A stretch of DNA of 64,000 nt. It comes from Candidatus Zixiibacteriota bacterium. Lineage in GTDB: Bacteria > Zixibacteria > MSB-5A5 > GN15 > FEB-12. Positions 1 to 64,000 of the stretch are shown piece after piece. The notes under the pieces were generated by a model, which did not search any database, was not told the origin of the DNA, and worked only from the letters and a program-made list of their open reading frames with translations. The number at the start of each line of letters is the position of its first letter. Positions within the stretch are counted from its first letter, which is position 1. The stretch is taken from contig CP070777.1 of NCBI GenBank assembly GCA_020346225.1, forward strand, positions 2,554,772 to 2,618,771, written 5' to 3'. Both the position numbers and the translations under genes were made by a program.

Positions 1-294
1 AGCAACGACTCGGCATCACTTTTCGAAACACCGCTTTTGACGCTTGACACCCTGCTGGCCCAACCGGCTCCGGTGTCCATAGCCACCGGTATTGCCACGG
101 CGGAAGCCGTCACGGCCGGAGAGATTCACCTGGAGAACGAGGATGTTCAGATACTCAACAACGATTCGTTGTACATTCGTCAGCAGCTCTTCCTTAACGC
201 TTCCGATACCAGCGGAGTACAGCTCACCGAGAACGATTACATAACAATCAACGGCCGTATCGAAGTGGTTTACCGCTTCGACGGAGACTTCTAA
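1..294 (+). CDS. 3' end of an unidentified protein, truncated by the window edge
   Basis: Frame +1 is open from base 1 to TAA at 292-294, so the ORF-track Met at 37 is internal. The protein ends ...VVYRFDGDF with an aromatic C-terminus. The AGGAGG of the next gene follows the stop directly. No family recognised. Confidence 0.5.
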   Translation, partial: SNDSASLFETPLLTLDTLLAQPAPVSIATGIATAEAVTAGEIHLENEDVQILNNDSLYIRQQLFLNASDTSGVQLTENDYITINGRIEVVYRFDGDF

Positions 295-305
295 AGGAGG
301 CTGCC

Positions 306-1598
306 ATGAGAAGCGCACTGCATACGACACGCGACAGGGGCGGCCGCAAGCTCGCCTCCCGGGGAGTCCTGGTTCTAAGTACGATATGGCTGGCGCTGCT
401 GACAGCGGCACCGGCGGCGCAGGAGGTCTCGTCGGCCCGCAGCGTGGCACTCGGGTCGGCGGCCATGTCGCTGGCAAGGGGTGTGGACGCGGCCAAGTTT
501 AACCCGGCCAATCTGGGCCTCAAAGAATTTCAGGTCAGGGCGGTCGAACTTGTCGGGTTCGGCGCCAACATATCCAACAACTCTTTCACCCTTGGCGATT
601 ACAACAAGTACACGGGGGCGGTGCTTACCGACGATGATAAGGCCGACATCCTCAGCAAGGTTGACGACGCCGGCCTGAAGCTGACAGCCCAGGCCGATGC
701 TTCGGCGCTGGCCGTCGCGATGGGCCAGTTCGCTTTCGGAGTCACGGCGAGCGGGATGGCAGACATCAACCTCAGCAAAGACATCATCGAACTTCTGCTG
801 AACGGCAATACCTTCGCGGACACGATCGAGGTCACCGGTTCATACTCGGAAGGCGTCGCCTACGCCTCGGCCTTTCTGTCGTACGGCCGGTGCGTATACC
901 AGGCCGGAACCCGCGAGCTGGCCATCGGCGCCACGGCCAAGTACCTGTACGGCCTGGGGGTCGAGCGGGTGGTCGAACTCGAGGGTCTGGCCGCCACTTT
1001 CGCGACCGGTTTCGCCGGTGAGGGGGAAATGATCATTCAGACAGCCGCCGGTGGGAGCGGCTACGCTCTCGACCTTGGAGCGGCGCTGAAGCTCAACGAC
1101 AATTACACGGTCGGCGCCAGAATCAAGAACTTCCTCAGTTCACTTACATGGAGCAAAGACGCCGAGGAACACGGTTTCATCTTCAGCTTCGACACCATGA
1201 CGGTGGAAAACATGGACGAGGACTATGTTGTCACCGACGACTACACGGTAGAGATCGATAACTTCAAGACCAATCTGCCGTCGCTGCTGAATGTCGGCGT
1301 GGCCAACACATCGGGGTCGTTGCTCTGGGCAATCGACTGGGAACAGGGCTTCCGGCGAGCCGCCGGGGCTTCATCGAAACCGCGTCTGTCGTGCGGAGTG
1401 GAATGGTCGCCGGTCGCGGCTATTCCATTGAGGGTCGGTTATTCCATGGGCGGCAACAGGAACACGACCTTCTCGTTCGGCTCCGGTTTCCACCTGCCCT
1501 ATTTCTTTTTCGACTACGCCGTAGTGACGGGGACTTCCATCTCCGGGTACTCATCCAAGGGACTGAATTTGGCTATCACCACAGGATTCTACTTCTAG
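306..1598 (+). CDS. outer-membrane beta-barrel protein, FadL/PorV/PorQ-like
   Basis: 430 aa with a hydrophobic signal-like N-terminus. Early motif SARSVALGSAAMSLARGVDAAKFNPANLGL is typical of FadL/PorV-type barrels. Alternating strand pattern, terminal ...TTGFYF. AGGAGG lies 6 nt before the ATG. Confidence 0.6.
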   Translation: MRSALHTTRDRGGRKLASRGVLVLSTIWLALLTAAPAAQEVSSARSVALGSAAMSLARGVDAAKFNPANLGLKEFQVRAVELVGFGANISNNSFTLGDYNKYTGAVLTDDDKADILSKVDDAGLKLTAQADASALAVAMGQFAFGVTASGMADINLSKDIIELLLNGNTFADTIEVTGSYSEGVAYASAFLSYGRCVYQAGTRELAIGATAKYLYGLGVERVVELEGLAATFATGFAGEGEMIIQTAAGGSGYALDLGAALKLNDNYTVGARIKNFLSSLTWSKDAEEHGFIFSFDTMTVENMDEDYVVTDDYTVEIDNFKTNLPSLLNVGVANTSGSLLWAIDWEQGFRRAAGASSKPRLSCGVEWSPVAAIPLRVGYSMGGNRNTTFSFGSGFHLPYFFFDYAVVTGTSISGYSSKGLNLAITTGFYF

Positions 1599-1613
1599 AA
1601 AGGAAACGCCAAA

Positions 1614-3374
1614 ATGTTCGGGGCTTACATACCGAGGGCTACGCGGATATGCCGAATAACGGTCGGTATTGCCGTGCTGTCAATGACAGCAGCCGTCAAT
1701 GCCTCCCCCCCGCACCCGAGTCTCGTCGAGGGGGTGGCCGCGGGGAAAAGGACGACACCGTATTTCATGAACCATGCCCGACAGTTGCGTGAGTCGGGCG
1801 TCAACGCGGGCTACAATCCCTTCGAGCTGCCGCCATCGGCCAAGATCACCGCACCGGCGACGGCCACCATTGCGGGTGATTTCCGCATGCTGGCGGTGCT
1901 GGTGCACTTCACCGATAAGAGCAGCTCAACGCCGGCGTCATACTTCGACAACCTCCTGTACGGGACTTCCGGGGTGACGCTGCGAGATTACTACGCCAGC
2001 GCCTCGTACGGGCAGCTCGACATCGTGACCGTCAATCTCCCGTCATCGACCGGCTGGTCAACGGCCCCGCAGACGTACGCGTACTACGTCAATGACGAAT
2101 CGGGCATCAATCCCGAAAGCTATCCGAACAATGCTCGAAAACTGGTGGAAGACCTAGTCGCCATTGTCGACGGGCAGGTGAACTTCTCGAATTACGATAA
2201 CGACGGCAACGGGTATGTCGACGTGCTGACGGTGATTCACGCCGGCCAGGGCGCCGAGAGAACAGGTTCCAATGCGGACATGTGGTCGCATATGTGGACG
2301 ATTTATCCTAAAATGACGAACGACGGGGTCTATGTGTCCACCTACACGATGCAGCCGGAATACATCGACGCCCCCGGCGACATGACTATCGGTGTTTACG
2401 CCCACGAGTTGGGCCATGCCTTCGGTCTGCCGGACCTGTATGATACCGATTTTACTTCCAACGGTATCGGCCGCTGGGGGGTCATGGGCTATGGCAGCTG
2501 GCTGGGACCGCATTCCCGCGGGGAAGTACCGGCATATCCATGCGGCTGGAGCCGCATTGAACTGGGATTCAACACCCCTACCGTCCCGACGCAGAACATC
2601 AACGGGCAGGCGATTCAGGATGTTAAGGTCGGCGAGGAAATATTCCGGCTCTGGACAGCCGGGGTTGCGGGTGCCGAGTACTTTCTTGTCGAGAACCGCC
2701 AGAAGACGGATTACGATACCTACCTGCCGGACGGCGGACTTCTGGTCTGGCACATCGACGAAACCAGGACCTCCAACGACTACGAGTGGTATCCCGGCCT
2801 GGACGCCGCTCAGCACTATCTGGTCGCACTGGAGCAGGCCGACGGGCTGTTCGGCATGGAGCATTGCTCGGACCTGGGCGACGCCCCCGATGTCTTCTCA
2901 GGCACCGGCGCCAATTCCTTCGACGCCATGTCTGCGACCAACTCCGACGCTTACACCAGCGGGCCCACGGCGGTCGCCATTGCCAACATATCCGAGGCGG
3001 CTGCGACCATGTATGCCGATTTCAGGGTGTCCCTGACGGGAGGAGTCGGCGAGGACACCGACGATCCGGGGGACGGCGACGTGGATATCCTTCCGGCTTC
3101 GGTACAACTGTCACAAAACTATCCCAATCCCTTCAATCCTTCGACGACCATCTCATTCTACCTTCGCGACAGAGGGACAGCACGTATCGACATTTTCAAC
3201 CTGATGGGACAGAGGATAAAGACGCTGCTGAATGAAACCGTCGAGGCGGGAATGACCCAAACGAACTGGGACGGCACCGACTACAACGACCGGACGGTAG
3301 CCTCCGGTATATATATTTACCGGCTACAGGCAGGCGACCAGCAACAGGCCAAAAAAATGATATTGCTGCGTTAA
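1614..3374 (+). CDS. secreted M6-family (InhA-like) zinc metalloprotease with T9SS type-A C-terminal sorting domain
   Basis: Signal peptide present. HELGHAFGLPDLYD provides the HEXXH zinc site as in M6 peptidases. The last ~80 aa (LSQNYPNPFNPSTTISF...SGIYIYRLQAGD...KKMILLR) match the Por/T9SS sorting-tail pattern. Confidence 0.85.
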   Translation: MFGAYIPRATRICRITVGIAVLSMTAAVNASPPHPSLVEGVAAGKRTTPYFMNHARQLRESGVNAGYNPFELPPSAKITAPATATIAGDFRMLAVLVHFTDKSSSTPASYFDNLLYGTSGVTLRDYYASASYGQLDIVTVNLPSSTGWSTAPQTYAYYVNDESGINPESYPNNARKLVEDLVAIVDGQVNFSNYDNDGNGYVDVLTVIHAGQGAERTGSNADMWSHMWTIYPKMTNDGVYVSTYTMQPEYIDAPGDMTIGVYAHELGHAFGLPDLYDTDFTSNGIGRWGVMGYGSWLGPHSRGEVPAYPCGWSRIELGFNTPTVPTQNINGQAIQDVKVGEEIFRLWTAGVAGAEYFLVENRQKTDYDTYLPDGGLLVWHIDETRTSNDYEWYPGLDAAQHYLVALEQADGLFGMEHCSDLGDAPDVFSGTGANSFDAMSATNSDAYTSGPTAVAIANISEAAATMYADFRVSLTGGVGEDTDDPGDGDVDILPASVQLSQNYPNPFNPSTTISFYLRDRGTARIDIFNLMGQRIKTLLNETVEAGMTQTNWDGTDYNDRTVASGIYIYRLQAGDQQQAKKMILLR

Positions 3375-3420
3375 GGAAGTTTCCCTTAACGAACCCGCGG
3401 TATCCCCTACTGAACGGCTG

Positions 3421-3455
3421 GACCCCGGAAGATGCTTCCGGGGTTCTCTTTTACT
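3421..3455 (+). terminator. intrinsic terminator between convergent genes
   Basis: 10-bp stem ACCCCGGAAG/CTTCCGGGGT with a 3-nt loop at 3422-3444, followed by TTCTCTTTT. It lies between the protease stop (3374) and the zinc-ribbon gene stop (3451). Confidence 0.7.
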
Positions 3456-3666
3456 CAGGATATTCGAAGTGGGGTTGCTCGACACTCTGGTGGTGTCTCT
3501 GTTCTCTGTTTGCCTTCTTGTACTTGGTGTGACAGGTTTTACAGCGCTTGGGATCTTCGGTGTAGCCTCGTTCAGCGAAGTACTCTTGTGCGGCGACCGT
3601 GAAGACGAATTCCTCGTTGCACTCCGTACAGATCAAGATCTTCGGTTCGAACCCGCTAGCCATCAA
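3451..3666 (-). CDS. zinc-ribbon domain protein (zf-trcl/PF13451-like)
   Basis: 71 aa with the pattern LICTECNEEFVFTVAAQEYFAERGYTEDPKRCKTCH, i.e. a CxxC...CxxC ribbon with the FxFxxxEQxF-like core of this family. Confidence 0.75.
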   Translation of the reverse strand: MMASGFEPKILICTECNEEFVFTVAAQEYFAERGYTEDPKRCKTCHTKYKKANREQRHHQSVEQPHFEYPE

Positions 3667-3739
3667 TCCCCCTCTCTTGGGAATGGACTAACAGTCCGTG
3701 TCAGCCGCATTCCGTTAGTTGCTCTTAGGGTATGAACCA

Positions 3740-3769
3740 TTAATATGAAATTGTCTGCAAACCTGTCAA
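3740..3769 (-). promoter_or_regulatory. sigma-70-type promoter candidate TTGACA-N18-TATTAA
   Basis: The minus strand reads TTGACA (3769-3764), an 18-nt spacer, then TATTAA (3745-3740). This is about 75 nt upstream of the zinc-ribbon ATG. Confidence 0.4.
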
Positions 3770-3866
3770 CAAAAAAACCGTTCGGGAGCAGCTTTGGAGA
3801 TAAAGAGGACCATTTTTGAATTGTTAAGCTGCAATCCGGCGCGGCGTGCGCTGCGGTGCGACAAAG

Positions 3867-5519
3867 CTACTCGAAGATCCAGGCCTTGAAATACTGGTCG
3901 GTGCCAATAGAGAGCTGCCACCGGTTCATCTCGGAGTACGCGAGATCTATACGCACGACGTTTCTGGTGGATTTCTCGAAGGCGATGCGAAGACCAAAGC
4001 CGGCCGCAAGGTATGTGTGGCCGAGAGTGACCGGCTCTTCTTTCTTCCAGATTGTGCCCCAGTCCGCGAAGACGACACCGCCGAAGATGGCCGACATGAA
4101 CCTGATATCGGGATAGAATCTGGCTTCGACGTTACCGACCACCTTGCGGTCACCGGTTCTGAAGTACTTGTCATAGCCCCGAACGCCGGTGGTTCCGCCG
4201 AGCCAGACGCCCTCGCGATCGGTGCGGTTCCAGTCGGATTCGTACAAGCCGCGCATGGCCAGCGTCAAGTAGGGTTTGAAGCGCGCGTAGTATCTTCCTG
4301 AGAGAACGGCTGAATGTCTGATAGCAATACTGCCCCTAAACCACCACACATGACGGTAATCCAGGAGCAGCAGGTGTCGAGACGAGCCTATATAGCGCAG
4401 AAGCTGGAGATACGCCTTGTCAAATACATGGTCCCCGAAAGACGGTTCGAAGGCGCGAGAATACGCCACCGCCAAAGAATAACCGAGCGTAAAGTCCTCG
4501 GTATAACCGAATCCTTCGATCTGGCTCAATTTGATAAATTCATAATCGGCGTAGCCGGCGGAAACCTCCACTTCGTGGTATAGAGAATCCTCCGCCAGAC
4601 TGGCCGTGACAAGAGCGCTGTCACCGGCGGCAGCGGACAGCACCCTGATATCGGTCGTACGTTCGTAGCGATATTTGTAGTCGAGCTCCAGGGTTACTTT
4701 CCTCTGAGGGTCGCCGAAGCGATAAGCCGCGAAGGTCCTGGCGACGTCACCGTCAAAGAATGACTCACCGATCTTGAGGCTGTCACTATAAACATCGCGA
4801 CGGCCGCTGAAGTTGGTTACGGCAACACCGTAGGCGTAGGCTTGCTCGCGATCGTAATACGGGCGCGTCAATTCGATACTTTCGATTTCACTGACCGGGT
4901 TGGTGCTGAAACTGAGCTGGAGACGATAACGCCTGCCGAGGAAACGATTGTCGAAGAAAGCCGCTTCGATGAAGTCTTCATCGTCGGACTGGCCAAAGAA
5001 GTAGAACGAAACAAGCTGGTTGTTACCCAGGAAGTTCTTTTCATCGAAGCCTATCTGGTAGCGCGTCTCGTTACCTTCCCGGCCGTAACTGAAGCCGCCG
5101 GTAAGACTCCACTGGTCAACAGTGACGACGCGAAGGAGAACGCCGCCGCCGGGCAGCATTTCCACTTCCGTCCAAGCGTCATATACGACCAGGCTGTTGC
5201 GGATGTTTCTGGCCGTCTCCTCGGCCAGACGATGGTTATACTGCTGTCCCTTTTTCAGGAGCAGCTCCCTCTCAATTACGTGTCGCCGCGTTTTGATGTG
5301 AAGCTTATTGGCCAGCCGAAACCAGAACCGATCATAGGCCCTGTCGCCGGTGTCATAGATATTGCGATTATCTATTTCGAGCGAGTCTATGAGCAGGCCG
5401 TTGTAGTGAGCAGCAGCCGAATCGCCCCCGAGGACGGCCGGACTATCGGCCCCGAAAGCGGCCGTCAGCATGCTGTTCAAAAAGAGAACAGTACCCAGTA
5501 TTACCGATGCGGATTTCAA
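3867..5519 (-). CDS. Omp85/BamA-family outer membrane protein (POTRA plus D15 surface-antigen barrel)
   Basis: 550 aa, TTG start with AGGAG 6 nt upstream, and a signal peptide. A POTRA-like segment (HIKTRRHVIERELLLKKGQQYNHRLAEETARNIRN) precedes a long Gly/Tyr-rich beta-barrel region. Confidence 0.75.
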   Translation of the reverse strand: MKSASVILGTVLFLNSMLTAAFGADSPAVLGGDSAAAHYNGLLIDSLEIDNRNIYDTGDRAYDRFWFRLANKLHIKTRRHVIERELLLKKGQQYNHRLAEETARNIRNSLVVYDAWTEVEMLPGGGVLLRVVTVDQWSLTGGFSYGREGNETRYQIGFDEKNFLGNNQLVSFYFFGQSDDEDFIEAAFFDNRFLGRRYRLQLSFSTNPVSEIESIELTRPYYDREQAYAYGVAVTNFSGRRDVYSDSLKIGESFFDGDVARTFAAYRFGDPQRKVTLELDYKYRYERTTDIRVLSAAAGDSALVTASLAEDSLYHEVEVSAGYADYEFIKLSQIEGFGYTEDFTLGYSLAVAYSRAFEPSFGDHVFDKAYLQLLRYIGSSRHLLLLDYRHVWWFRGSIAIRHSAVLSGRYYARFKPYLTLAMRGLYESDWNRTDREGVWLGGTTGVRGYDKYFRTGDRKVVGNVEARFYPDIRFMSAIFGGVVFADWGTIWKKEEPVTLGHTYLAAGFGLRIAFEKSTRNVVRIDLAYSEMNRWQLSIGTDQYFKAWIFE

Positions 5520-5675
5520 TTACAGCTCCTGTTCAGGCCAATGTACGCAAGGTCGTGCGGCAGGCAACAAATACTTGCCATTTTCTCGGATGAGGCGCCC
5601 GCCGAGCGCTTCAGGGATGCCGACAAGACTCCGATAATATAATAACTGCGAAATGATTTGAACCCTTCGGGAAAA

Positions 5676-7418
5676 ATGGCAAAGAAAAAGATCGGTGATC
5701 TTCTGGTCGAAAAGGGCCTGATCACCCCCCAGCAGCTGGAAGAAGGGTTAAAGGAGCAGAGCGTCCTGGGCAAGCGCCTCGGCGAGATCCTGGTTGAGAA
5801 GGGTCACCTGACCGAGGACCAGCTCATTGACGCCGTTTCCGAGCGCCTGTCGATTCCCAAGATAAGCCTCACGTCGATGGTCATCGACCCGCAGATCGTC
5901 CAGAGGGTCAGCGTCGACGTCGCCCGCCGCTACACGCTTATCCCGGTCTTCGAGATCGGCAACACCCTGACGCTTGCCATGGCCGACCCGCTTAATATCA
6001 TTGCCATCGACGAGATCAAGTACCTGACCGGGCTCAATATCAAGCGGGCGATAGCCACCTCCTCTGAAATCAGGGATGCCATCGACCAGTACTACTCGGT
6101 CGGGGATTCCCTTTCGCATATTATGGGTCGGCGGGGCGAGGATATCACTCCCTCGGTCGACAGCATTTCATCGCTGGCGGACCCGCAGTCGGAAACGCCG
6201 ATCATAAAACTGGTCAACCTGACCATCGCCAAGGCGGTCAAAGAACGGGCCTCTGACATTCACATCGAGCCCGAGGAGACCCGTCTGAGGATACGTTATC
6301 GCGTCGACGGGGTCATGCGGGAAGAAGCGGCGCCGCCGAAATCGATGCAGAACGAGCTCATCTCGCGGATCAAGATTGCCGCCAATCTGGACGTGTCGGA
6401 AAAGCGGGTGCCGCAGGACGGCCGCTTTTTCATGAAGGTCGAGGGACAGAGTGTCGACCTGCGCGTATCGACCCTGCCCACCATTCACGGAGAGAAGATC
6501 GTGATTCGAATCCTCGACCGGCGCAACCTGCTGCTGTCGCTTGACAGGCTGGGTTTCTCCAGCCGGCTCGAAGAGAAGTGGCGGAACGTCATCCACAAAC
6601 CGGAGGGGCTGGTCCTGATTTCGGGTCCCACCTCCAGCGGAAAAACCTCCACCCTGTACGCGGCTCTTCACGAGCTAAACTCGATCGAGAAGAACATCAT
6701 TACCGTCGAGGACCCGGTGGAGTATTCCCTGCCGCTGATAATCCAGATACAGATAAATGAAAAGGCCGGGCTGACCTTTCCCTCCACTCTGCGCGCGATA
6801 CTCCGACAGAATCCCGATGTCATCATGATCGGAGAGATCCGTGATACCGAAACAGCCCAGATGGCCATCCGGTCGTCGCTGACAGGTCACCTGGTATTTT
6901 CGACCATTCATACCAACGACGCACCCTCGGCCATCACGCGACTGGTAGACATGGGCATTGAGAGTTACCTGGTAGCCTCGGCCATCAAAGGAGTCCTGGC
7001 GCAGCGCCTGGTGCGGGTTAACTGCCCGGAATGCAGCCAGTCGTACACGCCGGCCGACACAATACTGCAGCGTGCGGGACTGGCGGACCTGGCTGATTGC
7101 ATCGATTTCCAGCGCGGGGTGGGATGCCCGGCGTGCAAGATGACCGGTTTCAAGGGACAGACGGGAATCTTCGAGTTCGTCGAGCTCAACCCGATCCTGG
7201 CCGAGCTGGTTATCAAGAACGCCTCCCTCAACCAGATTAGCATGGAAGCCTCCAAATACGGCTATATCCCGCTTTTCGAGATGGGCATGGAGAAGCTCAC
7301 GGCCGGGACCATTTGCCTGGAAGAGTTGCTTAAAGAGACGACCAATATCGACACCTACCGCGATCCGAATGCCAAAGTTGAGGTGACCGAGGTCGATGCC
7401 CACTCAGTTCAAATATAG
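5676..7418 (+). CDS. pilB: type IV pilus / type II secretion assembly ATPase (PilB/GspE family)
   Basis: N-terminal T2SSE_N/MshEN-like domain (IGDLLVEKGLITPQQLEEGLKEQ), Walker A GPTSSGKTS, tetracysteine CPEC...CPAC. The ATG at 5676 is preferred over the ORF-track TTG at 5658. Confidence 0.9.
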   Translation: MAKKKIGDLLVEKGLITPQQLEEGLKEQSVLGKRLGEILVEKGHLTEDQLIDAVSERLSIPKISLTSMVIDPQIVQRVSVDVARRYTLIPVFEIGNTLTLAMADPLNIIAIDEIKYLTGLNIKRAIATSSEIRDAIDQYYSVGDSLSHIMGRRGEDITPSVDSISSLADPQSETPIIKLVNLTIAKAVKERASDIHIEPEETRLRIRYRVDGVMREEAAPPKSMQNELISRIKIAANLDVSEKRVPQDGRFFMKVEGQSVDLRVSTLPTIHGEKIVIRILDRRNLLLSLDRLGFSSRLEEKWRNVIHKPEGLVLISGPTSSGKTSTLYAALHELNSIEKNIITVEDPVEYSLPLIIQIQINEKAGLTFPSTLRAILRQNPDVIMIGEIRDTETAQMAIRSSLTGHLVFSTIHTNDAPSAITRLVDMGIESYLVASAIKGVLAQRLVRVNCPECSQSYTPADTILQRAGLADLADCIDFQRGVGCPACKMTGFKGQTGIFEFVELNPILAELVIKNASLNQISMEASKYGYIPLFEMGMEKLTAGTICLEELLKETTNIDTYRDPNAKVEVTEVDAHSVQI

Positions 7419-8613
7419 GGCCCTTTCAGCTGATGGCACTCCCCGGAGGGGAGTCATAACAGCCGAGAACACCGAGCAGGTGGTCGAATACCTGGCCTCG
7501 CAGAAATTCGTCCCCGTCAAAATCTCCCCGGTCACCAAGAAACTGTCGTTCTCGTTTCTGGGTTTCTTCACCCGCGCCGATTACGAGAACCTGATCGTCT
7601 TCACCAACAACCTGGCCACGATGTACCGCTCCGGTATACCGCTGTTGAAGGCCCTCTCGATTATTCGAGTGGGGCCGCTGACCGGTCGCTTCAACCACGC
7701 TATCCAGCAGATCAAGTACAGCGTGCAGTCAGGGAAATCGCTTTCGGAAGCGATGGCCGAGTTCGATGATATCTTCTCGCGCGTCTACCGCAACAGTATC
7801 GCGGCCGGCGAAGAGTCCGGTCGACTCGAGGACATTCTCGACGAGCTTTCCCAGATGATGGAAAAGGAGATGGAGCTGTCGCGACAGGTTCGGTCCGGAC
7901 TGAGATACCCTGTAATCGTCCTGATCGTGATTGCCCTGGCATTCGTGGTATTGATGACCTATGTCATCCCGCGATTTCTCCAATTCTATTCGTCGTTTGG
8001 CGCCGAGTTGCCGCTACCGACAAAGATATTCATCGCCACCAGCAATTTCTTCACCCAGTACTGGGCGCTTGTTCTGGCCGTGCTCATCGCGCTGGCGATT
8101 GGATTCAAGAAGTTGGTCAGCCACGAAAAGGGGAAGCTCTGGGTGGACCGGCAACTTTTGAAATTGCCGGTTTTCGGCAGCCTGATTCTCAAGAGCAATG
8201 TGGCTCGTTTTTCCATGATGTTTCGGATTCTATTCAGAGCCGGTCTTCCGATAATCCAGTCGCTCCACATCCTGGCCGATTCGGTCAACAACAGTGTGGT
8301 CAGCGGGGAAATCAACAAGCTGGAGGACGCCTTTCGGAGGGGCTCGGACTCGGACCTCATGAATGAAAGCTTCGAGCACTTCCCGGATTTGGCTAAGCAA
8401 ATGATGGCCATAGGCTTAGAGACCGGCGCCCTGGAGCGGATGCTCAATGAAGTGGGTATATTTTACTCCAAAGAGGTACAGTATACCTCGCGCCATTTGA
8501 CGGCCATTTTGGAGCCGATTCTGACCATGGTGGTGGCCGTTTTCGTGCTGATCATGGCCCTGGCTATCTTCTTGCCTATGTGGAACTTGATCAAGGTTTT
8601 CAACGCCGGCTGA
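7396..8613 (+). CDS. pilC: type IV pilus / T2SS inner-membrane platform protein (PilC/GspF family)
   Basis: 405 aa with the duplicated GspF-type domain and three TM segments. It overlaps the ATPase gene by 23 nt. Confidence 0.9.
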   Translation: MPTQFKYRALSADGTPRRGVITAENTEQVVEYLASQKFVPVKISPVTKKLSFSFLGFFTRADYENLIVFTNNLATMYRSGIPLLKALSIIRVGPLTGRFNHAIQQIKYSVQSGKSLSEAMAEFDDIFSRVYRNSIAAGEESGRLEDILDELSQMMEKEMELSRQVRSGLRYPVIVLIVIALAFVVLMTYVIPRFLQFYSSFGAELPLPTKIFIATSNFFTQYWALVLAVLIALAIGFKKLVSHEKGKLWVDRQLLKLPVFGSLILKSNVARFSMMFRILFRAGLPIIQSLHILADSVNNSVVSGEINKLEDAFRRGSDSDLMNESFEHFPDLAKQMMAIGLETGALERMLNEVGIFYSKEVQYTSRHLTAILEPILTMVVAVFVLIMALAIFLPMWNLIKVFNAG

Positions 8614-8697
8614 GCAGTAAAAAATTGACCGAAAATACCGATTAAATAAGAAAGAAATCGAAATCGACAACCTACCAAAAACCCATTAGGAGGCGTT

Positions 8698-9114
8698 ATG
8701 TTTGCCAGAGGGAACCAAAAGGGATTCACTCTCATCGAACTGGTGATGATCATCGTGATCCTCGGGATTCTGGCCGCGGTAGCCATCCCGAAGTATCAGG
8801 ACCTGTCGGGTGAGGCCAAGGAAGCCGCAGCCCGCGGCGCCCTGGGCGCAGTCAGGTCGGCTATAACGATCTACTACGCTAACCATGCTGTCATTGACAG
8901 TGCCCACTGGCCGCCCATTGACAGTGTCATTTTGGCTATCATGGCGCAGGGGATTCCGAATAACCCGTACTGCCCGAGCGACGAGTATCCGGATTCAGTG
9001 GTCACTGGCGCCACGAAAGGCACTATAGTCGGCACCGATTGCGGCTGGGCTTATCTGGACACCTACGGCGAGATCTGGCTCAACACCGACGTGGTCGGTG
9101 AGAACGACTGGTAG
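8698..9114 (+). CDS. prepilin-type N-terminal cleavage/methylation domain pilin
   Basis: Leader MFARGNQKG then FTLIELVMIIVILGILAAVAIPKY, the class III signal (G|F with Glu at +5). TAGGAGG RBS upstream. Confidence 0.85.
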   Translation: MFARGNQKGFTLIELVMIIVILGILAAVAIPKYQDLSGEAKEAAARGALGAVRSAITIYYANHAVIDSAHWPPIDSVILAIMAQGIPNNPYCPSDEYPDSVVTGATKGTIVGTDCGWAYLDTYGEIWLNTDVVGENDW

Positions 9115-9134
9115 TACAGTACCCTGTCAAATCA

Positions 9135-9602
9135 GTGAGCCAGAATTGTCATAAGCAAGGGGGCAAGCTCGCCCAGCGCGGGTTCACCCTGGTCGAGCTT
9201 GTCATGATTATTGTCGCCCTGGGTATTCTGGCCGCCGTAGCTATTCCGAAGTTCACCGACGTCAGCGAAAGCTCCAAGGTTACCGCGACCAAAAAGGAGA
9301 TGCTGGCGCTGAAAATGGCGATCAGCGGCAACCCGGATGCCATTGCGGGCGGAAAGTATGTGGACCGCGGGTTCGAGGGCGATGTCGGATTCGCACCGTC
9401 ACTGCTTGAGGACCTGGCCGCCAAACCCGACTCGGTTTCGGATTATAATAAACTGACCGGGCTGGGCTGGAACGGGCCTTATATCGACAGTACCGAAGGG
9501 AAGTATCTGAAGGACGCCTGGGATACGGATTATGTGTACCAACCGTCGAACCGACGGATCATCTCGGTGGGAGGTTCGGATAGCATCATTGTTGGATTCT
9601 AG
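9135..9602 (+). CDS. GspG-like pseudopilin / minor pilin
   Basis: RGFTLVELVMIIVALGILAAVAIPKF prepilin signal. The C-terminal part (GWNGPYI...KDAWDTDYVYQ) resembles GspG. GTG start; there is no in-frame ATG upstream of the G|F site. Confidence 0.8.
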   Translation: MSQNCHKQGGKLAQRGFTLVELVMIIVALGILAAVAIPKFTDVSESSKVTATKKEMLALKMAISGNPDAIAGGKYVDRGFEGDVGFAPSLLEDLAAKPDSVSDYNKLTGLGWNGPYIDSTEGKYLKDAWDTDYVYQPSNRRIISVGGSDSIIVGF

Positions 9603-9614
9603 ACCGGGGTCTTT

Positions 9615-11225
9615 ATGAACGCCTTAGCGTTTTTTACAGGCAAGAAGAAGGAAAGGCCTGGCAGCAGCAAAGAACCGGCCAGGCCTTCTTTTTCGATTCA
9701 AAAGATACATCCCCGCCAGAATCACTATGTCGGGACGATTCTGTCGTTTTCTATAAACGACCACTCCGTTCAGATGGCGGCCACCCGCCACTGGGGAAAG
9801 CTAAGGCGCCTTCTCGACATCAAGAAAGAGTATTTCCCCAAGGATCAGACGACGCGAAAGGCCAGACAGGAGGTGCTGCGTCGGGCGATCGCCGGATTCA
9901 TCTCCAAAAACGGCCGATACGGCAGCAAGATAGCTTTAGCCCTGTCGGGTAAAGAGACGACCTTCCGGACTTTCCTCATGCCGGAGATGAAGCGCAAGGA
10001 GCTCAAGTCGGCGATTGAATTCGAGGTAAGAAAGCAGATCCCCTTCCCCATCGAGGACTGCATTTACGGTTACCGGCCCACTTACCGCATCGAGAGAGAC
10101 GGAGTCGCTCAACTCAAGATTGCCCTTCACGCCGCCACCAAGCGCTTCGTGCACGAGCAGCTGGAGCCCTTCGAGGCGCTCGGGTTAAAAGTAGACATCA
10201 TCTATCACACCCAGGACGTGATCGGGCAGTTCCTCAAGCACCTGCCGAACTTCGATGAAGAGAAGAACTATACGCTGCTCAATATCGGCCTGAAGTCCAC
10301 GGAGATATCCTTCTACAAGGGGTCGACCCTGGAGTTTTCCCACGCGACGCCGGTCAGTTCGTCGATGCTGGGTATTCATCCGGAACAGACAAAATACGAA
10401 TTCTTCGCGGAGTTGATTGCCAACGAGATCCAGACGTCGCTGGACTACTACGCCGGCCAGTATTCGGTAACCGCCCAGGAAAAGATTTACGTTTACGGCG
10501 ACCTGGCTTACAGCGACGAGCTTTTGGATTTGTTGAACGACCGCAGCGGCATTGAACTCGAGCCGATGGCGGTCCAGCGGCTCATACATCTGACGGCCCG
10601 GGATGAAGCTCAGGCGGATGATTTTCCGGTCTGCCTGCCGGTCCTGGCCGGCTCAACGTGCCAGTCTTCACTGGCCAGTCTTCTTCCGCACGATCAGCAA
10701 ACCGCCCGGCTGGACGCCAAGTACCACATGTACGGCAAGCTGTCGGTAGCCGCTTTAATAGCTCTTCTCACCCTGTCGTGGATGATCATGAGGGCCAATC
10801 TCGGGGCCAGCAAGCACACCCTGGCGGAGCTCGAACGCCAGGTGAGCGAATTCAGGAACTCCGAAGCCTTTCACACCTACAACCTCATCAAGCGAGAGAT
10901 CGCCCGTGACCAGTCATACCTCGAATTGACCAAAAAGGCGCCGAGCTATCTGGCTTTAAACCTGAAAGAGCTTTCCCACCTGGCACCTGCCCAGGTGAGG
11001 CTGCTGTATCTGGATTACAATCCCGAGATTGACGACAAGAACTTCTACCTCCACGGGCTGGTAATATCGAAAGACATCCCTCCGGAGATAATTCTGGCGG
11101 AGTTCGTGGAGGACCTCTCGGCTTCGGGATTCTATGACGGAGTCCAGATCGTACGCCATGTCAAAAAACTGATCGAGGATCGGTTTGAGATTGATTTTCA
11201 AATAAGGATGTGGGGGGTGGTGTGA
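9615..11225 (+). CDS. PilM-PilN fusion protein (GspL-like topology)
   Basis: 536 aa. The N-terminal ~350 aa is actin-like as in PilM (LLNIGLKSTEISFYKGSTLEF...; IYVYGDLA). One TM helix follows (LSVAALIALLTLSWMIM), then a ~150-aa periplasmic PilN-like domain. Confidence 0.7.
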   Translation: MNALAFFTGKKKERPGSSKEPARPSFSIQKIHPRQNHYVGTILSFSINDHSVQMAATRHWGKLRRLLDIKKEYFPKDQTTRKARQEVLRRAIAGFISKNGRYGSKIALALSGKETTFRTFLMPEMKRKELKSAIEFEVRKQIPFPIEDCIYGYRPTYRIERDGVAQLKIALHAATKRFVHEQLEPFEALGLKVDIIYHTQDVIGQFLKHLPNFDEEKNYTLLNIGLKSTEISFYKGSTLEFSHATPVSSSMLGIHPEQTKYEFFAELIANEIQTSLDYYAGQYSVTAQEKIYVYGDLAYSDELLDLLNDRSGIELEPMAVQRLIHLTARDEAQADDFPVCLPVLAGSTCQSSLASLLPHDQQTARLDAKYHMYGKLSVAALIALLTLSWMIMRANLGASKHTLAELERQVSEFRNSEAFHTYNLIKREIARDQSYLELTKKAPSYLALNLKELSHLAPAQVRLLYLDYNPEIDDKNFYLHGLVISKDIPPEIILAEFVEDLSASGFYDGVQIVRHVKKLIEDRFEIDFQIRMWGVV

Positions 11226-11785
11226 AGAGATTCTGGATAACATACCCGGTCATCGCCCTGGTCGCCTCCTGCCTGTGGTTCTTTACGGCCTACGTGCCGC
11301 ACCACAAAGACAGCCGGACAACCAAAGGGGCCCTCCGGGAGGCAGAGAGTCAGATCAATGACTTTCGGCAGACCATCGCCCAGCTTCCGGCCATCATCGA
11401 GCAAAGGAAGGACCTGCTGTCACGTCGTGATGATCTCGACTCCAAACTCTACGCCAAAGAAGACGTCCTCGAGCTGTTCGCCGAACTGGAGCGGCAGGCT
11501 TCCCGGTGGCAAATTGAGGTCACCGAAATAACGCCGCCGGTCGAGGAGCTGCTTTACCTGAATACAATCATAGCGGACTCGAGCATGCCGCAGTTTTTGA
11601 ATATCGGGATGAGACTTGACGGTGATTATGTCAGTTTCGGGCGCTTCATTCAGGCCGTTGAGAAAGCCGATTACTTCCGGGGCATCAACCGGTGCAAGAT
11701 GATCGGCCACGCCGACGACAGAACCAAGATTTCACTGGAACTCGGCTTCAAGGCGCTGCTGGGAAATCTGGGGAAAGAAGCATGA
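11222..11785 (+). CDS. PilO-like pilus/secretion assembly protein
   Basis: N-terminal TM (WITYPVIALVASCLWFF), a coiled-coil segment, then an alpha/beta C-terminal domain. GTG at 11222 overlaps the upstream stop (GTGA). The ORF track starts at 11210. Confidence 0.6.
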   Translation: MKRFWITYPVIALVASCLWFFTAYVPHHKDSRTTKGALREAESQINDFRQTIAQLPAIIEQRKDLLSRRDDLDSKLYAKEDVLELFAELERQASRWQIEVTEITPPVEELLYLNTIIADSSMPQFLNIGMRLDGDYVSFGRFIQAVEKADYFRGINRCKMIGHADDRTKISLELGFKALLGNLGKEA

Positions 11786-12228
11786 GCGAAAGTACCAGAA
11801 AGAAAATCATCGCGGCGGTGATGGTCCTGGTGGTTATCTGGGGTTACAACAACCTCAAACCGGCGTCCGACAAGCCGCCTCGGCCCAAGGCCACTCCGGC
11901 CGCCGCGGTGACGGCGACCTCGGACCAGGGGCAGCCCAAGGTGACAACTCCCCGGCTGGTCGACGTCGAGGAGAAAGCCAAGGAACCGTGGGGAACCGAC
12001 CCGTTCAGAGTTAAAGCCAAGAAGCAGGCCAAGAAACCCGGCAGCGCCGTGTACTGGCGGCTGTCCGGCATTCTATATAACAGCCATTCGCCCTCGGCCA
12101 TCATAAACAAGAGGCACGTGAAGACAGGAGACGTGATCACGGGGGCAAGAGTTGTCAAAATCGACAGAAAATCAGTGACGCTCGAATATAACGGAAAGCA
12201 AATGATACTAACGGTTACCAAAGGATAA
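11783..12228 (+). CDS. PilP/GspC-like small periplasmic protein
   Basis: ATG at 11783 overlaps the PilO-like stop (ATGA). TM anchor, Pro/Ala/Lys-rich linker, then a C-terminal beta domain (WRLSGILYNSHSPSAIINKRHVKTGDVITGARVVKIDRKSVTLEYNGK). The ORF-track start at 11692 would overlap 94 nt. Confidence 0.5.
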
Positions 12229-12232
12229 GAAT

Positions 12233-13537
12233 ATGAGAGTTCGAATACATGCCGCGGTCCTGACGGCTACCTTACTTCTGTCGACACTCAGCGTTTCGGC
12301 CGGCGTCTTCAAAGAGGGGGAAAAGCTGTCGCTGGAGATGGAGGGGGCGCCCCTGACCACCGTTCTAAATATGATCGCCCAGCAGTATGCCCTTAACCTG
12401 GTATTGTCGGGCGACGTTGACGGCAAGGTCAGCGTCCGTCTGGAGGACGTCGATGTCGAAACGGCGCTGGAAGCCATCCTGTATCCCAACGGCTACAACT
12501 ACTATCTCAAGAACGACATTATCGTGGTCAAGCCGGTGGAGTTCGATGCCGTCGGCGAACTCACGTCCGAAGTAGTGACGCTGCGCTATGCCGACCCGAT
12601 TACGGCCAAGAATGCCCTGGAGAGCCTCAAGTCAACCAAGGGTAAAGTAGTCGTGCTGGACAAGACGACTGAGAAAGCAAGCGGCAGATCGGACGAGCGC
12701 TATGCGGCCAACCGCCTGATAATGACCGACTATGTTAGTGTCATCGATGACATGCTGTCTCTACTCGAGCAAATAGACAAACCGGAGCGTATGGTTTCGA
12801 TTGAGGTCAAAATTATCGAGACCAATATCGACAGCCAGAAGAAACTGGGGCTTTCGTGGCCGGCCACGGTCACGACGAGCCTCGGAGGCGGCCAGTTGTC
12901 GGCTGCCACGACCACCCAGACGACCACCGAAGACCTGACCCTGGCCAATGTCGCCGGCAGTTGGAACCCCAACACCGGGTCCTGGACATGGGGCCTTCTG
13001 TCAGTCCAGCAGGTAGACGCCGTCCTCAACATGCTCGAACAAAGCGGTCAGAGCAAGCTGGTGTCTGACCCGCATGTCACCACGCTTGAGAACCATGAGG
13101 CGGTCATTGAGGTACAGACGGTGATTCCAATACCGACGGTGACACGCTTTTCCGAAGCAGCAGCAACTCAGGACATTCAGACCTTCTTTGATGAAGAGGT
13201 CGGTATATCTCTGGTGGTAACACCGCGCATTAATGAGGACGGCAGGATCACGATGGACGTGGAACCGGTGGTGGAGGATATCATCGGCTTTACGGGTCCG
13301 GTCGAGGCTCAAGCACCGATTAAAATATCGCGTTCAATCCGGACTCGCATCACGGTGGATGACGGCCAGACGGCAGCCCTTGGGGGACTCTTGAAGGAGG
13401 ATATCATCGAAGAGAAGCAGAAAGTGCCGTTGCTGGGCTCGATCCCGCTACTGGGGCGATTGTTCACGTCCACGTCGAAGGAGAAATGGACAACGGACCT
13501 GATCATTATGATCACGCCGCGTATAATACAGCAGTGA
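12233..13537 (+). CDS. pilQ: secretin (PilQ/GspD family)
   Basis: Signal peptide and an STN-like N-terminal domain. Secretin core LVSDPHVTTLENHEAVIEV... and the signature VPLLGSIPLLGRLF. Confidence 0.85.
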   Translation: MRVRIHAAVLTATLLLSTLSVSAGVFKEGEKLSLEMEGAPLTTVLNMIAQQYALNLVLSGDVDGKVSVRLEDVDVETALEAILYPNGYNYYLKNDIIVVKPVEFDAVGELTSEVVTLRYADPITAKNALESLKSTKGKVVVLDKTTEKASGRSDERYAANRLIMTDYVSVIDDMLSLLEQIDKPERMVSIEVKIIETNIDSQKKLGLSWPATVTTSLGGGQLSAATTTQTTTEDLTLANVAGSWNPNTGSWTWGLLSVQQVDAVLNMLEQSGQSKLVSDPHVTTLENHEAVIEVQTVIPIPTVTRFSEAAATQDIQTFFDEEVGISLVVTPRINEDGRITMDVEPVVEDIIGFTGPVEAQAPIKISRSIRTRITVDDGQTAALGGLLKEDIIEEKQKVPLLGSIPLLGRLFTSTSKEKWTTDLIIMITPRIIQQ

Positions 13538-13539
13538 CC

Positions 13540-13986
13540 CTACCAGCGAGAAAGCATCCAGCGGCGAGAGCGGCTCACCAGGAGCTGCCAAAGCAGAATC
13601 AGCAGGACGATGTCGAAAAGCAGCGAATCGAGCACCGTCTCGCTTGACGACCTGGCTACCTTGAAGCATCCGCAGTCGATGTCTATCCCCCTGGCCAGCG
13701 CCGAAACAAGGGCAACAGTAAAGATAACGGTCATGGTCGTGGTCAGTACCGCCGCTCCTCGATAGAGCACGCCAAAAATCAGCCCCAGACCACAGATGAG
13801 TTCCACCCAAGGCAGAATGACAGCCGTAATATTGATCAGGCCTCCCGGCAAGAGATGATAGTACCAGATGGATTTGGCGAAACCGGCCGGGTCGAGAATC
13901 TTGTAGTAGGAGGCATAAATGAACGTCACACCAACCGCCAGGCGAACAACCATGGTAAGGTAGTCATTGTCAACTAACCGTCGCAC
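13540..13986 (-). CDS. DoxX/MauE-family membrane protein
   Basis: 148 aa with four TM helices. Contains RLAVGVTFIYASYYKILDP and IDCGCF, as in MauE/DoxX redox-associated membrane proteins. Confidence 0.75.
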   Translation of the reverse strand: MRRLVDNDYLTMVVRLAVGVTFIYASYYKILDPAGFAKSIWYYHLLPGGLINITAVILPWVELICGLGLIFGVLYRGAAVLTTTMTVIFTVALVSALARGIDIDCGCFKVARSSSETVLDSLLFDIVLLILLWQLLVSRSRRWMLSRW

Positions 13987-14492
13987 GACTCCCTCCTTTC
14001 CACATCAAGACCGAATTGCACCCACTCGCGCCACCCGCCAAAGAAAATCGACAGGTTGGTGTAGCCAAGCTCCTGCATAGTGCGACCGAGGTGCAAAGAC
14101 AGGTCACACTCCTCACCGGAGCAGAATATGATGAAGTGATAGTCCCCGGGAAGACCACCGAGGACCGAATCGATATACGGCCGGAGGTCGCCTTCGGGCA
14201 GGTATTCGAAGGGAATATTGACGCTGCCGGGAATAGTCCCGCATACGAACTCCCCGGCGTCGCGGGCGTCGATAAAGACGACCTGATAGTTGCTGTGCTC
14301 CAGTTCGGCGACTTCTATCGATATGAAGGGAGGATCGCCCGGCTCGGCGGTGGGCGGTACGATAGGTCCGTCACCCGATGACAGAGAGCGGTACTTGCCG
14401 ATGAAGTCGATGCGGTTGGGGGAAACAAGGTTGAGACCGACTCCGGCAACGGCAGCCACCAGTATGATAATAACGAACTGTCTCAGCAACAT
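13974..14492 (-). CDS. membrane-anchored rhodanese-domain protein
   Basis: N-terminal TM helix. Rhodanese fold motifs VFIDARDAGEFVCGTIPGSVNIP and the active-site loop FCSGEECDLS. It overlaps the DoxX/MauE gene by 13 nt. Confidence 0.8.
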   Translation of the reverse strand: MLLRQFVIIILVAAVAGVGLNLVSPNRIDFIGKYRSLSSGDGPIVPPTAEPGDPPFISIEVAELEHSNYQVVFIDARDAGEFVCGTIPGSVNIPFEYLPEGDLRPYIDSVLGGLPGDYHFIIFCSGEECDLSLHLGRTMQELGYTNLSIFFGGWREWVQFGLDVERRESCDG

Positions 14493-14660
14493 AGTGAACG
14501 GATACCTTCTGCGTTAAAACAGCATAAGATAGTCATCGGACGCCGATTTTCAAGAGAATTGCATACCCGGCGCCCCACCGATGGCACTTATACACATGAA
14601 CCGGAAAAAGGATGCCTCCGGCCCAACACGGCTTAAACCGGCGCCGCAAACTTGCGAGGA

Positions 14661-14700
14661 ATAAAAAAAAGCGAGGCACGACCTTGCCGAACCCCGCCGG
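14661..14700 (-). terminator. possible intrinsic terminator with U8 tract
   Basis: The minus strand reads GCGGGGTTCGGCAAGGTCGTGCCTCGC followed by TTTTTTTT (plus-strand A8 at 14663-14670). The stem is imperfect (GGCA/TGCC plus GCG/CGC). Confidence 0.45.
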
Positions 14701-14735
14701 TAAGTTTCGAAATCATCAAAGGAACCCTGAATGGC

Positions 14736-14918
14736 TCAACTGACTCTTGGCGTTAAAGGCTTCTCCAGCCTCGAAACGATAAGAGTATACTTGCCGTTCA
14801 GGATCTTCCCAACAACCGAGGAGAATTTCGCAGGTGTCAGTACTTGCAGACTATAGGAATGCCAGCAGTCTTTTTCTCCCAGATGAGCGAAGTTGTGTTC
14901 CTGTTTTCTTCTCGGCAT
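14736..14918 (-). CDS. hypothetical 60-aa protein
   Basis: GAGGGAG lies 7 nt upstream of the ATG, and a U8-tract terminator candidate lies ~40 nt downstream. No family recognised. It sits in a lower-GC gap. Confidence 0.4.
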   Translation of the reverse strand: MPRRKQEHNFAHLGEKDCWHSYSLQVLTPAKFSSVVGKILNGKYTLIVSRLEKPLTPRVS

Positions 14919-15061
14919 TATCGAGCTCCCTCAAAACTGTTTTCCCCCCTACCACATCGTGATTGAAGTAGTTGCCCAATATAATGATAGCGGCAAAACA
15001 GTTGGGAAACTTAGTTGCTTCGGATGCCACCTCCTCGTTTTGGAATAGATATCAAATAGTA

Positions 15062-15082
15062 TCGCATTTGCTGCAAATACGA
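15062..15082. repeat. palindrome ATTTGC-N1-GCAAAT (possible operator)
   Basis: Perfect 6+1+6 palindrome at 15066-15078, extended imperfectly to 21 nt. The 1-nt centre makes a hairpin unlikely. Confidence 0.4.
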
Positions 15083-15122
15083 ATACACTACCTCCTGCAC
15101 TAAATAGTCGCTTGACATACAC

Positions 15123-15440
15123 CTAAGAGGCAAATATCTTGTGTAACTTCTTGATAGCCCGATGTTTATAAATATTCACGACCTGCTGGGTGATGCCCAA
15201 AGTGCGGGCGATCTCGCGCTCGGTTTTGCCGCTGAGGTAGTACTCAATAACTTGCTTCTGCCGCGCAGACAGAGTGTTGCGGATATGCCACTTGAGCCTG
15301 TGCCGAAGTTTACGGAGCGTACCGGTCGGCAGGGATTCGGCCGCGCCGTTGTGGTAAGGGGATTGCTCATTGGCGAATGACTCGAGAAGAAGCCGGTCAA
15401 CCATTACCTCGGCGTATTCGTACTCTTTTCTCGGCGACAT
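15123..15440 (-). CDS. sigma-70 region-4-like HTH DNA-binding protein
   Basis: 105 aa. LSARQKQVIEYYLSGKTEREIARTLGITQQVVNIYKHRAIKKL is a region-4/LuxR-type helix-turn-helix. No region 2 is present. Confidence 0.65.
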   Translation of the reverse strand: MSPRKEYEYAEVMVDRLLLESFANEQSPYHNGAAESLPTGTLRKLRHRLKWHIRNTLSARQKQVIEYYLSGKTEREIARTLGITQQVVNIYKHRAIKKLHKIFAS

Positions 15441-15457
15441 AGCGGGAGAGCGAACAC

Positions 15458-15985
15458 CTAATATCTCAACTGGAACTTATTTCTTATTTCCTTCAGCTCT
15501 TCGAGAGATATGGAGAACTTCTGAGAGGTTTCTTCCCTAATCTCATTAAGGGCGATTCTGCGCTCGTAATCGGACAGGTCCCTGGGCAAGTTGGCATAGC
15601 GCTTCTTGTAGTAGCTGATAATCTGCTCATGTTTTGACAGGGGTTTGCCGGACGACGATGTCTTAACGCCGGCACGTCCTCCCTGATTCGATGACAGCTT
15701 GCTGAGTTCAGCCGACTGTTCGTCGATGATGTCTTGCAGCGAATCCATGCTGGAGCGATAGGCCTTGTCTTTTGACGTGAGAGAATCGGCGGCGGCCAGG
15801 CGCGTTTCGGCCAGGGCGGCCTGGAGAGAATCGGATTCCTTCTGATACCGGGTCAGCTGTTGCAGGCTCTCGGTTTTCCCCTGGTCAAAGTACTGCCGGC
15901 TTCGCTCGTGCTCCCGCCAGGTCTTCAGATAACTGACGACGACCACCAGAGCGAGCAGCAGGACGGCAAGCAGAATCTTCTTCAT
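15458..15985 (-). CDS. membrane-anchored coiled-coil protein, function unknown
   Basis: 175 aa. N-terminal TM helix (ILLAVLLLALVVVVSYL) followed by a heptad-like Gln/Leu/Ser-rich region. The stop is 17 nt upstream of the HTH gene. Confidence 0.55.
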   Translation of the reverse strand: MKKILLAVLLLALVVVVSYLKTWREHERSRQYFDQGKTESLQQLTRYQKESDSLQAALAETRLAAADSLTSKDKAYRSSMDSLQDIIDEQSAELSKLSSNQGGRAGVKTSSSGKPLSKHEQIISYYKKRYANLPRDLSDYERRIALNEIREETSQKFSISLEELKEIRNKFQLRY

Positions 15986-16076
15986 ACCGACTTATCCTCG
16001 TTGTGACTTCACGATATCGGCGGCGTCGGGTACTGTCAAGTTTGAACTTCGGCAGGCCGCCAGGACCCTAAGCTCG

Positions 16077-17093
16077 TCACACCCCGTCGGCGGCGCTTTC
16101 AAGATCCTTCAGGGTAAGGTGAACTTTCTTCAGAAAGTAAAAGCCCATAAGAGTAATCACGATATACTGGGCCGCATGCAGGACCAGAGCACAGGACAGG
16201 GCATGCTCATCGGTGACACCGTAGACGCGCAGCGACAGCACGACTCCGGCGTGGTAAACACCGAGGTATCCGGGTGTCGACGGGGCCAGGATGAGTACCG
16301 AGACGACCACCAGCAGCACGAAAGATGCGTCCAGGGGGATGTCAAAACCGAAGGCCTTGAAGACAAAGTAATTGGAGATACCCATGAGAATCCAGATCAG
16401 CATGGTCTGGGCGCTCACCCAGGAAACCGCTTTGAAATCTCTGAGAAACTGCAGGCCTTCCGAGAATTTGAGTATGACGTTCCTTATAAATTCGTTCGCG
16501 CGTGCCGGCAGGAAGAACAGGTAGCGGCTCAGCAGGTCGCTGATCTGGTTGGCCTTGAGAGCCAGGAGTATCATGGATGTCAATCCGATGAGGGCAATGG
16601 CGATGGCCAGTTTGGTGGCGACAATCATGTTGTCCTGAATGTGACTCCTGAGGCTGGCCGAAAAAGAAACCACGGCGCCGAAAATAAGAAGCAGCGCGAC
16701 CAGATCGAAGACCATGCGCTCTACGAAAATAGTGGCCAGCGAGGCCGATTTGGTCACCCCCTTGTCCTGCGAGGCCAGCGAGTAAGCGCGGACGAACTCG
16801 CCCAATCTGAACGGCAGCACGTTGTTTGCCATAAAGCCGATACAGGTGGCCGCGATCAAGTGGGGAAAGGTCACGTACTTGATGGGGGCTATCATGAACC
16901 GCCAGCGATAGGCCCGCTGGTACATTGTCGCCATGATCAAAAGGATATTGGGGATCAACCAGAGGTAGTTGGCCTCCTTCAGGGCGGCCAGCAGCTCCCC
17001 CATATCAATTTTGCGAAAGAGTATCCAGATAAGGACTGCCGACACCAGCAGCCCGGCAAAGAAGTAGGCAGTCTTTTTGCTTTTCGCGGTCAT
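16077..17093 (-). CDS. flippase-like membrane protein (lysylphosphatidylglycerol-synthase TM region, UPF0104)
   Basis: 338 aa, about 8 TM helices. N-terminal pattern FFAGLLVSAVLIWILFRKIDMGELLAALKEANYLWL...RAYRWRF is characteristic of this family. Confidence 0.75.
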   Translation of the reverse strand: MTAKSKKTAYFFAGLLVSAVLIWILFRKIDMGELLAALKEANYLWLIPNILLIMATMYQRAYRWRFMIAPIKYVTFPHLIAATCIGFMANNVLPFRLGEFVRAYSLASQDKGVTKSASLATIFVERMVFDLVALLLIFGAVVSFSASLRSHIQDNMIVATKLAIAIALIGLTSMILLALKANQISDLLSRYLFFLPARANEFIRNVILKFSEGLQFLRDFKAVSWVSAQTMLIWILMGISNYFVFKAFGFDIPLDASFVLLVVVSVLILAPSTPGYLGVYHAGVVLSLRVYGVTDEHALSCALVLHAAQYIVITLMGFYFLKKVHLTLKDLESAADGV

Positions 17094-18205
17094 TGGTCCT
17101 GCCCCAGGACATCAAGCAGCAACTTCTCGAATTCCACTGCCGCGCGGTCCCAGTTAAAAGTCTCGGCCCACTTAAGGCCCCCCGCCTCCAGGCGCTTGCG
17201 AAGAGCCTCGTCGGTCAATATAGCCAGCAGTTTGTCGGCCATCATCTCGATATCACCCTGCTCGTAGAGCAAGCCCGTTTCACCGTCGCAAACCGAATCC
17301 CGCAGGCCGGGCGAGTTGGCGGCCACCACGGCGGTGCCCACCGAGTTCGCCTCGATATTGGTCAGGCCCCACCCTTCTTTCAACGACGGGAGGACCGCTA
17401 CATGGGCTCGTCGCATTCGAAGAATCTTGTCTTCGGTCGGGACAAAACCGGGAAACTCTATCTCTTCTTCCAGCTTCAGCTCACGCGCCAGTTTCTTGAT
17501 AGCGGGCAGATAATCGCCGACGCCGACCACCATGAGGGAAGCTTCGGGCAGTTTTTCCTTGACGATCCGGTAGGCCCGGACCAGGTGGTGGATACACTTG
17601 TATTTCTTGATGCGGCCGAGATAAAGTATGGTCGGACGTTCGTACTTGGCGACATTCGGGTCATGCGAGTACAACTCCCGGTCGATACCGCAGTGGATTA
17701 CAGAAATATCCTCTTTGGGTATGCCGCGTTTGATCATGTCTTCGCCGGTGGACTCGGAGATGACATTGAACGGCAGCCCCTTGTACACGCTCACCAGCGG
17801 CCGCTCCGCCAGAAATATGTAAGTACCCAGCACGAAATTGATTTCATGAAAAACGGTGGTAGCGAGAAGATGCGGCACCACCACCAGCGTTTTGATATCA
17901 AGATAAAGCGGCGTATAGAACGGAATCTTGTTGACATCCTCGACAAGAATATCGAAGTGGTTTTCCCGGACTATTCTTCGGAGGTGAAAGGGCGCTATCA
18001 GATTGAAATTGTACCGGTTCCCGCGACGGATTATGCGGACCCCCTTGAACGTTTCCTCCTGCCGACAGCCATCAAAGCCGGAGCAAAAGAGGGTAACGCG
18101 GTGACCATAAGTGACCAGCCGCTGCAACAGCTCCTCGAGGTGAACCTCCGCCCCGCCCCCGTAAGGATTCTGAAGATCGTTCCAGTTCAGTGCCAGAATA
18201 TTCAT
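17090..18205 (-). CDS. glycosyltransferase family 4 (GT-B fold)
   Basis: 371 aa. The N-terminus reads GGAEVHLEEL. The C-terminal domain has the conserved PSLKEGWGLTNIEANSVGTAVVA (E-x7-E region). Confidence 0.85.
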   Translation of the reverse strand: MNILALNWNDLQNPYGGGAEVHLEELLQRLVTYGHRVTLFCSGFDGCRQEETFKGVRIIRRGNRYNFNLIAPFHLRRIVRENHFDILVEDVNKIPFYTPLYLDIKTLVVVPHLLATTVFHEINFVLGTYIFLAERPLVSVYKGLPFNVISESTGEDMIKRGIPKEDISVIHCGIDRELYSHDPNVAKYERPTILYLGRIKKYKCIHHLVRAYRIVKEKLPEASLMVVGVGDYLPAIKKLARELKLEEEIEFPGFVPTEDKILRMRRAHVAVLPSLKEGWGLTNIEANSVGTAVVAANSPGLRDSVCDGETGLLYEQGDIEMMADKLLAILTDEALRKRLEAGGLKWAETFNWDRAAVEFEKLLLDVLGQDQ

Positions 18206-21200
18206 CGTTTGCCATCCTCCAGCGAGTCAAGCCTCTCGAGTTCACGTTCAAAAGATGAGAGCAATCCGCGCATCTCGGCATCGTCCGGGTTCACCTGCAG
18301 CCAGAACCTTAACGCGGCCGGAATCATCTGAGGCTGCTGCATCTGGTAGTACAGGCGAATAAGCTCTTCGATGACCGGCCGATAGGTGGGAAATTCCCGC
18401 ATCGTCTGCTGAAGAGTTCTTTCGGCCGCCGCGTAATCGCCGACATTCCTTTCCAGCCGACCGAGCATCATCTTCAGCCATCGTTTATCCCCGTATTCGG
18501 CCGTATCGACCAGGCGGATCAGCCCCTGCCGGTTGCCGGTAGCCGCATAGATGCTGGCCAGATAACTTATGCCATCCTCCGAGTAGGGTATAAACGCCAC
18601 TGCTTTTTCCATCAACCATTCGGCCCGGTCCGGCTGACCGGCTTTTCTGAGCGAATCGGCAATCAGGATAAACGACGGGATGTAGTTTCTGGTAAGCCTG
18701 AGAGTCGTCTCGTTCTTATAGATGGCGGGATCGTTTACCCCCCGGAAGCGAAACTTGTCGGGGTTGGTGAAGAGATCCACGCAGGCTTCAACATCCAGCG
18801 CCAGACCGCTGCCGGCAGCCCGGTCCAGCCGCCAGACCATACCCTGCAGGGTCAGCAGAGAATCGATCGATCGCGCCGCGTAGGTGCGCGAGGCCGACGA
18901 AATAGTGTTGGCGTAGTTGATGGGCCTGACGCCATAGTTCTGGTTAATGATCTCCGTGACCACCTGGTGCGACAGGCGGTGAATCACGCCGTACTGGTCC
19001 CGGAAAACCACCAGGGAGTCGATATGCTCATCCGTCCAGCTCATGCGGATGCCGAGCGTCGAGCGAAGTTGCTTGATATACCATTTCGTGCCGGCCAGAG
19101 AGAGATTGACAACGTCCACGTCTTTCCGAATTCCGTAGACTTCCTGCAGGCACCAAAGCGGAAAAGTATCATTATCGCCGCCGGTGATGAGGACGGCGTT
19201 CGGCTCAGCGGATACGAGAATGTTCCAGGCATAGTCGAAGGCGATGTAATTGTCGGAGCGGTCGGCCAGATGGTAGTTCCGGGCGACGGTGAAAACCGGG
19301 AGAATGAAGAGCACCAGCGATGCTGCGATGATGGTCTTGCGAGTGACAGCCGGCAACCTGGCGGAGGATTCCCGCACGAACTGGACAATGGCGGAAATCC
19401 CCAGGCCGATCGCCGTTCCAAAGAGCATAAAAGCCGGGGTGAAGAAATAGTCGCGATCCCGAACTTCGATATAATCGGCGCCCGTCACCGGGTGGCGGCG
19501 CGTGCCATCGGCGAAATTCATATAAAGCACCAGTCCGATCGAGGCCAGCAGCAGAAGGATCACCAGGGGGACGCCCAGTTGCGCCCGGCGCCTGAGGATT
19601 TCCCACATGCCGTACAGGCCGATAACGAAAAGGATAATGAATTTGAGGTGCCGCAAGCCGAATTGCTCGCTGAAGAAGCCCCAGAAACCCATGCGGCGGT
19701 AATTCCCGAACTGATTCTGCCATTCGGCGCGGCGTTTGAACATCCTCTCGACCATCGACATCGACCCGTACTGCTTGCGCTCGATGAAGTTTATCGTCGC
19801 CGTCAGACTCTGGGAAGGATTATTCTCGTTGATAACCGGCTGATGGGCCGAACGGACAGGGATGAAAATATTGACGGAGTAGCCCAGAACGGCGACCAGA
19901 AGAATCAACATGGCGTTCTTCCAGCCCGGCTGTCTGAAAGTGACGCCCAAAATGGGTATGACAACGGCAGCTATGAGCATACCGGCAACCATCTCCCGCA
20001 CCCCCAGTATGACCAGCGAAACCGCGGCGACCGCCACCAGGGTGGGCCAGCGGATATATCGGAAAAGACCGGCGATGAAAATCAATCCCACCAGCGCGGT
20101 GGCTATCAAAAAAAGTCCGTAACCGCGCAGGTTAAGCGTGACGACTCCGGCCATAATTGCGGCTGCCAGGACAAAAAGAGCCGCTACCAGTTGGTGCAGG
20201 TTCTCGCCGTGAGGTTTTCCGGCACGCACATAACGGACAACCAGGATTACAGCCGTCAGAGTCAGTAGGGCCAGCGCGGCCAAGCCGATACCGGAAAGGA
20301 CCGCCGAACCGCCGGCGGTCGGGTCCGGGGAGTTGGGACGAAGTAACGTCTTCAGGGCAAGACCGGCCAGGGGCAGTATCGAAATCATGAACCCGCCGGC
20401 GATATACAGATAAATTGAAGGCACCTTGTCATAGGAAAAGACATAAAACAGGTACAAAATGGCAACGATGGTGACAGGGACGTAATATGGTATTTCGTCG
20501 GGCAGCGACGACATGGCGAAGATCAAATAGAGTTCAAATATGAAGAAGGCACCCACGGCCAGCCATATCTTCTGCGGTGTCTCTTTTTTGAGAAAGAACA
20601 ACAGGGCCACCGGGGGCACCACGAGAAAAGTGGTCATGTGCACACCGATACCGATGTAGGCGATAAAGAAGACCAGCAGCATGACCCTCTCGCCGAAAGC
20701 CGTCCCGGCGTGATCCCAATAGACGAGCGCCAGCCAGAAGACGGCCATAAACATCATCATGGATAGTCCATACACCTCGGTCTCGACGGAATTGTTCCAG
20801 TTAGTGAGGCCGAAAGCAAGAAACAGAGTGCCGGCAACGCCTCCGCCGTACATGAGAACCCGTGACAGGCCGGTGGCGTTACCGCCGCACCAGGCGCGCA
20901 GAATCCTGACCAGCGCCAGGTAGCCGAACAGGGCGGCCAGAGATGACGTCACGGCCGAGAGCATGTTGACTCGGACGGCAATGTCCGATGACATGGGAAT
21001 GACGCTGAAAAGCCGGCCCAGAAGCACGTACAGCGGCGAACCCGGAGGATGTGGGATGCCCATGATGTACGAAGCGGCGATAAATTCGCCGCAATCCCAG
21101 AACGAAAGGGTAGGAGCCTTCGTCAGGGTATAAACGACCAGCACAAACAGCCAGACGCCGAAAGCGATGAAGGCGTTGACGGGGTCGATCCTGGAGCGCG

Positions 21201-21213
21201 CAAACAGTCTCAT
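18202..21213 (-). CDS. DUF2723 (TMEM260/GT-C-like) polytopic glycosyltransferase with C-terminal TPR region
   Basis: 1003 aa. Hallmark N-terminus SFWDCGEFIAASYIMGIPHPPGSPLY, more than 12 TM helices, and a TPR-like C-terminus. Confidence 0.8.
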   Translation of the reverse strand: MRLFARSRIDPVNAFIAFGVWLFVLVVYTLTKAPTLSFWDCGEFIAASYIMGIPHPPGSPLYVLLGRLFSVIPMSSDIAVRVNMLSAVTSSLAALFGYLALVRILRAWCGGNATGLSRVLMYGGGVAGTLFLAFGLTNWNNSVETEVYGLSMMMFMAVFWLALVYWDHAGTAFGERVMLLVFFIAYIGIGVHMTTFLVVPPVALLFFLKKETPQKIWLAVGAFFIFELYLIFAMSSLPDEIPYYVPVTIVAILYLFYVFSYDKVPSIYLYIAGGFMISILPLAGLALKTLLRPNSPDPTAGGSAVLSGIGLAALALLTLTAVILVVRYVRAGKPHGENLHQLVAALFVLAAAIMAGVVTLNLRGYGLFLIATALVGLIFIAGLFRYIRWPTLVAVAAVSLVILGVREMVAGMLIAAVVIPILGVTFRQPGWKNAMLILLVAVLGYSVNIFIPVRSAHQPVINENNPSQSLTATINFIERKQYGSMSMVERMFKRRAEWQNQFGNYRRMGFWGFFSEQFGLRHLKFIILFVIGLYGMWEILRRRAQLGVPLVILLLLASIGLVLYMNFADGTRRHPVTGADYIEVRDRDYFFTPAFMLFGTAIGLGISAIVQFVRESSARLPAVTRKTIIAASLVLFILPVFTVARNYHLADRSDNYIAFDYAWNILVSAEPNAVLITGGDNDTFPLWCLQEVYGIRKDVDVVNLSLAGTKWYIKQLRSTLGIRMSWTDEHIDSLVVFRDQYGVIHRLSHQVVTEIINQNYGVRPINYANTISSASRTYAARSIDSLLTLQGMVWRLDRAAGSGLALDVEACVDLFTNPDKFRFRGVNDPAIYKNETTLRLTRNYIPSFILIADSLRKAGQPDRAEWLMEKAVAFIPYSEDGISYLASIYAATGNRQGLIRLVDTAEYGDKRWLKMMLGRLERNVGDYAAAERTLQQTMREFPTYRPVIEELIRLYYQMQQPQMIPAALRFWLQVNPDDAEMRGLLSSFERELERLDSLEDGKR

Positions 21214-21344
21214 GTTCTATGGTCGGTATCCCCTGCCACCGGGCGGAGATGCTTCGGGGGCAGCGTCGAAAAGTCCAAATATACTGATTTTCAGCTCAAA
21301 GCACAAATCCTTTGCCGGCCCGGCAACGGGTGAGGCCCATTGGG

Positions 21345-21773
21345 CTATGAAGCGCTCTGAGCGTCGCGGCTTTTTATGAAACTATCAAGTATACCATTGA
21401 CGAACTTGGAAGATTCAACAGTTGAGAATCTCTTAGCCAATTCGATGGCTTCGTTGATGACCACCTTTACCGGAGTATCCGGTATGTAGGTCAGCTCGAT
21501 AATGGCCATGCGCAAGATGCTGCGGTCAATCGCGGCTATCCGCTCCAGAACCCAGTTCTGGGCAAGCCGCGAAATATGCTCGTCGGCCTCGCCGGAGTGG
21601 GCAACAACCCGGCTGAGCAGGGTCTTCGCAAACTCGAGGTCGTATTCATCAAACTGCTCGATTTCGGCGATACTCTCAAACGCTTGCTGCGGTTCCAGCT
21701 CCCCATGTTCGCAAGCGTAAAGGGTCTGCAGCACCGTCTCCCGGGCCAGTGTGCGCCGCGACGGAGTCATCAC
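21345..21773 (-). CDS. nusB: transcription antitermination factor NusB
   Basis: 142 aa. Contains [17 protein letters not shown] and [16 protein letters not shown]. It has a 4-nt overlap with ribH. Confidence 0.9.
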
Positions 21774-22243
21774 TTGCCGAGGTTGTCGAACAGGTTGACC
21801 ATTTCAAGGGCAGACTGCGCGGCATCCCAGCCCTTGTTGCCGGCCTTCGTTCCGGAGCGCTCGATGGCCTGTTCCAGGGTATCGGCGGTCACCAGGCCAT
21901 AGATGACCGGTTTGCCCGTCTCCATGGCGATCCTGGCTATGCCTTTGGAGGCCTCGTTGCTGATATAATCGAAGTGCGGCGTATCACCGCGGATAACGGC
22001 ACCCAGGCATATGACGGCGTCGTTGCTGTCCGATTTAGCCAGCTTCGAGGCGGCATAAGGGATTTCGAAGGCGCCGGGTACGTAGGTCACGGACATGTCT
22101 TTCTCTTCGGCTCCGTGACGGGTAAGGCAGTCGATGGCGCCCTCGAGCAGTTTGTCCGTCAGGAAGTTGTTGAACCGGCTCACCACCAGGGCGAAACGTT
22201 TCCCGGTTGCCTGAAGTTCACCTTGGTACACCTTGTACTTCAT
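21770..22243 (-). CDS. ribH: 6,7-dimethyl-8-ribityllumazine synthase
   Basis: [21 protein letters not shown] and VPGAFEIP motifs. The ATG at 22243 has GGAG 7 nt upstream. The ORF-track start at 22258 overlaps the ribBA stop. Confidence 0.9.
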
Positions 22244-22257
22244 TGCGTTACTCCACA

Positions 22258-23472
22258 TTATTTGAGATTCAATATATGTCCCAATTTGTCGCGCTTGGTT
22301 TCGAGATAACCTTGATTGAAAGCGTTCGGGTTGATCTGAATGGGCAGGCGTTCGACGATTTCCAGACCATATCCCGTGAGACCGATCACCTTGCGGGGAT
22401 TGTTAGTCAACAGCCGGATGGAGGACAGACCCAGGTCGACCAGTATCTGAGCCCCGATTCCATAGTCGCGCAGGTCGGCCTCGAAGCCCAGTTCTTCGTT
22501 AGCCTCGACCGTATCGCGACCGTGGTCCTGCAATTCGTAAGCACGGATCTTGTTGGCCAGCCCGATACCGCGACCCTCCTGGCGCATATAGAGAATGACA
22601 CCAACACCCTCTTTTTCGACCATCTCCATGGCCCGATGAAGCTGGTTGCCGCAGTCGCAGCGCCTTGACCTGAAAACGTCGCCGGTGAGACATTGCGAGT
22701 GCACGCGCACCAGGACGTCCTTCTTGCCGAAAACATCGCCGCGCGTGAGGGCCAGATGATGGTGATCATCGATGTCCGACTGGTACAGATGCAGCTGGAA
22801 GTCTCCGTAGGCGGTGGGAAGCTCCACCGTGGACACTCTCCTGACCAGCTTCTCGGTCTGGTGACGGTAGGCAATCAGGTCGCGAATGGTGATTATCTTC
22901 AGGTCGTGTTCGGCGGCGAATTCCATCAGCTTCGGCACGCGCTTCATGGTGCCGTCATCGTCCATAATCTCGCAAAGTACGCCCATCGGCTTCAGTCCGG
23001 CCAGCCGCGCCAGATCGGTCGAGGCCTCGGTATGCCCGGCACGCGACAGTACCCCGCCTTTCAGGGCCTGGATGGGGAAGATGTGACCCGGTCGAGCCAG
23101 ATCCTCCGGCTGCGTGGAATCGTCGGCAATCGCCTGTATGGTTATGGCCCGATCATACGCTGATATACCGGTCGTGGTTCCCCGAACGGCGTCGACCGAT
23201 ACCGTAAAGCGTGTTCCCAGCTTGGCGGTATTGTTGTCGACCATAGGATGCAGCCGGAGTTGCTCGATCTTGTCCTCGGTAAGACAGACGCAAACCAGAC
23301 CGCGGCCGTGCTTGGCGAAGAAGTTAACCGATTCGGGGGTGATTTTCTCGGCGGCCATGATAAGGTCGCCCTCGTTCTCCCGGTCCTCATCGTCAACGAC
23401 AATGATAAACCGGCCGTCCTTTATATCCTCGATGGCTTCGGGTATGGTGTGGAATTTATACTTATCATTCAT
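22258..23472 (-). CDS. ribBA: bifunctional 3,4-dihydroxy-2-butanone-4-phosphate synthase / GTP cyclohydrolase II
   Basis: [13 protein letters not shown] (DHBP synthase) and [10 protein letters not shown]...CDCG (GCH II zinc site). The ATG at 23472 is preferred over the TTG at 23505. Confidence 0.9.
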
Positions 23473-23476
23473 CGGG

Positions 23477-24112
23477 TTACCATCCGCTTTCTCTGAGTTT
23501 TTCAATTGTGAGTTTACCTTTCTGCTTATTATCCATCATCTTCAGCAAATACTTGCCGAGCATATCGAATTCAAGATTGACTCTGTCACCGCGGCGGAGC
23601 CGGCCGACAGCCGTGCTGCGGAAGGTGTGAGGAATGATGTTCACCGACAGTCGCCCGGAACCCGCATCGTTGACCGTGAGAGAGACTCCGTTTACAGCGA
23701 TGGAGCCCTTTTCGATGACGAGATTGTCAAACCGCGAATTGAAAGCTACCGCCAGCTCCCAGGATTCCCCCTGTCGCGCGAACCGGTCGACAACGCCGGT
23801 GGCATCAACATGGCCGGTGACAAGGTGGCCGCCGAGCCTTTCCCCCGCCTTGAGCGCCCGTTCCAGGTTGACCGGGGAGCCCGTACGGTAATCGCCGACG
23901 ATGGTTCTGGCTATTGTCTCCCGGGAAGCTTCGGCGACAAACGAATGATTGTCATGCGAGGTAACCGTGAGGCAGGCGCCATCGCACGAAATTGACTCGC
24001 CGACTGCGAGAGAGTCGCCGGCGAAGGAAGCGCTCACCGTGAGCACCCGATAGTCGCCGCGCGTTGTGATTTTGTCGATGCGACCGACCGCTTCAATAAG
24101 ACCGGTAAACAA
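23477..24112 (-). CDS. ribE: riboflavin synthase alpha chain
   Basis: MFTGLIE... N-terminus with TTG start, and duplicated lumazine-binding repeats ([13 protein letters not shown] / [12 protein letters not shown]). Confidence 0.9.
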
Positions 24113-24115
24113 GAT

Positions 24116-25219
24116 TCATGCCCCCTTCCGAGGATAACCGACGAATACGGTGTCGGGGCCGCTGGCAAAAGTGCGGCAGTTTTGAAAAGTCAGGGCTTGC
24201 GACAGCCGGCGAATATTCAGCTCGCCGACGGCGTCGATACCCCGGCCCACGATGACCGGGGCCGTAACGATAACCAGTTTGTCAACCAGCCCGGCCTTGA
24301 GAAACGAGGTGGCCAGGCGGCCACCGCCTTCGACCAGAAGCGAGTGCAGGCCGAAGTCGTCTGCTTTATCGAGCAGGTCCCCAAGATCAATGAGGCCTCC
24401 CGATGCCTTTTTGAGGCTCCAGTAAATCAGGTTGCGTCGCGGCCGGGACTTGATGCGGCTGGCCGCCGAACTTTCAGTAGTGGCAATGATTGTCCGCTGA
24501 TCAGGGTTGTTCTTCAGCATGGCCGCCTGTGGCGGAAGATTCGCCGAGGCGGTGACGACGATGCGGTAAGGACTATTACCCCTGACCCGTCGGACGGTAA
24601 GGGTGGGATTGTCCGCCCGGACGGTGCCCAATCCGACGATGACGGCGTCAGCTTCGGCCCGGAGCAGGTGAGTATATGTCAGGGACTGCGCCGAAGAGAT
24701 ATACTTCGACTCGCCCGACAGAGTCGCGATCCGGCCGTCCAGTGTCTGGGCCAGCTTGAGGGTGACAAAGGGCCGCTTATTTTCATGGTAGCCCATGTAG
24801 GCATCGTTGAGCAGCCGGGCTTCCTTCCGAAGTATCCCCAGTTCGACCCTTATGCCGGCCTTCCTGAGAGCGCGAACACCCTTGCCGTTAACGAGCGGAT
24901 TGGGGTCTTTGGCGGCAACGACAACCCGGGAAATACCCGCGTCGGTTATGGCCTCGGTGCACGGTCCGGTACGGCCGGTGTGGCAGCACGGCTCAAGGTT
25001 CACGTACATCGTGGCGCCGCGGCTGCGACCGGCTGCTTTCCTGATGGCAGACAGTTCGGCGTGGTCTGTTCCGGCGGCGCGGTGATAACCCCGGCCGACA
25101 ATCTTGCCGCCACTTACCACCACCGCTCCGACCATCGGGTTGGGGGACGTTTTCCCCCGACCCTTCTCGGCCAGATTCAAGGCCAATCGCATGAAATCGA
25201 TGTCGCTCGAGGCGGCCAT
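24116..25219 (-). CDS. ribD: bifunctional riboflavin biosynthesis deaminase/reductase RibD
   Basis: Deaminase zinc motif HAELSAI...LEPCCH, and the reductase domain TLKLAQTLDGRIA. The ATG at 25219 is used because the ORF-track extension to 25324 runs through the riboswitch. Confidence 0.9.
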   Translation of the reverse strand: MAASSDIDFMRLALNLAEKGRGKTSPNPMVGAVVVSGGKIVGRGYHRAAGTDHAELSAIRKAAGRSRGATMYVNLEPCCHTGRTGPCTEAITDAGISRVVVAAKDPNPLVNGKGVRALRKAGIRVELGILRKEARLLNDAYMGYHENKRPFVTLKLAQTLDGRIATLSGESKYISSAQSLTYTHLLRAEADAVIVGLGTVRADNPTLTVRRVRGNSPYRIVVTASANLPPQAAMLKNNPDQRTIIATTESSAASRIKSRPRRNLIYWSLKKASGGLIDLGDLLDKADDFGLHSLLVEGGGRLATSFLKAGLVDKLVIVTAPVIVGRGIDAVGELNIRRLSQALTFQNCRTFASGPDTVFVGYPRKGA

Positions 25220-25220
25220 T

Positions 25221-25245
25221 AAAAAACCCCAAAGGTACTTCGGGG
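25221..25245 (-). terminator. FMN-riboswitch expression-platform terminator / SD sequestor
   Basis: The minus strand reads CCCCGAAGTACCTTTGGGG followed by TTTTTT, ending 1 nt before the ribD ATG. Confidence 0.8.
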
Positions 25246-25273
25246 CATCACAGCCGAGGTGCCAGCGCAACCT

Positions 25274-25394
25274 TGGCACTGATCTTCTCCCATCCGGACT
25301 ATACCGTCGGCATCTGGATTTCACAGATTCAACCGGGTGTCTCCCGGCTCGCGGGCTTTAACCGCCGGTCGAGGAATTTCGCCTCGCCCCGAAG
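25274..25394 (-). promoter_or_regulatory. FMN riboswitch (RFN element) aptamer
   Basis: The minus strand reads CTTCGGGGCGAGGCGAAATTCCTCGACCGGCGGTTAAAGCCCGCGAGCC...GGTTGAATCTGTGAAATCCAGATGCCGACGGTATAGTCCGGATGGGAGAAG. This matches the conserved RFN core blocks. Confidence 0.9.
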
Positions 25395-25410
25395 ATATAT
25401 TTTATACGGG

Positions 25411-25438
25411 AATATATACGAGAAAGCACAAATGGCAA
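25411..25438 (-). promoter_or_regulatory. sigma-70-type promoter candidate TTGCCA-N16-TATATT for the rib operon
   Basis: On the minus strand the -35 is at 25438-25433 and the -10 at 25416-25411, about 15 nt upstream of the riboswitch 5' end. Confidence 0.5.
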
Positions 25439-25456
25439 GGGCTTTTTATTTGCGGC

Positions 25457-27586
25457 TCAAACCTCAACTAATTGTTCAACCAGGGCAGTTATTTCCTTGA
25501 GATGAAAAGGCTTGGCAAGCACGGCCCTGATGCCCTTTAGAGCGATTTCATCGTGGTTTAGCTGAGAGCCCCAACCGGTTATCATAGCGATCGGGATATC
25601 GGGCTTTTCCTCGTGCACCAGGCCGGCCAGGTCGAGCCCGGACATACCGGCCATGCCGAGGTCGGTTATCACCAGGTCGAAAGCCTCTTGCCGGAAGGCC
25701 TCGAGAGCACTGTAACCGTCGCAGCAGGACGTTACCTTGTGGCCGTTGACAGTAAACATGTCGGCCAGAACCTCTCGAATCTGATCGTCGTCATCGACCA
25801 CGAGAACATGAAGTTCCTTGAAATTTTTGGTGCGGTGGGTGATATCGGAATCCTCGTCAAGGGCCGAGTATTTAGGGAAAGTAACCTCAAAGACGGTGTT
25901 GGCGCCCTCGCCGGATTCGACTCTTATCTTGCCGTTGTGACGCGCAACCACACCCTGGACCATGGCCAGTCCGAGTCCGGAGCCGGGCTGGGGTTTGGTT
26001 GAGAAGAAGGGATAGAAGATCTTCTTTTTGAGGTCGTCAGAAATCACCGGGCCGTAATTCATGACCGAAAGAGAGAAGTGCTTACCGGTATCGGCCACGA
26101 TCACCTCTACCCGGTGGTTTTCGAAGGAGTGCTCCACGGCGTTCTCGACCAGTTTCTCGACTATCTTTCCGAGGTCTTTGGACGATCCCTCGATTTCGGC
26201 GGCATTGAGAAGGGCCGAGCAGCCCACGGAGACGTTCTTTTCCGCCGCCAGGCGCTGCCACCGGGCGTCGGTGTCATCGAGGTAAGTACGGACCACTTCA
26301 ACCAAGTCAACCTGCTGCAGATCTTTGTACTTGGCGCTGGTGCTGAATTCCTGTATTCGGCGAACCGTCTGAGCGCCGTCCAAAAGCAGGTTTTCTATCT
26401 TATCGAGGTCCCGAAGGAAGTTCTTATCAGCGACGCGGAGCTTCATCAGTTGCACCCGGCCTATGACGGCACCAATGATATTGTTGAAATCGTGGGCAAG
26501 GCCCGAGGTCATGTCGGCCAGGGCCGCCAGCGTCTCGTTGCTGGCCAGTCTCTGAGATGACTTTTTCAGAACCCTGTTAGCCCGCTTGAGATTTTCCGCC
26601 TGCCGCACCCGGTCGAGCAGGGTTGCAGCGGCACGGGCGAAGGTGGCCAGGAGTTGCCGGTCCCCTGAGGAGAAACGCTCCGGTTTACGTCTCCAGGCGA
26701 CGAGGTACATTTTGTCATCAGGTTCATCGGCAAGCAAGGCCGCCGTGGCATAAGGAGGGGGGTCGCCCTCGGTAATCACCAGGTCAGCCCAAACATGGTC
26801 AGGCCCGGCGTCCTGATCCGGTTTCCCGCCGGTTGAGTCTCGCAATCCGGTCAGGGCCGCAACGATAGCCTGGGCCGGCGGTTCATTGCCCACATAATCT
26901 TTGAGGCGAAGTTTGCCGGAACGTCTGTCCTGACCTATCACACAGAAATCGGCCGACGGCACCAGTCCGTCAGCGAAGGCAACAAGATCCGTCAACAGTT
27001 CTTCAGAGCCTTTTTCCTGCCCGGCCAACTCGCTCATACCGGCCACGGCATAAAGACCGACACTGTAGTTGGTCAGCTTCTCGAACTGATTGACAACTCG
27101 GTTCAGACCGCCGACGGCGCTCAGGATCAGGCCGACAGCCGGAGCAACTGCGACCAGGTCCAGTTCGGGTTGGCCGCACCAGTAGGCGACGACAACGCCT
27201 TCCAGTCGTTCTCCCAGAAGGATAGGGAACTGGCAGCTGTGATGGAATCCGTGCTTGACGGCAAATTGGTCCTGCGGGGCGGTCTTCTCCAGTACCGGCT
27301 GGTTCAGTCCCGCCCGACATTTTTCCTCAACGGCCTCGACGGTTTCCGTTTTTGCCCACTTCTCTTCCACCGGTCGAGAATCCATCGAGGTTCCCTTCAG
27401 CCGGTTGTCGTGGGAAACCATCTTCATGCCGGCCTGTTTGGGCTGACGCCACAACAGGGCGGCAAAATCCGCCGCCACCAAACGCGCCGCCAGCGAGGTC
27501 AGGCTGTTCAGTTGAACGGAGAGACCATCAATCGAGGCATCGCCTAAAGCGATGTTCTTTCTTCTGTGTCGAGGCAGGGCTTCCAT
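25457..27586 (-). CDS. hybrid sensor histidine kinase / response regulator with GAF domains
   Basis: 709 aa. GAF-like N-terminal half, H-box SGLAHDFNNIIG, HATPase_c (GSGLGLAMV), and a C-terminal receiver (HVLVVDDDD...DLVITDLGMAGMSG). Confidence 0.85.
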   Translation of the reverse strand: MEALPRHRRKNIALGDASIDGLSVQLNSLTSLAARLVAADFAALLWRQPKQAGMKMVSHDNRLKGTSMDSRPVEEKWAKTETVEAVEEKCRAGLNQPVLEKTAPQDQFAVKHGFHHSCQFPILLGERLEGVVVAYWCGQPELDLVAVAPAVGLILSAVGGLNRVVNQFEKLTNYSVGLYAVAGMSELAGQEKGSEELLTDLVAFADGLVPSADFCVIGQDRRSGKLRLKDYVGNEPPAQAIVAALTGLRDSTGGKPDQDAGPDHVWADLVITEGDPPPYATAALLADEPDDKMYLVAWRRKPERFSSGDRQLLATFARAAATLLDRVRQAENLKRANRVLKKSSQRLASNETLAALADMTSGLAHDFNNIIGAVIGRVQLMKLRVADKNFLRDLDKIENLLLDGAQTVRRIQEFSTSAKYKDLQQVDLVEVVRTYLDDTDARWQRLAAEKNVSVGCSALLNAAEIEGSSKDLGKIVEKLVENAVEHSFENHRVEVIVADTGKHFSLSVMNYGPVISDDLKKKIFYPFFSTKPQPGSGLGLAMVQGVVARHNGKIRVESGEGANTVFEVTFPKYSALDEDSDITHRTKNFKELHVLVVDDDDQIREVLADMFTVNGHKVTSCCDGYSALEAFRQEAFDLVITDLGMAGMSGLDLAGLVHEEKPDIPIAMITGWGSQLNHDEIALKGIRAVLAKPFHLKEITALVEQLVEV

Positions 27587-27643
27587 GAAATTACCGTCAC
27601 CGCAATTCTACCGATTAAAGCTCCCTCCCGCCTTCAGGAGAGC

Positions 27644-29689
27644 CTACTCGGGTGTCCCGGCGAAATACTCCCCTATTCGGCGTGCCGACCTGTCGATTAT
27701 GGACAAACATCTCTGAAGGTTCTCACCGGTCGGGTTTTCCTTGGACTTGAGCAACTCCACGGAGCCGATTATGCCCGACAGTGAGGACTTGACCCGGTTG
27801 CGCGCCACGGGATCAACACCCTCCGTCGCCTCCGGTCGCCGCGTCTCGCGGTCCGAAGTCGAGCCGGTTTTGCGCCTTCCGCTAAGCGGGATTACCAGTG
27901 ACAGCACCCCGGCAACGGCCGTGACAAACTGGATGTCACCCTGACGGAACTGAAAGCGTTCCCAGCTTCGGGCATCAGCCAGACTGACAGTGGCCACGGT
28001 GGCGGCGTCGATCTTAACCGGCACCAGCAGGGCGGATTTGACGTCCAGGCCGAACACCTGCTGAGCTTCCGGCTGGGTCATTCTCTTGTCGGTGGATTCC
28101 TGATTGATCATCATGGGACGTCCCGTTTCGATGACCAGCTGGTGGTATGGCATCAGCGACAGAATCATGGCACCGCGAGCCGGAGCGACACCGGTAAGAG
28201 GCCGCGCCGACTGCAGAGCCCGCGAAGTCAGGAAGGTGCCCCTCGAATCGACCGTCGATATCCTGACCACGGTGGTCTTGAGGTGCTCGGCGATAAGTTC
28301 CGTGGCCCGTTCGAACACCTGCTGTATCGATTCCATACGGGCGACCTCGGACATGAGATTGTTGACGGCAAACGTCCGGCGCTCGCTGCTGTCCTGTTCC
28401 AGACGGTGTTTCTCCTCGTTACACAAGGCCGCCAGCGCAGACAGGACGGCTTCAAGATAAGCTCGTCGGCGGTTGTCGAAATAATGCGGGGTCTTGCTGC
28501 CAAAGGTCACTACGGCGCTTACCTGAGGGCCGCGCATAACGGGAAGAGCGGCAAAAGTGCTAAGACTCATTCGCGACATGAGTTCGTCTACAGTCGGGTC
28601 ATTCCTGCCGTCCCAATCGTGTACGATAACAGGTCGAACCCCGTCGAAGACGCGCCGGACCACATTGTGGCTGTCATTGAAATCGGCCGCAATCTCCCGC
28701 AGTAACCCGCCCGTCTCCCCCATCGTGTAGCGGTGGACAAGCCCGTTTCGGTGAACCAGCGTCAGGCTGAAGTAATCGAGCGATATCTTCTGGCGGAGAC
28801 ACCCAACCACGGCGGCCATGTTTTCCCGAAAGTCGCTGCGATAATCCAGAGACGATTCGAGGTCATTCTGCCACCGCCTGAGTTCAGCGTAGAAGCCGTT
28901 TTTGACCTTCAACAGGTCGGTATGGATCTTGTGGCCCACGATGTCGCCGACGAGTTTGAGGCCGGTACGATCGTCATCGGAGAGCGTCGCAACGTTTTTA
29001 CCCCAGAGTAGAAACACGCCCGCCAGGTAGCTGTCGGCCATTACGGGAATTATGTGATCGGGCCAGTCGACACTCCCGGGGAGCCTTTCAATCAGTCTCT
29101 TGGGGTCGAGGTCGGCGTCGGTCGCCAGCACGCCGGGGGCTCCGTCAGCAAAGACGATTCCCTTGAGCGAACCCGAGTCGGCGCCCGTAGTATCGACACC
29201 GGCCACATACAGAAGGCCCGCGCTCTTGCGAGAGATCAAATAAGCGGCTCCTTTGGTCAGCTCGTATCCCTCAACCAAATGAGCCAGCGTCTTTTCCACA
29301 ATGGCCGGCGGACGATTCTCAACCCTGACAAGCTGCTCGGTCTTTTTGAGCAGACCCAGGCGCTGAACGCGCTCCCTGTTGTACATCCGGTATGACCGAG
29401 ACAGGGGAGCCCAACTGGAAACTCCGTTGATTAACAGGGCAAGGCCGGTTATGACACCGATACAGAAAACCAGCTTGAAGAACAGGGGGTCTGAAAGGAA
29501 CGGAATTTGGTGAAATGCGCCCAACCCGCTGTAAATTTGGGCCAGTGAGGAAACAGCGAGAACCGTCAGTCCCCCAACAACGTGGTAGTAGCTCTGCCTG
29601 TCCTCGCCGGCGAGATACTTCTTGAATCTCGAAACCGTAATAAGAGCAATTACAAATACAGAAGCTACTACGAGATCTATTAGTGGCAC
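27644..29689 (-). CDS. membrane-bound multi-GAF signalling protein with degenerate DHp-like C-terminus and no kinase domain
   Basis: 681 aa. 3-4 N-terminal TM helices and several GAF-like segments. It ends with NRVKSSLSGIIGSVELL..., a HisKA-like helix with Asn where the phospho-His is expected, and stops ~50 aa later. Confidence 0.65.
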   Translation of the reverse strand: MPLIDLVVASVFVIALITVSRFKKYLAGEDRQSYYHVVGGLTVLAVSSLAQIYSGLGAFHQIPFLSDPLFFKLVFCIGVITGLALLINGVSSWAPLSRSYRMYNRERVQRLGLLKKTEQLVRVENRPPAIVEKTLAHLVEGYELTKGAAYLISRKSAGLLYVAGVDTTGADSGSLKGIVFADGAPGVLATDADLDPKRLIERLPGSVDWPDHIIPVMADSYLAGVFLLWGKNVATLSDDDRTGLKLVGDIVGHKIHTDLLKVKNGFYAELRRWQNDLESSLDYRSDFRENMAAVVGCLRQKISLDYFSLTLVHRNGLVHRYTMGETGGLLREIAADFNDSHNVVRRVFDGVRPVIVHDWDGRNDPTVDELMSRMSLSTFAALPVMRGPQVSAVVTFGSKTPHYFDNRRRAYLEAVLSALAALCNEEKHRLEQDSSERRTFAVNNLMSEVARMESIQQVFERATELIAEHLKTTVVRISTVDSRGTFLTSRALQSARPLTGVAPARGAMILSLMPYHQLVIETGRPMMINQESTDKRMTQPEAQQVFGLDVKSALLVPVKIDAATVATVSLADARSWERFQFRQGDIQFVTAVAGVLSLVIPLSGRRKTGSTSDRETRRPEATEGVDPVARNRVKSSLSGIIGSVELLKSKENPTGENLQRCLSIIDRSARRIGEYFAGTPE

Positions 29690-29966
29690 CTTCGATACCC
29701 TCCAGAATGGCTAAGTCGTTACCATTATCAGGATTATCGGCAGTTCTTAGCCAATAGTTGAGTTACCGTCCCCGATTGGCCCGCCGCGACCAACTATGGC
29801 CTGCCGCCAACATCCGCAGGCCCACTGGTGTAAACCAGTACTTTTGGGAATCCCCTCAACCGCTTGTGTGACAATGTACTATAGTGTTCCAAATGACCCG
29901 GCACCGCCGTTGCAATGATAAGGTCGAAACACATTTCGAATCCTCAGCCATTGAGAGGGAGAGACT

Positions 29967-30710
29967 ATGCAGACAAAGAAGCAAATCTTTATGTTCGCCG
30001 GCCTGGCTCTTCTGCTGGCAACAGCCGGCTGGTATGGTTGCTCCGACGGCACCGTTTCCACCGTTGTGTCCCAGGACGAACTGGCCTCAGGCGGATACGC
30101 CAATGTCTACCTGCCGACGGCAGAGGGATACACTTCCGTATTCAACGTGGTCTACAGCGGCGGCACCGAGGAAATGGTCACAGTGCGGGTGGGTCGGTCC
30201 GTTCAACTCGGGGCTGTCAACGCGATCGAGTGGATCGGTACCAACCAGGGCGTGGCCGACACCGGTTACATTGCCGTAACCAGCGATTGCGTGTACTTCT
30301 ATGAGACTTCCGCTTCGTCGCCGGAGAAAATCATAGAGATGCCGATGACCACCGGTCAGAGCTGGGAGCGTTTTGCCGACTCCGACATCGGTGACGGCGA
30401 CATAACCGACATCATTACCGGCAACGACAAGGATGACGATACCACCGCCACCGATGATCCCTCGGCCAAGGTCTTCCCTTCCGACGGCGGTAATATCATG
30501 ACCGTCGCCGGACGCGAACAGCTCGAGCTTAGTTCCGGCCTGACTTTCTCGGACGTCGTCAAGGTCTACAACGAAGGTTCCGTTCCCAACCGGACAAACT
30601 ACTACTGGTTCGTGGCCAACGTCGGACTGGTGAAATACGTGATAGGCGCCTCGGATAACGGCGGCAGCACCGGCGAGATCGTGGGTGAGCTTTTGGATTA
30701 CGGTTACTAA
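29967..30710 (+). CDS. hypothetical lipoprotein
   Basis: 247 aa. Signal peptide with a lipobox-like ATAGWYGC|S, an Asp/Thr-rich insert, and GAGGGAGAG upstream of the ATG. Confidence 0.6.
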   Translation: MQTKKQIFMFAGLALLLATAGWYGCSDGTVSTVVSQDELASGGYANVYLPTAEGYTSVFNVVYSGGTEEMVTVRVGRSVQLGAVNAIEWIGTNQGVADTGYIAVTSDCVYFYETSASSPEKIIEMPMTTGQSWERFADSDIGDGDITDIITGNDKDDDTTATDDPSAKVFPSDGGNIMTVAGREQLELSSGLTFSDVVKVYNEGSVPNRTNYYWFVANVGLVKYVIGASDNGGSTGEIVGELLDYGY

Positions 30711-30733
30711 GAGAATCTGTGAGATTCGACAGA

Positions 30734-30760
30734 AGCCGGGAGACGTACCCGGCTTTTTTA
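30734..30760 (+). terminator. intrinsic terminator
   Basis: Stem AGCCGGG/CCCGGCT with a 7-nt loop, followed by TTTTTT. It lies 24 nt after the lipoprotein stop. Confidence 0.75.
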
Positions 30761-31414
30761 TTTGGAGAACAGGGAGGGGTGCACGATGCGGGCGTAGTTC
30801 TTGAAGTGAATCTTCGCCACCCGCCTCAGCACATCCGGGCCGTGTTTTCGCAGCAGGCGTCGTCCGGCCTCATCGACCTGAGCCGCCGCCCCGCGCGGCA
30901 GGGGAAAGTCGAGCCCGGCCGAGAGCTTCTCCAGTTCCGCCATGAATCGCGCCCGGGCCAGGATGGAAGCGGCGGCCACCTGCGGCACCGCCTCCCCCCT
31001 GACAATCTGCCGAAGCTTTACCGCTTGTTTTTTCCGGGCCAGGGCGGCTTCGACCAGTTCCGGCTTGCCGAACTTATCGGAGATAGCCATATCAGCGACG
31101 TTCGAAGCGACCAGATCATCAATGGCGCGGGCGTGTCCCTGCGCCAGCATCTTGTTGAGGTTTCTCAGCCTCTCGTAGAGACGGTTGTACTTCTGAGGGG
31201 AAATTACCACCACGCAATGGGCGAAGTCGGACCGGAGGGCACGGTCTATTTCGCGGATTCGGTTATCAGAAATGAGCTTGCCGTCGCGCACACCGAGCGT
31301 TTTGAGCAAGGCGCGCTCCGAGTCATCAGCGAGAAAAGACGCAATCACCAGAGGGCCGAAAAAGTCCCCCTTACCCGACTCATCGACACCGATTATCCGG
31401 CGCGAAGCTGCCAT
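30758..31414 (-). CDS. type-2 ribonuclease H (RNase HII/HIII family)
   Basis: 218 aa. The N-terminal catalytic motif IGVDESGKGDFFGPLVIA carries the GKGD-F/Y-FGP signature usually seen in RNase HIII, but the length is HII-like. Confidence 0.8.
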   Translation of the reverse strand: MAASRRIIGVDESGKGDFFGPLVIASFLADDSERALLKTLGVRDGKLISDNRIREIDRALRSDFAHCVVVISPQKYNRLYERLRNLNKMLAQGHARAIDDLVASNVADMAISDKFGKPELVEAALARKKQAVKLRQIVRGEAVPQVAAASILARARFMAELEKLSAGLDFPLPRGAAAQVDEAGRRLLRKHGPDVLRRVAKIHFKNYARIVHPSLFSK

Positions 31415-31417
31415 GCT

Positions 31418-31978
31418 TCAGTTGGCCCGTTCGAGATAGTCGCCGGTGCGCGTGTCGACCTTGACCTTATCGCCCTCCTTGACAAAGGGCGGCACTTTGA
31501 CAGTGAGGCCGGTGTTGAGTTTGGCCGGCTTGGTAACGTTGGTTACCGTGTCTCCCCTCGCGGCGGGTTCCGTCTCGACGACTTCGAGAATGACCGAGGC
31601 GGGGAGATCAATAGAGATGGCCTCATTATCAAGAAAAAGCACTTTGTATTCTTCATTTTCCAGGATATACCAGCGGGCATCACCAAGACTCTCTACGGGA
31701 ACGGAAACCTGCTCGAAAGTCTGCGAATCCATGAAGGTCATCTCGCCGGCGTTTTCGTAGAGATACTGCATCTTCTTCGATTCCATGTCGGGAGGTTTGA
31801 AAGTATCGTTGCTGGAAAAGACCTTTTCGACGACGGCGCCGGTTTTGATGTGCTTCAGCTTGGTGCGGATATTGGCCTTGCCGCGGCCCATCTTGAAATG
31901 CTGGAACTCCACCACGTAGTATGGTTGATCGTCGACCAGGATGCGCAAGCCTCTGCGAAAATCAGACGGTGAATACAT
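31418..31978 (-). CDS. efp: elongation factor P
   Basis: 186 aa. SDFRRGLRILVDDQPYYVVEFQHFKMGRGKANIRTKLK aligns to the EF-P N-terminal domain. GAGGAGG RBS upstream. Confidence 0.92.
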   Translation of the reverse strand: MYSPSDFRRGLRILVDDQPYYVVEFQHFKMGRGKANIRTKLKHIKTGAVVEKVFSSNDTFKPPDMESKKMQYLYENAGEMTFMDSQTFEQVSVPVESLGDARWYILENEEYKVLFLDNEAISIDLPASVILEVVETEPAARGDTVTNVTKPAKLNTGLTVKVPPFVKEGDKVKVDTRTGDYLERAN

Positions 31979-32059
31979 ATAACCTCCTCGAATTTCGACC
32001 TGAAATATAACAAAAAGCCGATTTTGCCCAAGTGCTTTTTTGAATTCGGGCGCAGCGCT

Positions 32060-33856
32060 TCAAGCGTGCTGCGCGACGGGGTGGGGCCGCTGAACCAGCG
32101 GCAGGGTAACCGTAAAGACGGTGCCGGAATCCGGTCGCGAGTCCACGGTGAGTCTTCCGTCATGGAGGTCGATGATCTTCTTGGCCAAAGGGAGGCCGAG
32201 CCCGGTCCCGGACGGTCGTGAGGAGAAAAACGGCGTGAATATCTTATCGATATCATCCGGGGCAATACCGCAGCCGTAATCCCGCACGCGCACACAGGCA
32301 TGCTCGGCGTCCAGCGACAGGTCGAGATCAATCTGTCCCGGCCCGCCCTTATAGGCATTGACTGCGTTCTCGATGAGGTTCGCCAACGCCTGCTTGATCA
32401 GAAGGCCGTCGATATCAGCCACGATGGCGCCGCCGGTTTCGGTGCTGACCACGACCTCGATATGCTCGTGGTTCGGTTTTATCCGGAATGTCTGCGCCAG
32501 ATCTTCGACCAGTTCGACGAGGTCGACCCGGTCGGGCGAGAAATCAAACGGTCGCGCGAAGTGCAGGAAGCGGTCCACGAGGTCCTCGGCTTCTTTGGTC
32601 TCCTCCTCCAGGGCCGTGATGGAATCGGTTTCGAGGTTGCTTTTCAGCAGCCGTTTCCTGACGAGGTGACAGTAACCCGACATGGCGCCGATGGAGTTGC
32701 GCAACTGATGGGCCAGACCACCGGCCATTTCGCCCAGAGCCGCCAGCCGGTTGCGCGACTCGACCTCGCGCCGGAGGTCCTTTATCTCGGTCAGGTCATT
32801 GATGAGAATGGAGGCACCGATGTTGCTCAGGGTGTCGTCATGGATGGCCGAGATATTGATGCCCAGGGTCAGGTTATCGTCGGAAACGGTTTTCAGGTCG
32901 TACTCCCGGTAGAACTGGCTGTGTTCTCCGCGCAGGACGGCCCGGACGGCAGCAACCACTTCATCGTCTAAGCCGGGCAGGTCGCGAAACGGTTTGCCGG
33001 ACAGGGTCTGCGGGGAAACGTCGAGAATCTTCCCGGTAGCCTCGTTGGCAGAGACTATTTTCCCTTTGACATCGACCATCACGAGACCGGAGGACATCGA
33101 GTTGAGCAAATATTCGTTCAATTGCTCCAGCGAATCGGCTTTCTTCTGGATGGCCCGGTTGAGCAGAACCAGCTGAGATTCCTTTTGCTGCAGCTCGTCG
33201 ATCATATTCTGATATTCGTTCACCAATGCTTCAACGTCATCCGTGGCACCGCCCACGTGCCGCCCGGCATCGAGAGCCTGCTTTTTAATGCGCCGGAAGG
33301 GTGACAGGATTACCCTGAAGAGCAACATATACAGGACGGCGATAGCCAGCACAGCCACCACGTTGACGACAATCAGCGTGCGACTCGAGCTATCCAGATG
33401 GGCCAGTTCGGGCAGTTTCGCGCCGAGCACCAGAAGCTTGTCGCCGAAAGAAGTGGAGAACCGGTAAATATAAAAGTACTCGGATGCCTCGCCGGCAATC
33501 AGCCGCTTGTAATCGCCTGCCTCGACCTTTTTGATAATCTGTTCGGGTAAACCCGTCGCGCCGCTGCCGGCGTCTTCCAGCTCGGACTGCGAAACCAGAT
33601 GCACCGACCTGAGGGAATGGCGATTCTGAAGTTCGGCCCGGAGTGCCGAATCGAGTTGTATCAGGCCTCGTCGTTGAACAATCCGGCCGATAGAGAGAGC
33701 CGAATTGTAGAGCCCGACCGTGCTGCCCAACCGTTCCCTTTCGGCGGCCCGATAAATCACCAGATTAGACCTGAAGTTAAGAACGAGCAGAACAAAGACA
33801 ATGACCAGCAGGCCCAGGTGAACCACGGTTTCGAATTTTCGGCGGGTGAGTTTCAT
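32060..33856 (-). CDS. sensor histidine kinase, NtrB/AtoS-like (TM, PAS, HisKA, HATPase_c)
   Basis: 598 aa with two TM segments and a PAS-like region. H-box LGEMAGGLAHQLRNSIG. G-boxes DYGCGI and GTGLGLPLA. Confidence 0.85.
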   Translation of the reverse strand: MKLTRRKFETVVHLGLLVIVFVLLVLNFRSNLVIYRAAERERLGSTVGLYNSALSIGRIVQRRGLIQLDSALRAELQNRHSLRSVHLVSQSELEDAGSGATGLPEQIIKKVEAGDYKRLIAGEASEYFYIYRFSTSFGDKLLVLGAKLPELAHLDSSSRTLIVVNVVAVLAIAVLYMLLFRVILSPFRRIKKQALDAGRHVGGATDDVEALVNEYQNMIDELQQKESQLVLLNRAIQKKADSLEQLNEYLLNSMSSGLVMVDVKGKIVSANEATGKILDVSPQTLSGKPFRDLPGLDDEVVAAVRAVLRGEHSQFYREYDLKTVSDDNLTLGINISAIHDDTLSNIGASILINDLTEIKDLRREVESRNRLAALGEMAGGLAHQLRNSIGAMSGYCHLVRKRLLKSNLETDSITALEEETKEAEDLVDRFLHFARPFDFSPDRVDLVELVEDLAQTFRIKPNHEHIEVVVSTETGGAIVADIDGLLIKQALANLIENAVNAYKGGPGQIDLDLSLDAEHACVRVRDYGCGIAPDDIDKIFTPFFSSRPSGTGLGLPLAKKIIDLHDGRLTVDSRPDSGTVFTVTLPLVQRPHPVAQHA

Positions 33857-33912
33857 GGCTCTAACCCGTATATCGGCAACAAATTACGAGAGTTAACGGG
33901 GATTCTAAAGGC

Positions 33913-34692
33913 TTAAAGGCCAAGGAAATGAGCTACGTAATAGTCAATTATCTGCTGACCATAGCAGATCGAAAGCACCGCGGCCAGGGCCAGAAACGGA
34001 CCGAACGGGATGGTCCTGGTTTCGCGTAGCCTGGCCGAAAAGATCATGATAACGACCGACACCACCAGACCGATGAAAGCCGAGGCGATAAAGATAAGCA
34101 CTACCTTCTCCCAGCCGAGGAAGGCCCCAAGCATGGCCGAGAGCTTGATGTCGCCGCCGCCCATTGACTCTTTCTTGAACATCCAATCACCGATCACCGC
34201 TATCAGGTAAAGAGCCCCTCCCCCAACCAGCAGGCCTACGAGGGAGTTGACCGGGCCGAGACCGTTTGGCAGAAAAGAGACGGCCAAGCCCACGACAATT
34301 CCGGACAGCGTAATGGAATCCGGGATTATCATGAAGTCGAGGTCAATAAAGAACACCGCAATTAGCGCCGAACCCAGCAGGCTGAATACGAAAAAGGTCG
34401 GCTCAAAACCCAGGCGCCAGAAGAAAAACAAATACAGGGCCGCATTGGCGGCCTCGACCAACGGGTAGCGCAGCGATATGGGCGCGGAGCAGAAGGCACA
34501 GCGGCCGCGCAGGACAAGGTAACTTAACAGCGGTATGTTGTGATACCACTTCAGTTGTCTGCCGCAGCGCGGACAGACGGATCGGGAGAAGGCCAGGCCC
34601 TTTTTTCGCGGCAGGCGGTAGATCACAACATTCAGAAACGACCCCACCGCGAGACCCGCTACTACCACGAGGATGGCAGCAAAGTAATCCAT
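33913..34692 (-). CDS. pilD: prepilin peptidase (A24 family)
   Basis: CPRCG...CAFC zinc-finger pairs, FFIDLDFMIIPD and GGGDIKL catalytic Asp motifs, and multiple TM helices. Confidence 0.9.
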   Translation of the reverse strand: MDYFAAILVVVAGLAVGSFLNVVIYRLPRKKGLAFSRSVCPRCGRQLKWYHNIPLLSYLVLRGRCAFCSAPISLRYPLVEAANAALYLFFFWRLGFEPTFFVFSLLGSALIAVFFIDLDFMIIPDSITLSGIVVGLAVSFLPNGLGPVNSLVGLLVGGGALYLIAVIGDWMFKKESMGGGDIKLSAMLGAFLGWEKVVLIFIASAFIGLVVSVVIMIFSARLRETRTIPFGPFLALAAVLSICYGQQIIDYYVAHFLGL

Positions 34693-34720
34693 GTCAGTAT
34701 TATTATCGGCAGACGGCGAA

Positions 34721-35473
34721 TTATCTCAATTCACCCAGGGAGTTCATTACCAGAGCGCAGATGACGGGACCGGCCGTTTCGGTGCGCAAGATGCGCCTTC
34801 CCAGCGATACTATCGTCACGCCTCTGTCACGCGCCGAAGCGATCTCGTCGTCGGAAAATCCCGACTCCGCGCCGACTATAAGATTGACTCTCTTTGCTCC
34901 CGGTGCCAGAGCGGCGTCACGGAAGGCCGCCGAAGCGCCGGGATGAAAGAGAAGATTGACGGACTCGCCGTCGATTTCCTTCATGTAATTTTCGAAAGTG
35001 ACGGGAGAGGTTATCTCCGGACGCAGCGACCGCCGGGATTGTTTCATGGCCGCCAGGGCGACTTTTTCGTAGCGCGACAATTTGGCCATGGCCCGCCGGG
35101 GATCATCCACCTTTACCGTCGACCTGTCGGTTATGAGCGGAACGAATCGAGAAACGCCCAGCTCGGTGCCTTTCTCGACAACAGTATCGAACTTGCTCCC
35201 GGTCGACAAACCGGTTGCCAGCGTGAGACGCACCTGAGGTTCGCCGAAGTTTCGAATTACGGAATGAATACGGACTTGCACCGGGGCACCTCGCCCCAAC
35301 CGCGTAATCTCTCCGCGGTAAGCGCAACCGAGGCCGTCGGCCAGAATGACGATCTCGCCCTTGCGCAGACGCAGGACTTTGGCCGCGTGATGGCTCTCCG
35401 CGCGCGGCAACACCACGCTATCGCCGTCCACCGGCGCGCCGCCGGTATAGAAAATGTGGGGCTGACTGCTCAT
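34721..35473 (-). CDS. rsmE: 16S rRNA (uracil1498-N3)-methyltransferase
   Basis: 250 aa. N-terminal PUA-like region (ESHHAAKVLRLRKGE) and a C-terminal SPOUT knot (LIVGAESGFSDDE...LGRRILRTETAG). Confidence 0.85.
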   Translation of the reverse strand: MSSQPHIFYTGGAPVDGDSVVLPRAESHHAAKVLRLRKGEIVILADGLGCAYRGEITRLGRGAPVQVRIHSVIRNFGEPQVRLTLATGLSTGSKFDTVVEKGTELGVSRFVPLITDRSTVKVDDPRRAMAKLSRYEKVALAAMKQSRRSLRPEITSPVTFENYMKEIDGESVNLLFHPGASAAFRDAALAPGAKRVNLIVGAESGFSDDEIASARDRGVTIVSLGRRILRTETAGPVICALVMNSLGELR

Positions 35474-36363
35474 GTTTTACGCACCGTAAATGTCCGCCAC
35501 TCGCCGTCGGCCGCAACTTCGAATTCCTTCAAGCCCGAAGCGTCCAGCTGATCAACCATCTCCGGTTCATCGTTGTCCAGCAGGCCGGCCAGAACAAGAT
35601 AACCGCCCGGAGCGGTCAGAGATTCAAGCTCGGCAAGCATATCAAGAATAGTGCTCTTGATAATGTTGACACAAACAAAATCGTATGGGTCATCCCCCCG
35701 GCAGGCCGCGATAGAGCCGTGGACAATGTCGTGCGGAGCATTGACTGAATTAATCAGGAAGTTCTCACCGCAGTTTTCCACAGCGAGAACGTCGGTGTCG
35801 ACGGCCTTTATGTAGCTCGCCCCCATGCGGTCGGCCAGAATCGAGAGTATCCCCGACCCGCAACCGACATCGAGAAATCTCATGCCGGCCCGAAGCTTTT
35901 CGCGAATGGCGACAAGGCAACCTCGAGTGGACTCGTGACTGCCGGTACCGAAAGCCATTCTCGGCTCGATAATCAGATCATACCGTGCCCCGGCCGGCCT
36001 GTCTTTCCAGGGCGGCCGTATCGCGATATCGCCGGCCACAACCAGCGGCTGCACCGAACTGCGATACGCTTCCTCCCACTCGATGGCCTTGATCGCTTTC
36101 TCGCGAATCTCCGGGATGAGGCTCAGACCGGCCTTCATATCGACCAGGCTGGAGAGATACGCGTTGAGCTTGTCCCGAAAGGCGGTCTGGTCGCCACCGG
36201 GCAGATAGAATTTTATGCCGGTGTGGTCACTGCCCTCTTCCTCTTCGAGCACCAGCCCGGAACCGGTAGTTTCAATGATGTAATTACAGACGGCATCAGT
36301 GAGGAGACTGGGGATTTCAAGATGAATTTCAGTGTAGAGACCTGACCCCCGCTCGGCGACCAT
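35470..36363 (-). CDS. prmA: ribosomal protein L11 methyltransferase
   Basis: AFGTGSHESTRGCL and the SAM motif LDVGCGSGILSI. It overlaps the dnaJ stop by 1 nt (TGATG). Confidence 0.88.
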   Translation of the reverse strand: MVAERGSGLYTEIHLEIPSLLTDAVCNYIIETTGSGLVLEEEEGSDHTGIKFYLPGGDQTAFRDKLNAYLSSLVDMKAGLSLIPEIREKAIKAIEWEEAYRSSVQPLVVAGDIAIRPPWKDRPAGARYDLIIEPRMAFGTGSHESTRGCLVAIREKLRAGMRFLDVGCGSGILSILADRMGASYIKAVDTDVLAVENCGENFLINSVNAPHDIVHGSIAACRGDDPYDFVCVNIIKSTILDMLAELESLTAPGGYLVLAGLLDNDEPEMVDQLDASGLKEFEVAADGEWRTFTVRKT

Positions 36364-37520
36364 CAGACCCCCAGCGTTTCGCGCAGTTTCTCGAAGAACG
36401 ATTTCCCCGCTTTGGGCGGCGTGAACGACTCGGAAGCAGCCAGCTTTTCGACGAGCTTCTTATCCTCGTCGCTCAGTTTGGTGGGGACCCAGACGGCGAT
36501 GCGGACGAGCTGGTCGCCGCGGCCGGTGCTGTGAAGGTGCGGGATGCCCTGGCCGCGCATTTTTAATGTCTTCCCGGGCTGGGTGCCAGCCGGGATTCTG
36601 ATTTTCGCGTTACCGTTGAGAGTGGGAACGGTAACGGTACCGCCGAGAGCGGCCGTGGTGAAGGAGATGGGCAGTTCGCAGAGGACATGGTCACCATGGC
36701 GCGTGAAGAACTCATGTTCGGATTCTTCGAAGACGGCGATCAGGTCACCCGGCTCACCCTGGTTCGGGGCGGCGTTCCCCTTATTCTCGATGGTCATGTA
36801 GTTGCCGCTGGACACCCCGGCCGGGACGTGGATGGTGATCTGCGAGGAGCCGCGTACGCGGCCCTCTCCCCGGCAGGTTTTACACGGGTCGGCTATTATT
36901 TCGCCGGTACCGCGACACATGTTACAGGTGGTGACCTGCTGGACGGTACCGAGAAACGTCCGGGAAATCGTGCGCACCTGACCGCTCCCCTTGCACTGGG
37001 GGCAGGGCTTTCGGGAAGAACCGGCGGCCACCCCGGAGCCGCCGCAGGTGTCACAGCCCACCAGGCGTTTGACTTTGACGGATTTCTCGACGCCGTGGGT
37101 GATTTCCTCAAGCGTTAACTTTATCCTGATACGGAGATCCTCACCGCGATTGCGCCGCCGCCGGGTTCCGCCTCCGCCGACGCCGAAGAAATCGTCGAAA
37201 ATAGAGCTGCCGCCGAAGTCGCGCATAAAAGCGCGCAGGGCATCGCCGAGATCGAACCCTTCAAAACCGCCGAAACCGCCGAACCCGGCGCCCTGGCCCA
37301 CCCCGGCGTGGCCGAACTGATCGTAGGCCTGACGTTTCTGCGGGTCCTTGAGGACTTCGTAGGCCTCGGTCGCTTCCTTGAATTTTTCCTCGGCCTCCTT
37401 ATCACCCGGATTTCGGTCCGGGTGATATTTCATGGCGAGCTTTCGGTAGGCCGACTTGACCTGATCCTCGCCGGACCCCCGATCAACACCCAGAATTTCG
37501 TAGTAGTCTCTTTTTGCCAT
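36363..37520 (-). CDS. dnaJ: molecular chaperone DnaJ
   Basis: J-domain with HPD ([10 protein letters not shown]), a G/F region, and four CxxCxGxG zinc repeats. Confidence 0.95.
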
Positions 37521-37531
37521 CAGAGCTAAGG

Positions 37532-39460
37532 CTACTTGTTGTCGTCGTCGACAACCTCGAAATCGGCGTCGACAGCGCCATCTCCCTTGTCAGAATCGTC
37601 GGAAGGTTTCTGCTCAGCCGAACCGCCGGCCTGCTGTGCTCCGGCGCCGGCCTGCTGAGACTGAGCCTGCCGGTACATCTCCTCAGCGATTTTATGAGAA
37701 GCCTGCATCAGGGCATCTTTGGCTTCCTTGATGGCCTCCAGCGAATCACCGCCCATGACGTCTTTGAGCTTGCCGATGGCCTGCTCGACCTTCTGCTTCT
37801 CATCGTCGGCGATCTTGTCACCCATCTCTTTGAGCGTCTTCTGCGTCGTATAAACCAGGTGGTCGGCTTCGTTGCGGGCCTGGATGAGGTCGGCTTTGGT
37901 CTTGTCTTCGTCCGCGTGCTTCTCAGCGTCCTTGACCATGCGGTCGATTTCATGCTCGGAAAGCCCCGAAGAAACCTCGATTCTGATAGACTGCTCTTTG
38001 CCGGTGGCCATATCCTTGGCGTTTACGTGCACGATGCCGTTGGCGTCGATATCAAAGGAAACCTCGATCTGGGGGATGCCGCGCGGGGCGGGCGGGATAC
38101 CCACCAGGTCGAATTTGCCCAGCGTGCGGTTGTCAATGGCCAGCCGGCGTTCGCCCTGCAGGACATGGATGGAGACGGCCGTCTGATTATCATCAGCCGT
38201 GGAGAAAATCTGTGACTTCTTGGTCGGAATGGTCGTGTTGCGCTCGATCAGGGTCGTCATAACGCCGCCGAGGGTTTCGATGCCGAGTGACAGCGGGGTA
38301 ACGTCGAGCAAAACGATATCCTTCATGTCCCCGGCCAGAACGCCGCCCTGTATGGCGGCGCCGATGGCCACCACCTCATCGGGATTGACCCCTTTGTGCG
38401 GCTCCCGGCCGAAAAGCTGCTTCACCAGCTCGACAACCTTGGGCATACGCGTCATGCCACCCACCAGGATCACCTCGTCGATGTCCGACGTGGCCAGCTT
38501 GGCGTCGGCCAGCGCTTTCTGGCACGGCTCGACCGTACGCTGAATCAGGTGGTCGGTCAGCTGCTCAAACCGCGAACGAGACAGGGTAAGGTCGAGGTGC
38601 TTGGGTCCCGATTGGTCAGCCGTGATGAACGGCAGATTGATGTTGGTTTGCAGGGTCGAGGATAGCTCTATCTTCGCCTTCTCGGCCGCCTCCTTGAGGC
38701 GCTGAAGAGCCATGCGGTCTTTGCGCAGGTCGATACCCTGGCTCTTGAGGAATTCCTCGGCCATCCAGTCAATAACGGTCTGGTCGAAGTCGTCGCCACC
38801 AAGGTGAGTATCACCATTGGTGGAGCGCACCTCGAAGACACCGTCGCCGATCTCCAGAATAGAGATGTCGAACGTCCCGCCGCCGAGGTCAAAGACGGCT
38901 ATTTTCTGGTTGTCCTTTTTCTGAAGGCCATAGGCGAGGGAGGCGGCGGTCGGCTCATTGATTATACGCAGTACTTCCAGCCCGGCGATCCGCCCGGCGT
39001 CCTTGGTGGCCTGACGCTGGGAATCGTTGAAATAGGCCGGAACGGTAACCACCGCCTGCTTCACTTCCTGCCCCAGGTAATCCTCGGCGGCCTTTCGCAT
39101 CGCCTGCAGAATCATGGCCGAAATCTCGGGCGGTGGATACTTCTTGCCGCCGGCCTCGATAAGAACGGCGCCCTTCTCGTTCTCGGTGACCGCATAGGGG
39201 ACGATCTTTTCCTCGGAACCGACCTCCGAATGCAGGCGACCCATGAAGCGCTTGACCGAGAAAACGGTGTTTTCCGGATTCGTCACGGCCTGGCGTTTGG
39301 CGGCGGCGCCGACCAGGCGTTCGCCGTCTTTGGTGAATGCCACCACTGACGGTGTCGTACGGGAACCTTCTTGATTGGGGATAACGGTTGGCTCCTGCCC
39401 TTCGAGGACGGCCACGCATGAGTTGGTGGTTCCCAGGTCAATTCCTATTACTTTCCCCAT
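37532..39460 (-). CDS. dnaK: molecular chaperone DnaK (Hsp70)
   Basis: [25 protein letters not shown] and [11 protein letters not shown] signatures over 642 aa. Confidence 0.97.
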
Positions 39461-39480
39461 TTTCCTTTCGACTCCTCTGA

Positions 39481-40095
39481 CTATGATTCATCATCTTCTT
39501 TCTTACCGCTGCTGACACCCACTTTGGCGTGACGCAGTACCCGTTCGCCCTGCCGGTAGCCTTTGACCATCTCCATCGCCACGATTCCCTCTCCGTACTG
39601 GTCCGATTCAACTTGCATAACGGCTTCATGTAAATTGGGATCAAAGGGTTGCCCGACCGATTCTATGGGAGTCACATCATACTTCTTCAAGAGATTCATC
39701 ATCTGGCTCAGAATCAGTTCCGTGCCCTGATGAAAGGCCTCGAACTCTGTGTTGTTTTCGGTGTGGTTGAGGGCGCGCTCGAAATTGTCAACGACTTCCA
39801 GCAGTTCCACGATCAGGCCGTCGTTTGCGGCGCGGACCGTCATTTCGTGCTGACGGGCCGTCCGCTTTCTGAAATTCTCGAACTCGGCGGCCGTTCGAAG
39901 CAGCTTGTCCTCGAGTTCCGCAATCTGATTCTGAAGGGTCTCTTCAGAGCACGGCTCGTCCGTGACGGTTTCGTCCTCGGCCGCTGTCTCCGGGGTCCCC
40001 TCGTCTGACGAAACATCGACCACAATTTCCCGTTCCTCTGCCGGCTGTTTCATTTCCGGTTCATCGCCGGACCGCTTCTTGCGTGCCATCATCAC
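39481..40095 (-). CDS. grpE: nucleotide exchange factor GrpE
   Basis: Acidic N-terminus, coiled coil with FENFRKRT, and a C-terminal beta domain ([17 protein letters not shown]). Confidence 0.92.
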
Positions 40096-41138
40096 TTGTC
40101 CTCTTCACCGTCGAACCCTGACAGAACCTCGGTGATAGTCCGGGCGGTGTATTCAACCACCGAAACCAGTTTACTGTAGGCCATTCGAGTGGGGCCGATA
40201 ATACCGATCGTCCCCGACACCTTGCCTACCTTGTATCTCGAAGTAACCAGTGAACAGTTCATCACCTCCTGAAACTTGTTCTCCCGGCCGATCGTGATTA
40301 TCAATCCTTCTTCCGTTGCCTGGTCCAGAAAGTCAGACAGAGCACGACCGTCTTCTATTATCTTGATAATCTCAGAGATCTTGCGCAAGTCAGAGAACTC
40401 CGGTTGCTTAACGAGCTGCTCGGCCCCGGCCACGTGTACATCTTCGGCGCGACCCTCGGTCCATATCCTGTCTTTAGATTCAATTATGAGATTAATCAGT
40501 TTGCCGTGCCCGGAGACATCGGCCAGACGCCCGGTGACAGTCTCTTTAATCTCACCGAGGGTGAGCCCGACGAGCCGCTCGTTGAGCACGGCTTCGAACT
40601 CGCGAAGCGAACTCTCGGAGATATTGGCCTCTATTTCGATAATCACGCTGCGAGCCAGGCCGGAGCGCACCACCACCACCACCATGAGCCGCTCGCTGGT
40701 AAGCGGAATCAAGTTGATCGCTTTCAGCACGCCGCGGTCGAAGCGCGGGGCTATCGTAACACCCAGTTCGCTGGTGATCTCGCTCAAAACACGACAGGTC
40801 TGGCCGAGCACCTCGTTGACTCCGCGCCCTTCCTTGAGAATCGACTTCTTTATGAAGGCCTTCTCCCGGGGAGTCAGCGACTCGGGTTTGAGAAGGTAAT
40901 CAACATACACACGATATCCGAGATCGGTGGGGATACGCCCGGCCGAAGTGTGGGGTTGTTGTAGCAGACCCAGTTCCTCAAGGTCCTGCAAGGTATTTCG
41001 GATGGTGGCCGACGATATGCCCATGCGGAATTTGGTGGCAATCGCGCGGGAACCGACCGGATCCGCTGTTGAGATATAGTAGTTTACGAGATTGTTGAGT
41101 ATCTCTTTTTCGCGTTCTGTCAGGTTTTCAAAAGCCAT
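40092..41138 (-). CDS. hrcA: heat-inducible transcription repressor HrcA
   Basis: Winged-helix N-terminus (VGSRAIATKFRMGISSATIRNTLQDLEELGLL) and HrcA C-terminal domain. 4-nt overlap with grpE. Confidence 0.92.
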   Translation of the reverse strand: MAFENLTEREKEILNNLVNYYISTADPVGSRAIATKFRMGISSATIRNTLQDLEELGLLQQPHTSAGRIPTDLGYRVYVDYLLKPESLTPREKAFIKKSILKEGRGVNEVLGQTCRVLSEITSELGVTIAPRFDRGVLKAINLIPLTSERLMVVVVVRSGLARSVIIEIEANISESSLREFEAVLNERLVGLTLGEIKETVTGRLADVSGHGKLINLIIESKDRIWTEGRAEDVHVAGAEQLVKQPEFSDLRKISEIIKIIEDGRALSDFLDQATEEGLIITIGRENKFQEVMNCSLVTSRYKVGKVSGTIGIIGPTRMAYSKLVSVVEYTARTITEVLSGFDGEEDK

Positions 41139-41165
41139 CTACAAATCCCACCGCGGGCTGCCATA

Positions 41166-41192
41166 TTGGCAGCACATCTGGCAGAGTGCTAA
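41166..41192 (-). promoter_or_regulatory. CIRCE-like operator (one perfect and one degenerate half-site)
   Basis: The minus strand reads TTAGCACTC-N9-TGCTGCCAA against the consensus TTAGCACTC-N9-GAGTGCTAA. The left arm matches 9/9 and the right arm 5/9. It lies immediately downstream of the candidate -10. Confidence 0.6.
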
Positions 41193-41194
41193 TA

Positions 41195-41224
41195 AATGTA
41201 CTAAAAGCACGTACTTGATGTCAA
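41195..41224 (-). promoter_or_regulatory. sigma-70-type promoter candidate TTGACA-N18-TACATT for the hrcA operon
   Basis: On the minus strand the -35 is at 41224-41219 and the -10 at 41200-41195. Confidence 0.5.
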
Positions 41225-41332
41225 GTTGAAATGAGGTTGTCACGTAAGATTGGGTGAACTCATGCTATCGTTCTGACGGCAGAGTAAAATGCGAAGACAG
41301 ATGGTGGCGGAACCAACTCGTCGAAGGCAAGC

Positions 41333-41641
41333 TCAGCCCTCTTTTTTGTCTTTTGTCTTCGTGCTGTCCTTTTTCGGCGGCTTCTGCTTGAGATTCTCTT
41401 TGCGGTCGTCGATGCCGTTGTTGTTCCGGTCCACAAAATTGTCGTACTTCTTGGGCTTCTCCGGCGGTTTTTGCGGCGGCCGGGGCTGCGGCGGTTTCTT
41501 CTTCTCGTCCTGTTTCTTCTTGTCTTTCTTCTTTATGATTGAAACCGCCGGCCGGTTGTTCCTGGTCTCGAGAGCCGCCGCCGAACCGCAGGTAGCAACA
41601 GTGAATGCTGCCGTTAATATGTAGATGAGTAAGCGCTTCAT
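41333..41641 (-). CDS. secreted Lys/Pro-rich small protein, function unknown
   Basis: 102 aa from the ATG at 41641, with GGAGGG 9 nt upstream. Signal peptide MKRLLIYILTAAFTVATCGSAAA. The mature part is dominated by K, P, D, Q and N. Confidence 0.6.
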   Translation of the reverse strand: MKRLLIYILTAAFTVATCGSAAALETRNNRPAVSIIKKKDKKKQDEKKKPPQPRPPQKPPEKPKKYDNFVDRNNNGIDDRKENLKQKPPKKDSTKTKDKKEG

Positions 41642-41703
41642 GGTCAATTACCCTCCGCTACAATAGTAGCTCTTCTTACACGTCGCTGCAACAAAAATCG
41701 ACG

Positions 41704-43203
41704 CTACCTTCTGGTTTTCCCCTTATCGGAAGTCTTTGGAGACTTCTTTTCCGGAGAGCTCTTCTTGCTGGAAGAAGAGCTCTTCGGGGACGATTTGGTG
41801 CCGGACGACTTCGTCTGCGGCGAGGACTTGCCGGGACTCACGCTCTTGCTCTTGGACGGGCTGGGGGCCCGGGTGGATCGACGAGGCGACACCTTGGACG
41901 ACTTTGCGGGAGTGCGCGAGCCGGATTTCTTCTGGTAATACCCGGAGGACGATTTTGTCGGCCCGCCCGATTTCACCTTCGACCCGCCTTGAGACTGGAC
42001 GGCCTTCGACGACTTCTGGGAAGTCCTCAGCTTCGAAGGCGTGCTCCCGCTGCTTTTGCCGACCCGGCTGGTAGTGCCCTTGGACTTTGTCGCCTGATAC
42101 GACTTGGTGCCACCGGTGTTGCCCACGGCCTTGCCTTTATTGGCCGCCTTGTGAATGCCGCCGACGGTTTCGAAACCACGGTCGGTCTTCACGACCTTGG
42201 TCGCTCCCCGGACGAACTTCTTGTTCAGCTTCAGATCGCCGGCTTTGGCCGCCTTGGCCGACTTGGCGGACGGTTTGGCGGTGACAACCTGCTTGGTCTT
42301 GAAAGCAGGGTATCCGTGAAGGACCGGGTCACGATATCCGACCAACCGCACATCCTTATATTTCGAGACGACCGTCGGCGAGGTGACGATAATGGTTCTA
42401 TCCAGAACGACCGTATTGTACCGGGTGATATGAACCGGGTACTCCCAGCAGTAGCCATAGTAGTCATAGATGGTGAAGGTGTGCCAGCCGACATAGATCC
42501 GCGGAATATAGAGCGGAATCACACCCCAGTAGATGCCGTTGACGTACACGGTACCCCCGTACGGGTAATCGATATAGACGTTGCCGCAAACGGACCAGCT
42601 CGGGTAGGCGGGATAGTAGATCGGATGAAAGTAATCCGGTTCCCACTCGTAAATGTACAGGGCGGTTCGGTCAAAGGCGAAACGCTGACCGCCATAGCGG
42701 ACGAAGTACTCGGCGTTGACGTAATCCATGAACTCCAAGCGGTCGTCCCAGTCACAGATCAAACCCGAGGTCGGATACCAATCGGGGATGGGGAAGCGCT
42801 CGCGCGAGGCGATAGCCTGGATGTTTTCCACGCCGTCGGGACCCGTCACGACCAAGTCAAAATCGTCGGCTCCATCCGGAATCTGATAGGTGGCCCCGCC
42901 CCTGACGTAATTGTCGTCGGCCGGCGAAGTCGGAAAGAGCAGATTTACGTGCCCACGACTGTCAACCGAATAGATGGCCACGAATGCGTCCCGGTTGGTG
43001 CGAAAATGCAGGACGATGTTGTCACCTTCGTAAAACTCGTTGTCCGAATGGTTGGTCCAGATGTCGACGTCAAGGTAGCGGTCAATCTTAACCTGATCGT
43101 AGTATTCTCCCTGAAACTCTTCGTCGACAGCTTTGACAACCGGTGACAGGATGACAGCCGCGAGGGCCGTCAGGCCGATAATTCTCGTTGTTATGCGTTT
43201 CAT
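41704..43203 (-). CDS. secreted DUF4384 + PEGA-like protein with ~198-aa Ser/Lys-rich basic tail
   Basis: Signal peptide. DUF4384-like segment (DIWTNHSDNEFYEGDNIVLHFRTNRDAFVAIYSVDSRGHVNLLFP). Tyr/Trp-rich PEGA-like segment (GTVYVNGIYWGVIPLYIPRIYVGWHTFTIY). Low-complexity tail follows. Confidence 0.7.
   Translation of the reverse strand: MKRITTRIIGLTALAAVILSPVVKAVDEEFQGEYYDQVKIDRYLDVDIWTNHSDNEFYEGDNIVLHFRTNRDAFVAIYSVDSRGHVNLLFPTSPADDNYVRGGATYQIPDGADDFDLVVTGPDGVENIQAIASRERFPIPDWYPTSGLICDWDDRLEFMDYVNAEYFVRYGGQRFAFDRTALYIYEWEPDYFHPIYYPAYPSWSVCGNVYIDYPYGGTVYVNGIYWGVIPLYIPRIYVGWHTFTIYDYYGYCWEYPVHITRYNTVVLDRTIIVTSPTVVSKYKDVRLVGYRDPVLHGYPAFKTKQVVTAKPSAKSAKAAKAGDLKLNKKFVRGATKVVKTDRGFETVGGIHKAANKGKAVGNTGGTKSYQATKSKGTTSRVGKSSGSTPSKLRTSQKSSKAVQSQGGSKVKSGGPTKSSSGYYQKKSGSRTPAKSSKVSPRRSTRAPSPSKSKSVSPGKSSPQTKSSGTKSSPKSSSSSKKSSPEKKSPKTSDKGKTRR
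41707..42300 (-). repeat. low-complexity Ser/Lys/Thr-rich coding tract
   Basis: Residues ~302-499 of the DUF4384 protein. Hand count gives 41 Lys + 10 Arg versus 5 Asp/Glu, with many SSK/KSS/SPK units. Confidence 0.7.
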
Positions 43204-43224
43204 TTCATTATCCTCCTCGTTCCG

Positions 43225-44088
43225 TTATTTGGATTCCGGTGAGGACAGGTCCTTGACCAGGTAATCCGGGCCGTGCACCGGCTTTTCGACAGCGGTGGCA
43301 ACGGGCTTCAGTTCCGGATTGTCCTCATCGGTTTGATATGCCCACACAAAATTTACAGAGGTTTGGTTAATGTCCACCACCCACATCTTGGCGTAGTGAA
43401 GATCGCTCGTCCAGATCACATAGGTGTGTCCGAGAATAACCTCCAGCCATCCGTTCTCGGACCAGCCGCCCTGAGGGGCCCAGCCGATTTCGTCAAACGA
43501 CTCCGTGAAGCCCACATCTTGCAGGTCGGTGCCCGAGTTCGCGGCGTTGACGTAGAAAGTACCGTTGACCCAATCGACATAGACATCCGCGATCTCGCTG
43601 TCGAAACTCACGCGCCGATGCAAAGCGAAGTTGAAGCCGGATGAATCGGGTTCGACGGCAAAATCATAGAGTCCCACGATACCTTCGGGTCTCGGCGTGT
43701 CAAAGACGTTCTCAGCCGACAAGTCCGAAACCTGGCCGGAAGCGTCGACCGAGGAAACAGCGTAGTAGTAGGTGATGCCGTTTTGAGCGGTGCCGTCGAT
43801 GTATTCATAGATCAGAAGGTCAAGGTCCGGGTTGGGAACGGCATCGACAACGCCAAGCTCGGTGTAATTGGTGATGGGGTCGAAAGAGCGCCACAAAATA
43901 TAGCGCACGATGTCGTTCTCGTACGGGCCGTTCCAGTACAGATAGACGGCATTGTCACCGGTCACTGAATAGATGCCCTGGGGAGCGGCAGGGGAGAAAT
44001 CAACCACCAGAACATCGTCATCGTTATCACAGCCGGCCAGAAGGAAGGCGGCCAACATCAGAATCATTACTAATATCTTCGTTTTCAT
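43225..44088 (-). CDS. lipoprotein with fibronectin type III-like domain, function unknown
   Basis: The ATG at 44088 has AAGGAG upstream. Lipobox LLAGC. FN3-like segment (PQGIYSVTGDNAVYLYWNGP...GITYYYAVSSVDASGQVS). The ORF-track start at 44124 would lie almost on the sigma-54 promoter. Confidence 0.7.
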   Translation of the reverse strand: MKTKILVMILMLAAFLLAGCDNDDDVLVVDFSPAAPQGIYSVTGDNAVYLYWNGPYENDIVRYILWRSFDPITNYTELGVVDAVPNPDLDLLIYEYIDGTAQNGITYYYAVSSVDASGQVSDLSAENVFDTPRPEGIVGLYDFAVEPDSSGFNFALHRRVSFDSEIADVYVDWVNGTFYVNAANSGTDLQDVGFTESFDEIGWAPQGGWSENGWLEVILGHTYVIWTSDLHYAKMWVVDINQTSVNFVWAYQTDEDNPELKPVATAVEKPVHGPDYLVKDLSSPESK

Positions 44089-44130
44089 CTCATATCTCCT
44101 TCGGACTTTGTCGCTTTCAGCCAACAGTAA

Positions 44131-44147
44131 AACAAAGCCCGTGCCAA
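44131..44147 (-). promoter_or_regulatory. sigma-54 (-24/-12) promoter
   Basis: The minus strand reads TTGGCACGGGCTTTGTT, i.e. TGGCACG-N4-TTGT, against the consensus TGGCACG-N4-TTGC. There is a single mismatch, at the -12 C. Confidence 0.7.
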
Positions 44148-44205
44148 AAACACTAAGCCGCTGACTACCTGTGCCTTAGCGATTGCGGAGAGGGTTTTCG
44201 GCGTA

Positions 44206-44236
44206 CCTTGACGCACAATTTTTGTGCTGATCAAGG
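44206..44236. promoter_or_regulatory. 31-nt inverted repeat, candidate enhancer (UAS) for the adjacent bEBP
   Basis: CCTTGA-c-GCACAA-ttt-TTGTGC-tga-TCAAGG. It lies 60-100 nt upstream of the -24 element and 14 nt past the regulator stop. No U-tract follows on the minus strand. Confidence 0.5.
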
Positions 44237-44249
44237 CACGAGTGCACCG

Positions 44250-45608
44250 TTATTGTGTGTTTCGGGAGAGCTGGTATTCTTTGATTTTCGCCCTGAGGGT
44301 GTTTCGATGGATCCCCAGCTTTTCGGCGGAAAGTGACATATTCCAGTTCAGTCGGTCCAGGCAGGCCTTTATGTGAGTTTTCTCCAGTTCGGCCAGCGTA
44401 GTCAGCCCGGCACCCCCGGCGGCCGCGGACGGGCCCCTGGTTAACCCGGTGAGGTCGCTGCCGGTAATCAGATTGCTTCTGGACAGGACCACCGCGCGCT
44501 CTATGATGTTTTCCAGTTCGCGCACGTTACCCGGCCAGGCGTAGCCTACGAGCACTTCGGCCGCGTCGGTGTCGATTCCGTCAATGGTTTTGCCCACCTT
44601 GCGAGCGTACTTCTTCACGAAATTCTCGGCCAGAAGCAAAATGTCACCGGTTCTGTCCTTGAGCGGAGGCAAGTATATGCGGATTACGTTCAGGCGATAG
44701 AACAGGTCTTCCCGGAATTTCTGTTCCTTCACCAGCCGGTCCAGGTCGCGGTTGGTGGCGGCGATTATTCGAATATCCAGCGGTATCTCCTTGACCGAGC
44801 CGAGACGCTCGATCTTGCGCTCCTCCAGAACGCGGAGCAGCTTGACCTGCATGGTGGGGGGCATCTCGCCTATCTCATCCAGGAAAAGCGTCCCGCCGTC
44901 GGCCAACTCGAACCGCCCCTGCTTGGCCTTATCGGCCCCGGTAAAGGCTCCCTTTTCATAACCAAACAGTTCCGATTCCAGAAGACTCTCCGGGAAGGCG
45001 GCACAATTGATTGCCACCAGTTTTTTTTCGGCCCGCGGCGACAGAGCGTGAACAGCCCTTGCGACCAATTCCTTGCCGGTCCCCGACGGCCCGGTAACGA
45101 GCACGGTGGCCTCTTTGGGGGCCACCAGCGAGATCATTTCCTTGACCTGCTTTATGGCCTCGGACTCGCCGATTATCTCGGAAACCGGAAATATCTCGGC
45201 CAGGCGCTCGCTCATGACGGCGTTTTCGACAACGAGACGATTTTGCTCGGCGGCACGATTGAGCTTCACAATCAGTTCGTCAAGGTCCTCAACCGGCTTG
45301 GTAAGATAATCAAAAGCACCGGCCCTCATGGCCGCCACGGCGGTTTCCACCGAGCCGAAAGCGGTCAGGACGATTACCTGAATGAACGGATTAATCTCGC
45401 GGAGACGTCCGAGCAACTCCAGGCCGTCCATCCCGGGCATCTTCATATCCAGGATGGCCACCGGCGAGAAGATCTTGTGATACTGGTCAAGCGCCTCCTG
45501 GCCGCTTGCGGCGGTAAAAACGGAGAATCCTCTCTTACTGAGAAAGCCCGACAACAGGTCGCGCTGGCTCTCCTCGTCGTCCACGATAAGCAGCTTCAAG
45601 TTCGGCAT
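44250..45608 (-). CDS. sigma-54-dependent response regulator (NtrC family bEBP)
   Basis: Receiver domain (LLIVDDEE...ILDMKMPGMDG). AAA+ domain with Walker A GPSGTGKE and the GAFTGA loop. C-terminal Fis-type HTH. ATG at 45608. Confidence 0.9.
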   Translation of the reverse strand: MPNLKLLIVDDEESQRDLLSGFLSKRGFSVFTAASGQEALDQYHKIFSPVAILDMKMPGMDGLELLGRLREINPFIQVIVLTAFGSVETAVAAMRAGAFDYLTKPVEDLDELIVKLNRAAEQNRLVVENAVMSERLAEIFPVSEIIGESEAIKQVKEMISLVAPKEATVLVTGPSGTGKELVARAVHALSPRAEKKLVAINCAAFPESLLESELFGYEKGAFTGADKAKQGRFELADGGTLFLDEIGEMPPTMQVKLLRVLEERKIERLGSVKEIPLDIRIIAATNRDLDRLVKEQKFREDLFYRLNVIRIYLPPLKDRTGDILLLAENFVKKYARKVGKTIDGIDTDAAEVLVGYAWPGNVRELENIIERAVVLSRSNLITGSDLTGLTRGPSAAAGGAGLTTLAELEKTHIKACLDRLNWNMSLSAEKLGIHRNTLRAKIKEYQLSRNTQ

Positions 45609-45640
45609 CGGCTTAAACTTAGACGGTGCCGGGCAAGTAG

Positions 45641-45670
45641 GCAAACAAAAAAACCCGCCAATGGCGGGTT
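45641..45670 (-). terminator. intrinsic terminator after the OMP gene
   Basis: The minus strand reads AACCCGCC-att-GGCGGGTT followed by TTTTTTTGTTT. Confidence 0.8.
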
Positions 45671-45692
45671 CTTAGGAAGTCTTAAATCCCGG

Positions 45693-46361
45693 TTATTCCC
45701 CGGACCCCACCAGGATACGAATACCGGCGTGAATCTCCCAGCTCGAGAGGTCTTCTCCAAACAGGTAGGCACCGCCTTCGTACTCGGCCTCGACACTGGC
45801 GGAGTTCACGTAATGGTAATTGCCTTCGGCGAAGAAGCCGCCGTAATCGGAGGTGTAATAGAAAAGGCCTCCGCCCAGACCGAAGGAAAACGCCGGGTCA
45901 TATGATATCTGCCGGTAACGGTCACCGTTGGGGTTGGTCACCCACGTGGTGAACTTCAGAAAGGTCAGGCCGGCGCTGGCCTTGACATACGGCGTCAGAT
46001 TAGCGGTCGGCATGAGGAAGTACTTAGCGTAAAGGCAGGGATTGTAAACGCGATGCTTAAGCCCTTCAGCGGCCAGATCCGTCTCCCGGTTGTGGACTTC
46101 GTATTCCGAGAAGCGAAAACCGAAACCGGTCACGAAAGGGATGGAGACGAAATAACCGATATCGATACCGAAGTTGTAGCCGGTTTCGGCGCCCAGGGTA
46201 TCCTGCCACTCGAGCATCACACCGGTAGGCATGTCAATGCCGCCGTAGAAGTTCAGTTCGAGGACGTCTTTTTCCCATTCCTCTTCCTCGTCCTGAGCCA
46301 AGGCCACCGAATTTAGCAGCAAAATCAACAAAGCTGACAACAGGATCAGTGATTTTTTCAT
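45693..46361 (-). CDS. small outer-membrane beta-barrel (porin-family / OmpW-like) protein
   Basis: ATG at 46361. Signal peptide MKKSLILLSALLILLLNSVALAQ. Alternating aromatic strands rich in Gly and Tyr. Confidence 0.65.
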   Translation of the reverse strand: MKKSLILLSALLILLLNSVALAQDEEEEWEKDVLELNFYGGIDMPTGVMLEWQDTLGAETGYNFGIDIGYFVSIPFVTGFGFRFSEYEVHNRETDLAAEGLKHRVYNPCLYAKYFLMPTANLTPYVKASAGLTFLKFTTWVTNPNGDRYRQISYDPAFSFGLGGGLFYYTSDYGGFFAEGNYHYVNSASVEAEYEGGAYLFGEDLSSWEIHAGIRILVGSGE

Positions 46362-46705
46362 GATGTTATCCTCTAAAGCCGTTTTAATATTCCAGACCGG
46401 TTTCCCCGCCAAGCTCCAGTATCGACCGGCGGAAAATTGAAATAAACAATTAATGGACGCTTTGTCAACCGAATATATCCAAAGTCAGACCCAAAAAACC
46501 CGGCCCCGGCAGCCCTTGTCCCCCAGCACCTTGGACGGACCGGCCTGACTTGGCCGACCCCCGCATAATTATTTGGGGGCGGAGCCAGTTTTTGTTGACT
46601 GCCTCTCAAAACGCGAGCATACTTGGCACCAGAAGAAAAGGCATCAGAAGTCTACTGAAACAACCCATAAACCATGCAGGGTCAGCAGACCTTAAAAAAC
46701 CGCCA

Positions 46706-47383
46706 ATGGACTGTGAACATCTTATCCAAGAGATGAACGTGTATTACGATCGTCGGGCCCCGTTGCACGACGATTACCTGGGCTACGCCAGCGGCCCCAA
46801 GAACGAACAGCTGGTCGCTCCGCTTATCAGAATTTTTGAAGACCGCGTGTCACACAAAAAGGTCCTGGAGGTTGCCTGCGGTACAGGCATCTGGACGCGG
46901 ATTCTGGCCTCGCGGGCGAGGTCGGTTCTGGCCACCGATATCAACCCGTCGGTGCTGGACATAGCCCGCGTGAAATGCTGCGAAGCTGACACGGTCACCT
47001 TTCGCACGGCCGACGCCTACCGGCTCAAAGGTATACGCGGTCCATACGAGACAGCTTTCGCCGCCGACTGGTGGTCGCACATCCCCAAGTCGCGGCTGCC
47101 GGTGTTCCTGAATGCCCTTCACCGCAAGCTCAAGCCCGGCTCCAGTGTCGTCTTCGTGGACATGCTGCCGAACAGGGACCTCCACCGCATGTTTTCACAC
47201 TACGACGAAGAAGGTAATCTGATCCAGCGGCGCCTTCTGCCGGACGGCCAGCAATTTCACGTGGTAAAGAACTTTCCCACCCGGCAGGAGCTTTTCGAGA
47301 GTCTGGCCGGTCAGGCTCAGGACATCGAGTATCACGAGCATCATGCCCTGAACAGATGGGTACTGATTTACCGCACTGTATAG
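46706..47383 (+). CDS. class I SAM-dependent methyltransferase
   Basis: Motif I VLEVACGTGIWT followed by acidic post-I (LATDIN). The internal ATG at 46706 is preferred; the upstream ORF-track extension is low-quality. Confidence 0.75.
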   Translation: MDCEHLIQEMNVYYDRRAPLHDDYLGYASGPKNEQLVAPLIRIFEDRVSHKKVLEVACGTGIWTRILASRARSVLATDINPSVLDIARVKCCEADTVTFRTADAYRLKGIRGPYETAFAADWWSHIPKSRLPVFLNALHRKLKPGSSVVFVDMLPNRDLHRMFSHYDEEGNLIQRRLLPDGQQFHVVKNFPTRQELFESLAGQAQDIEYHEHHALNRWVLIYRTV

Positions 47384-47446
47384 AAACAACAGCGACCCGA
47401 ACATCCGTGCGACCGATGCAGCCACGAGCAATCGCTACATCGAGAA

Positions 47447-47486
47447 AAGCTCCGGCCTGCAACAGGCGAGCCGGAGCTTCGTTTTC
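47447..47486. terminator. bidirectional intrinsic terminator between convergent genes
   Basis: 10-bp stem AAGCTCCGGC/GCCGGAGCTT with a 13-nt loop. It is followed by CGTTTT on the plus strand and TTTTCTC on the minus strand. Confidence 0.7.
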
Positions 47487-47504
47487 CGAGTAATACCGGC
47501 GGGC

Positions 47505-49694
47505 TTATAAAGGGTGGCATGGCACGGGCGGCGAAGTACCCGCCTCGAACACGAATTCGACCAGATAAATCAGGTCAAGGGCATCCACCTGAAGGTCGCC
47601 GTTAACATCCCCCTCCTCCAGACATGCCGGGGCACTCCCGGTCGTCCACAGCCATTCGGCGAAGTATATAATATCAAGAGCGTCGACCTGACCGCTGTGA
47701 TCGACATCGCCGCTTACGACACAACACTCGAGAACCTCCACTCGGGTATACGTGTAGGGCGATAGTCGCCCCTGCTGGCCCTCGGCGTCGAAGGCGGCGA
47801 CCCGATACCAGTATTCACCGTCGGATTTCGAAGTAAAGGTATAAAAGGTGTCGGGGATGCTCGAAGAAATCTCCGTCTCGCTCTGAAACAGATCGACGTT
47901 TTCAATGTCGTCGATGTACACACCCTCACCGACGGTGTAGTAATCGGTAAAATAAGACAACCTGAAAACGACCTGCTGGCCCTCGTAGGCCGACAGGTCG
48001 AACTCGGCTTTAATCCAGGCGTTGGAAGACCCGGTGATACCGTTACCCAGATTCAGGTTGTTCGGGTCATCGTTGGTGGTGAGATAACCGGCAAGGTTTT
48101 CAAAGGTGTACCCGCCGTCGGTGGATATCTGAGCGTAGAAGTAATCGTAGTGTTCTTCGATATCGTACCATATCCAGAACGTCAGCCAGTCGCTTTCCTT
48201 CACCTCGTACGGGGTCCGTGACACAAGCCAGTGCGGGTCGCGATTGTAGTTCAGGGTGTGCCAGCTGCCGGTGCCGGAGTGGCTGCGGCTTGTCGAAAGC
48301 ACCATGTTGGTCACATCCCAGTACCCGTAGTCCGCTTCCGCATCGTCAAGAACCTGCTGCTTGCCTTGATATTCCATCAGACGGTAAGCCGTTCCTGGGT
48401 TTATGTCATCCTCAAGGTTCCATTCAACCGTGAACTCCGGGTCGGCCGCTTCGGGACTGGTGATTGAAGGTGTGGCCGGCGGGGCGATAATGAACGGGTT
48501 GTCGGCTATCTTGGCCAGGTAGAGATTGGGGAAAACGTTTTCCTCACAGAGGTCGGAAATGCGAGAGGGAATCGGCCAGAAACCGTCGGAACTGCTGCCT
48601 ATCTCATCGGTCAACGAAACCGACCGGGTCTTGGATAGGGTGTCACCCCAGGCCCAGTCATTAGCGCCGCCGTTGCTGGGATACAGGACCCAGCCGATTT
48701 CCGGCGTATAGCCGTTGTACTGGGTCAGCGAATCGCCCAGGTTCACGTAGAAATCGGCCTGGTCGGTGTAAAAGCGACGATAGCTGAAGGGCCATATTTC
48801 GAGATTGGAGTAGCAGTGCAGGTTGTGGATTACAGTAAAGTTGCGGGAGCAGATAAAGGACTGCAGGTTGTCCGTTTCGGGTTCAGAGAACGGCGACGTT
48901 CCGCGATAAGTTTCGGAATAGGTGGCAGGGCTGGAGCCGACATCATCGAAGCCCCACATGAAACTGAAGTTGCGGTTCAGGTCGATGCCGTAAGTACCGT
49001 CACCGTTATACCGCCGGTTCTTCCGCCACATACCGCCGCCGTCGGGATTGGTAATTTCATTGTAGATGTATCCATCCGGATTGACCACCGGCAGAAAGAA
49101 CAGTTCCCGGTTGTTTACGATGTCGGTCACCTCCGGATCGGTACCGTAGTTGGTGAGCAGATATTCCATGAAGTGAAGCAGAGCCGCGGCCGAGGCCGGT
49201 TCGCGGGCGTGAATGAGAGAATTATAAAAGACTTCGGGTTCATCCTCATCTACATCGGGGTTATCCGATATTTTGACCACCCACTGCTCGTATCCTTCCA
49301 GTGACAGCCCGATCGAGAATTTGTCAGTGGTTATTGATGGAAAGGCGGCCGTAATGCTGTCGAGGTAGAAGACTATCTGGCTGTATGTCCTGAAACCTCC
49401 GAACGGCAGCATGGCCGTGTTTCGAAGGACATAGAACTCCTCGATATCGGGGTGGATGACCTCGTAATCGATGCCGGCGGCGCGAAGGCGGGCGAGGTCG
49501 CCCGGTTTGGCGAAGATTTCAATCGGCTGTCCCGGGAGGTCCCTGAGGTCCAGCCCCATTTCGTACAGTCCTAAATACTGCTGCTTGGTCATGGGCTTGA
49601 GCTGGATTTGAGAAATGACGGTTCGCTCGGACTCCGCAAATGTAGAGGCGGCGAGCAAAGTGATGAGCAAGGTTATCAGTAAGCTGCGGCGCAT
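47505..49694 (-). CDS. secreted M14-family zinc carboxypeptidase with C-terminal dockerin-like module
   Basis: ATG at 49694 with GGAGG upstream, plus a signal peptide. M14 motifs IHAREPAS, NPDGY and DLNRNF. The C-terminus carries two EF-hand-like repeats, GDVDHSGQVDALDIIYFAEWLW and GDVNGDLQVDALDLIYLVEFVF. Confidence 0.8.
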   Translation of the reverse strand: MRRSLLITLLITLLAASTFAESERTVISQIQLKPMTKQQYLGLYEMGLDLRDLPGQPIEIFAKPGDLARLRAAGIDYEVIHPDIEEFYVLRNTAMLPFGGFRTYSQIVFYLDSITAAFPSITTDKFSIGLSLEGYEQWVVKISDNPDVDEDEPEVFYNSLIHAREPASAAALLHFMEYLLTNYGTDPEVTDIVNNRELFFLPVVNPDGYIYNEITNPDGGGMWRKNRRYNGDGTYGIDLNRNFSFMWGFDDVGSSPATYSETYRGTSPFSEPETDNLQSFICSRNFTVIHNLHCYSNLEIWPFSYRRFYTDQADFYVNLGDSLTQYNGYTPEIGWVLYPSNGGANDWAWGDTLSKTRSVSLTDEIGSSSDGFWPIPSRISDLCEENVFPNLYLAKIADNPFIIAPPATPSITSPEAADPEFTVEWNLEDDINPGTAYRLMEYQGKQQVLDDAEADYGYWDVTNMVLSTSRSHSGTGSWHTLNYNRDPHWLVSRTPYEVKESDWLTFWIWYDIEEHYDYFYAQISTDGGYTFENLAGYLTTNDDPNNLNLGNGITGSSNAWIKAEFDLSAYEGQQVVFRLSYFTDYYTVGEGVYIDDIENVDLFQSETEISSSIPDTFYTFTSKSDGEYWYRVAAFDAEGQQGRLSPYTYTRVEVLECCVVSGDVDHSGQVDALDIIYFAEWLWTTGSAPACLEEGDVNGDLQVDALDLIYLVEFVFEAGTSPPVPCHPL

Positions 49695-49870
49695 GTGTCC
49701 TCCAAGAGCCTGAAGTAAGGTTCTGCTCAACAAGTACATATAGGCAGGTAATTCTGCCACCAAGATAAGTCATTTGGGCATTTTGTAAACATCTTTGTTT
49801 GGGTGATTTGACCGGAATCCCGAGGATATTCCGGTGGTGGCCGGATACCATGCGCATGGGAAAAAACAAG

Positions 49871-49899
49871 TTGTATTTTGAATCATGATATTTTATAAT
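49871..49899 (+). promoter_or_regulatory. sigma-70-type promoter candidate TTGTAT-N17-TATAAT upstream of purD
   Basis: The -35 is at 49871-49876 and the consensus -10 at 49894-49899, 47 nt before the purD ATG. Confidence 0.5.
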
Positions 49900-49945
49900 T
49901 TCCCCTTCAATCGGACGTTGGCACAAGGCTAAATTAGGGTGGGCC

Positions 49946-51226
49946 ATGAAAGTTCTCGTAATCGGTTCCGGCGGCAGGGAACACGCTATTGTCTGGAAGT
50001 TGGGTTTTTCCAGAAAAGTAGACAGAATTTACTGTGCGCCCGGTAACGGCGGCATCGGTGGTCAGGCCAGATGTGTCGACATCAAAGCCGATAACATCAA
50101 GGCACTGGCGGACTTTGCGGCCAAGCGCAAAATCCATCTGACCGTCGTCGGACCGGAGGCGCCGCTGGCAATGGGCATTGTCGATGAGTTCCAGCGGAGG
50201 AAATTGAAGATCTTCGGCCCCGATAAGGCGGCCACACAGCTTGAAAGCAGCAAGGTCTTCGCCAAAGAATTCATGAGGCGCCACCACATCCCGACCGCTC
50301 CTTTCAAAGTATTTACCACTTCCGCGGAGGCTATCGGTTTCTGTAAGTCCGTTCAGTACCCGACGGTCATCAAAGCCGACGGCCTGGCGGCGGGAAAAGG
50401 AGCCGTAATAGCCAAGGACGAAAAGCAAGCTGTCAGGGTGATAGAAGATATGATGGAGCGCCGGCTATTCGGAGAAGCCGGCGCCAGCATCGTGGTGGAA
50501 TCGTTTCTTCGGGGCCAGGAGGTTTCGATCATGGCCGTTGCCGACGGTACCACGATTCTGCCTCTGCTGCCGAGCCAGGATCACAAGCAGGCTTACGACG
50601 GCGACAGGGGCCCCAACACCGGCGGCATGGGAGCCTACTGCCCGGTCGGTTTCGTGGATGCCGATATGATGGAACGTATTAACGAACACATTCTGCAGCC
50701 CACAATCAACGGCCTGGCCAGTGAAGGCGTCAATTACAGAGGGGTCCTTTACGCCGGCCTGATGCTGACGGACACGGGACCCAAGGTACTCGAATTCAAC
50801 TGCCGTTTCGGCGATCCGGAGATTCAGGCGGTCATGCCGCTTTTGCAGAACGATTTGTTTGAACTGATGATGGCGGCCGTCAATCACAAGCTCTCGTCGT
50901 TCGGGAAGCTCAACTGGCGTCGCGAAGCCGCGGCATGCGTGGTCATGGCGTCCAAAGGCTATCCCGGCAAGTACTCGACCGGCGCCAAGATTACCGGACT
51001 CGAGGATGTCAGGGATAACAACTGCTTTGTTTTTCACGCCGGAACCAGCCGTCAGGGGGCACGGATAGTCACATCCGGCGGCAGGGTGCTCGGCGTCATG
51101 GGTATGGACAAGAACCTTAAACTGGCTCTCAACCGGGCCTACCGCCAGGTATCTCGCATTCGGTTCGAGGGGGCTATGTACCGGCGGGATATCGGGTCGA
51201 GACCGGGGCAACCAGTCAAGATATAA
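49946..51226 (+). CDS. purD: phosphoribosylamine--glycine ligase
   Basis: MKVLVIGSGGREHAI..., an ATP-grasp core, and GPNTGGMGAY. Confidence 0.95.
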   Translation: MKVLVIGSGGREHAIVWKLGFSRKVDRIYCAPGNGGIGGQARCVDIKADNIKALADFAAKRKIHLTVVGPEAPLAMGIVDEFQRRKLKIFGPDKAATQLESSKVFAKEFMRRHHIPTAPFKVFTTSAEAIGFCKSVQYPTVIKADGLAAGKGAVIAKDEKQAVRVIEDMMERRLFGEAGASIVVESFLRGQEVSIMAVADGTTILPLLPSQDHKQAYDGDRGPNTGGMGAYCPVGFVDADMMERINEHILQPTINGLASEGVNYRGVLYAGLMLTDTGPKVLEFNCRFGDPEIQAVMPLLQNDLFELMMAAVNHKLSSFGKLNWRREAAACVVMASKGYPGKYSTGAKITGLEDVRDNNCFVFHAGTSRQGARIVTSGGRVLGVMGMDKNLKLALNRAYRQVSRIRFEGAMYRRDIGSRPGQPVKI

Positions 51227-51235
51227 GAGTGTTCT

Positions 51236-51682
51236 ATGCCAAAAGTACTGATAATCATCGGTTCCAAATCCGACATGGAGTATGGCGAAAAATGCCTCGA
51301 GCAACTAAGAGAGTTGGCCATCGAGGCGGCGATTGAGATTTCCTCGGCTCACCGGCACCCGGAAAAAACGCGCGACCTTGCCGCCGGGGCCGAGGCGAAG
51401 GGTTATGAAGTTATCGTGACCATGGCCGGACTGTCGGCCGCTCTGCCAGGGGTGGTCGCCGCTCACACCAACCTGCCGGTCATCGGGGTACCGCTTCCAG
51501 CGGCTCTCGGCGGCCTTGACTCCCTGCTGTCAGTGGCCCAGATGCCGCCCGGCATACCGGTAGCGGCCGTCGGAATCGGTATGCCCGGCGCCAAAAATGC
51601 CGCGATTCTGGCCGCTCGAATCCTTGCCCTCAAAGATGGCACCGTAAAAAAGGCTCTCGCCGGGCACCGCAAGTCCTTGTAA
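51236..51682 (+). CDS. purE: 5-(carboxyamino)imidazole ribonucleotide mutase
   Basis: IIGSKSD...SAHRHPEK...MAGLSAALPGVVAAHT...VIGVP motifs, 148 aa. Confidence 0.92.
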   Translation: MPKVLIIIGSKSDMEYGEKCLEQLRELAIEAAIEISSAHRHPEKTRDLAAGAEAKGYEVIVTMAGLSAALPGVVAAHTNLPVIGVPLPAALGGLDSLLSVAQMPPGIPVAAVGIGMPGAKNAAILAARILALKDGTVKKALAGHRKSL

Positions 51683-51744
51683 CTGTTATGGATCATTTAG
51701 GAAAGAAATTTGTAAAAGATAAAAAGAATTTCCGAGGAGATCTT

Positions 51745-52650
51745 ATGATTGAGAAAAGAAAATTCCTGGCCTCACCGCGTTTGATCCTTGCCGTCCTGAT
51801 GTGTCTCTCAATCGCGGCCTCAGCCGCTTTAGCAGATACGGAAAAGGCGGCCGAACACTTCAACGCCGCCCTCAGGGCCGAACAGGGAGGTGACATACCG
51901 GGAGCGATCGCTTCGTATGAAGCGTGCATCGGCGAGGACGACGGCTACGTTGACGCCTATATCAACCTTGGAGCCATCCATTTCCGCGAAAAAGACTACG
52001 AAAAAGCTCTGTCACTATACAAAACGGCCACTGAGAAAGACAGCCAGAATGCCGACGCCTTCGCCAACCTGGGGCGGGTCCAGTACCGTCTCAAGAGATA
52101 CGCCGAGGCCGAAGCCTCTTTCAAGAAGGCCGCGGACATAAAAACCGATGACCCGGAAATCAGCGCGGAGCTTGGTAAAGTGTACTACCGCAAGAAGGAC
52201 TATGGCGAGGCCGTTACGGCTTTCAGCAAGTGCCACCAGCTCGGCGGCGGCGACCATCTTACTTACTACATGCTCGGTCGATCCTTTGACAAACAGGGCA
52301 ACCGGAGCGAGGCAATCACCTCTCTGAAAAAATCCGTTGAACTCAAGAGTGACTACTATCACTCGCACTCGTCTCTGGGCCAGATATACCTCGACCAGGG
52401 GAAGTACCAGTCGGCCGCCAACGCCTTCAGGTCAGCCATGAAAGCCGATTCAAAACAGTACCGGGCCGCCTACAACTACGCCGTCGCGGTCGAGAACAAC
52501 AATCCCGAGGACTACGACACCAACATCGCCAACTGGGAGAACTTCATCCGCATTGCCAGGAAGAACCCCAAGGCGCAGCGCGACGTCGCCGTGGCCCAGG
52601 ACCACGTAAAGGATCTCAAAGAAGCTAAGGAGAAAAGCGCGCTGCAGTAG
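51745..52650 (+). CDS. secreted TPR-repeat protein
   Basis: ATG at 51745 with GAGGAG upstream, plus a signal peptide. About seven 34-aa TPR units (A..Y......G.Y..A...F..A pattern). Confidence 0.8.
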   Translation: MIEKRKFLASPRLILAVLMCLSIAASAALADTEKAAEHFNAALRAEQGGDIPGAIASYEACIGEDDGYVDAYINLGAIHFREKDYEKALSLYKTATEKDSQNADAFANLGRVQYRLKRYAEAEASFKKAADIKTDDPEISAELGKVYYRKKDYGEAVTAFSKCHQLGGGDHLTYYMLGRSFDKQGNRSEAITSLKKSVELKSDYYHSHSSLGQIYLDQGKYQSAANAFRSAMKADSKQYRAAYNYAVAVENNNPEDYDTNIANWENFIRIARKNPKAQRDVAVAQDHVKDLKEAKEKSALQ

Positions 52651-52679
52651 CCGCCCCGCCAGGTTTTGCCGAATTTCAA

Positions 52680-52714
52680 AAGCCTTGAGCGACATCCGCT
52701 CAAGGCTTCTTTCT
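52680..52714 (+). terminator. intrinsic terminator after the TPR gene
   Basis: 12-bp stem AAGCCTTGAGCG/CGCTCAAGGCTT with a 5-nt loop, followed by CTTTCT. Confidence 0.65.
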
Positions 52715-52726
52715 GCTAAGCGCAGT

Positions 52727-52773
52727 CAATAAAAGGGGACGTGCCGCCAGGGGGAGGGAGGACCCGGCGGCAC
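52727..52773 (-). terminator. possible terminator after the triple-repeat gene
   Basis: 8-bp GC stem GTGCCGCC/GGCGGCAC with a 17-nt loop, followed on the minus strand by GTCCCCTTTTATT. Confidence 0.4.
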
Positions 52774-52818
52774 GGGAAGAAAATAGTATGGCGACTCAAG
52801 AGTAACTGATCATCTATC

Positions 52819-54063
52819 TCATTTTCTCGAAAACTCCACCTTGGCGAAATCCTCCCACTCAACTTCAATATCCTCTTCCGTATCGGTCGTGATGAAAATG
52901 CCCTTGTTGTCCTCATCGACGTCATTGGAACCGCGAAGACGGAACGTGCGGCCATCGAGAACGGTAACCTGGGAAGAGCGATAGGATTTCTTCTCGATTG
53001 ACTTTATGAGCCCGAATTCTATATCAAACTGGATGTCACGATAATTACCGTCCAGAATCTCCCAGGTATGGTCCTCGTCGTTATCCCAGCGAATGAGACC
53101 GGTGTAGGTTTCGCCATCCTCGGTCTCCACCGTTCCGTACAGCGGCCGCCCGCCGTCGAAGTCGTCGTACACAGCCGGCCGGGGAATGTCTTTGAACTCG
53201 AGCTGATCGAACTCGTCCCAGTTGACCCTGACCTGACCAAAACCGACATCGGACACAATTATGCCTCGATTACCGTCATCAACGTCATTTGATTCCCGCA
53301 GCAAAAGTTCGTCACCGTTCTTCATATACACGGTGGCGCCGTTGGAGCTATATCGCTCGATTCGGGCTATCTTGTCGAAGTGTATTTTGCGCTTGCGCCC
53401 CTTGTGGCTGCCATCGAGAATATCGTCCCCGAACAGCTCATCGATGTCCCAGCAAATGAAACCGGTGAACTCGTCGCCGCGACGAGTCGTAAGCGTTCCA
53501 TAGAGGCGTTCTCCGTAGGTCGAGGTGACGGCCCTCGCGGGCGTCATGAACTCGACCAGTTCGATATCATCCCACACCAGTTCGATTTCGCCCTCATCGG
53601 CATCCTCGATGATGATTTCCCGGATATCCTCCCCGATGTCAGTTGACCCTCCCTCAAGCTCAACCTCCTGGCCCGATTTCAAAACCAGCCTCACGGCATC
53701 ATCGTCGATGACCTCCAGGGTCTTTATATGTCCGAATCTGATACCTGACTGCGCCGAACCGGGAAAGTTCCAGCTTGAATACGATTTGCCGATAGTGATG
53801 CCGAAAATCTCAAAGGAGCCTTCGCGGTCACGATATTTCTTCCGGTCGGATTTGCGGTAATTCGACTTGGGCAGATCCTTGTTCCCGTCAAGGACGTCCA
53901 CCCAGCTCCCCTCATTCTTGTCCCATCTGATCGGCCCCTCGAAGACGTCATCATCGACCGTGGTGATCCTTCCATAGATCCGGCCGTTGTCCTGCGCCAG
54001 GGCTACGGCGGTGAAGGCTGCCGCTACCACCATCGATGCTACAACAATCCGCACAGCACTCAT
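52819..54063 (-). CDS. secreted protein built from three ~125-aa tandem repeats, function unknown
   Basis: ATG at 54063 with GGAGG upstream, plus a signal peptide. Three repeat units start GRIYGRITTVDDDVFEGPIRWD, ERLYGTLTTRRGDEFTGFICWD and RPLYGTVETEDGETYTGLIRWD. Each ends with SNDVD-x-DN-[RK]-GI...W-[DE]-[DE]-F...[LV]EF. Confidence 0.7.
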   Translation of the reverse strand: MSAVRIVVASMVVAAAFTAVALAQDNGRIYGRITTVDDDVFEGPIRWDKNEGSWVDVLDGNKDLPKSNYRKSDRKKYRDREGSFEIFGITIGKSYSSWNFPGSAQSGIRFGHIKTLEVIDDDAVRLVLKSGQEVELEGGSTDIGEDIREIIIEDADEGEIELVWDDIELVEFMTPARAVTSTYGERLYGTLTTRRGDEFTGFICWDIDELFGDDILDGSHKGRKRKIHFDKIARIERYSSNGATVYMKNGDELLLRESNDVDDGNRGIIVSDVGFGQVRVNWDEFDQLEFKDIPRPAVYDDFDGGRPLYGTVETEDGETYTGLIRWDNDEDHTWEILDGNYRDIQFDIEFGLIKSIEKKSYRSSQVTVLDGRTFRLRGSNDVDEDNKGIFITTDTEEDIEVEWEDFAKVEFSRK

Positions 54064-54173
54064 AATGCCTCCAGTCAAACTTGCTTACTTTTAATCGTCT
54101 TTTACGTAATTAGCAGGGAAAAGTTACTGGAAGAGCGCTTTTTATGCGCCCGGCGGAGTTGTTGCGCCGGCAA

Positions 54174-56447
54174 TCACTTAATCAGGACCATCTTGCGCAC
54201 CTCGGAAACACCGTCGCCCTTGAGGCGATAGAAATATACCCCAGAAGGGGCCGCCCGCCCGTCCGGCAGTGAGCCTTCCCAGTGGGCCCGGTGCCAGCCC
54301 GCCGGCTGAACGCCGGAACTCAGGACGCTCACCCTCTGGCCGAGAACGTTGTACACCTCAAGTGCTACTTCAAAAGGTTCCGGTAAGTAATATTCTATTA
54401 AGGTCATAGCATTGAAGGGATTTGGCCTGTTCTGTTGCACGAGAAAACTCTCCGGCAGAGCCTCCCCGGTTTCCGACTCGGCCTCAGTCACCGGCGACAC
54501 CACGATATAGCCGGTCACCGTGACCGGTGTCCGAGCTACCTGGGCCCTCGCCAGCAGCGGCTGCAGGGTGTCATTGCTGAAAGCCACCAAGGCGGCAACG
54601 CCGACCACGTCGGCGGCCGTGAAATGGATTACGGCTACCTCGAAACTTGTGGCGGAAAAGCATTCATCGGACCGGATGGTGCGGCAATCGAGATAGAGCT
54701 GGCCCGCGGAATTGTCTATGACCGCCTCGAAATCGAGTTCCTCGGGCAGGCCGCCGGCCCAAACGATGGAATCGACGAGCACGATGTCGGCATCGAAGGA
54801 CAGCGGCAGAGAAATGCGGTCAGCTTCACTCACCAGGGTCGCTCGCACCACCGTGGATGCGCTACCACCGCTCTCGGCAGCGGCCGAAGCCACGCCCAGA
54901 GTGTCGTCGGCCTGACCGGTGTGATCCAGCACCTCAAGGCTCACTGTAACAGTGGCAGTCGAACTTATCCCGAGATTGTCAGTGATACTGAGCGCGCCCT
55001 GATAGGTCCCGGCCGGGAGGCCGGCGGCGTTGATGGAAACCTCCAGACCGCCCGGCGTGGTTCCGCCGGTCGGTGTCGCCGCAAGCCAGTCGGCGTCAGA
55101 GGTGACCGTGAAATCGACCGGGTTATATCCGCTGTGTTCGACGTTGACTGCTGCCGGCGGCGGGGCTGATTCTCCGGCGACGAATTCAAAGTTGAGGGCC
55201 GCCGGTTCCGCGGTAATCGACAGGTCGTTGTACTTCTGAACGGCCGCAAAGATATCCCAGTTTCCGTTTCGATTGTCGGTCCAACAGACGTATCGGTAAG
55301 CACCGTCGACCGCGACATCGGCGTCGAGTTGGGCGCTCTCGGCGAAGTCGTTGGCCCGGAAGTTGGCCTCCCGGACGATACCATTTACATCGATCATCTG
55401 GCCGGTGATGTCCCACGAGGCCGAGGTGGAATCAGACCAGACGATCGCCACGTTGCCCATTCGGTCGGCCGCGATGGCCGGTTCACGCTGGGCCGTCTGA
55501 AGGCCGTCAGTGTTCACCCTTATCTCGTCGGTCACCGGAGTCAGAAGGGTGTCGTACTTGCGCGAGTAGATGTCGGGATCGAGCGGGTAGGTGCCGTTGC
55601 GCCAGTCCACCCAGACCACGGTGAAGTGCCCCGAGCCGTCGGTGGCAATATCGGGAAAAGCCTGACGCGCTCCCTGGCTGTCGGCGTTGGCCTTGACGTT
55701 GACGCCCAGCCTGTTGGCCAGCGAATCATAGCGCTGGAAGAAGATGTCGTCGTTGCCGTCGCGATTGTCGTACCAGGTAACGACGAACCAGCCTTGCGGC
55801 GACACCGCCACCCTCGGCGCGTGCTGCTGACCGGTGCCCGTGTCGTCGTTGACGCGAAAGTTGCCGCCGATGAGACTTCCGTCGGCGGCGATCAACTGAC
55901 CGTAGATATCCCAGTTGCGATTACGATAGTCGGCCCAGACGACGACACCTCTCCCCCGGTCGCTGAGGGCGATATCGGGCGACTCCTTGGTAGAGTCCGG
56001 TATTTCTATGGTAAGGTTGGTGTTGACTCCCAGAGGCAACACGGTCGAATCGAACCGCTGAAAGTAAATGTCCGGGTCGAAGGGATAGCTCCCGTTGCGG
56101 TAGTCTTTCCATACCGTCGCATAACCACCCGCGAGGCTGGCGGCGACAGCCGGCTCGAACTGATATGATTCGACCTGTTCATCGTTTATCTTGAAGTTGT
56201 AACCGACCGCGAATCCGTCGGCGTCAAACCGCTGAAGGTAGATGCTGCTGGTAGTCGAGCGACGGTCCACCCAGGTGATAACAAAACCCTGTCCGGGGCT
56301 CACGGCAATACGCGGGGCGCTCTGTGCGGCTCGGCCGCCGTCGTCGTTGACAATGAAGTCACTGCGTTCGACGGCCGCGGCCGTGAGCGACAGGCAGCCA
56401 AGCAAGCCCGCTGCAAGGCACACTACTCTGTGGTATCCGGTTCTCAC
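54174..56447 (-). CDS. secreted 7-repeat (propeller-like) protein with BACON-like and cohesin-like modules and T9SS C-terminal sorting domain
   Basis: GTG at 56447 is preferred, because the ORF-track start at 56546 spans a terminator. Seven W-x-D-x-R-x-G-x-x-DI-[YF] repeats. The tail NRPNPFNAMTLIEYYL...SGVYFYRLKGDG...KMVLIK is T9SS type A-like. Confidence 0.75.
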   Translation of the reverse strand: MRTGYHRVVCLAAGLLGCLSLTAAAVERSDFIVNDDGGRAAQSAPRIAVSPGQGFVITWVDRRSTTSSIYLQRFDADGFAVGYNFKINDEQVESYQFEPAVAASLAGGYATVWKDYRNGSYPFDPDIYFQRFDSTVLPLGVNTNLTIEIPDSTKESPDIALSDRGRGVVVWADYRNRNWDIYGQLIAADGSLIGGNFRVNDDTGTGQQHAPRVAVSPQGWFVVTWYDNRDGNDDIFFQRYDSLANRLGVNVKANADSQGARQAFPDIATDGSGHFTVVWVDWRNGTYPLDPDIYSRKYDTLLTPVTDEIRVNTDGLQTAQREPAIAADRMGNVAIVWSDSTSASWDITGQMIDVNGIVREANFRANDFAESAQLDADVAVDGAYRYVCWTDNRNGNWDIFAAVQKYNDLSITAEPAALNFEFVAGESAPPPAAVNVEHSGYNPVDFTVTSDADWLAATPTGGTTPGGLEVSINAAGLPAGTYQGALSITDNLGISSTATVTVSLEVLDHTGQADDTLGVASAAAESGGSASTVVRATLVSEADRISLPLSFDADIVLVDSIVWAGGLPEELDFEAVIDNSAGQLYLDCRTIRSDECFSATSFEVAVIHFTAADVVGVAALVAFSNDTLQPLLARAQVARTPVTVTGYIVVSPVTEAESETGEALPESFLVQQNRPNPFNAMTLIEYYLPEPFEVALEVYNVLGQRVSVLSSGVQPAGWHRAHWEGSLPDGRAAPSGVYFYRLKGDGVSEVRKMVLIK

Positions 56448-56463
56448 CTCATGAATTTTAGGC

Positions 56464-56492
56464 AATAAAAATGCCCGCCTGTTAAGGCGGGC
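56464..56492 (-). terminator. intrinsic terminator of the HU / bS22-like transcription unit
   Basis: The minus strand reads GCCCGCC-ttaaca-GGCGGGC followed by ATTTTTATT. Confidence 0.85.
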
Positions 56493-56597
56493 CAAAAAAC
56501 TGATTGAATGTCTTAAGGGTGTGACCCTCAGGCGGTTACTGATCACCGCCGGTCACGTCTAAGTTGCTTCGCCCTTCATCGTCCGGCCGCAGAGGAA

Positions 56598-56630
56598 ATA
56601 TCTTCCCAACTGTAAGAAACATATCTTCCC
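56598..56630. repeat. 10-nt direct repeat (minus-strand GGGAAGATAT, two copies)
   Basis: The plus strand reads ATATCTTCCC at 56598-56607 and again at 56621-56630, inside the bS22-like 3' region. Confidence 0.5.
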
Positions 56631-56641
56631 GGCCCTGCGCG

Positions 56642-56737
56642 CTATCTCACCTTCTTCTTGTGGCGATTGGCGCGTCTGCGCTTTTTCCGTTTGTGGGTCT
56701 TAATTTTGTGGCGCTTCCGTTTCTTTCCGCTGGGCAT
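56642..56737 (-). CDS. 31-aa arginine/lysine-rich peptide, bS22-like (AURKAIP1/COX24-type) small ribosomal protein
   Basis: Not in the ORF track because it is under 60 aa. ATG at 56737 is preceded by GGAGGA 3 nt upstream (GGAGGATTAATG). It translates to MPSGKKRKRHKIKTHKRKKRRRANRHKKKVR with TAG at 56644-56642, and is co-oriented 29 nt downstream of the HU gene. Confidence 0.6.
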   Translation of the reverse strand: MPSGKKRKRHKIKTHKRKKRRRANRHKKKVR

Positions 56738-56766
56738 TAATCCTCCGTACCAGAGCAGCAAAACCG

Positions 56767-57051
56767 TTAGATAGCGAGTTTCGTGATCATGTTCTTGAAT
56801 TCATTCGAAGGCTTGAAAACCGGGACCTTGCGATCCGGCACAGGCACAACTTCACCGGTGCGAGGATTACGGGCTTTGCGAGCTTTGCGAAGCTTGACCT
56901 TGAAGGTGCCAAATCCTCTAATCTCAATGTTATGGCCGTTTTCAAGTGACTTCTTGACAGTGTCAAGGAAAGAGTCCACGACGACGGCCACGTCGGTTCT
57001 TGTAAGGCCTGTTTTCTCGGCAACCTTTTCAACTAAATCGGCTTTGGTCAC
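56767..57051 (-). CDS. HU/IHF-family DNA-binding protein
   Basis: GTG at 57051 with GGGAGGA upstream gives MTKADLVEKVAEKTGLTRTDV...IEIRGFGTFKV...ARNPRTGE, the classic HU fold motifs. Confidence 0.88.
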   Translation of the reverse strand: MTKADLVEKVAEKTGLTRTDVAVVVDSFLDTVKKSLENGHNIEIRGFGTFKVKLRKARKARNPRTGEVVPVPDRKVPVFKPSNEFKNMITKLAI

Positions 57052-57246
57052 AGTGTCCTCCCAAGACAAATCCTGTTTTGTTTATTGTTACTTATTTCTT
57101 TCAAACCTTCAAGGACGGCTCGCGTGAGCCGCCCGTCAATTCTAACTCTTTGGGGCAGGTAAGGATACCCTGTATTTTCCTAAAAGAAAAGGAAAATAAT
57201 GTCATTATCAACAGTTTTTTTGCGGTTTTTGTCAAAAAAATGCTGA

Positions 57247-58149
57247 TTATCGATACAAATACAGCAGTTGAGGCCCGGTAAGACCGCTTTCCACCGGCTG
57301 GCTCAGCACCTTACCGATACTCCCGAGCAGATCAAAGATGGTGATTTTCTTGCGTTCGTAAGGCCTCACCGGCTTCGGCTTGCCGTCCATCTCAGCCAGG
57401 TCGGCGGCGATTTCCAGCGCCTCGTTGAAGCCGCCCAGAGTGTCGATCAGACCGAGGTTGAGCGCCTGCAAACCGGTGTAAATGGAGCCGTCGGCCAGGG
57501 GGTAGATCTCTTCCACCTCTTTGCCCCGGCCGTCAGCCACCACCCGGACAAACTGCTCATAAGTGTCCATGACGACCGAGCGCAACATGAGCTCTTCCTT
57601 CTCGGTCATCTCTCTGGCATAGGTCCCGACATCTTTGAGTTCGCCGGATTTGACCGTCTCGGTTCCGATCCCGATTTTATCCATGAGGCCTTCAAAGGTG
57701 TGAAACTGGAAAATGACACCGATAGAGCCGGTCAGAGTTCCCGGATTGGCCACGATGCGGTCTGACGCACAGGCGATATAGTATCCGCCCGAGGCGGCCA
57801 CGGACGCCATAGCCGTGACCACCGGCTTCTTTTCCCTGGCTCTTCCGATGGCATCGTAGATTTCCTGTGATATAGCCGCTCCCCCGCCCGGAGAATTGAC
57901 ATGGACGACAATCGCCTCGATAGAACCGCTCTCGGCCCATTTGTCAAGATATCTGATAGCCTTGCGGCCGGTGGGTTCATCGATTACCCCGAACACTTCA
58001 ACGATGCCGACGTTGCCGCCGAAACCGGTGATTTCAAAGTCGGCGTCAGGCGACATGAAACCGATGAACATGATTCCGAAGAAAACAAACGCCCCCACCA
58101 GAACGACGACAATAATGGCGCCGATTATAATGTCTCTCTTCTTAGCCAT
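57247..58149 (-). CDS. sppA: signal peptide peptidase SppA, 36K type
   Basis: N-terminal TM helix. S49 motifs VVHVNSPGGGA, MASVAASGGYYIA (catalytic Ser) and the GSIGV region. Confidence 0.88.
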   Translation of the reverse strand: MAKKRDIIIGAIIVVVLVGAFVFFGIMFIGFMSPDADFEITGFGGNVGIVEVFGVIDEPTGRKAIRYLDKWAESGSIEAIVVHVNSPGGGAAISQEIYDAIGRAREKKPVVTAMASVAASGGYYIACASDRIVANPGTLTGSIGVIFQFHTFEGLMDKIGIGTETVKSGELKDVGTYAREMTEKEELMLRSVVMDTYEQFVRVVADGRGKEVEEIYPLADGSIYTGLQALNLGLIDTLGGFNEALEIAADLAEMDGKPKPVRPYERKKITIFDLLGSIGKVLSQPVESGLTGPQLLYLYR

Positions 58150-58160
58150 ATACGACCCAT

Positions 58161-60422
58161 TCAGTTCAGGTAAATTCTCAGCGTCTCCCCGATCCGGAGC
58201 AGGTCCGGATCATCGATATTGTTATTGGCGCGAATCCGAGCCACCGTGGTGCGATACTTACGGGCAATGGAGCCCAGCGTTTCGCCGCGCCTCACTTTGT
58301 GAATAACGTAGTCAGCGCCCCCTCCGGCTACCTTAAGAATCTGGCCGGGGTAGATGCGACTTGACCTTCCCAGGCCGTTGAGGCCGCGTATCTTCCCGGT
58401 GGTGGTGCCGAACCGCCGGGCAATATCCCAGAGGGTATCGCCGGAGCGAACTTTGTATGTCTTTACTTCGGTGTTCGCATCACTTCCCGAAGATGATCCG
58501 CCCGATTCGGCGGCATAAGCCGGGCCACCTCCACTGACAACATTCCTGTTTTTTAGCTTCGCGGCACTGGAAGGGATTTTCAGCTTTTGACCGACGTAGA
58601 TCCGGGACCCGCGGCCGATATAATTGGCCCGCCGCAGAGCGCTGACGCTGGTGCCGAAAGCCCGGGCGATATCCCACATGGTATCGCCGGACCTGACGAT
58701 ATAGATGGAATTCTTTGCAGTATAGTCGGTGTTTTTGCCTTTTCTCCAGTTGCTGTACTCGCGATCAAGCGGTACCGGGACAATCAGTGTTTTTCCGGCA
58801 TAGATTTTCGACCGGCGGCTGAGATTGTTGGCTTCCAGAATAGCGTACTGCGACACCCCGTACCTGGCCGCGATGTGACTTACCGTCTCACCCCTTCTTA
58901 TTTTGTGCTGCACCCAGCTGGTTTCCTTCGGTGACGGCATGCCATCGTAGGCGGCCCAGAACTTATCCTTGGAGCCTTTCGGGATCTTCAGGACATATTT
59001 CTTGTCATTCGGCGGCGTGTACTTTCGCAGCAGTTCAGGGTTCAACTGCTTCAACTCCGCTGCTGAGCACCCCAGTTCCTTGGCGATTACCGAAAGCTCC
59101 AGGCACTTGTCGATAGTGACCTCGTCCCAGACAACCTCATCCTCGAATTCAATATCGTTGAAGCCGTACTTCCCGGGATTCTTGGCTATGACCGCCGCGG
59201 CCATAATCAGGGGAACATAGTCCATCGTCTGTCGCTTGAGCTTCAGTTTCCAGAAGTCGATTGTCTTCTGCCTCTTGATCTGCCGGCTTACCCGGCCTGG
59301 TCCCCCGTTGTAAGCCGCCATGGCCAGCTCCCAGGAACCAAACTGCTCATACAATGCCTTCAGGAAACGACAGGCGGCATGGGTCGACTTGATCGGGTCC
59401 TTGCGCTCGTCAATCCACCAGCTTCGCGCCAGACCGTAGCGGCGGCCCGTGGACGAAATGAACTGCCACAGGCCCATCGCCCTGGCCCAGGAGTAGGCGT
59501 GCGGGTTGTAACCGGATTCGACCATCGATAGATAGATGAGGTCCTGGGGCAGGCCGTACTCGGCCAGGATGCGCTTCATCATGGAAGTATACCGCTTCGA
59601 GCGTGTCAAAAACTTCTTGAACACCTCGCGCCCCACCCCCTGATAATAGACAATAGAGCTCTTCACCCGACTGTTCATGGTGATCGGGATATCGTAGGTA
59701 ATCGGCTGCTCTTCGCCGTTGTAGACTACCAGGCTGTCCGCCCCGAGGCGATCGGCCAGCTCTCCGAACCGTTCGATGAGAACGGCCGGCGAAACGTCTT
59801 CGTCCAGGCTGCCCAGCGAGCGCAGCGTCACCCGGTAGTCGGCAATGATATTGTCCAGGAGACCGTTATACTCTTTCGATTCGGGGGTGAGAGTGGAATC
59901 CGCCTCGATATCAAGGTTGGCGAGGATCCGCAGAGCCTTTTCAAAATAATACTGGGCCTCTTCCCAGCTGGCCTCGCGATTGGCAAGCACGCCCATGGCG
60001 TGATACTCGTGAGCCAGGTCGAATTGACGCCACAGGTCATCATCAACCGCCGAGGCCGAGTCCTGAATATCGACGGCGTCATAAAAGGCACCCTCGATCA
60101 ATTCATAGTCCTGCGGGTCGCTGGCAAAGGCGTCCTCGGCTGAAACGGAATCTTCAGTCGCATCCGACGGGAAGGCCGAGACGGCGACCGAGTCCGGGGC
60201 GGTTGAGGAAGCATCCGACAGCACGTCACCGAGGCCGCTGGTGTCGTCTTCGGCCGAAGCCCTGGTCACCTCGGCGGAGTCGGTTTCGGCAGACGATTTC
60301 GCGCCGTAAACCTGAGGCGATTTCATCGAGCCTTTGCCGGAACAGCCAAAGTAAAGAAAGCTCGATATGGCAACTACTGCAAGGAGAGAAAGTCTCAAGA
60401 TTCGCACTGCTTTTTCATCCAT
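58161..60422 (-). CDS. lytic murein transglycosylase with four LysM domains (MltD-like)
   Basis: SLT catalytic region (YLSMVESGYNPHAYSWARAMGLWQF) followed by four LysM repeats (HKIRRGETVSHIAARYGV..., YIVRSGDTMWDIARAFG..., YKVRSGDTLWDIARRFG..., HKVRRGETLGSIARKY...). Confidence 0.85.
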   Translation of the reverse strand: MDEKAVRILRLSLLAVVAISSFLYFGCSGKGSMKSPQVYGAKSSAETDSAEVTRASAEDDTSGLGDVLSDASSTAPDSVAVSAFPSDATEDSVSAEDAFASDPQDYELIEGAFYDAVDIQDSASAVDDDLWRQFDLAHEYHAMGVLANREASWEEAQYYFEKALRILANLDIEADSTLTPESKEYNGLLDNIIADYRVTLRSLGSLDEDVSPAVLIERFGELADRLGADSLVVYNGEEQPITYDIPITMNSRVKSSIVYYQGVGREVFKKFLTRSKRYTSMMKRILAEYGLPQDLIYLSMVESGYNPHAYSWARAMGLWQFISSTGRRYGLARSWWIDERKDPIKSTHAACRFLKALYEQFGSWELAMAAYNGGPGRVSRQIKRQKTIDFWKLKLKRQTMDYVPLIMAAAVIAKNPGKYGFNDIEFEDEVVWDEVTIDKCLELSVIAKELGCSAAELKQLNPELLRKYTPPNDKKYVLKIPKGSKDKFWAAYDGMPSPKETSWVQHKIRRGETVSHIAARYGVSQYAILEANNLSRRSKIYAGKTLIVPVPLDREYSNWRKGKNTDYTAKNSIYIVRSGDTMWDIARAFGTSVSALRRANYIGRGSRIYVGQKLKIPSSAAKLKNRNVVSGGGPAYAAESGGSSSGSDANTEVKTYKVRSGDTLWDIARRFGTTTGKIRGLNGLGRSSRIYPGQILKVAGGGADYVIHKVRRGETLGSIARKYRTTVARIRANNNIDDPDLLRIGETLRIYLN

Positions 60423-60478
60423 GATGAGGTTCCTATTGTTTCTCCTTATATCGGTCGAAAGCGAGACGAATTTACCCT

Positions 60479-61471
60479 CTAAGTTGCTAACCCGGTGCCA
60501 TTTAACCGACCACCCGGCGGAGAGTCAAGTTTTATCTGTGCTGGCTTTAGCTTTTCGCAATGGGCCGCAACCGCCTGCTCGAGCCTTGGGCGCGTCTCGT
60601 AGAAGACACAGCCCGACTGCTTCCTGAACCAGGTCATCTGTCTTTTGGCATAATGCCGACTATTCAGCTTTATCATACTTACAACCTCGGCCAGCGAAAA
60701 GTTTCCATCGAGATAGTCAATCAGCTCCGAGTATCCGATAACGTTGGCTTTCCTGACGGGGTCCTTCAGGCCGCGGTCCACCAACGAGGTCAGTTCTTCC
60801 AGCAGACCGGCCGCCATCATACGGTCGACGCGGTCATCTATGGCCCGGTACAGTTCGTCCCGTGACGGCATGAGACAACAGTAGGCAAAGGCGTGGCTGC
60901 TCTTCCTGTACGCCCCCGTGGACGTCAGTTCCGATTTGGTCCGGCCGGTCAGGCGATATATTTCCAGGGCCCGAATCACCCGCAGCCGGTTGTTGGGATG
61001 GATCCGAGCCGCTTCGGCCGGGTCTATCTCTTTCAACTTCGCGTGCATGGCCTCCGCTCCCGCCTGTTCCATCTCTTTCTCCAGCCGCTCCCGAACCGAG
61101 CCGTCGTCGGAGTCGATCTCCACGACACCTTCGGTGAGCACGCGCAGATACAGTCCGGTGCCGCCGACCACCAGAGGAATGCGGTCGCGGGCGAGGACGG
61201 TGTCGATAGCGCCGTCCGCATCTTCAATGAATCGAAAAGCGGAATATGTTTCACCCGGTTCCACCAGGTCCAGCAGGTGAAATTCGACACTGCGCCGTTC
61301 CTCCGGCGACGGCTTGGCCGTGCCTATATCGAGATACTTAATGATCTGTCTGGAATCGGCAGAGATGATTTCGATCGGATACTGCCGAGCCAGGCGCAAA
61401 GCCGCTTCGGTCTTCCCCGAGCCGGTGGGACCACAGATGACGGGAATTGCTTTGGGTTCAGGTGCGGCCAA
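60479..61471 (-). CDS. miaA: tRNA dimethylallyltransferase
   Basis: P-loop GPTGSGKTEAAL, IISADSRQIIKYLDIGTAKPS, and VGGTGLYL. Confidence 0.92.
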   Translation of the reverse strand: MAAPEPKAIPVICGPTGSGKTEAALRLARQYPIEIISADSRQIIKYLDIGTAKPSPEERRSVEFHLLDLVEPGETYSAFRFIEDADGAIDTVLARDRIPLVVGGTGLYLRVLTEGVVEIDSDDGSVRERLEKEMEQAGAEAMHAKLKEIDPAEAARIHPNNRLRVIRALEIYRLTGRTKSELTSTGAYRKSSHAFAYCCLMPSRDELYRAIDDRVDRMMAAGLLEELTSLVDRGLKDPVRKANVIGYSELIDYLDGNFSLAEVVSMIKLNSRHYAKRQMTWFRKQSGCVFYETRPRLEQAVAAHCEKLKPAQIKLDSPPGGRLNGTGLAT

Positions 61472-63299
61472 ACTGTTTGTCCAGGTCTTCTCTGCTGATC
61501 CTCACGAATGTGGGACGTCCATGAGGGCAGGAATATTTGTTTTCGCATCGCAGAAGTCGCGTCACCAGATGCCGGGCCTCCTGGTCGGTCAGACTGTCGC
61601 CAGCCATCACCGCCGAACGGCAGGCGATCGTCTGGGCCATGGCTTTGTTCATATCGTAGCCGGCCTTCTTCAGAGACTGGATATCGTCGAGGATTTTGAG
61701 AAAAGTCTCGCCGGGAGACTTTTTGGACAGGACGACGGGGACGGCATCGATGCTTACCGTCCTGCCCCCGAACGGAGCGACACTGAACCCTGAGGCACGG
61801 AGATAGTCGGCCGCCTCATCGAACAGGGCCAGCTGCTGGGGATTGAGTTCAATCTGCACCGGAAAAAGGAGCGTTTGCGCCTGGGCCGATCCTTTCTCAA
61901 TCCTCCGGAGCGTCTCCTCAAAGAGGACGCGCTCATGGGCGGTGTGCTGATCGACCACATACAGGTCTTCACCCAGCTGAAACAGAAGGTACAGATCCGA
62001 CAGCCTGCCGACCAGGCGCAGGCCGTCGGCCAACTCTCCCGCCCGCTGTGAATCATCAGCCGGGCCGAGAACCTCGCCGGTGGCGGTATCTACGCTGACA
62101 TTATCAGCGGGCGGTCCTGTCTCACTCTCCGCCTCGGCCCGGTACAACTCGGCCAGCGTACGCTGACTGACGACCTCGCCCGAGGCCGCCCCGGGGACAA
62201 AGGCGGCATTGCCCGGTACCGGCCGGCCACCGGGCAGGAGTGGCGGTTTCCCGGCGGGGGATACGGCGTCGGTTGAGATGCTCTTGAGCGAAGGCACGAG
62301 ACCGGCCTCAAGCAGTGACTCCCTGACTATCCGAAGGAGAGCGTCGTGTACCTCGCGTTCCCGCGAGAGCCGCACTTCCGCCTTGGTCGGATGAACGTTG
62401 ACATCCACTTCACCGGTGTCAACAGTAAGCAACAGGGCGCCGACGGGGTAACTGCCTTTGGGAATCAGCTCCCCGTAGGCGGCCACAAAGCCGTGGGCCA
62501 GCACCGGTGAGAAGATGTATCGCGTATTGATGAAGATAAACTGGCCGTGCCGATTGCTCTGCACCAGTTCGGGCGGGCCCACATAGCCCGAGACTTTCAG
62601 GGTTCCGGCTTCGCCCTGCACTTCTATCAGGCTTTTACCGGCGGCAAGAACGGCGGCCACCCGGTCACCGAGGGATGACTTCTCCGTCAGAGCGAGCACC
62701 TTACGACCATTCAGACTATAGGAAAAAGCCAGATCGGGTCGGCCGATTGCAAGACCCATGACGGTGCGGGAAATGTGGCGGGCTTCGGTAGCCTCGGCCC
62801 GCAGAAACTTGCGCCTTGCGGGCGTATTGAAAAACAGATTCTCGACCTCAATGGCGGTTCCCGGCGGAGCCGCCAGCGGCTGTTTGGACTGAAGCACACC
62901 ACCCTCATAGATGATCTCCGTCCCGGCGGTAGCGCCGGCGGTGCGCGTAACCAGACGCAGGCGCGAAACGGACGCCACCGAAGGCAGCGCCTCGCCGCGG
63001 AAGCCATATGAATACAGGTTGTTCAGGTCATCAAAACTGCGGATTTTGGAAGTAGCGTGCCGGGCGAAGGCTACCTCCACCTGTTCCTCACTTATGCCGC
63101 AGCCATTGTCGATGATGCGGATCAGGCTGGTGCCGGAATCCTCAACGATGATGTCGATTCTGGTGGCGCCGGCATCGATCGAATTCTCGACGAGTTCCTT
63201 GACGACGGCGGCGGGCCGCTCGATGACCTCGCCGGCCGCAATCTTGTTGATGACGCGCTCCGGGAGCGGGCGAATCCAGTTCTGTTCAGGCGCGGTCAC
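61458..63299 (-). CDS. mutL: DNA mismatch repair protein MutL
   Basis: GHKL ATPase N-terminus (VINKIAAGEVIERPAAVVKELVENSIDAG) and a C-terminal dimerisation domain containing CPHGRPT. Confidence 0.93.
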   Translation of the reverse strand: MTAPEQNWIRPLPERVINKIAAGEVIERPAAVVKELVENSIDAGATRIDIIVEDSGTSLIRIIDNGCGISEEQVEVAFARHATSKIRSFDDLNNLYSYGFRGEALPSVASVSRLRLVTRTAGATAGTEIIYEGGVLQSKQPLAAPPGTAIEVENLFFNTPARRKFLRAEATEARHISRTVMGLAIGRPDLAFSYSLNGRKVLALTEKSSLGDRVAAVLAAGKSLIEVQGEAGTLKVSGYVGPPELVQSNRHGQFIFINTRYIFSPVLAHGFVAAYGELIPKGSYPVGALLLTVDTGEVDVNVHPTKAEVRLSREREVHDALLRIVRESLLEAGLVPSLKSISTDAVSPAGKPPLLPGGRPVPGNAAFVPGAASGEVVSQRTLAELYRAEAESETGPPADNVSVDTATGEVLGPADDSQRAGELADGLRLVGRLSDLYLLFQLGEDLYVVDQHTAHERVLFEETLRRIEKGSAQAQTLLFPVQIELNPQQLALFDEAADYLRASGFSVAPFGGRTVSIDAVPVVLSKKSPGETFLKILDDIQSLKKAGYDMNKAMAQTIACRSAVMAGDSLTDQEARHLVTRLLRCENKYSCPHGRPTFVRISREDLDKQFGRT

Positions 63300-63305
63300 G
63301 GTCGA

Positions 63306-64000
63306 CTACTCCAGCTCCTGTTTGAGTTGTTTCAGAAGATTCATGGCCTCCATGGGTGTCAGGTGGTCAAGCTCCAGCTCCCTTATTCTCTGCTCGACAT
63401 CGGAGGACTTTCTATCGAAGAGACTCGGCTGGACGCGGTCCTTGTAGATGCCGCGAGCCAATTCGCTCTGCGTAAATTTACCTGACTCCAGAAGGCGCAG
63501 GATTTGCCGTGCTCGCGAGAGGGTGCCGCCGGGCACACCGGCCAGCCTGGCCACCTCTATACCGTAAGAATCATCGCAGCCGCCGGGTATGATCTGGTGC
63601 AGGAAGATGATCTTGTTCTGCCACTTTTTTACGGCCACCTGGTAATTGCGGACGCGCTCGTAGATGTCGGCCATTCCCGTCAGTTCGTGGTAATGGGTGG
63701 CAAAGACGGTCCGCGCTTTGCTTCCGTCGTTGATATGCTCGACCACCGCCCAGGCCACCGACAGTCCGTCGAAAGTGGACGTTCCCCGGCCGACCTCATC
63801 GAGCAGGATCAGAGAACGGCCGGTGGCGTTATGAAGAATGTTGGCGGTTTCTATCATCTCGACCAGAAATGTCGACTGGCCGCGGGCCAGGTTGTCGAGC
63901 GCCCCCACCCGTGTGAAGACACGGTCAACGAGGCCGATCTCGGCCTTGTCGGCCGGCACCCACGAGCCGATCTGGGCCATGATAACGATCAACCCGATCT
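63306..64000 (-). CDS. mutS: DNA mismatch repair protein MutS, C-terminal part (5' end outside the window)
   Basis: [14 protein letters not shown] and [22 protein letters not shown] (Walker B region). The frame stays open to the window edge. Confidence 0.93.

Follow-up and report, generated by a model that had tools for sequence, protein, structure and literature searches.

Enteric NtrC, which acts at glnAp2 in the classic case of a sigma-54 enhancer, is a response regulator and activator that carries an AAA+ and a Fis-type HTH domain; its two dyad sites, near -108 and -140, lie about three helical turns apart upstream of the -24/-12 promoter. In the ZraSR-ZraP and PspF-pspA systems, which are sigma-54-dependent envelope stress responses, the gene for the enhancer-binding protein adjoins those for the small envelope proteins that it switches on, and PrsR of the PEP-CTERM system PrsK/PrsR (TIGR02915) is likewise a response-regulator activator, presumed to govern groups of exported proteins. 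The locus described here, from a 64 000-nucleotide stretch of a Candidatus Zixiibacteriota genome (the window), resembles all of these. On the minus strand, to which all coordinates below refer, the gene for an NtrC-class regulator is followed by genes for an acidic lipoprotein, a DUF4384 protein and a small polycation, all exported. We put at about three in four the probability that the locus is, as its sequence suggests, a sigma-54 (enhancer-dependent) transcription unit under two-component control and part of what Zixibacteria conserve as their core. The original prediction had tied the regulator to the exported trio through a sigma-54 promoter and an enhancer palindrome; the sequence features it named were all found at their coordinates, and phylogenetic footprinting agrees with the link.

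The regulator (44250-45608, 452 aa) carries the Pfam domains Response_reg, Sigma54_activat with GAFTGA, and HTH_8 (accessions PF00072, PF00158, PF25601 and PF02954), as had been read from its sequence without database searches. The acidic pocket, Thr and Lys of the receiver can be recognized, 59 of 61 orthologues retain GAFTGA, and by these features we class the protein as a response-regulator-class bacterial enhancer-binding protein with receiver, AAA+ and Fis-type HTH domains. Its best whole-length matches to solved structures, by sequence only, are 4l4u (an NtrC-family regulator, 381 bits), 1ny5 (362 bits) and 3dzd (320 bits), which have the same three-domain layout. No NCBIfam equivalog cut-off was reached, and the names AtoC (476 bits against a cut-off of 714), PrsR (437 against 502.6, the second-best match), ZraR (429 against 760) and NtrC (TIGR01818, 417 against 558.6) were rejected, although ZraR is among the top matches in both NCBIfam and the PDB.

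The comparison also brings out differences. The regulator is not an NtrC orthologue, its presumed targets are exported proteins rather than genes for nitrogen assimilation, GT or GA takes the place of GC at the -12 position, and the regulator mRNA is predicted to be leaderless. Unlike in the ZraSR-ZraP and PspF-pspA systems, there is no ZraP, PspA or Spy-like protein at the locus, and the trio proteins differ from PEP-CTERM proteins in that none has the terminal combination of PEP motif, transmembrane helix and Arg cluster. No kinase gene, of the PrsK type or other, adjoins the regulator; the absence of an adjacent cognate kinase had been noted before, and the nearest histidine kinase gene is some 10 kb off. 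As in the two stress responses, the neighbourhood includes stress genes, here hrcA-grpE-dnaK-dnaJ. In many relatives a hairpin and T-run can be seen by eye in the stretch from the small gene to the hrcA promoter; the operon would end there, so that the tie to the chaperone genes seems to be one of position.

We compared the locus with those of 80 species-level relatives, mostly Zixibacteria (727 kb of loci in total). Co-occurrence of the regulator with the trio, which the original prediction had offered as a test, was seen in this neighbourhood comparison: the order regulator, lipoprotein, DUF4384 protein, small protein recurs in most of the 80 loci, and the longer order that begins with an outer membrane protein (OMP) gene recurs across species with proteins that are 41-65% identical. 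The regulator stands immediately upstream of the trio in about 59 loci. The three trio genes are as tightly spaced as first described, with gaps of 21 and 62 nt. Within the otherwise unconserved spacer between regulator and lipoprotein genes, the promoter and the inner part of the palindrome form the strongest-conserved blocks.

The sigma-54-type promoter (TGGCACG-N4-TTGTT, 44131-44146) reads TGGCACGGGCTTTGTT at 44146-44131, one mismatch from the consensus as had been claimed. TGGCAC occupies 44146-44141, and its GG (-25/-24) is invariant across 63 profiled loci. The window promoter has GT in place of GC at -13/-12, with the G present and the ten-base spacing from GG correct. The earlier match to consensus stands for the GG and the spacing but not for the -12 base, which is T or A in 54 of the 59 loci with an adjacent regulator; where no regulator is adjacent, 7 of 10 loci have C. 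Of known sigma-54 promoters 96% conserve the -12 C, a base that has been linked to holding basal transcription in check (PMC4551910). By itself the window match is at chance level and not significant: at up to one mismatch there is 1 match in the window against 0.60 expected, with at least one in 42 of 100 shuffles, and at up to two mismatches there are 9 against 8.8 expected. Support for the promoter comes from the 80 relatives: 79 of them have TGGCA[C/T]-N5-(T)TG between 36 and 101 nt ahead of the lipoprotein start, with its distance to the conserved activator site fixed. An RpoN box was found neither in the 64-kb window nor in the 727 kb of relatives' loci. Transcription is predicted to start at about 44120, ahead of the AAGGAG (44101-44096) and the lipoprotein ATG (44088) that had been proposed; 51 of 56 loci have a Shine-Dalgarno sequence before this gene. 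The TTG start at 44124 falls upstream of the predicted transcription start, which agrees with the earlier view that the longer ORF is unlikely.

Upstream lies a 31-nt palindrome, CCTTGA-tca-GCACAA-aaa-TTGTGC-g-TCAAGG (44236-44206). It is present as described, with its inner 15 nt conserved in relatives and its outer arms CCTTGA/TCAAGG not, so that by comparison of the sequences the inner part alone appears to matter and the arms appear specific to the window. The inner part is the predicted main activator site GCACAAAAATTGTGC (44213-44227, centred near -100), a conserved GCACA-N5-TGTGC with 1.4-2 bits of information at its 10 arm positions across 63 loci. It differs from the NtrC box, GCACC-N5-GGTGC, by a single base per arm, the innermost one. 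A search for further copies, proposed with the original prediction, gave one exact copy in the window (2 matches at up to one mismatch against 1.6 expected) and 61 strict copies in the 727 kb from the 80 relatives, each upstream of the lipoprotein gene, where we estimate about 0.7 by chance. The distance from site to promoter is 81-83 bp in 62 loci, 79-80 bp in 3, 72 bp in 5, 100-105 bp in 7, and 115 and 125 bp in one locus each. Most departures fall near steps of 10.5 bp, roughly whole helical turns, and this phased spacing bears out the suggestion that the distance fits an enhancer.

A putative weaker second site, ACACAATAACGGTGC (44244-44258, 8 of 10 positions, centred near -131), overlaps the regulator stop codon, and its place 31-32 bp upstream of the main site is conserved in relatives. 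At offset -31 from the main site the mean match is 5.0 of 10 positions against a background of about 2.4, 31 of 81 sequences match at 8/10 or better between offsets -30 and -32, and its GTGC is invariant in alignment A1. The two sites, near -100 and -131, are about three helical turns apart as at glnAp2. Between them and the promoter is an IHF-like element centred near -40 (44154-44166), which is a pattern match only: WATCAR-N4-TTR was sought, and the window reads GTCAG-CGGC-TTA. Relatives keep A/C/A/R-N4-T/T/R between 19 and 9 nt ahead of the promoter GG: of 81 sequences, 67 have A at -17, 72 have T at -10 and 77 have A or G at -9. The element is absent from the clade without an adjacent regulator.

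The regulator gene appears to have a transcript of its own. A predicted sigma-70-like promoter, TTGCCT-N17-TAAGTT (45616-45644), was read from the sequence; the consensus scan missed it, the -10 hexamer matching at 3 of 6 positions only. The last base of this hexamer lies 7 nt ahead of the ATG at 45608, so that a leaderless mRNA is implied. Of 48 loci, 1 has a Shine-Dalgarno sequence and 36 have TAnnnT ending 5-9 nt ahead of the regulator start; for the latter, other genes give 0-2. This supports a leaderless or near-leaderless mRNA, conserved in relatives, as the original prediction had suspected. The strong terminator it placed before the gene is also there, with an 11-pair stem followed by a T-run (45649-45673), and nearly all of 56 relatives with a short OMP-regulator gap have a hairpin and T-run at that position. 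This would end the transcript of the OMP-like beta-barrel gene (45693-46361, 222 aa, with a signal peptide), which precedes the regulator gene in 59 of 84 loci and whose orthologues match PF13505 weakly. The OMP gene has a conserved sigma-70-type promoter of its own and no sigma-54 motif, and by sequence it is a transcription unit separate from the trio.

The first trio gene (43225-44088) encodes an acidic lipoprotein of 287 aa with a net charge of -32 (median -27 in relatives), a lipobox, LAGC, whose Cys20 is invariant among orthologues, and a predicted FN3-fold domain followed by a second beta-sandwich. The family has 1327 members. Of the earlier description as an FN3 lipoprotein, the lipobox was found and FN3 is supported at the fold level only: Pfam fn3 was not detected in the window's protein, whereas the family profile matches the Fn3-like 3mpc in a PDB profile search (E = 1.4e-3) and the AF2 model (pLDDT 80) matches FN3 domains in Foldseek (TM 0.73 to 3mpc). 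The name HmuY, given by one source to the orthologue P0109, was rejected, as Pfam gave none for the window's protein, NCBIfam gave none for it or for P0109, and there was none among the best Foldseek matches listed.

The second gene (41704-43203, 499 aa) encodes an exported protein with PF14326 (DUF4384) at residues 57-135 (79 bits against a gathering threshold of 27), a domain matched by 31 of 31 orthologues, a putative PEGA-like domain, and a Lys/Ser-rich tail of 197 aa with a net charge of +45 (median +42 in relatives). The DUF4384 domain and the basic tail had been foreseen correctly. The PEGA domain (PF08308) was not matched in the window's protein at an E of 0.1 or better but was detected in 26 of the 31 orthologues (best E = 4e-6). 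The AF2 model is poor (pLDDT 62), with weak transthyretin-like fold matches (E of 0.08 or worse). In composition the tail resembles silaffins and SPKK motifs. The third gene (41333-41641) encodes a small exported polycation of 102 aa and 22.5% Lys (median net charge +13) without a match in Pfam, NCBIfam or the PDB; its calcium-loop-like motif F[IV]DxNxNG[IV]DDRxE is invariant, with the core NG[IV]DDR in 55 of 57 orthologues. Export signals, lipobox and charge pattern are conserved across relatives of the trio.

Three other explanations bear on the regulatory reading. The enhancer might be real but bound by an unlinked activator, the adjacent regulator being only a positional neighbour; binding of the regulator to the site is deduced from adjacency only. 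Seven divergent loci (L065, L066, L069, L073, L075, L077 and L082) are directly preceded by purD, with no regulator gene within 5 kb, yet retain the promoter and the activator site at a spacing of 100-105 bp, and the GAACA variant of the half-site is accompanied by no matching change in the recognition helix. The orthologous regulator of the divergent clade may simply have moved elsewhere, however, and the position of the regulator, immediately upstream in about 59 loci and with the weaker site overlapping its stop codon, speaks against an unlinked activator. Its recognition helix, HRNTLRAKIKEY, resembles that of enteric NtrC, just as the site resembles the NtrC box. We hold an unlinked activator to be rather improbable.

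Sigma-54 control would itself be in question if the -24/-12-like motif were unused and the trio were read through from the regulator promoter or served by an unrecognized sigma-70-type promoter. No terminator was detected between the regulator and lipoprotein genes, the window promoter is at chance level and its -12 C is missing; but a chance motif or unrelated promoter would not recur in 79 of 80 loci with its distance to the site fixed, and the consensus scan found no sigma-70-like site in 44089-44250. We give this explanation very little credence, and equally little to the proposal that the palindrome is an RNA hairpin, a terminator or stabilizer ending the regulator transcript, and not a protein-binding DNA site. 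The 39-nt palindrome segment does begin about 14 nt past the regulator stop codon and folds at -21.1 kcal/mol (-6.1 for shuffles), but the median in relatives is -10, the stabilizing outer arms are complementary there at 2.2 of 8 positions, the chance level, and only 4 of 81 loci have a T-run after the palindrome. The inner arms are invariant in sequence with no compensatory changes, the GAACA variants break pairing uncompensated, and an RNA hairpin leaves the fixed, helically phased distance to the promoter unexplained.

In the reading that we favour, the regulator gene is transcribed into a leaderless mRNA from a weak sigma-70-type promoter of its own that follows immediately on the OMP terminator, as sequence and conservation indicate. 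From what is known of the family, an unlinked histidine kinase would phosphorylate the receiver and the regulator would assemble into an AAA+ ring on the two NtrC-like sites, GCACA-N5-TGTGC near -100 and the weaker copy 31 bp upstream. The intervening DNA would be bent, probably at the IHF-like element, so that the ring could contact sigma-54 holoenzyme at TGGCAC-N5-TTGT and open the promoter by ATP hydrolysis. The mRNA from near 44120, with a 32-nt leader carrying AAGGAG, would encode the three Sec-exported proteins. Sigma-54 regulons are commonly tied to cell-envelope functions (PMC4551910). Tentatively, the trio may be an inducible envelope or surface assembly held by charge, or may bind polyanions through its tails. 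A more specific version, which we regard as unlikely, has the trio form, in response to a signal, an extracytoplasmic polycationic layer or coacervate peculiar to Zixibacteria. In it the acidic FN3 lipoprotein would be the membrane anchor, the tail and the calcium-loop polycation would attach to anionic partners (for instance LPS, polyphosphate, extracellular DNA, silica or mineral surfaces), and the conserved loss of the -12 C would give basal, partly activator-independent output.

The regulatory logic is textbook, and the value of the locus is in its uncharacterized cargo and its promoter variant. It lets the architecture of sigma-54 promoters be studied in an uncultured phylum as an unusually clean natural experiment, with about 80 independent versions that share the phased enhancer spacing, the dual sites, the candidate bending site and the departure from the near-universal -12 C. 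Its products are a nearly universal and probably signal-controlled exported set in Zixibacteria, with extreme and complementary charges, and they are good candidates for how the cells of this phylum build or modify their surface.

Comparison with relatives bears out the original prediction that a response-regulator activator acts on a sigma-54 promoter at this locus, and this putative regulatory arrangement is well supported. Each motif that the prediction described was found in its place when the window sequence was read again. All genes are on the minus strand, in the order OMP-like beta-barrel gene (OMP; 45693-46361), strong intrinsic terminator (45673-45649), 452-aa regulator (44250-45608), 161-nt spacer, lipoprotein (43225-44088), DUF4384 protein (41704-43203), 102-aa small protein (41333-41641) and, last, hrcA-grpE-dnaK-dnaJ. 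The lipoprotein has the same sequence as one from a Candidatus Zixiibacteriota MAG, on a 3.18-Mb contig, and belongs to a family of 1327 members in the protein collection. Scanning one genome per species yielded 80 loci with the lipoprotein, whose records are labelled mostly Zixibacteria, GN15, FCB group or uncultured Ignavibacteriales. Searching 84 fetched loci by tblastn with the proteins of the window found DUF4384 in 80, the regulator in 69, OMP in 59 and hrcA in 56, and most loci keep the order OMP, regulator, lipoprotein, DUF4384, small protein, hrcA, grpE. The proteins of the locus are only 41-65% identical between relatives, and neutral spacer DNA should therefore be randomised; the spacer is indeed randomised apart from a few conserved blocks.

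Taken from the window only, the promoter match means little. With at most one mismatch the sigma-54 motif occurs once against 0.6 expected, a count equalled by 42 of 100 shuffles, and with two mismatches nine times against 8.8 expected. Because this is the level of chance, the case for the promoter must rest on the relatives, where TGGCA[C/T]-N5-(T)TG is found 36-101 nt ahead of the lipoprotein start in 79 of the 80 loci. The sole exception, L053 (JBGSIV010000045.1, 1124-1885), is a divergent second lipoprotein paralogue in one MAG, shared with locus L044, and it lacks the activator site and a DUF4384 neighbour as well as the promoter. No other sigma-54 promoter was found in the available sequence; no gene lies downstream of the single further motif in the window (9342, minus strand). 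The promoter motif (44146-44131, minus strand) has its -24 at 44144 and its -12 at 44132, which predicts a transcription start at about 44120, so the TTG at 44124 cannot be the start codon. The ATG at 44088, which the original prediction had preferred, is preceded by AAGGAG and agrees with the N-termini of all homologues.

Where a regulator is adjacent, 54 of 59 loci have GT or GA in place of GC as the -12 dinucleotide; in a divergent clade that lacks a regulator within 5 kb, 7 of 10 loci have GC. Of sigma-54 promoters, 96% keep a C at -12, a base that helps to hold basal transcription in check (PMC4551910). Among the regulatory features of the locus, this conserved non-canonical form of the putative -12 element is the most unusual. 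A second activator gene, sought in order to judge the T or A at -12 across the phylum, was not found in the available sequence. In the divergent clade, loci L065, L066, L069, L073, L075, L077 and L082 have purD directly upstream of the lipoprotein gene, with neither the OMP gene nor the regulator; their promoter has the canonical TTGC, the distance to their activator site is about 102 bp instead of 82, and they lack the IHF-like element described below.

Upstream of the promoter the window carries a 31-nt inverted repeat (44236-44206, minus strand), proposed earlier as an enhancer, of which only the core proved to be conserved. The inner 15 nt, GCACA-N5-TGTGC (44227-44213), recur upstream of the promoter in relatives, some loci having a GAACA variant in one arm. 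In its strict form this site is present in 61 copies in 727 kb of relatives' loci, all upstream of the lipoprotein gene, against about 0.7 expected by chance on our own estimate; in the window the exact inner palindrome occurs only once. The outer arms, CCTTGA and TCAAGG, are not conserved. With them the window palindrome could form a strong hairpin (-21.1 kcal/mol), and we considered an RNA hairpin or terminator. This reading was rejected, since outer complementarity among relatives is 2.2 of 8, as expected by chance, a T-run follows in only 4 of 81 sequences, and there are no compensating changes, all of which argues for the palindrome being a protein-binding DNA site rather than a conserved RNA structure.

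The spacing of such a protein-binding site from the promoter is constrained. Counted from where the site begins to the GG at -25/-24, it amounts to 81-83 bp in 62 loci, 79-80 in three, 72 in five, 100-105 in seven, and 115 and 125 in one each; in one locus, L040, the distance is 82 when the GGCATGCCAGTTGA motif is taken as the anchor. Most departures from 82 are near multiples of 10.5 bp, the pattern to be expected when DNA has to loop so as to bring a bound protein face to face with the promoter. Two further elements were absent from the original prediction. A weaker second site lies 31-32 bp, or about three helical turns, upstream of the first, with a mean match of 5.0/10 against a background of 2.4 and at least 8/10 in 31 of 81 sequences; in the window it reads ACACAATAACGGTGC (44258-44244, minus strand) and overlaps the stop codon of the regulator. 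The other is a conserved A/C/A/R-N4-T/T/R element, 19 to 9 nt upstream of the GG, represented in the window by GTCAG-CGGC-TTA (44166-44154, minus strand). The IHF consensus is WATCAR-N4-TTR, and the element fits its core, so that it is a possible bending site near -40, between enhancer and promoter.

The regulator has a receiver, a sigma-54-interaction domain with GAFTGA, an AAA-lid and a Fis-type HTH. Its nearest NCBIfam families are AtoC, PrsR, ZraR and NtrC, with every curated cut-off unmet, and its closest solved structures are the NtrC-family regulators 4l4u, 1ny5 and 3dzd. The recognition helix, HRNTLRAKIKEY, presumably resembles that of enteric NtrC, and we take the activator site to differ from the NtrC box solely at the innermost base of each arm. 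The helix is invariant across orthologues, so no change in it parallels the GAACA half-site variant. GAFTGA is kept in 59 of 61 orthologues and the -24/-12 motif throughout the phylum, for which reason rpoN is very likely present in the genome; the RpoN box had no match in the window or in any fetched locus (727 kb), and a literature search for a link between Zixibacteria and sigma-54 returned nothing.

The mRNA of the regulator was thought to be near-leaderless, and a leaderless transcript is well supported by the sequences upstream of its start. Of 48 loci, 36 have a TAnnnT hexamer that ends 5-9 nt ahead of the ATG, where four other genes give counts of 0-2, and a Shine-Dalgarno sequence is found in 1 of 48; for the lipoprotein gene the figure is 51 of 56. 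Among 56 relatives with a short gap between OMP and regulator, nearly all have a hairpin and T-run after the OMP gene, and -35-like and -10-like hexamers come after this terminator hairpin. As had been noted, no kinase is adjacent to the regulator; a PAS histidine kinase and a hybrid kinase are about 10-18 kb away. They belong to a signalling-gene cluster (25457-33856) that holds the nearest candidate partners of the orphan regulator: a hybrid kinase with a receiver domain (25457-27586), a double-GAF protein (27644-29689) and a PAS-HisKA-HATPase kinase (32060-33856).

We also weighed whether the regulation extends to the flanking genes. Sigma-54 control of the OMP gene was rejected, since this gene is served by a conserved sigma-70-type promoter of its own and lacks a sigma-54 motif. 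That promoter (region 46362-46550, minus strand) has a palindromic -35 region, cGGTTGACAAaCCGtc in relatives, and lies about 100-130 nt before the ATG, which implies a long conserved 5′ leader; Rfam had no match in the locus or upstream of the OMP gene (46362-46550). On the other side, by eye, a hairpin and T-run separate the small gene from a conserved sigma-70 promoter of hrcA in many relatives. Co-transcription of the three genes with hrcA-grpE-dnaK therefore looks unlikely in many relatives, and the link to the heat-shock operon looks positional; in the window no terminator was detected after 41333, so that some read-through may occur here. The hrcA operator (41157-41224, minus strand) is not a canonical CIRCE element. 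Upstream of hrcA are a sigma-70-like promoter, TTGACA-18-TACATT, then TTAGCACTC, then the palindrome GCTGCCA-ATA-TGGCAGC, an arrangement that recurs by eye in most of 54 relatives examined; a divergent clade has TGTCACTC-N9-GAGTGCCAA instead.

Other features of the window include a large exported M14 carboxypeptidase with MAM-like and dockerin-like domains (47505-49763, minus strand), a frequent upstream neighbour of the locus (22 of 84 loci), and a large exported 790-aa protein with BACON_2 and FlgD_ig domains (54174-56546, minus strand). A ribD-type gene (24116-25324) is preceded by an ordinary FMN riboswitch (25278-25400, minus strand, 102.7 bits).

Pfam and NCBIfam profile searches with the three operon proteins and OMP gave DUF4384 as the sole match. 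The lipoprotein has an invariant lipobox Cys and is strongly acidic (net -32 in the window, median -27); its AF2 model (pLDDT 80) suggests an FN3 domain followed by a second beta-sandwich, and a PDB profile search gave a weak Fn3-like match. The next protein, predicted to combine DUF4384 and PEGA, has the former in the window, but PEGA was detected in 26 of 31 orthologues and not in the window copy. It runs from a signal peptide through the DUF4384 domain, a highly conserved middle region and a PEGA-like domain to a disordered tail of about 200 aa (about 20% Lys, 22% Ser, net +45, median +42). Its predicted structure is poor (pLDDT 62), with all Foldseek matches weaker than E = 0.01, and the literature on DUF4384 and PEGA yielded only domain-architecture surveys and descriptions of cell-surface repeats. 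The small protein combines a signal peptide and Lys-rich flanks with the motif F[IV]DxNxNG[IV]DDRxE, the core of which, NG[IV]DDR, is shared by 55 of 57 orthologues. In this motif the way acidic and amide residues are spaced suggests a resemblance to calcium-binding loops, with no database match; PDB profile searches with this motif and the DUF4384 family found nothing meaningful.

A response-regulator activator that works on a sigma-54 promoter is an ordinary kind of system, though a few details of this one are notable. It would control a set of uncharacterised proteins with unusual charges that is retained throughout the phylum.
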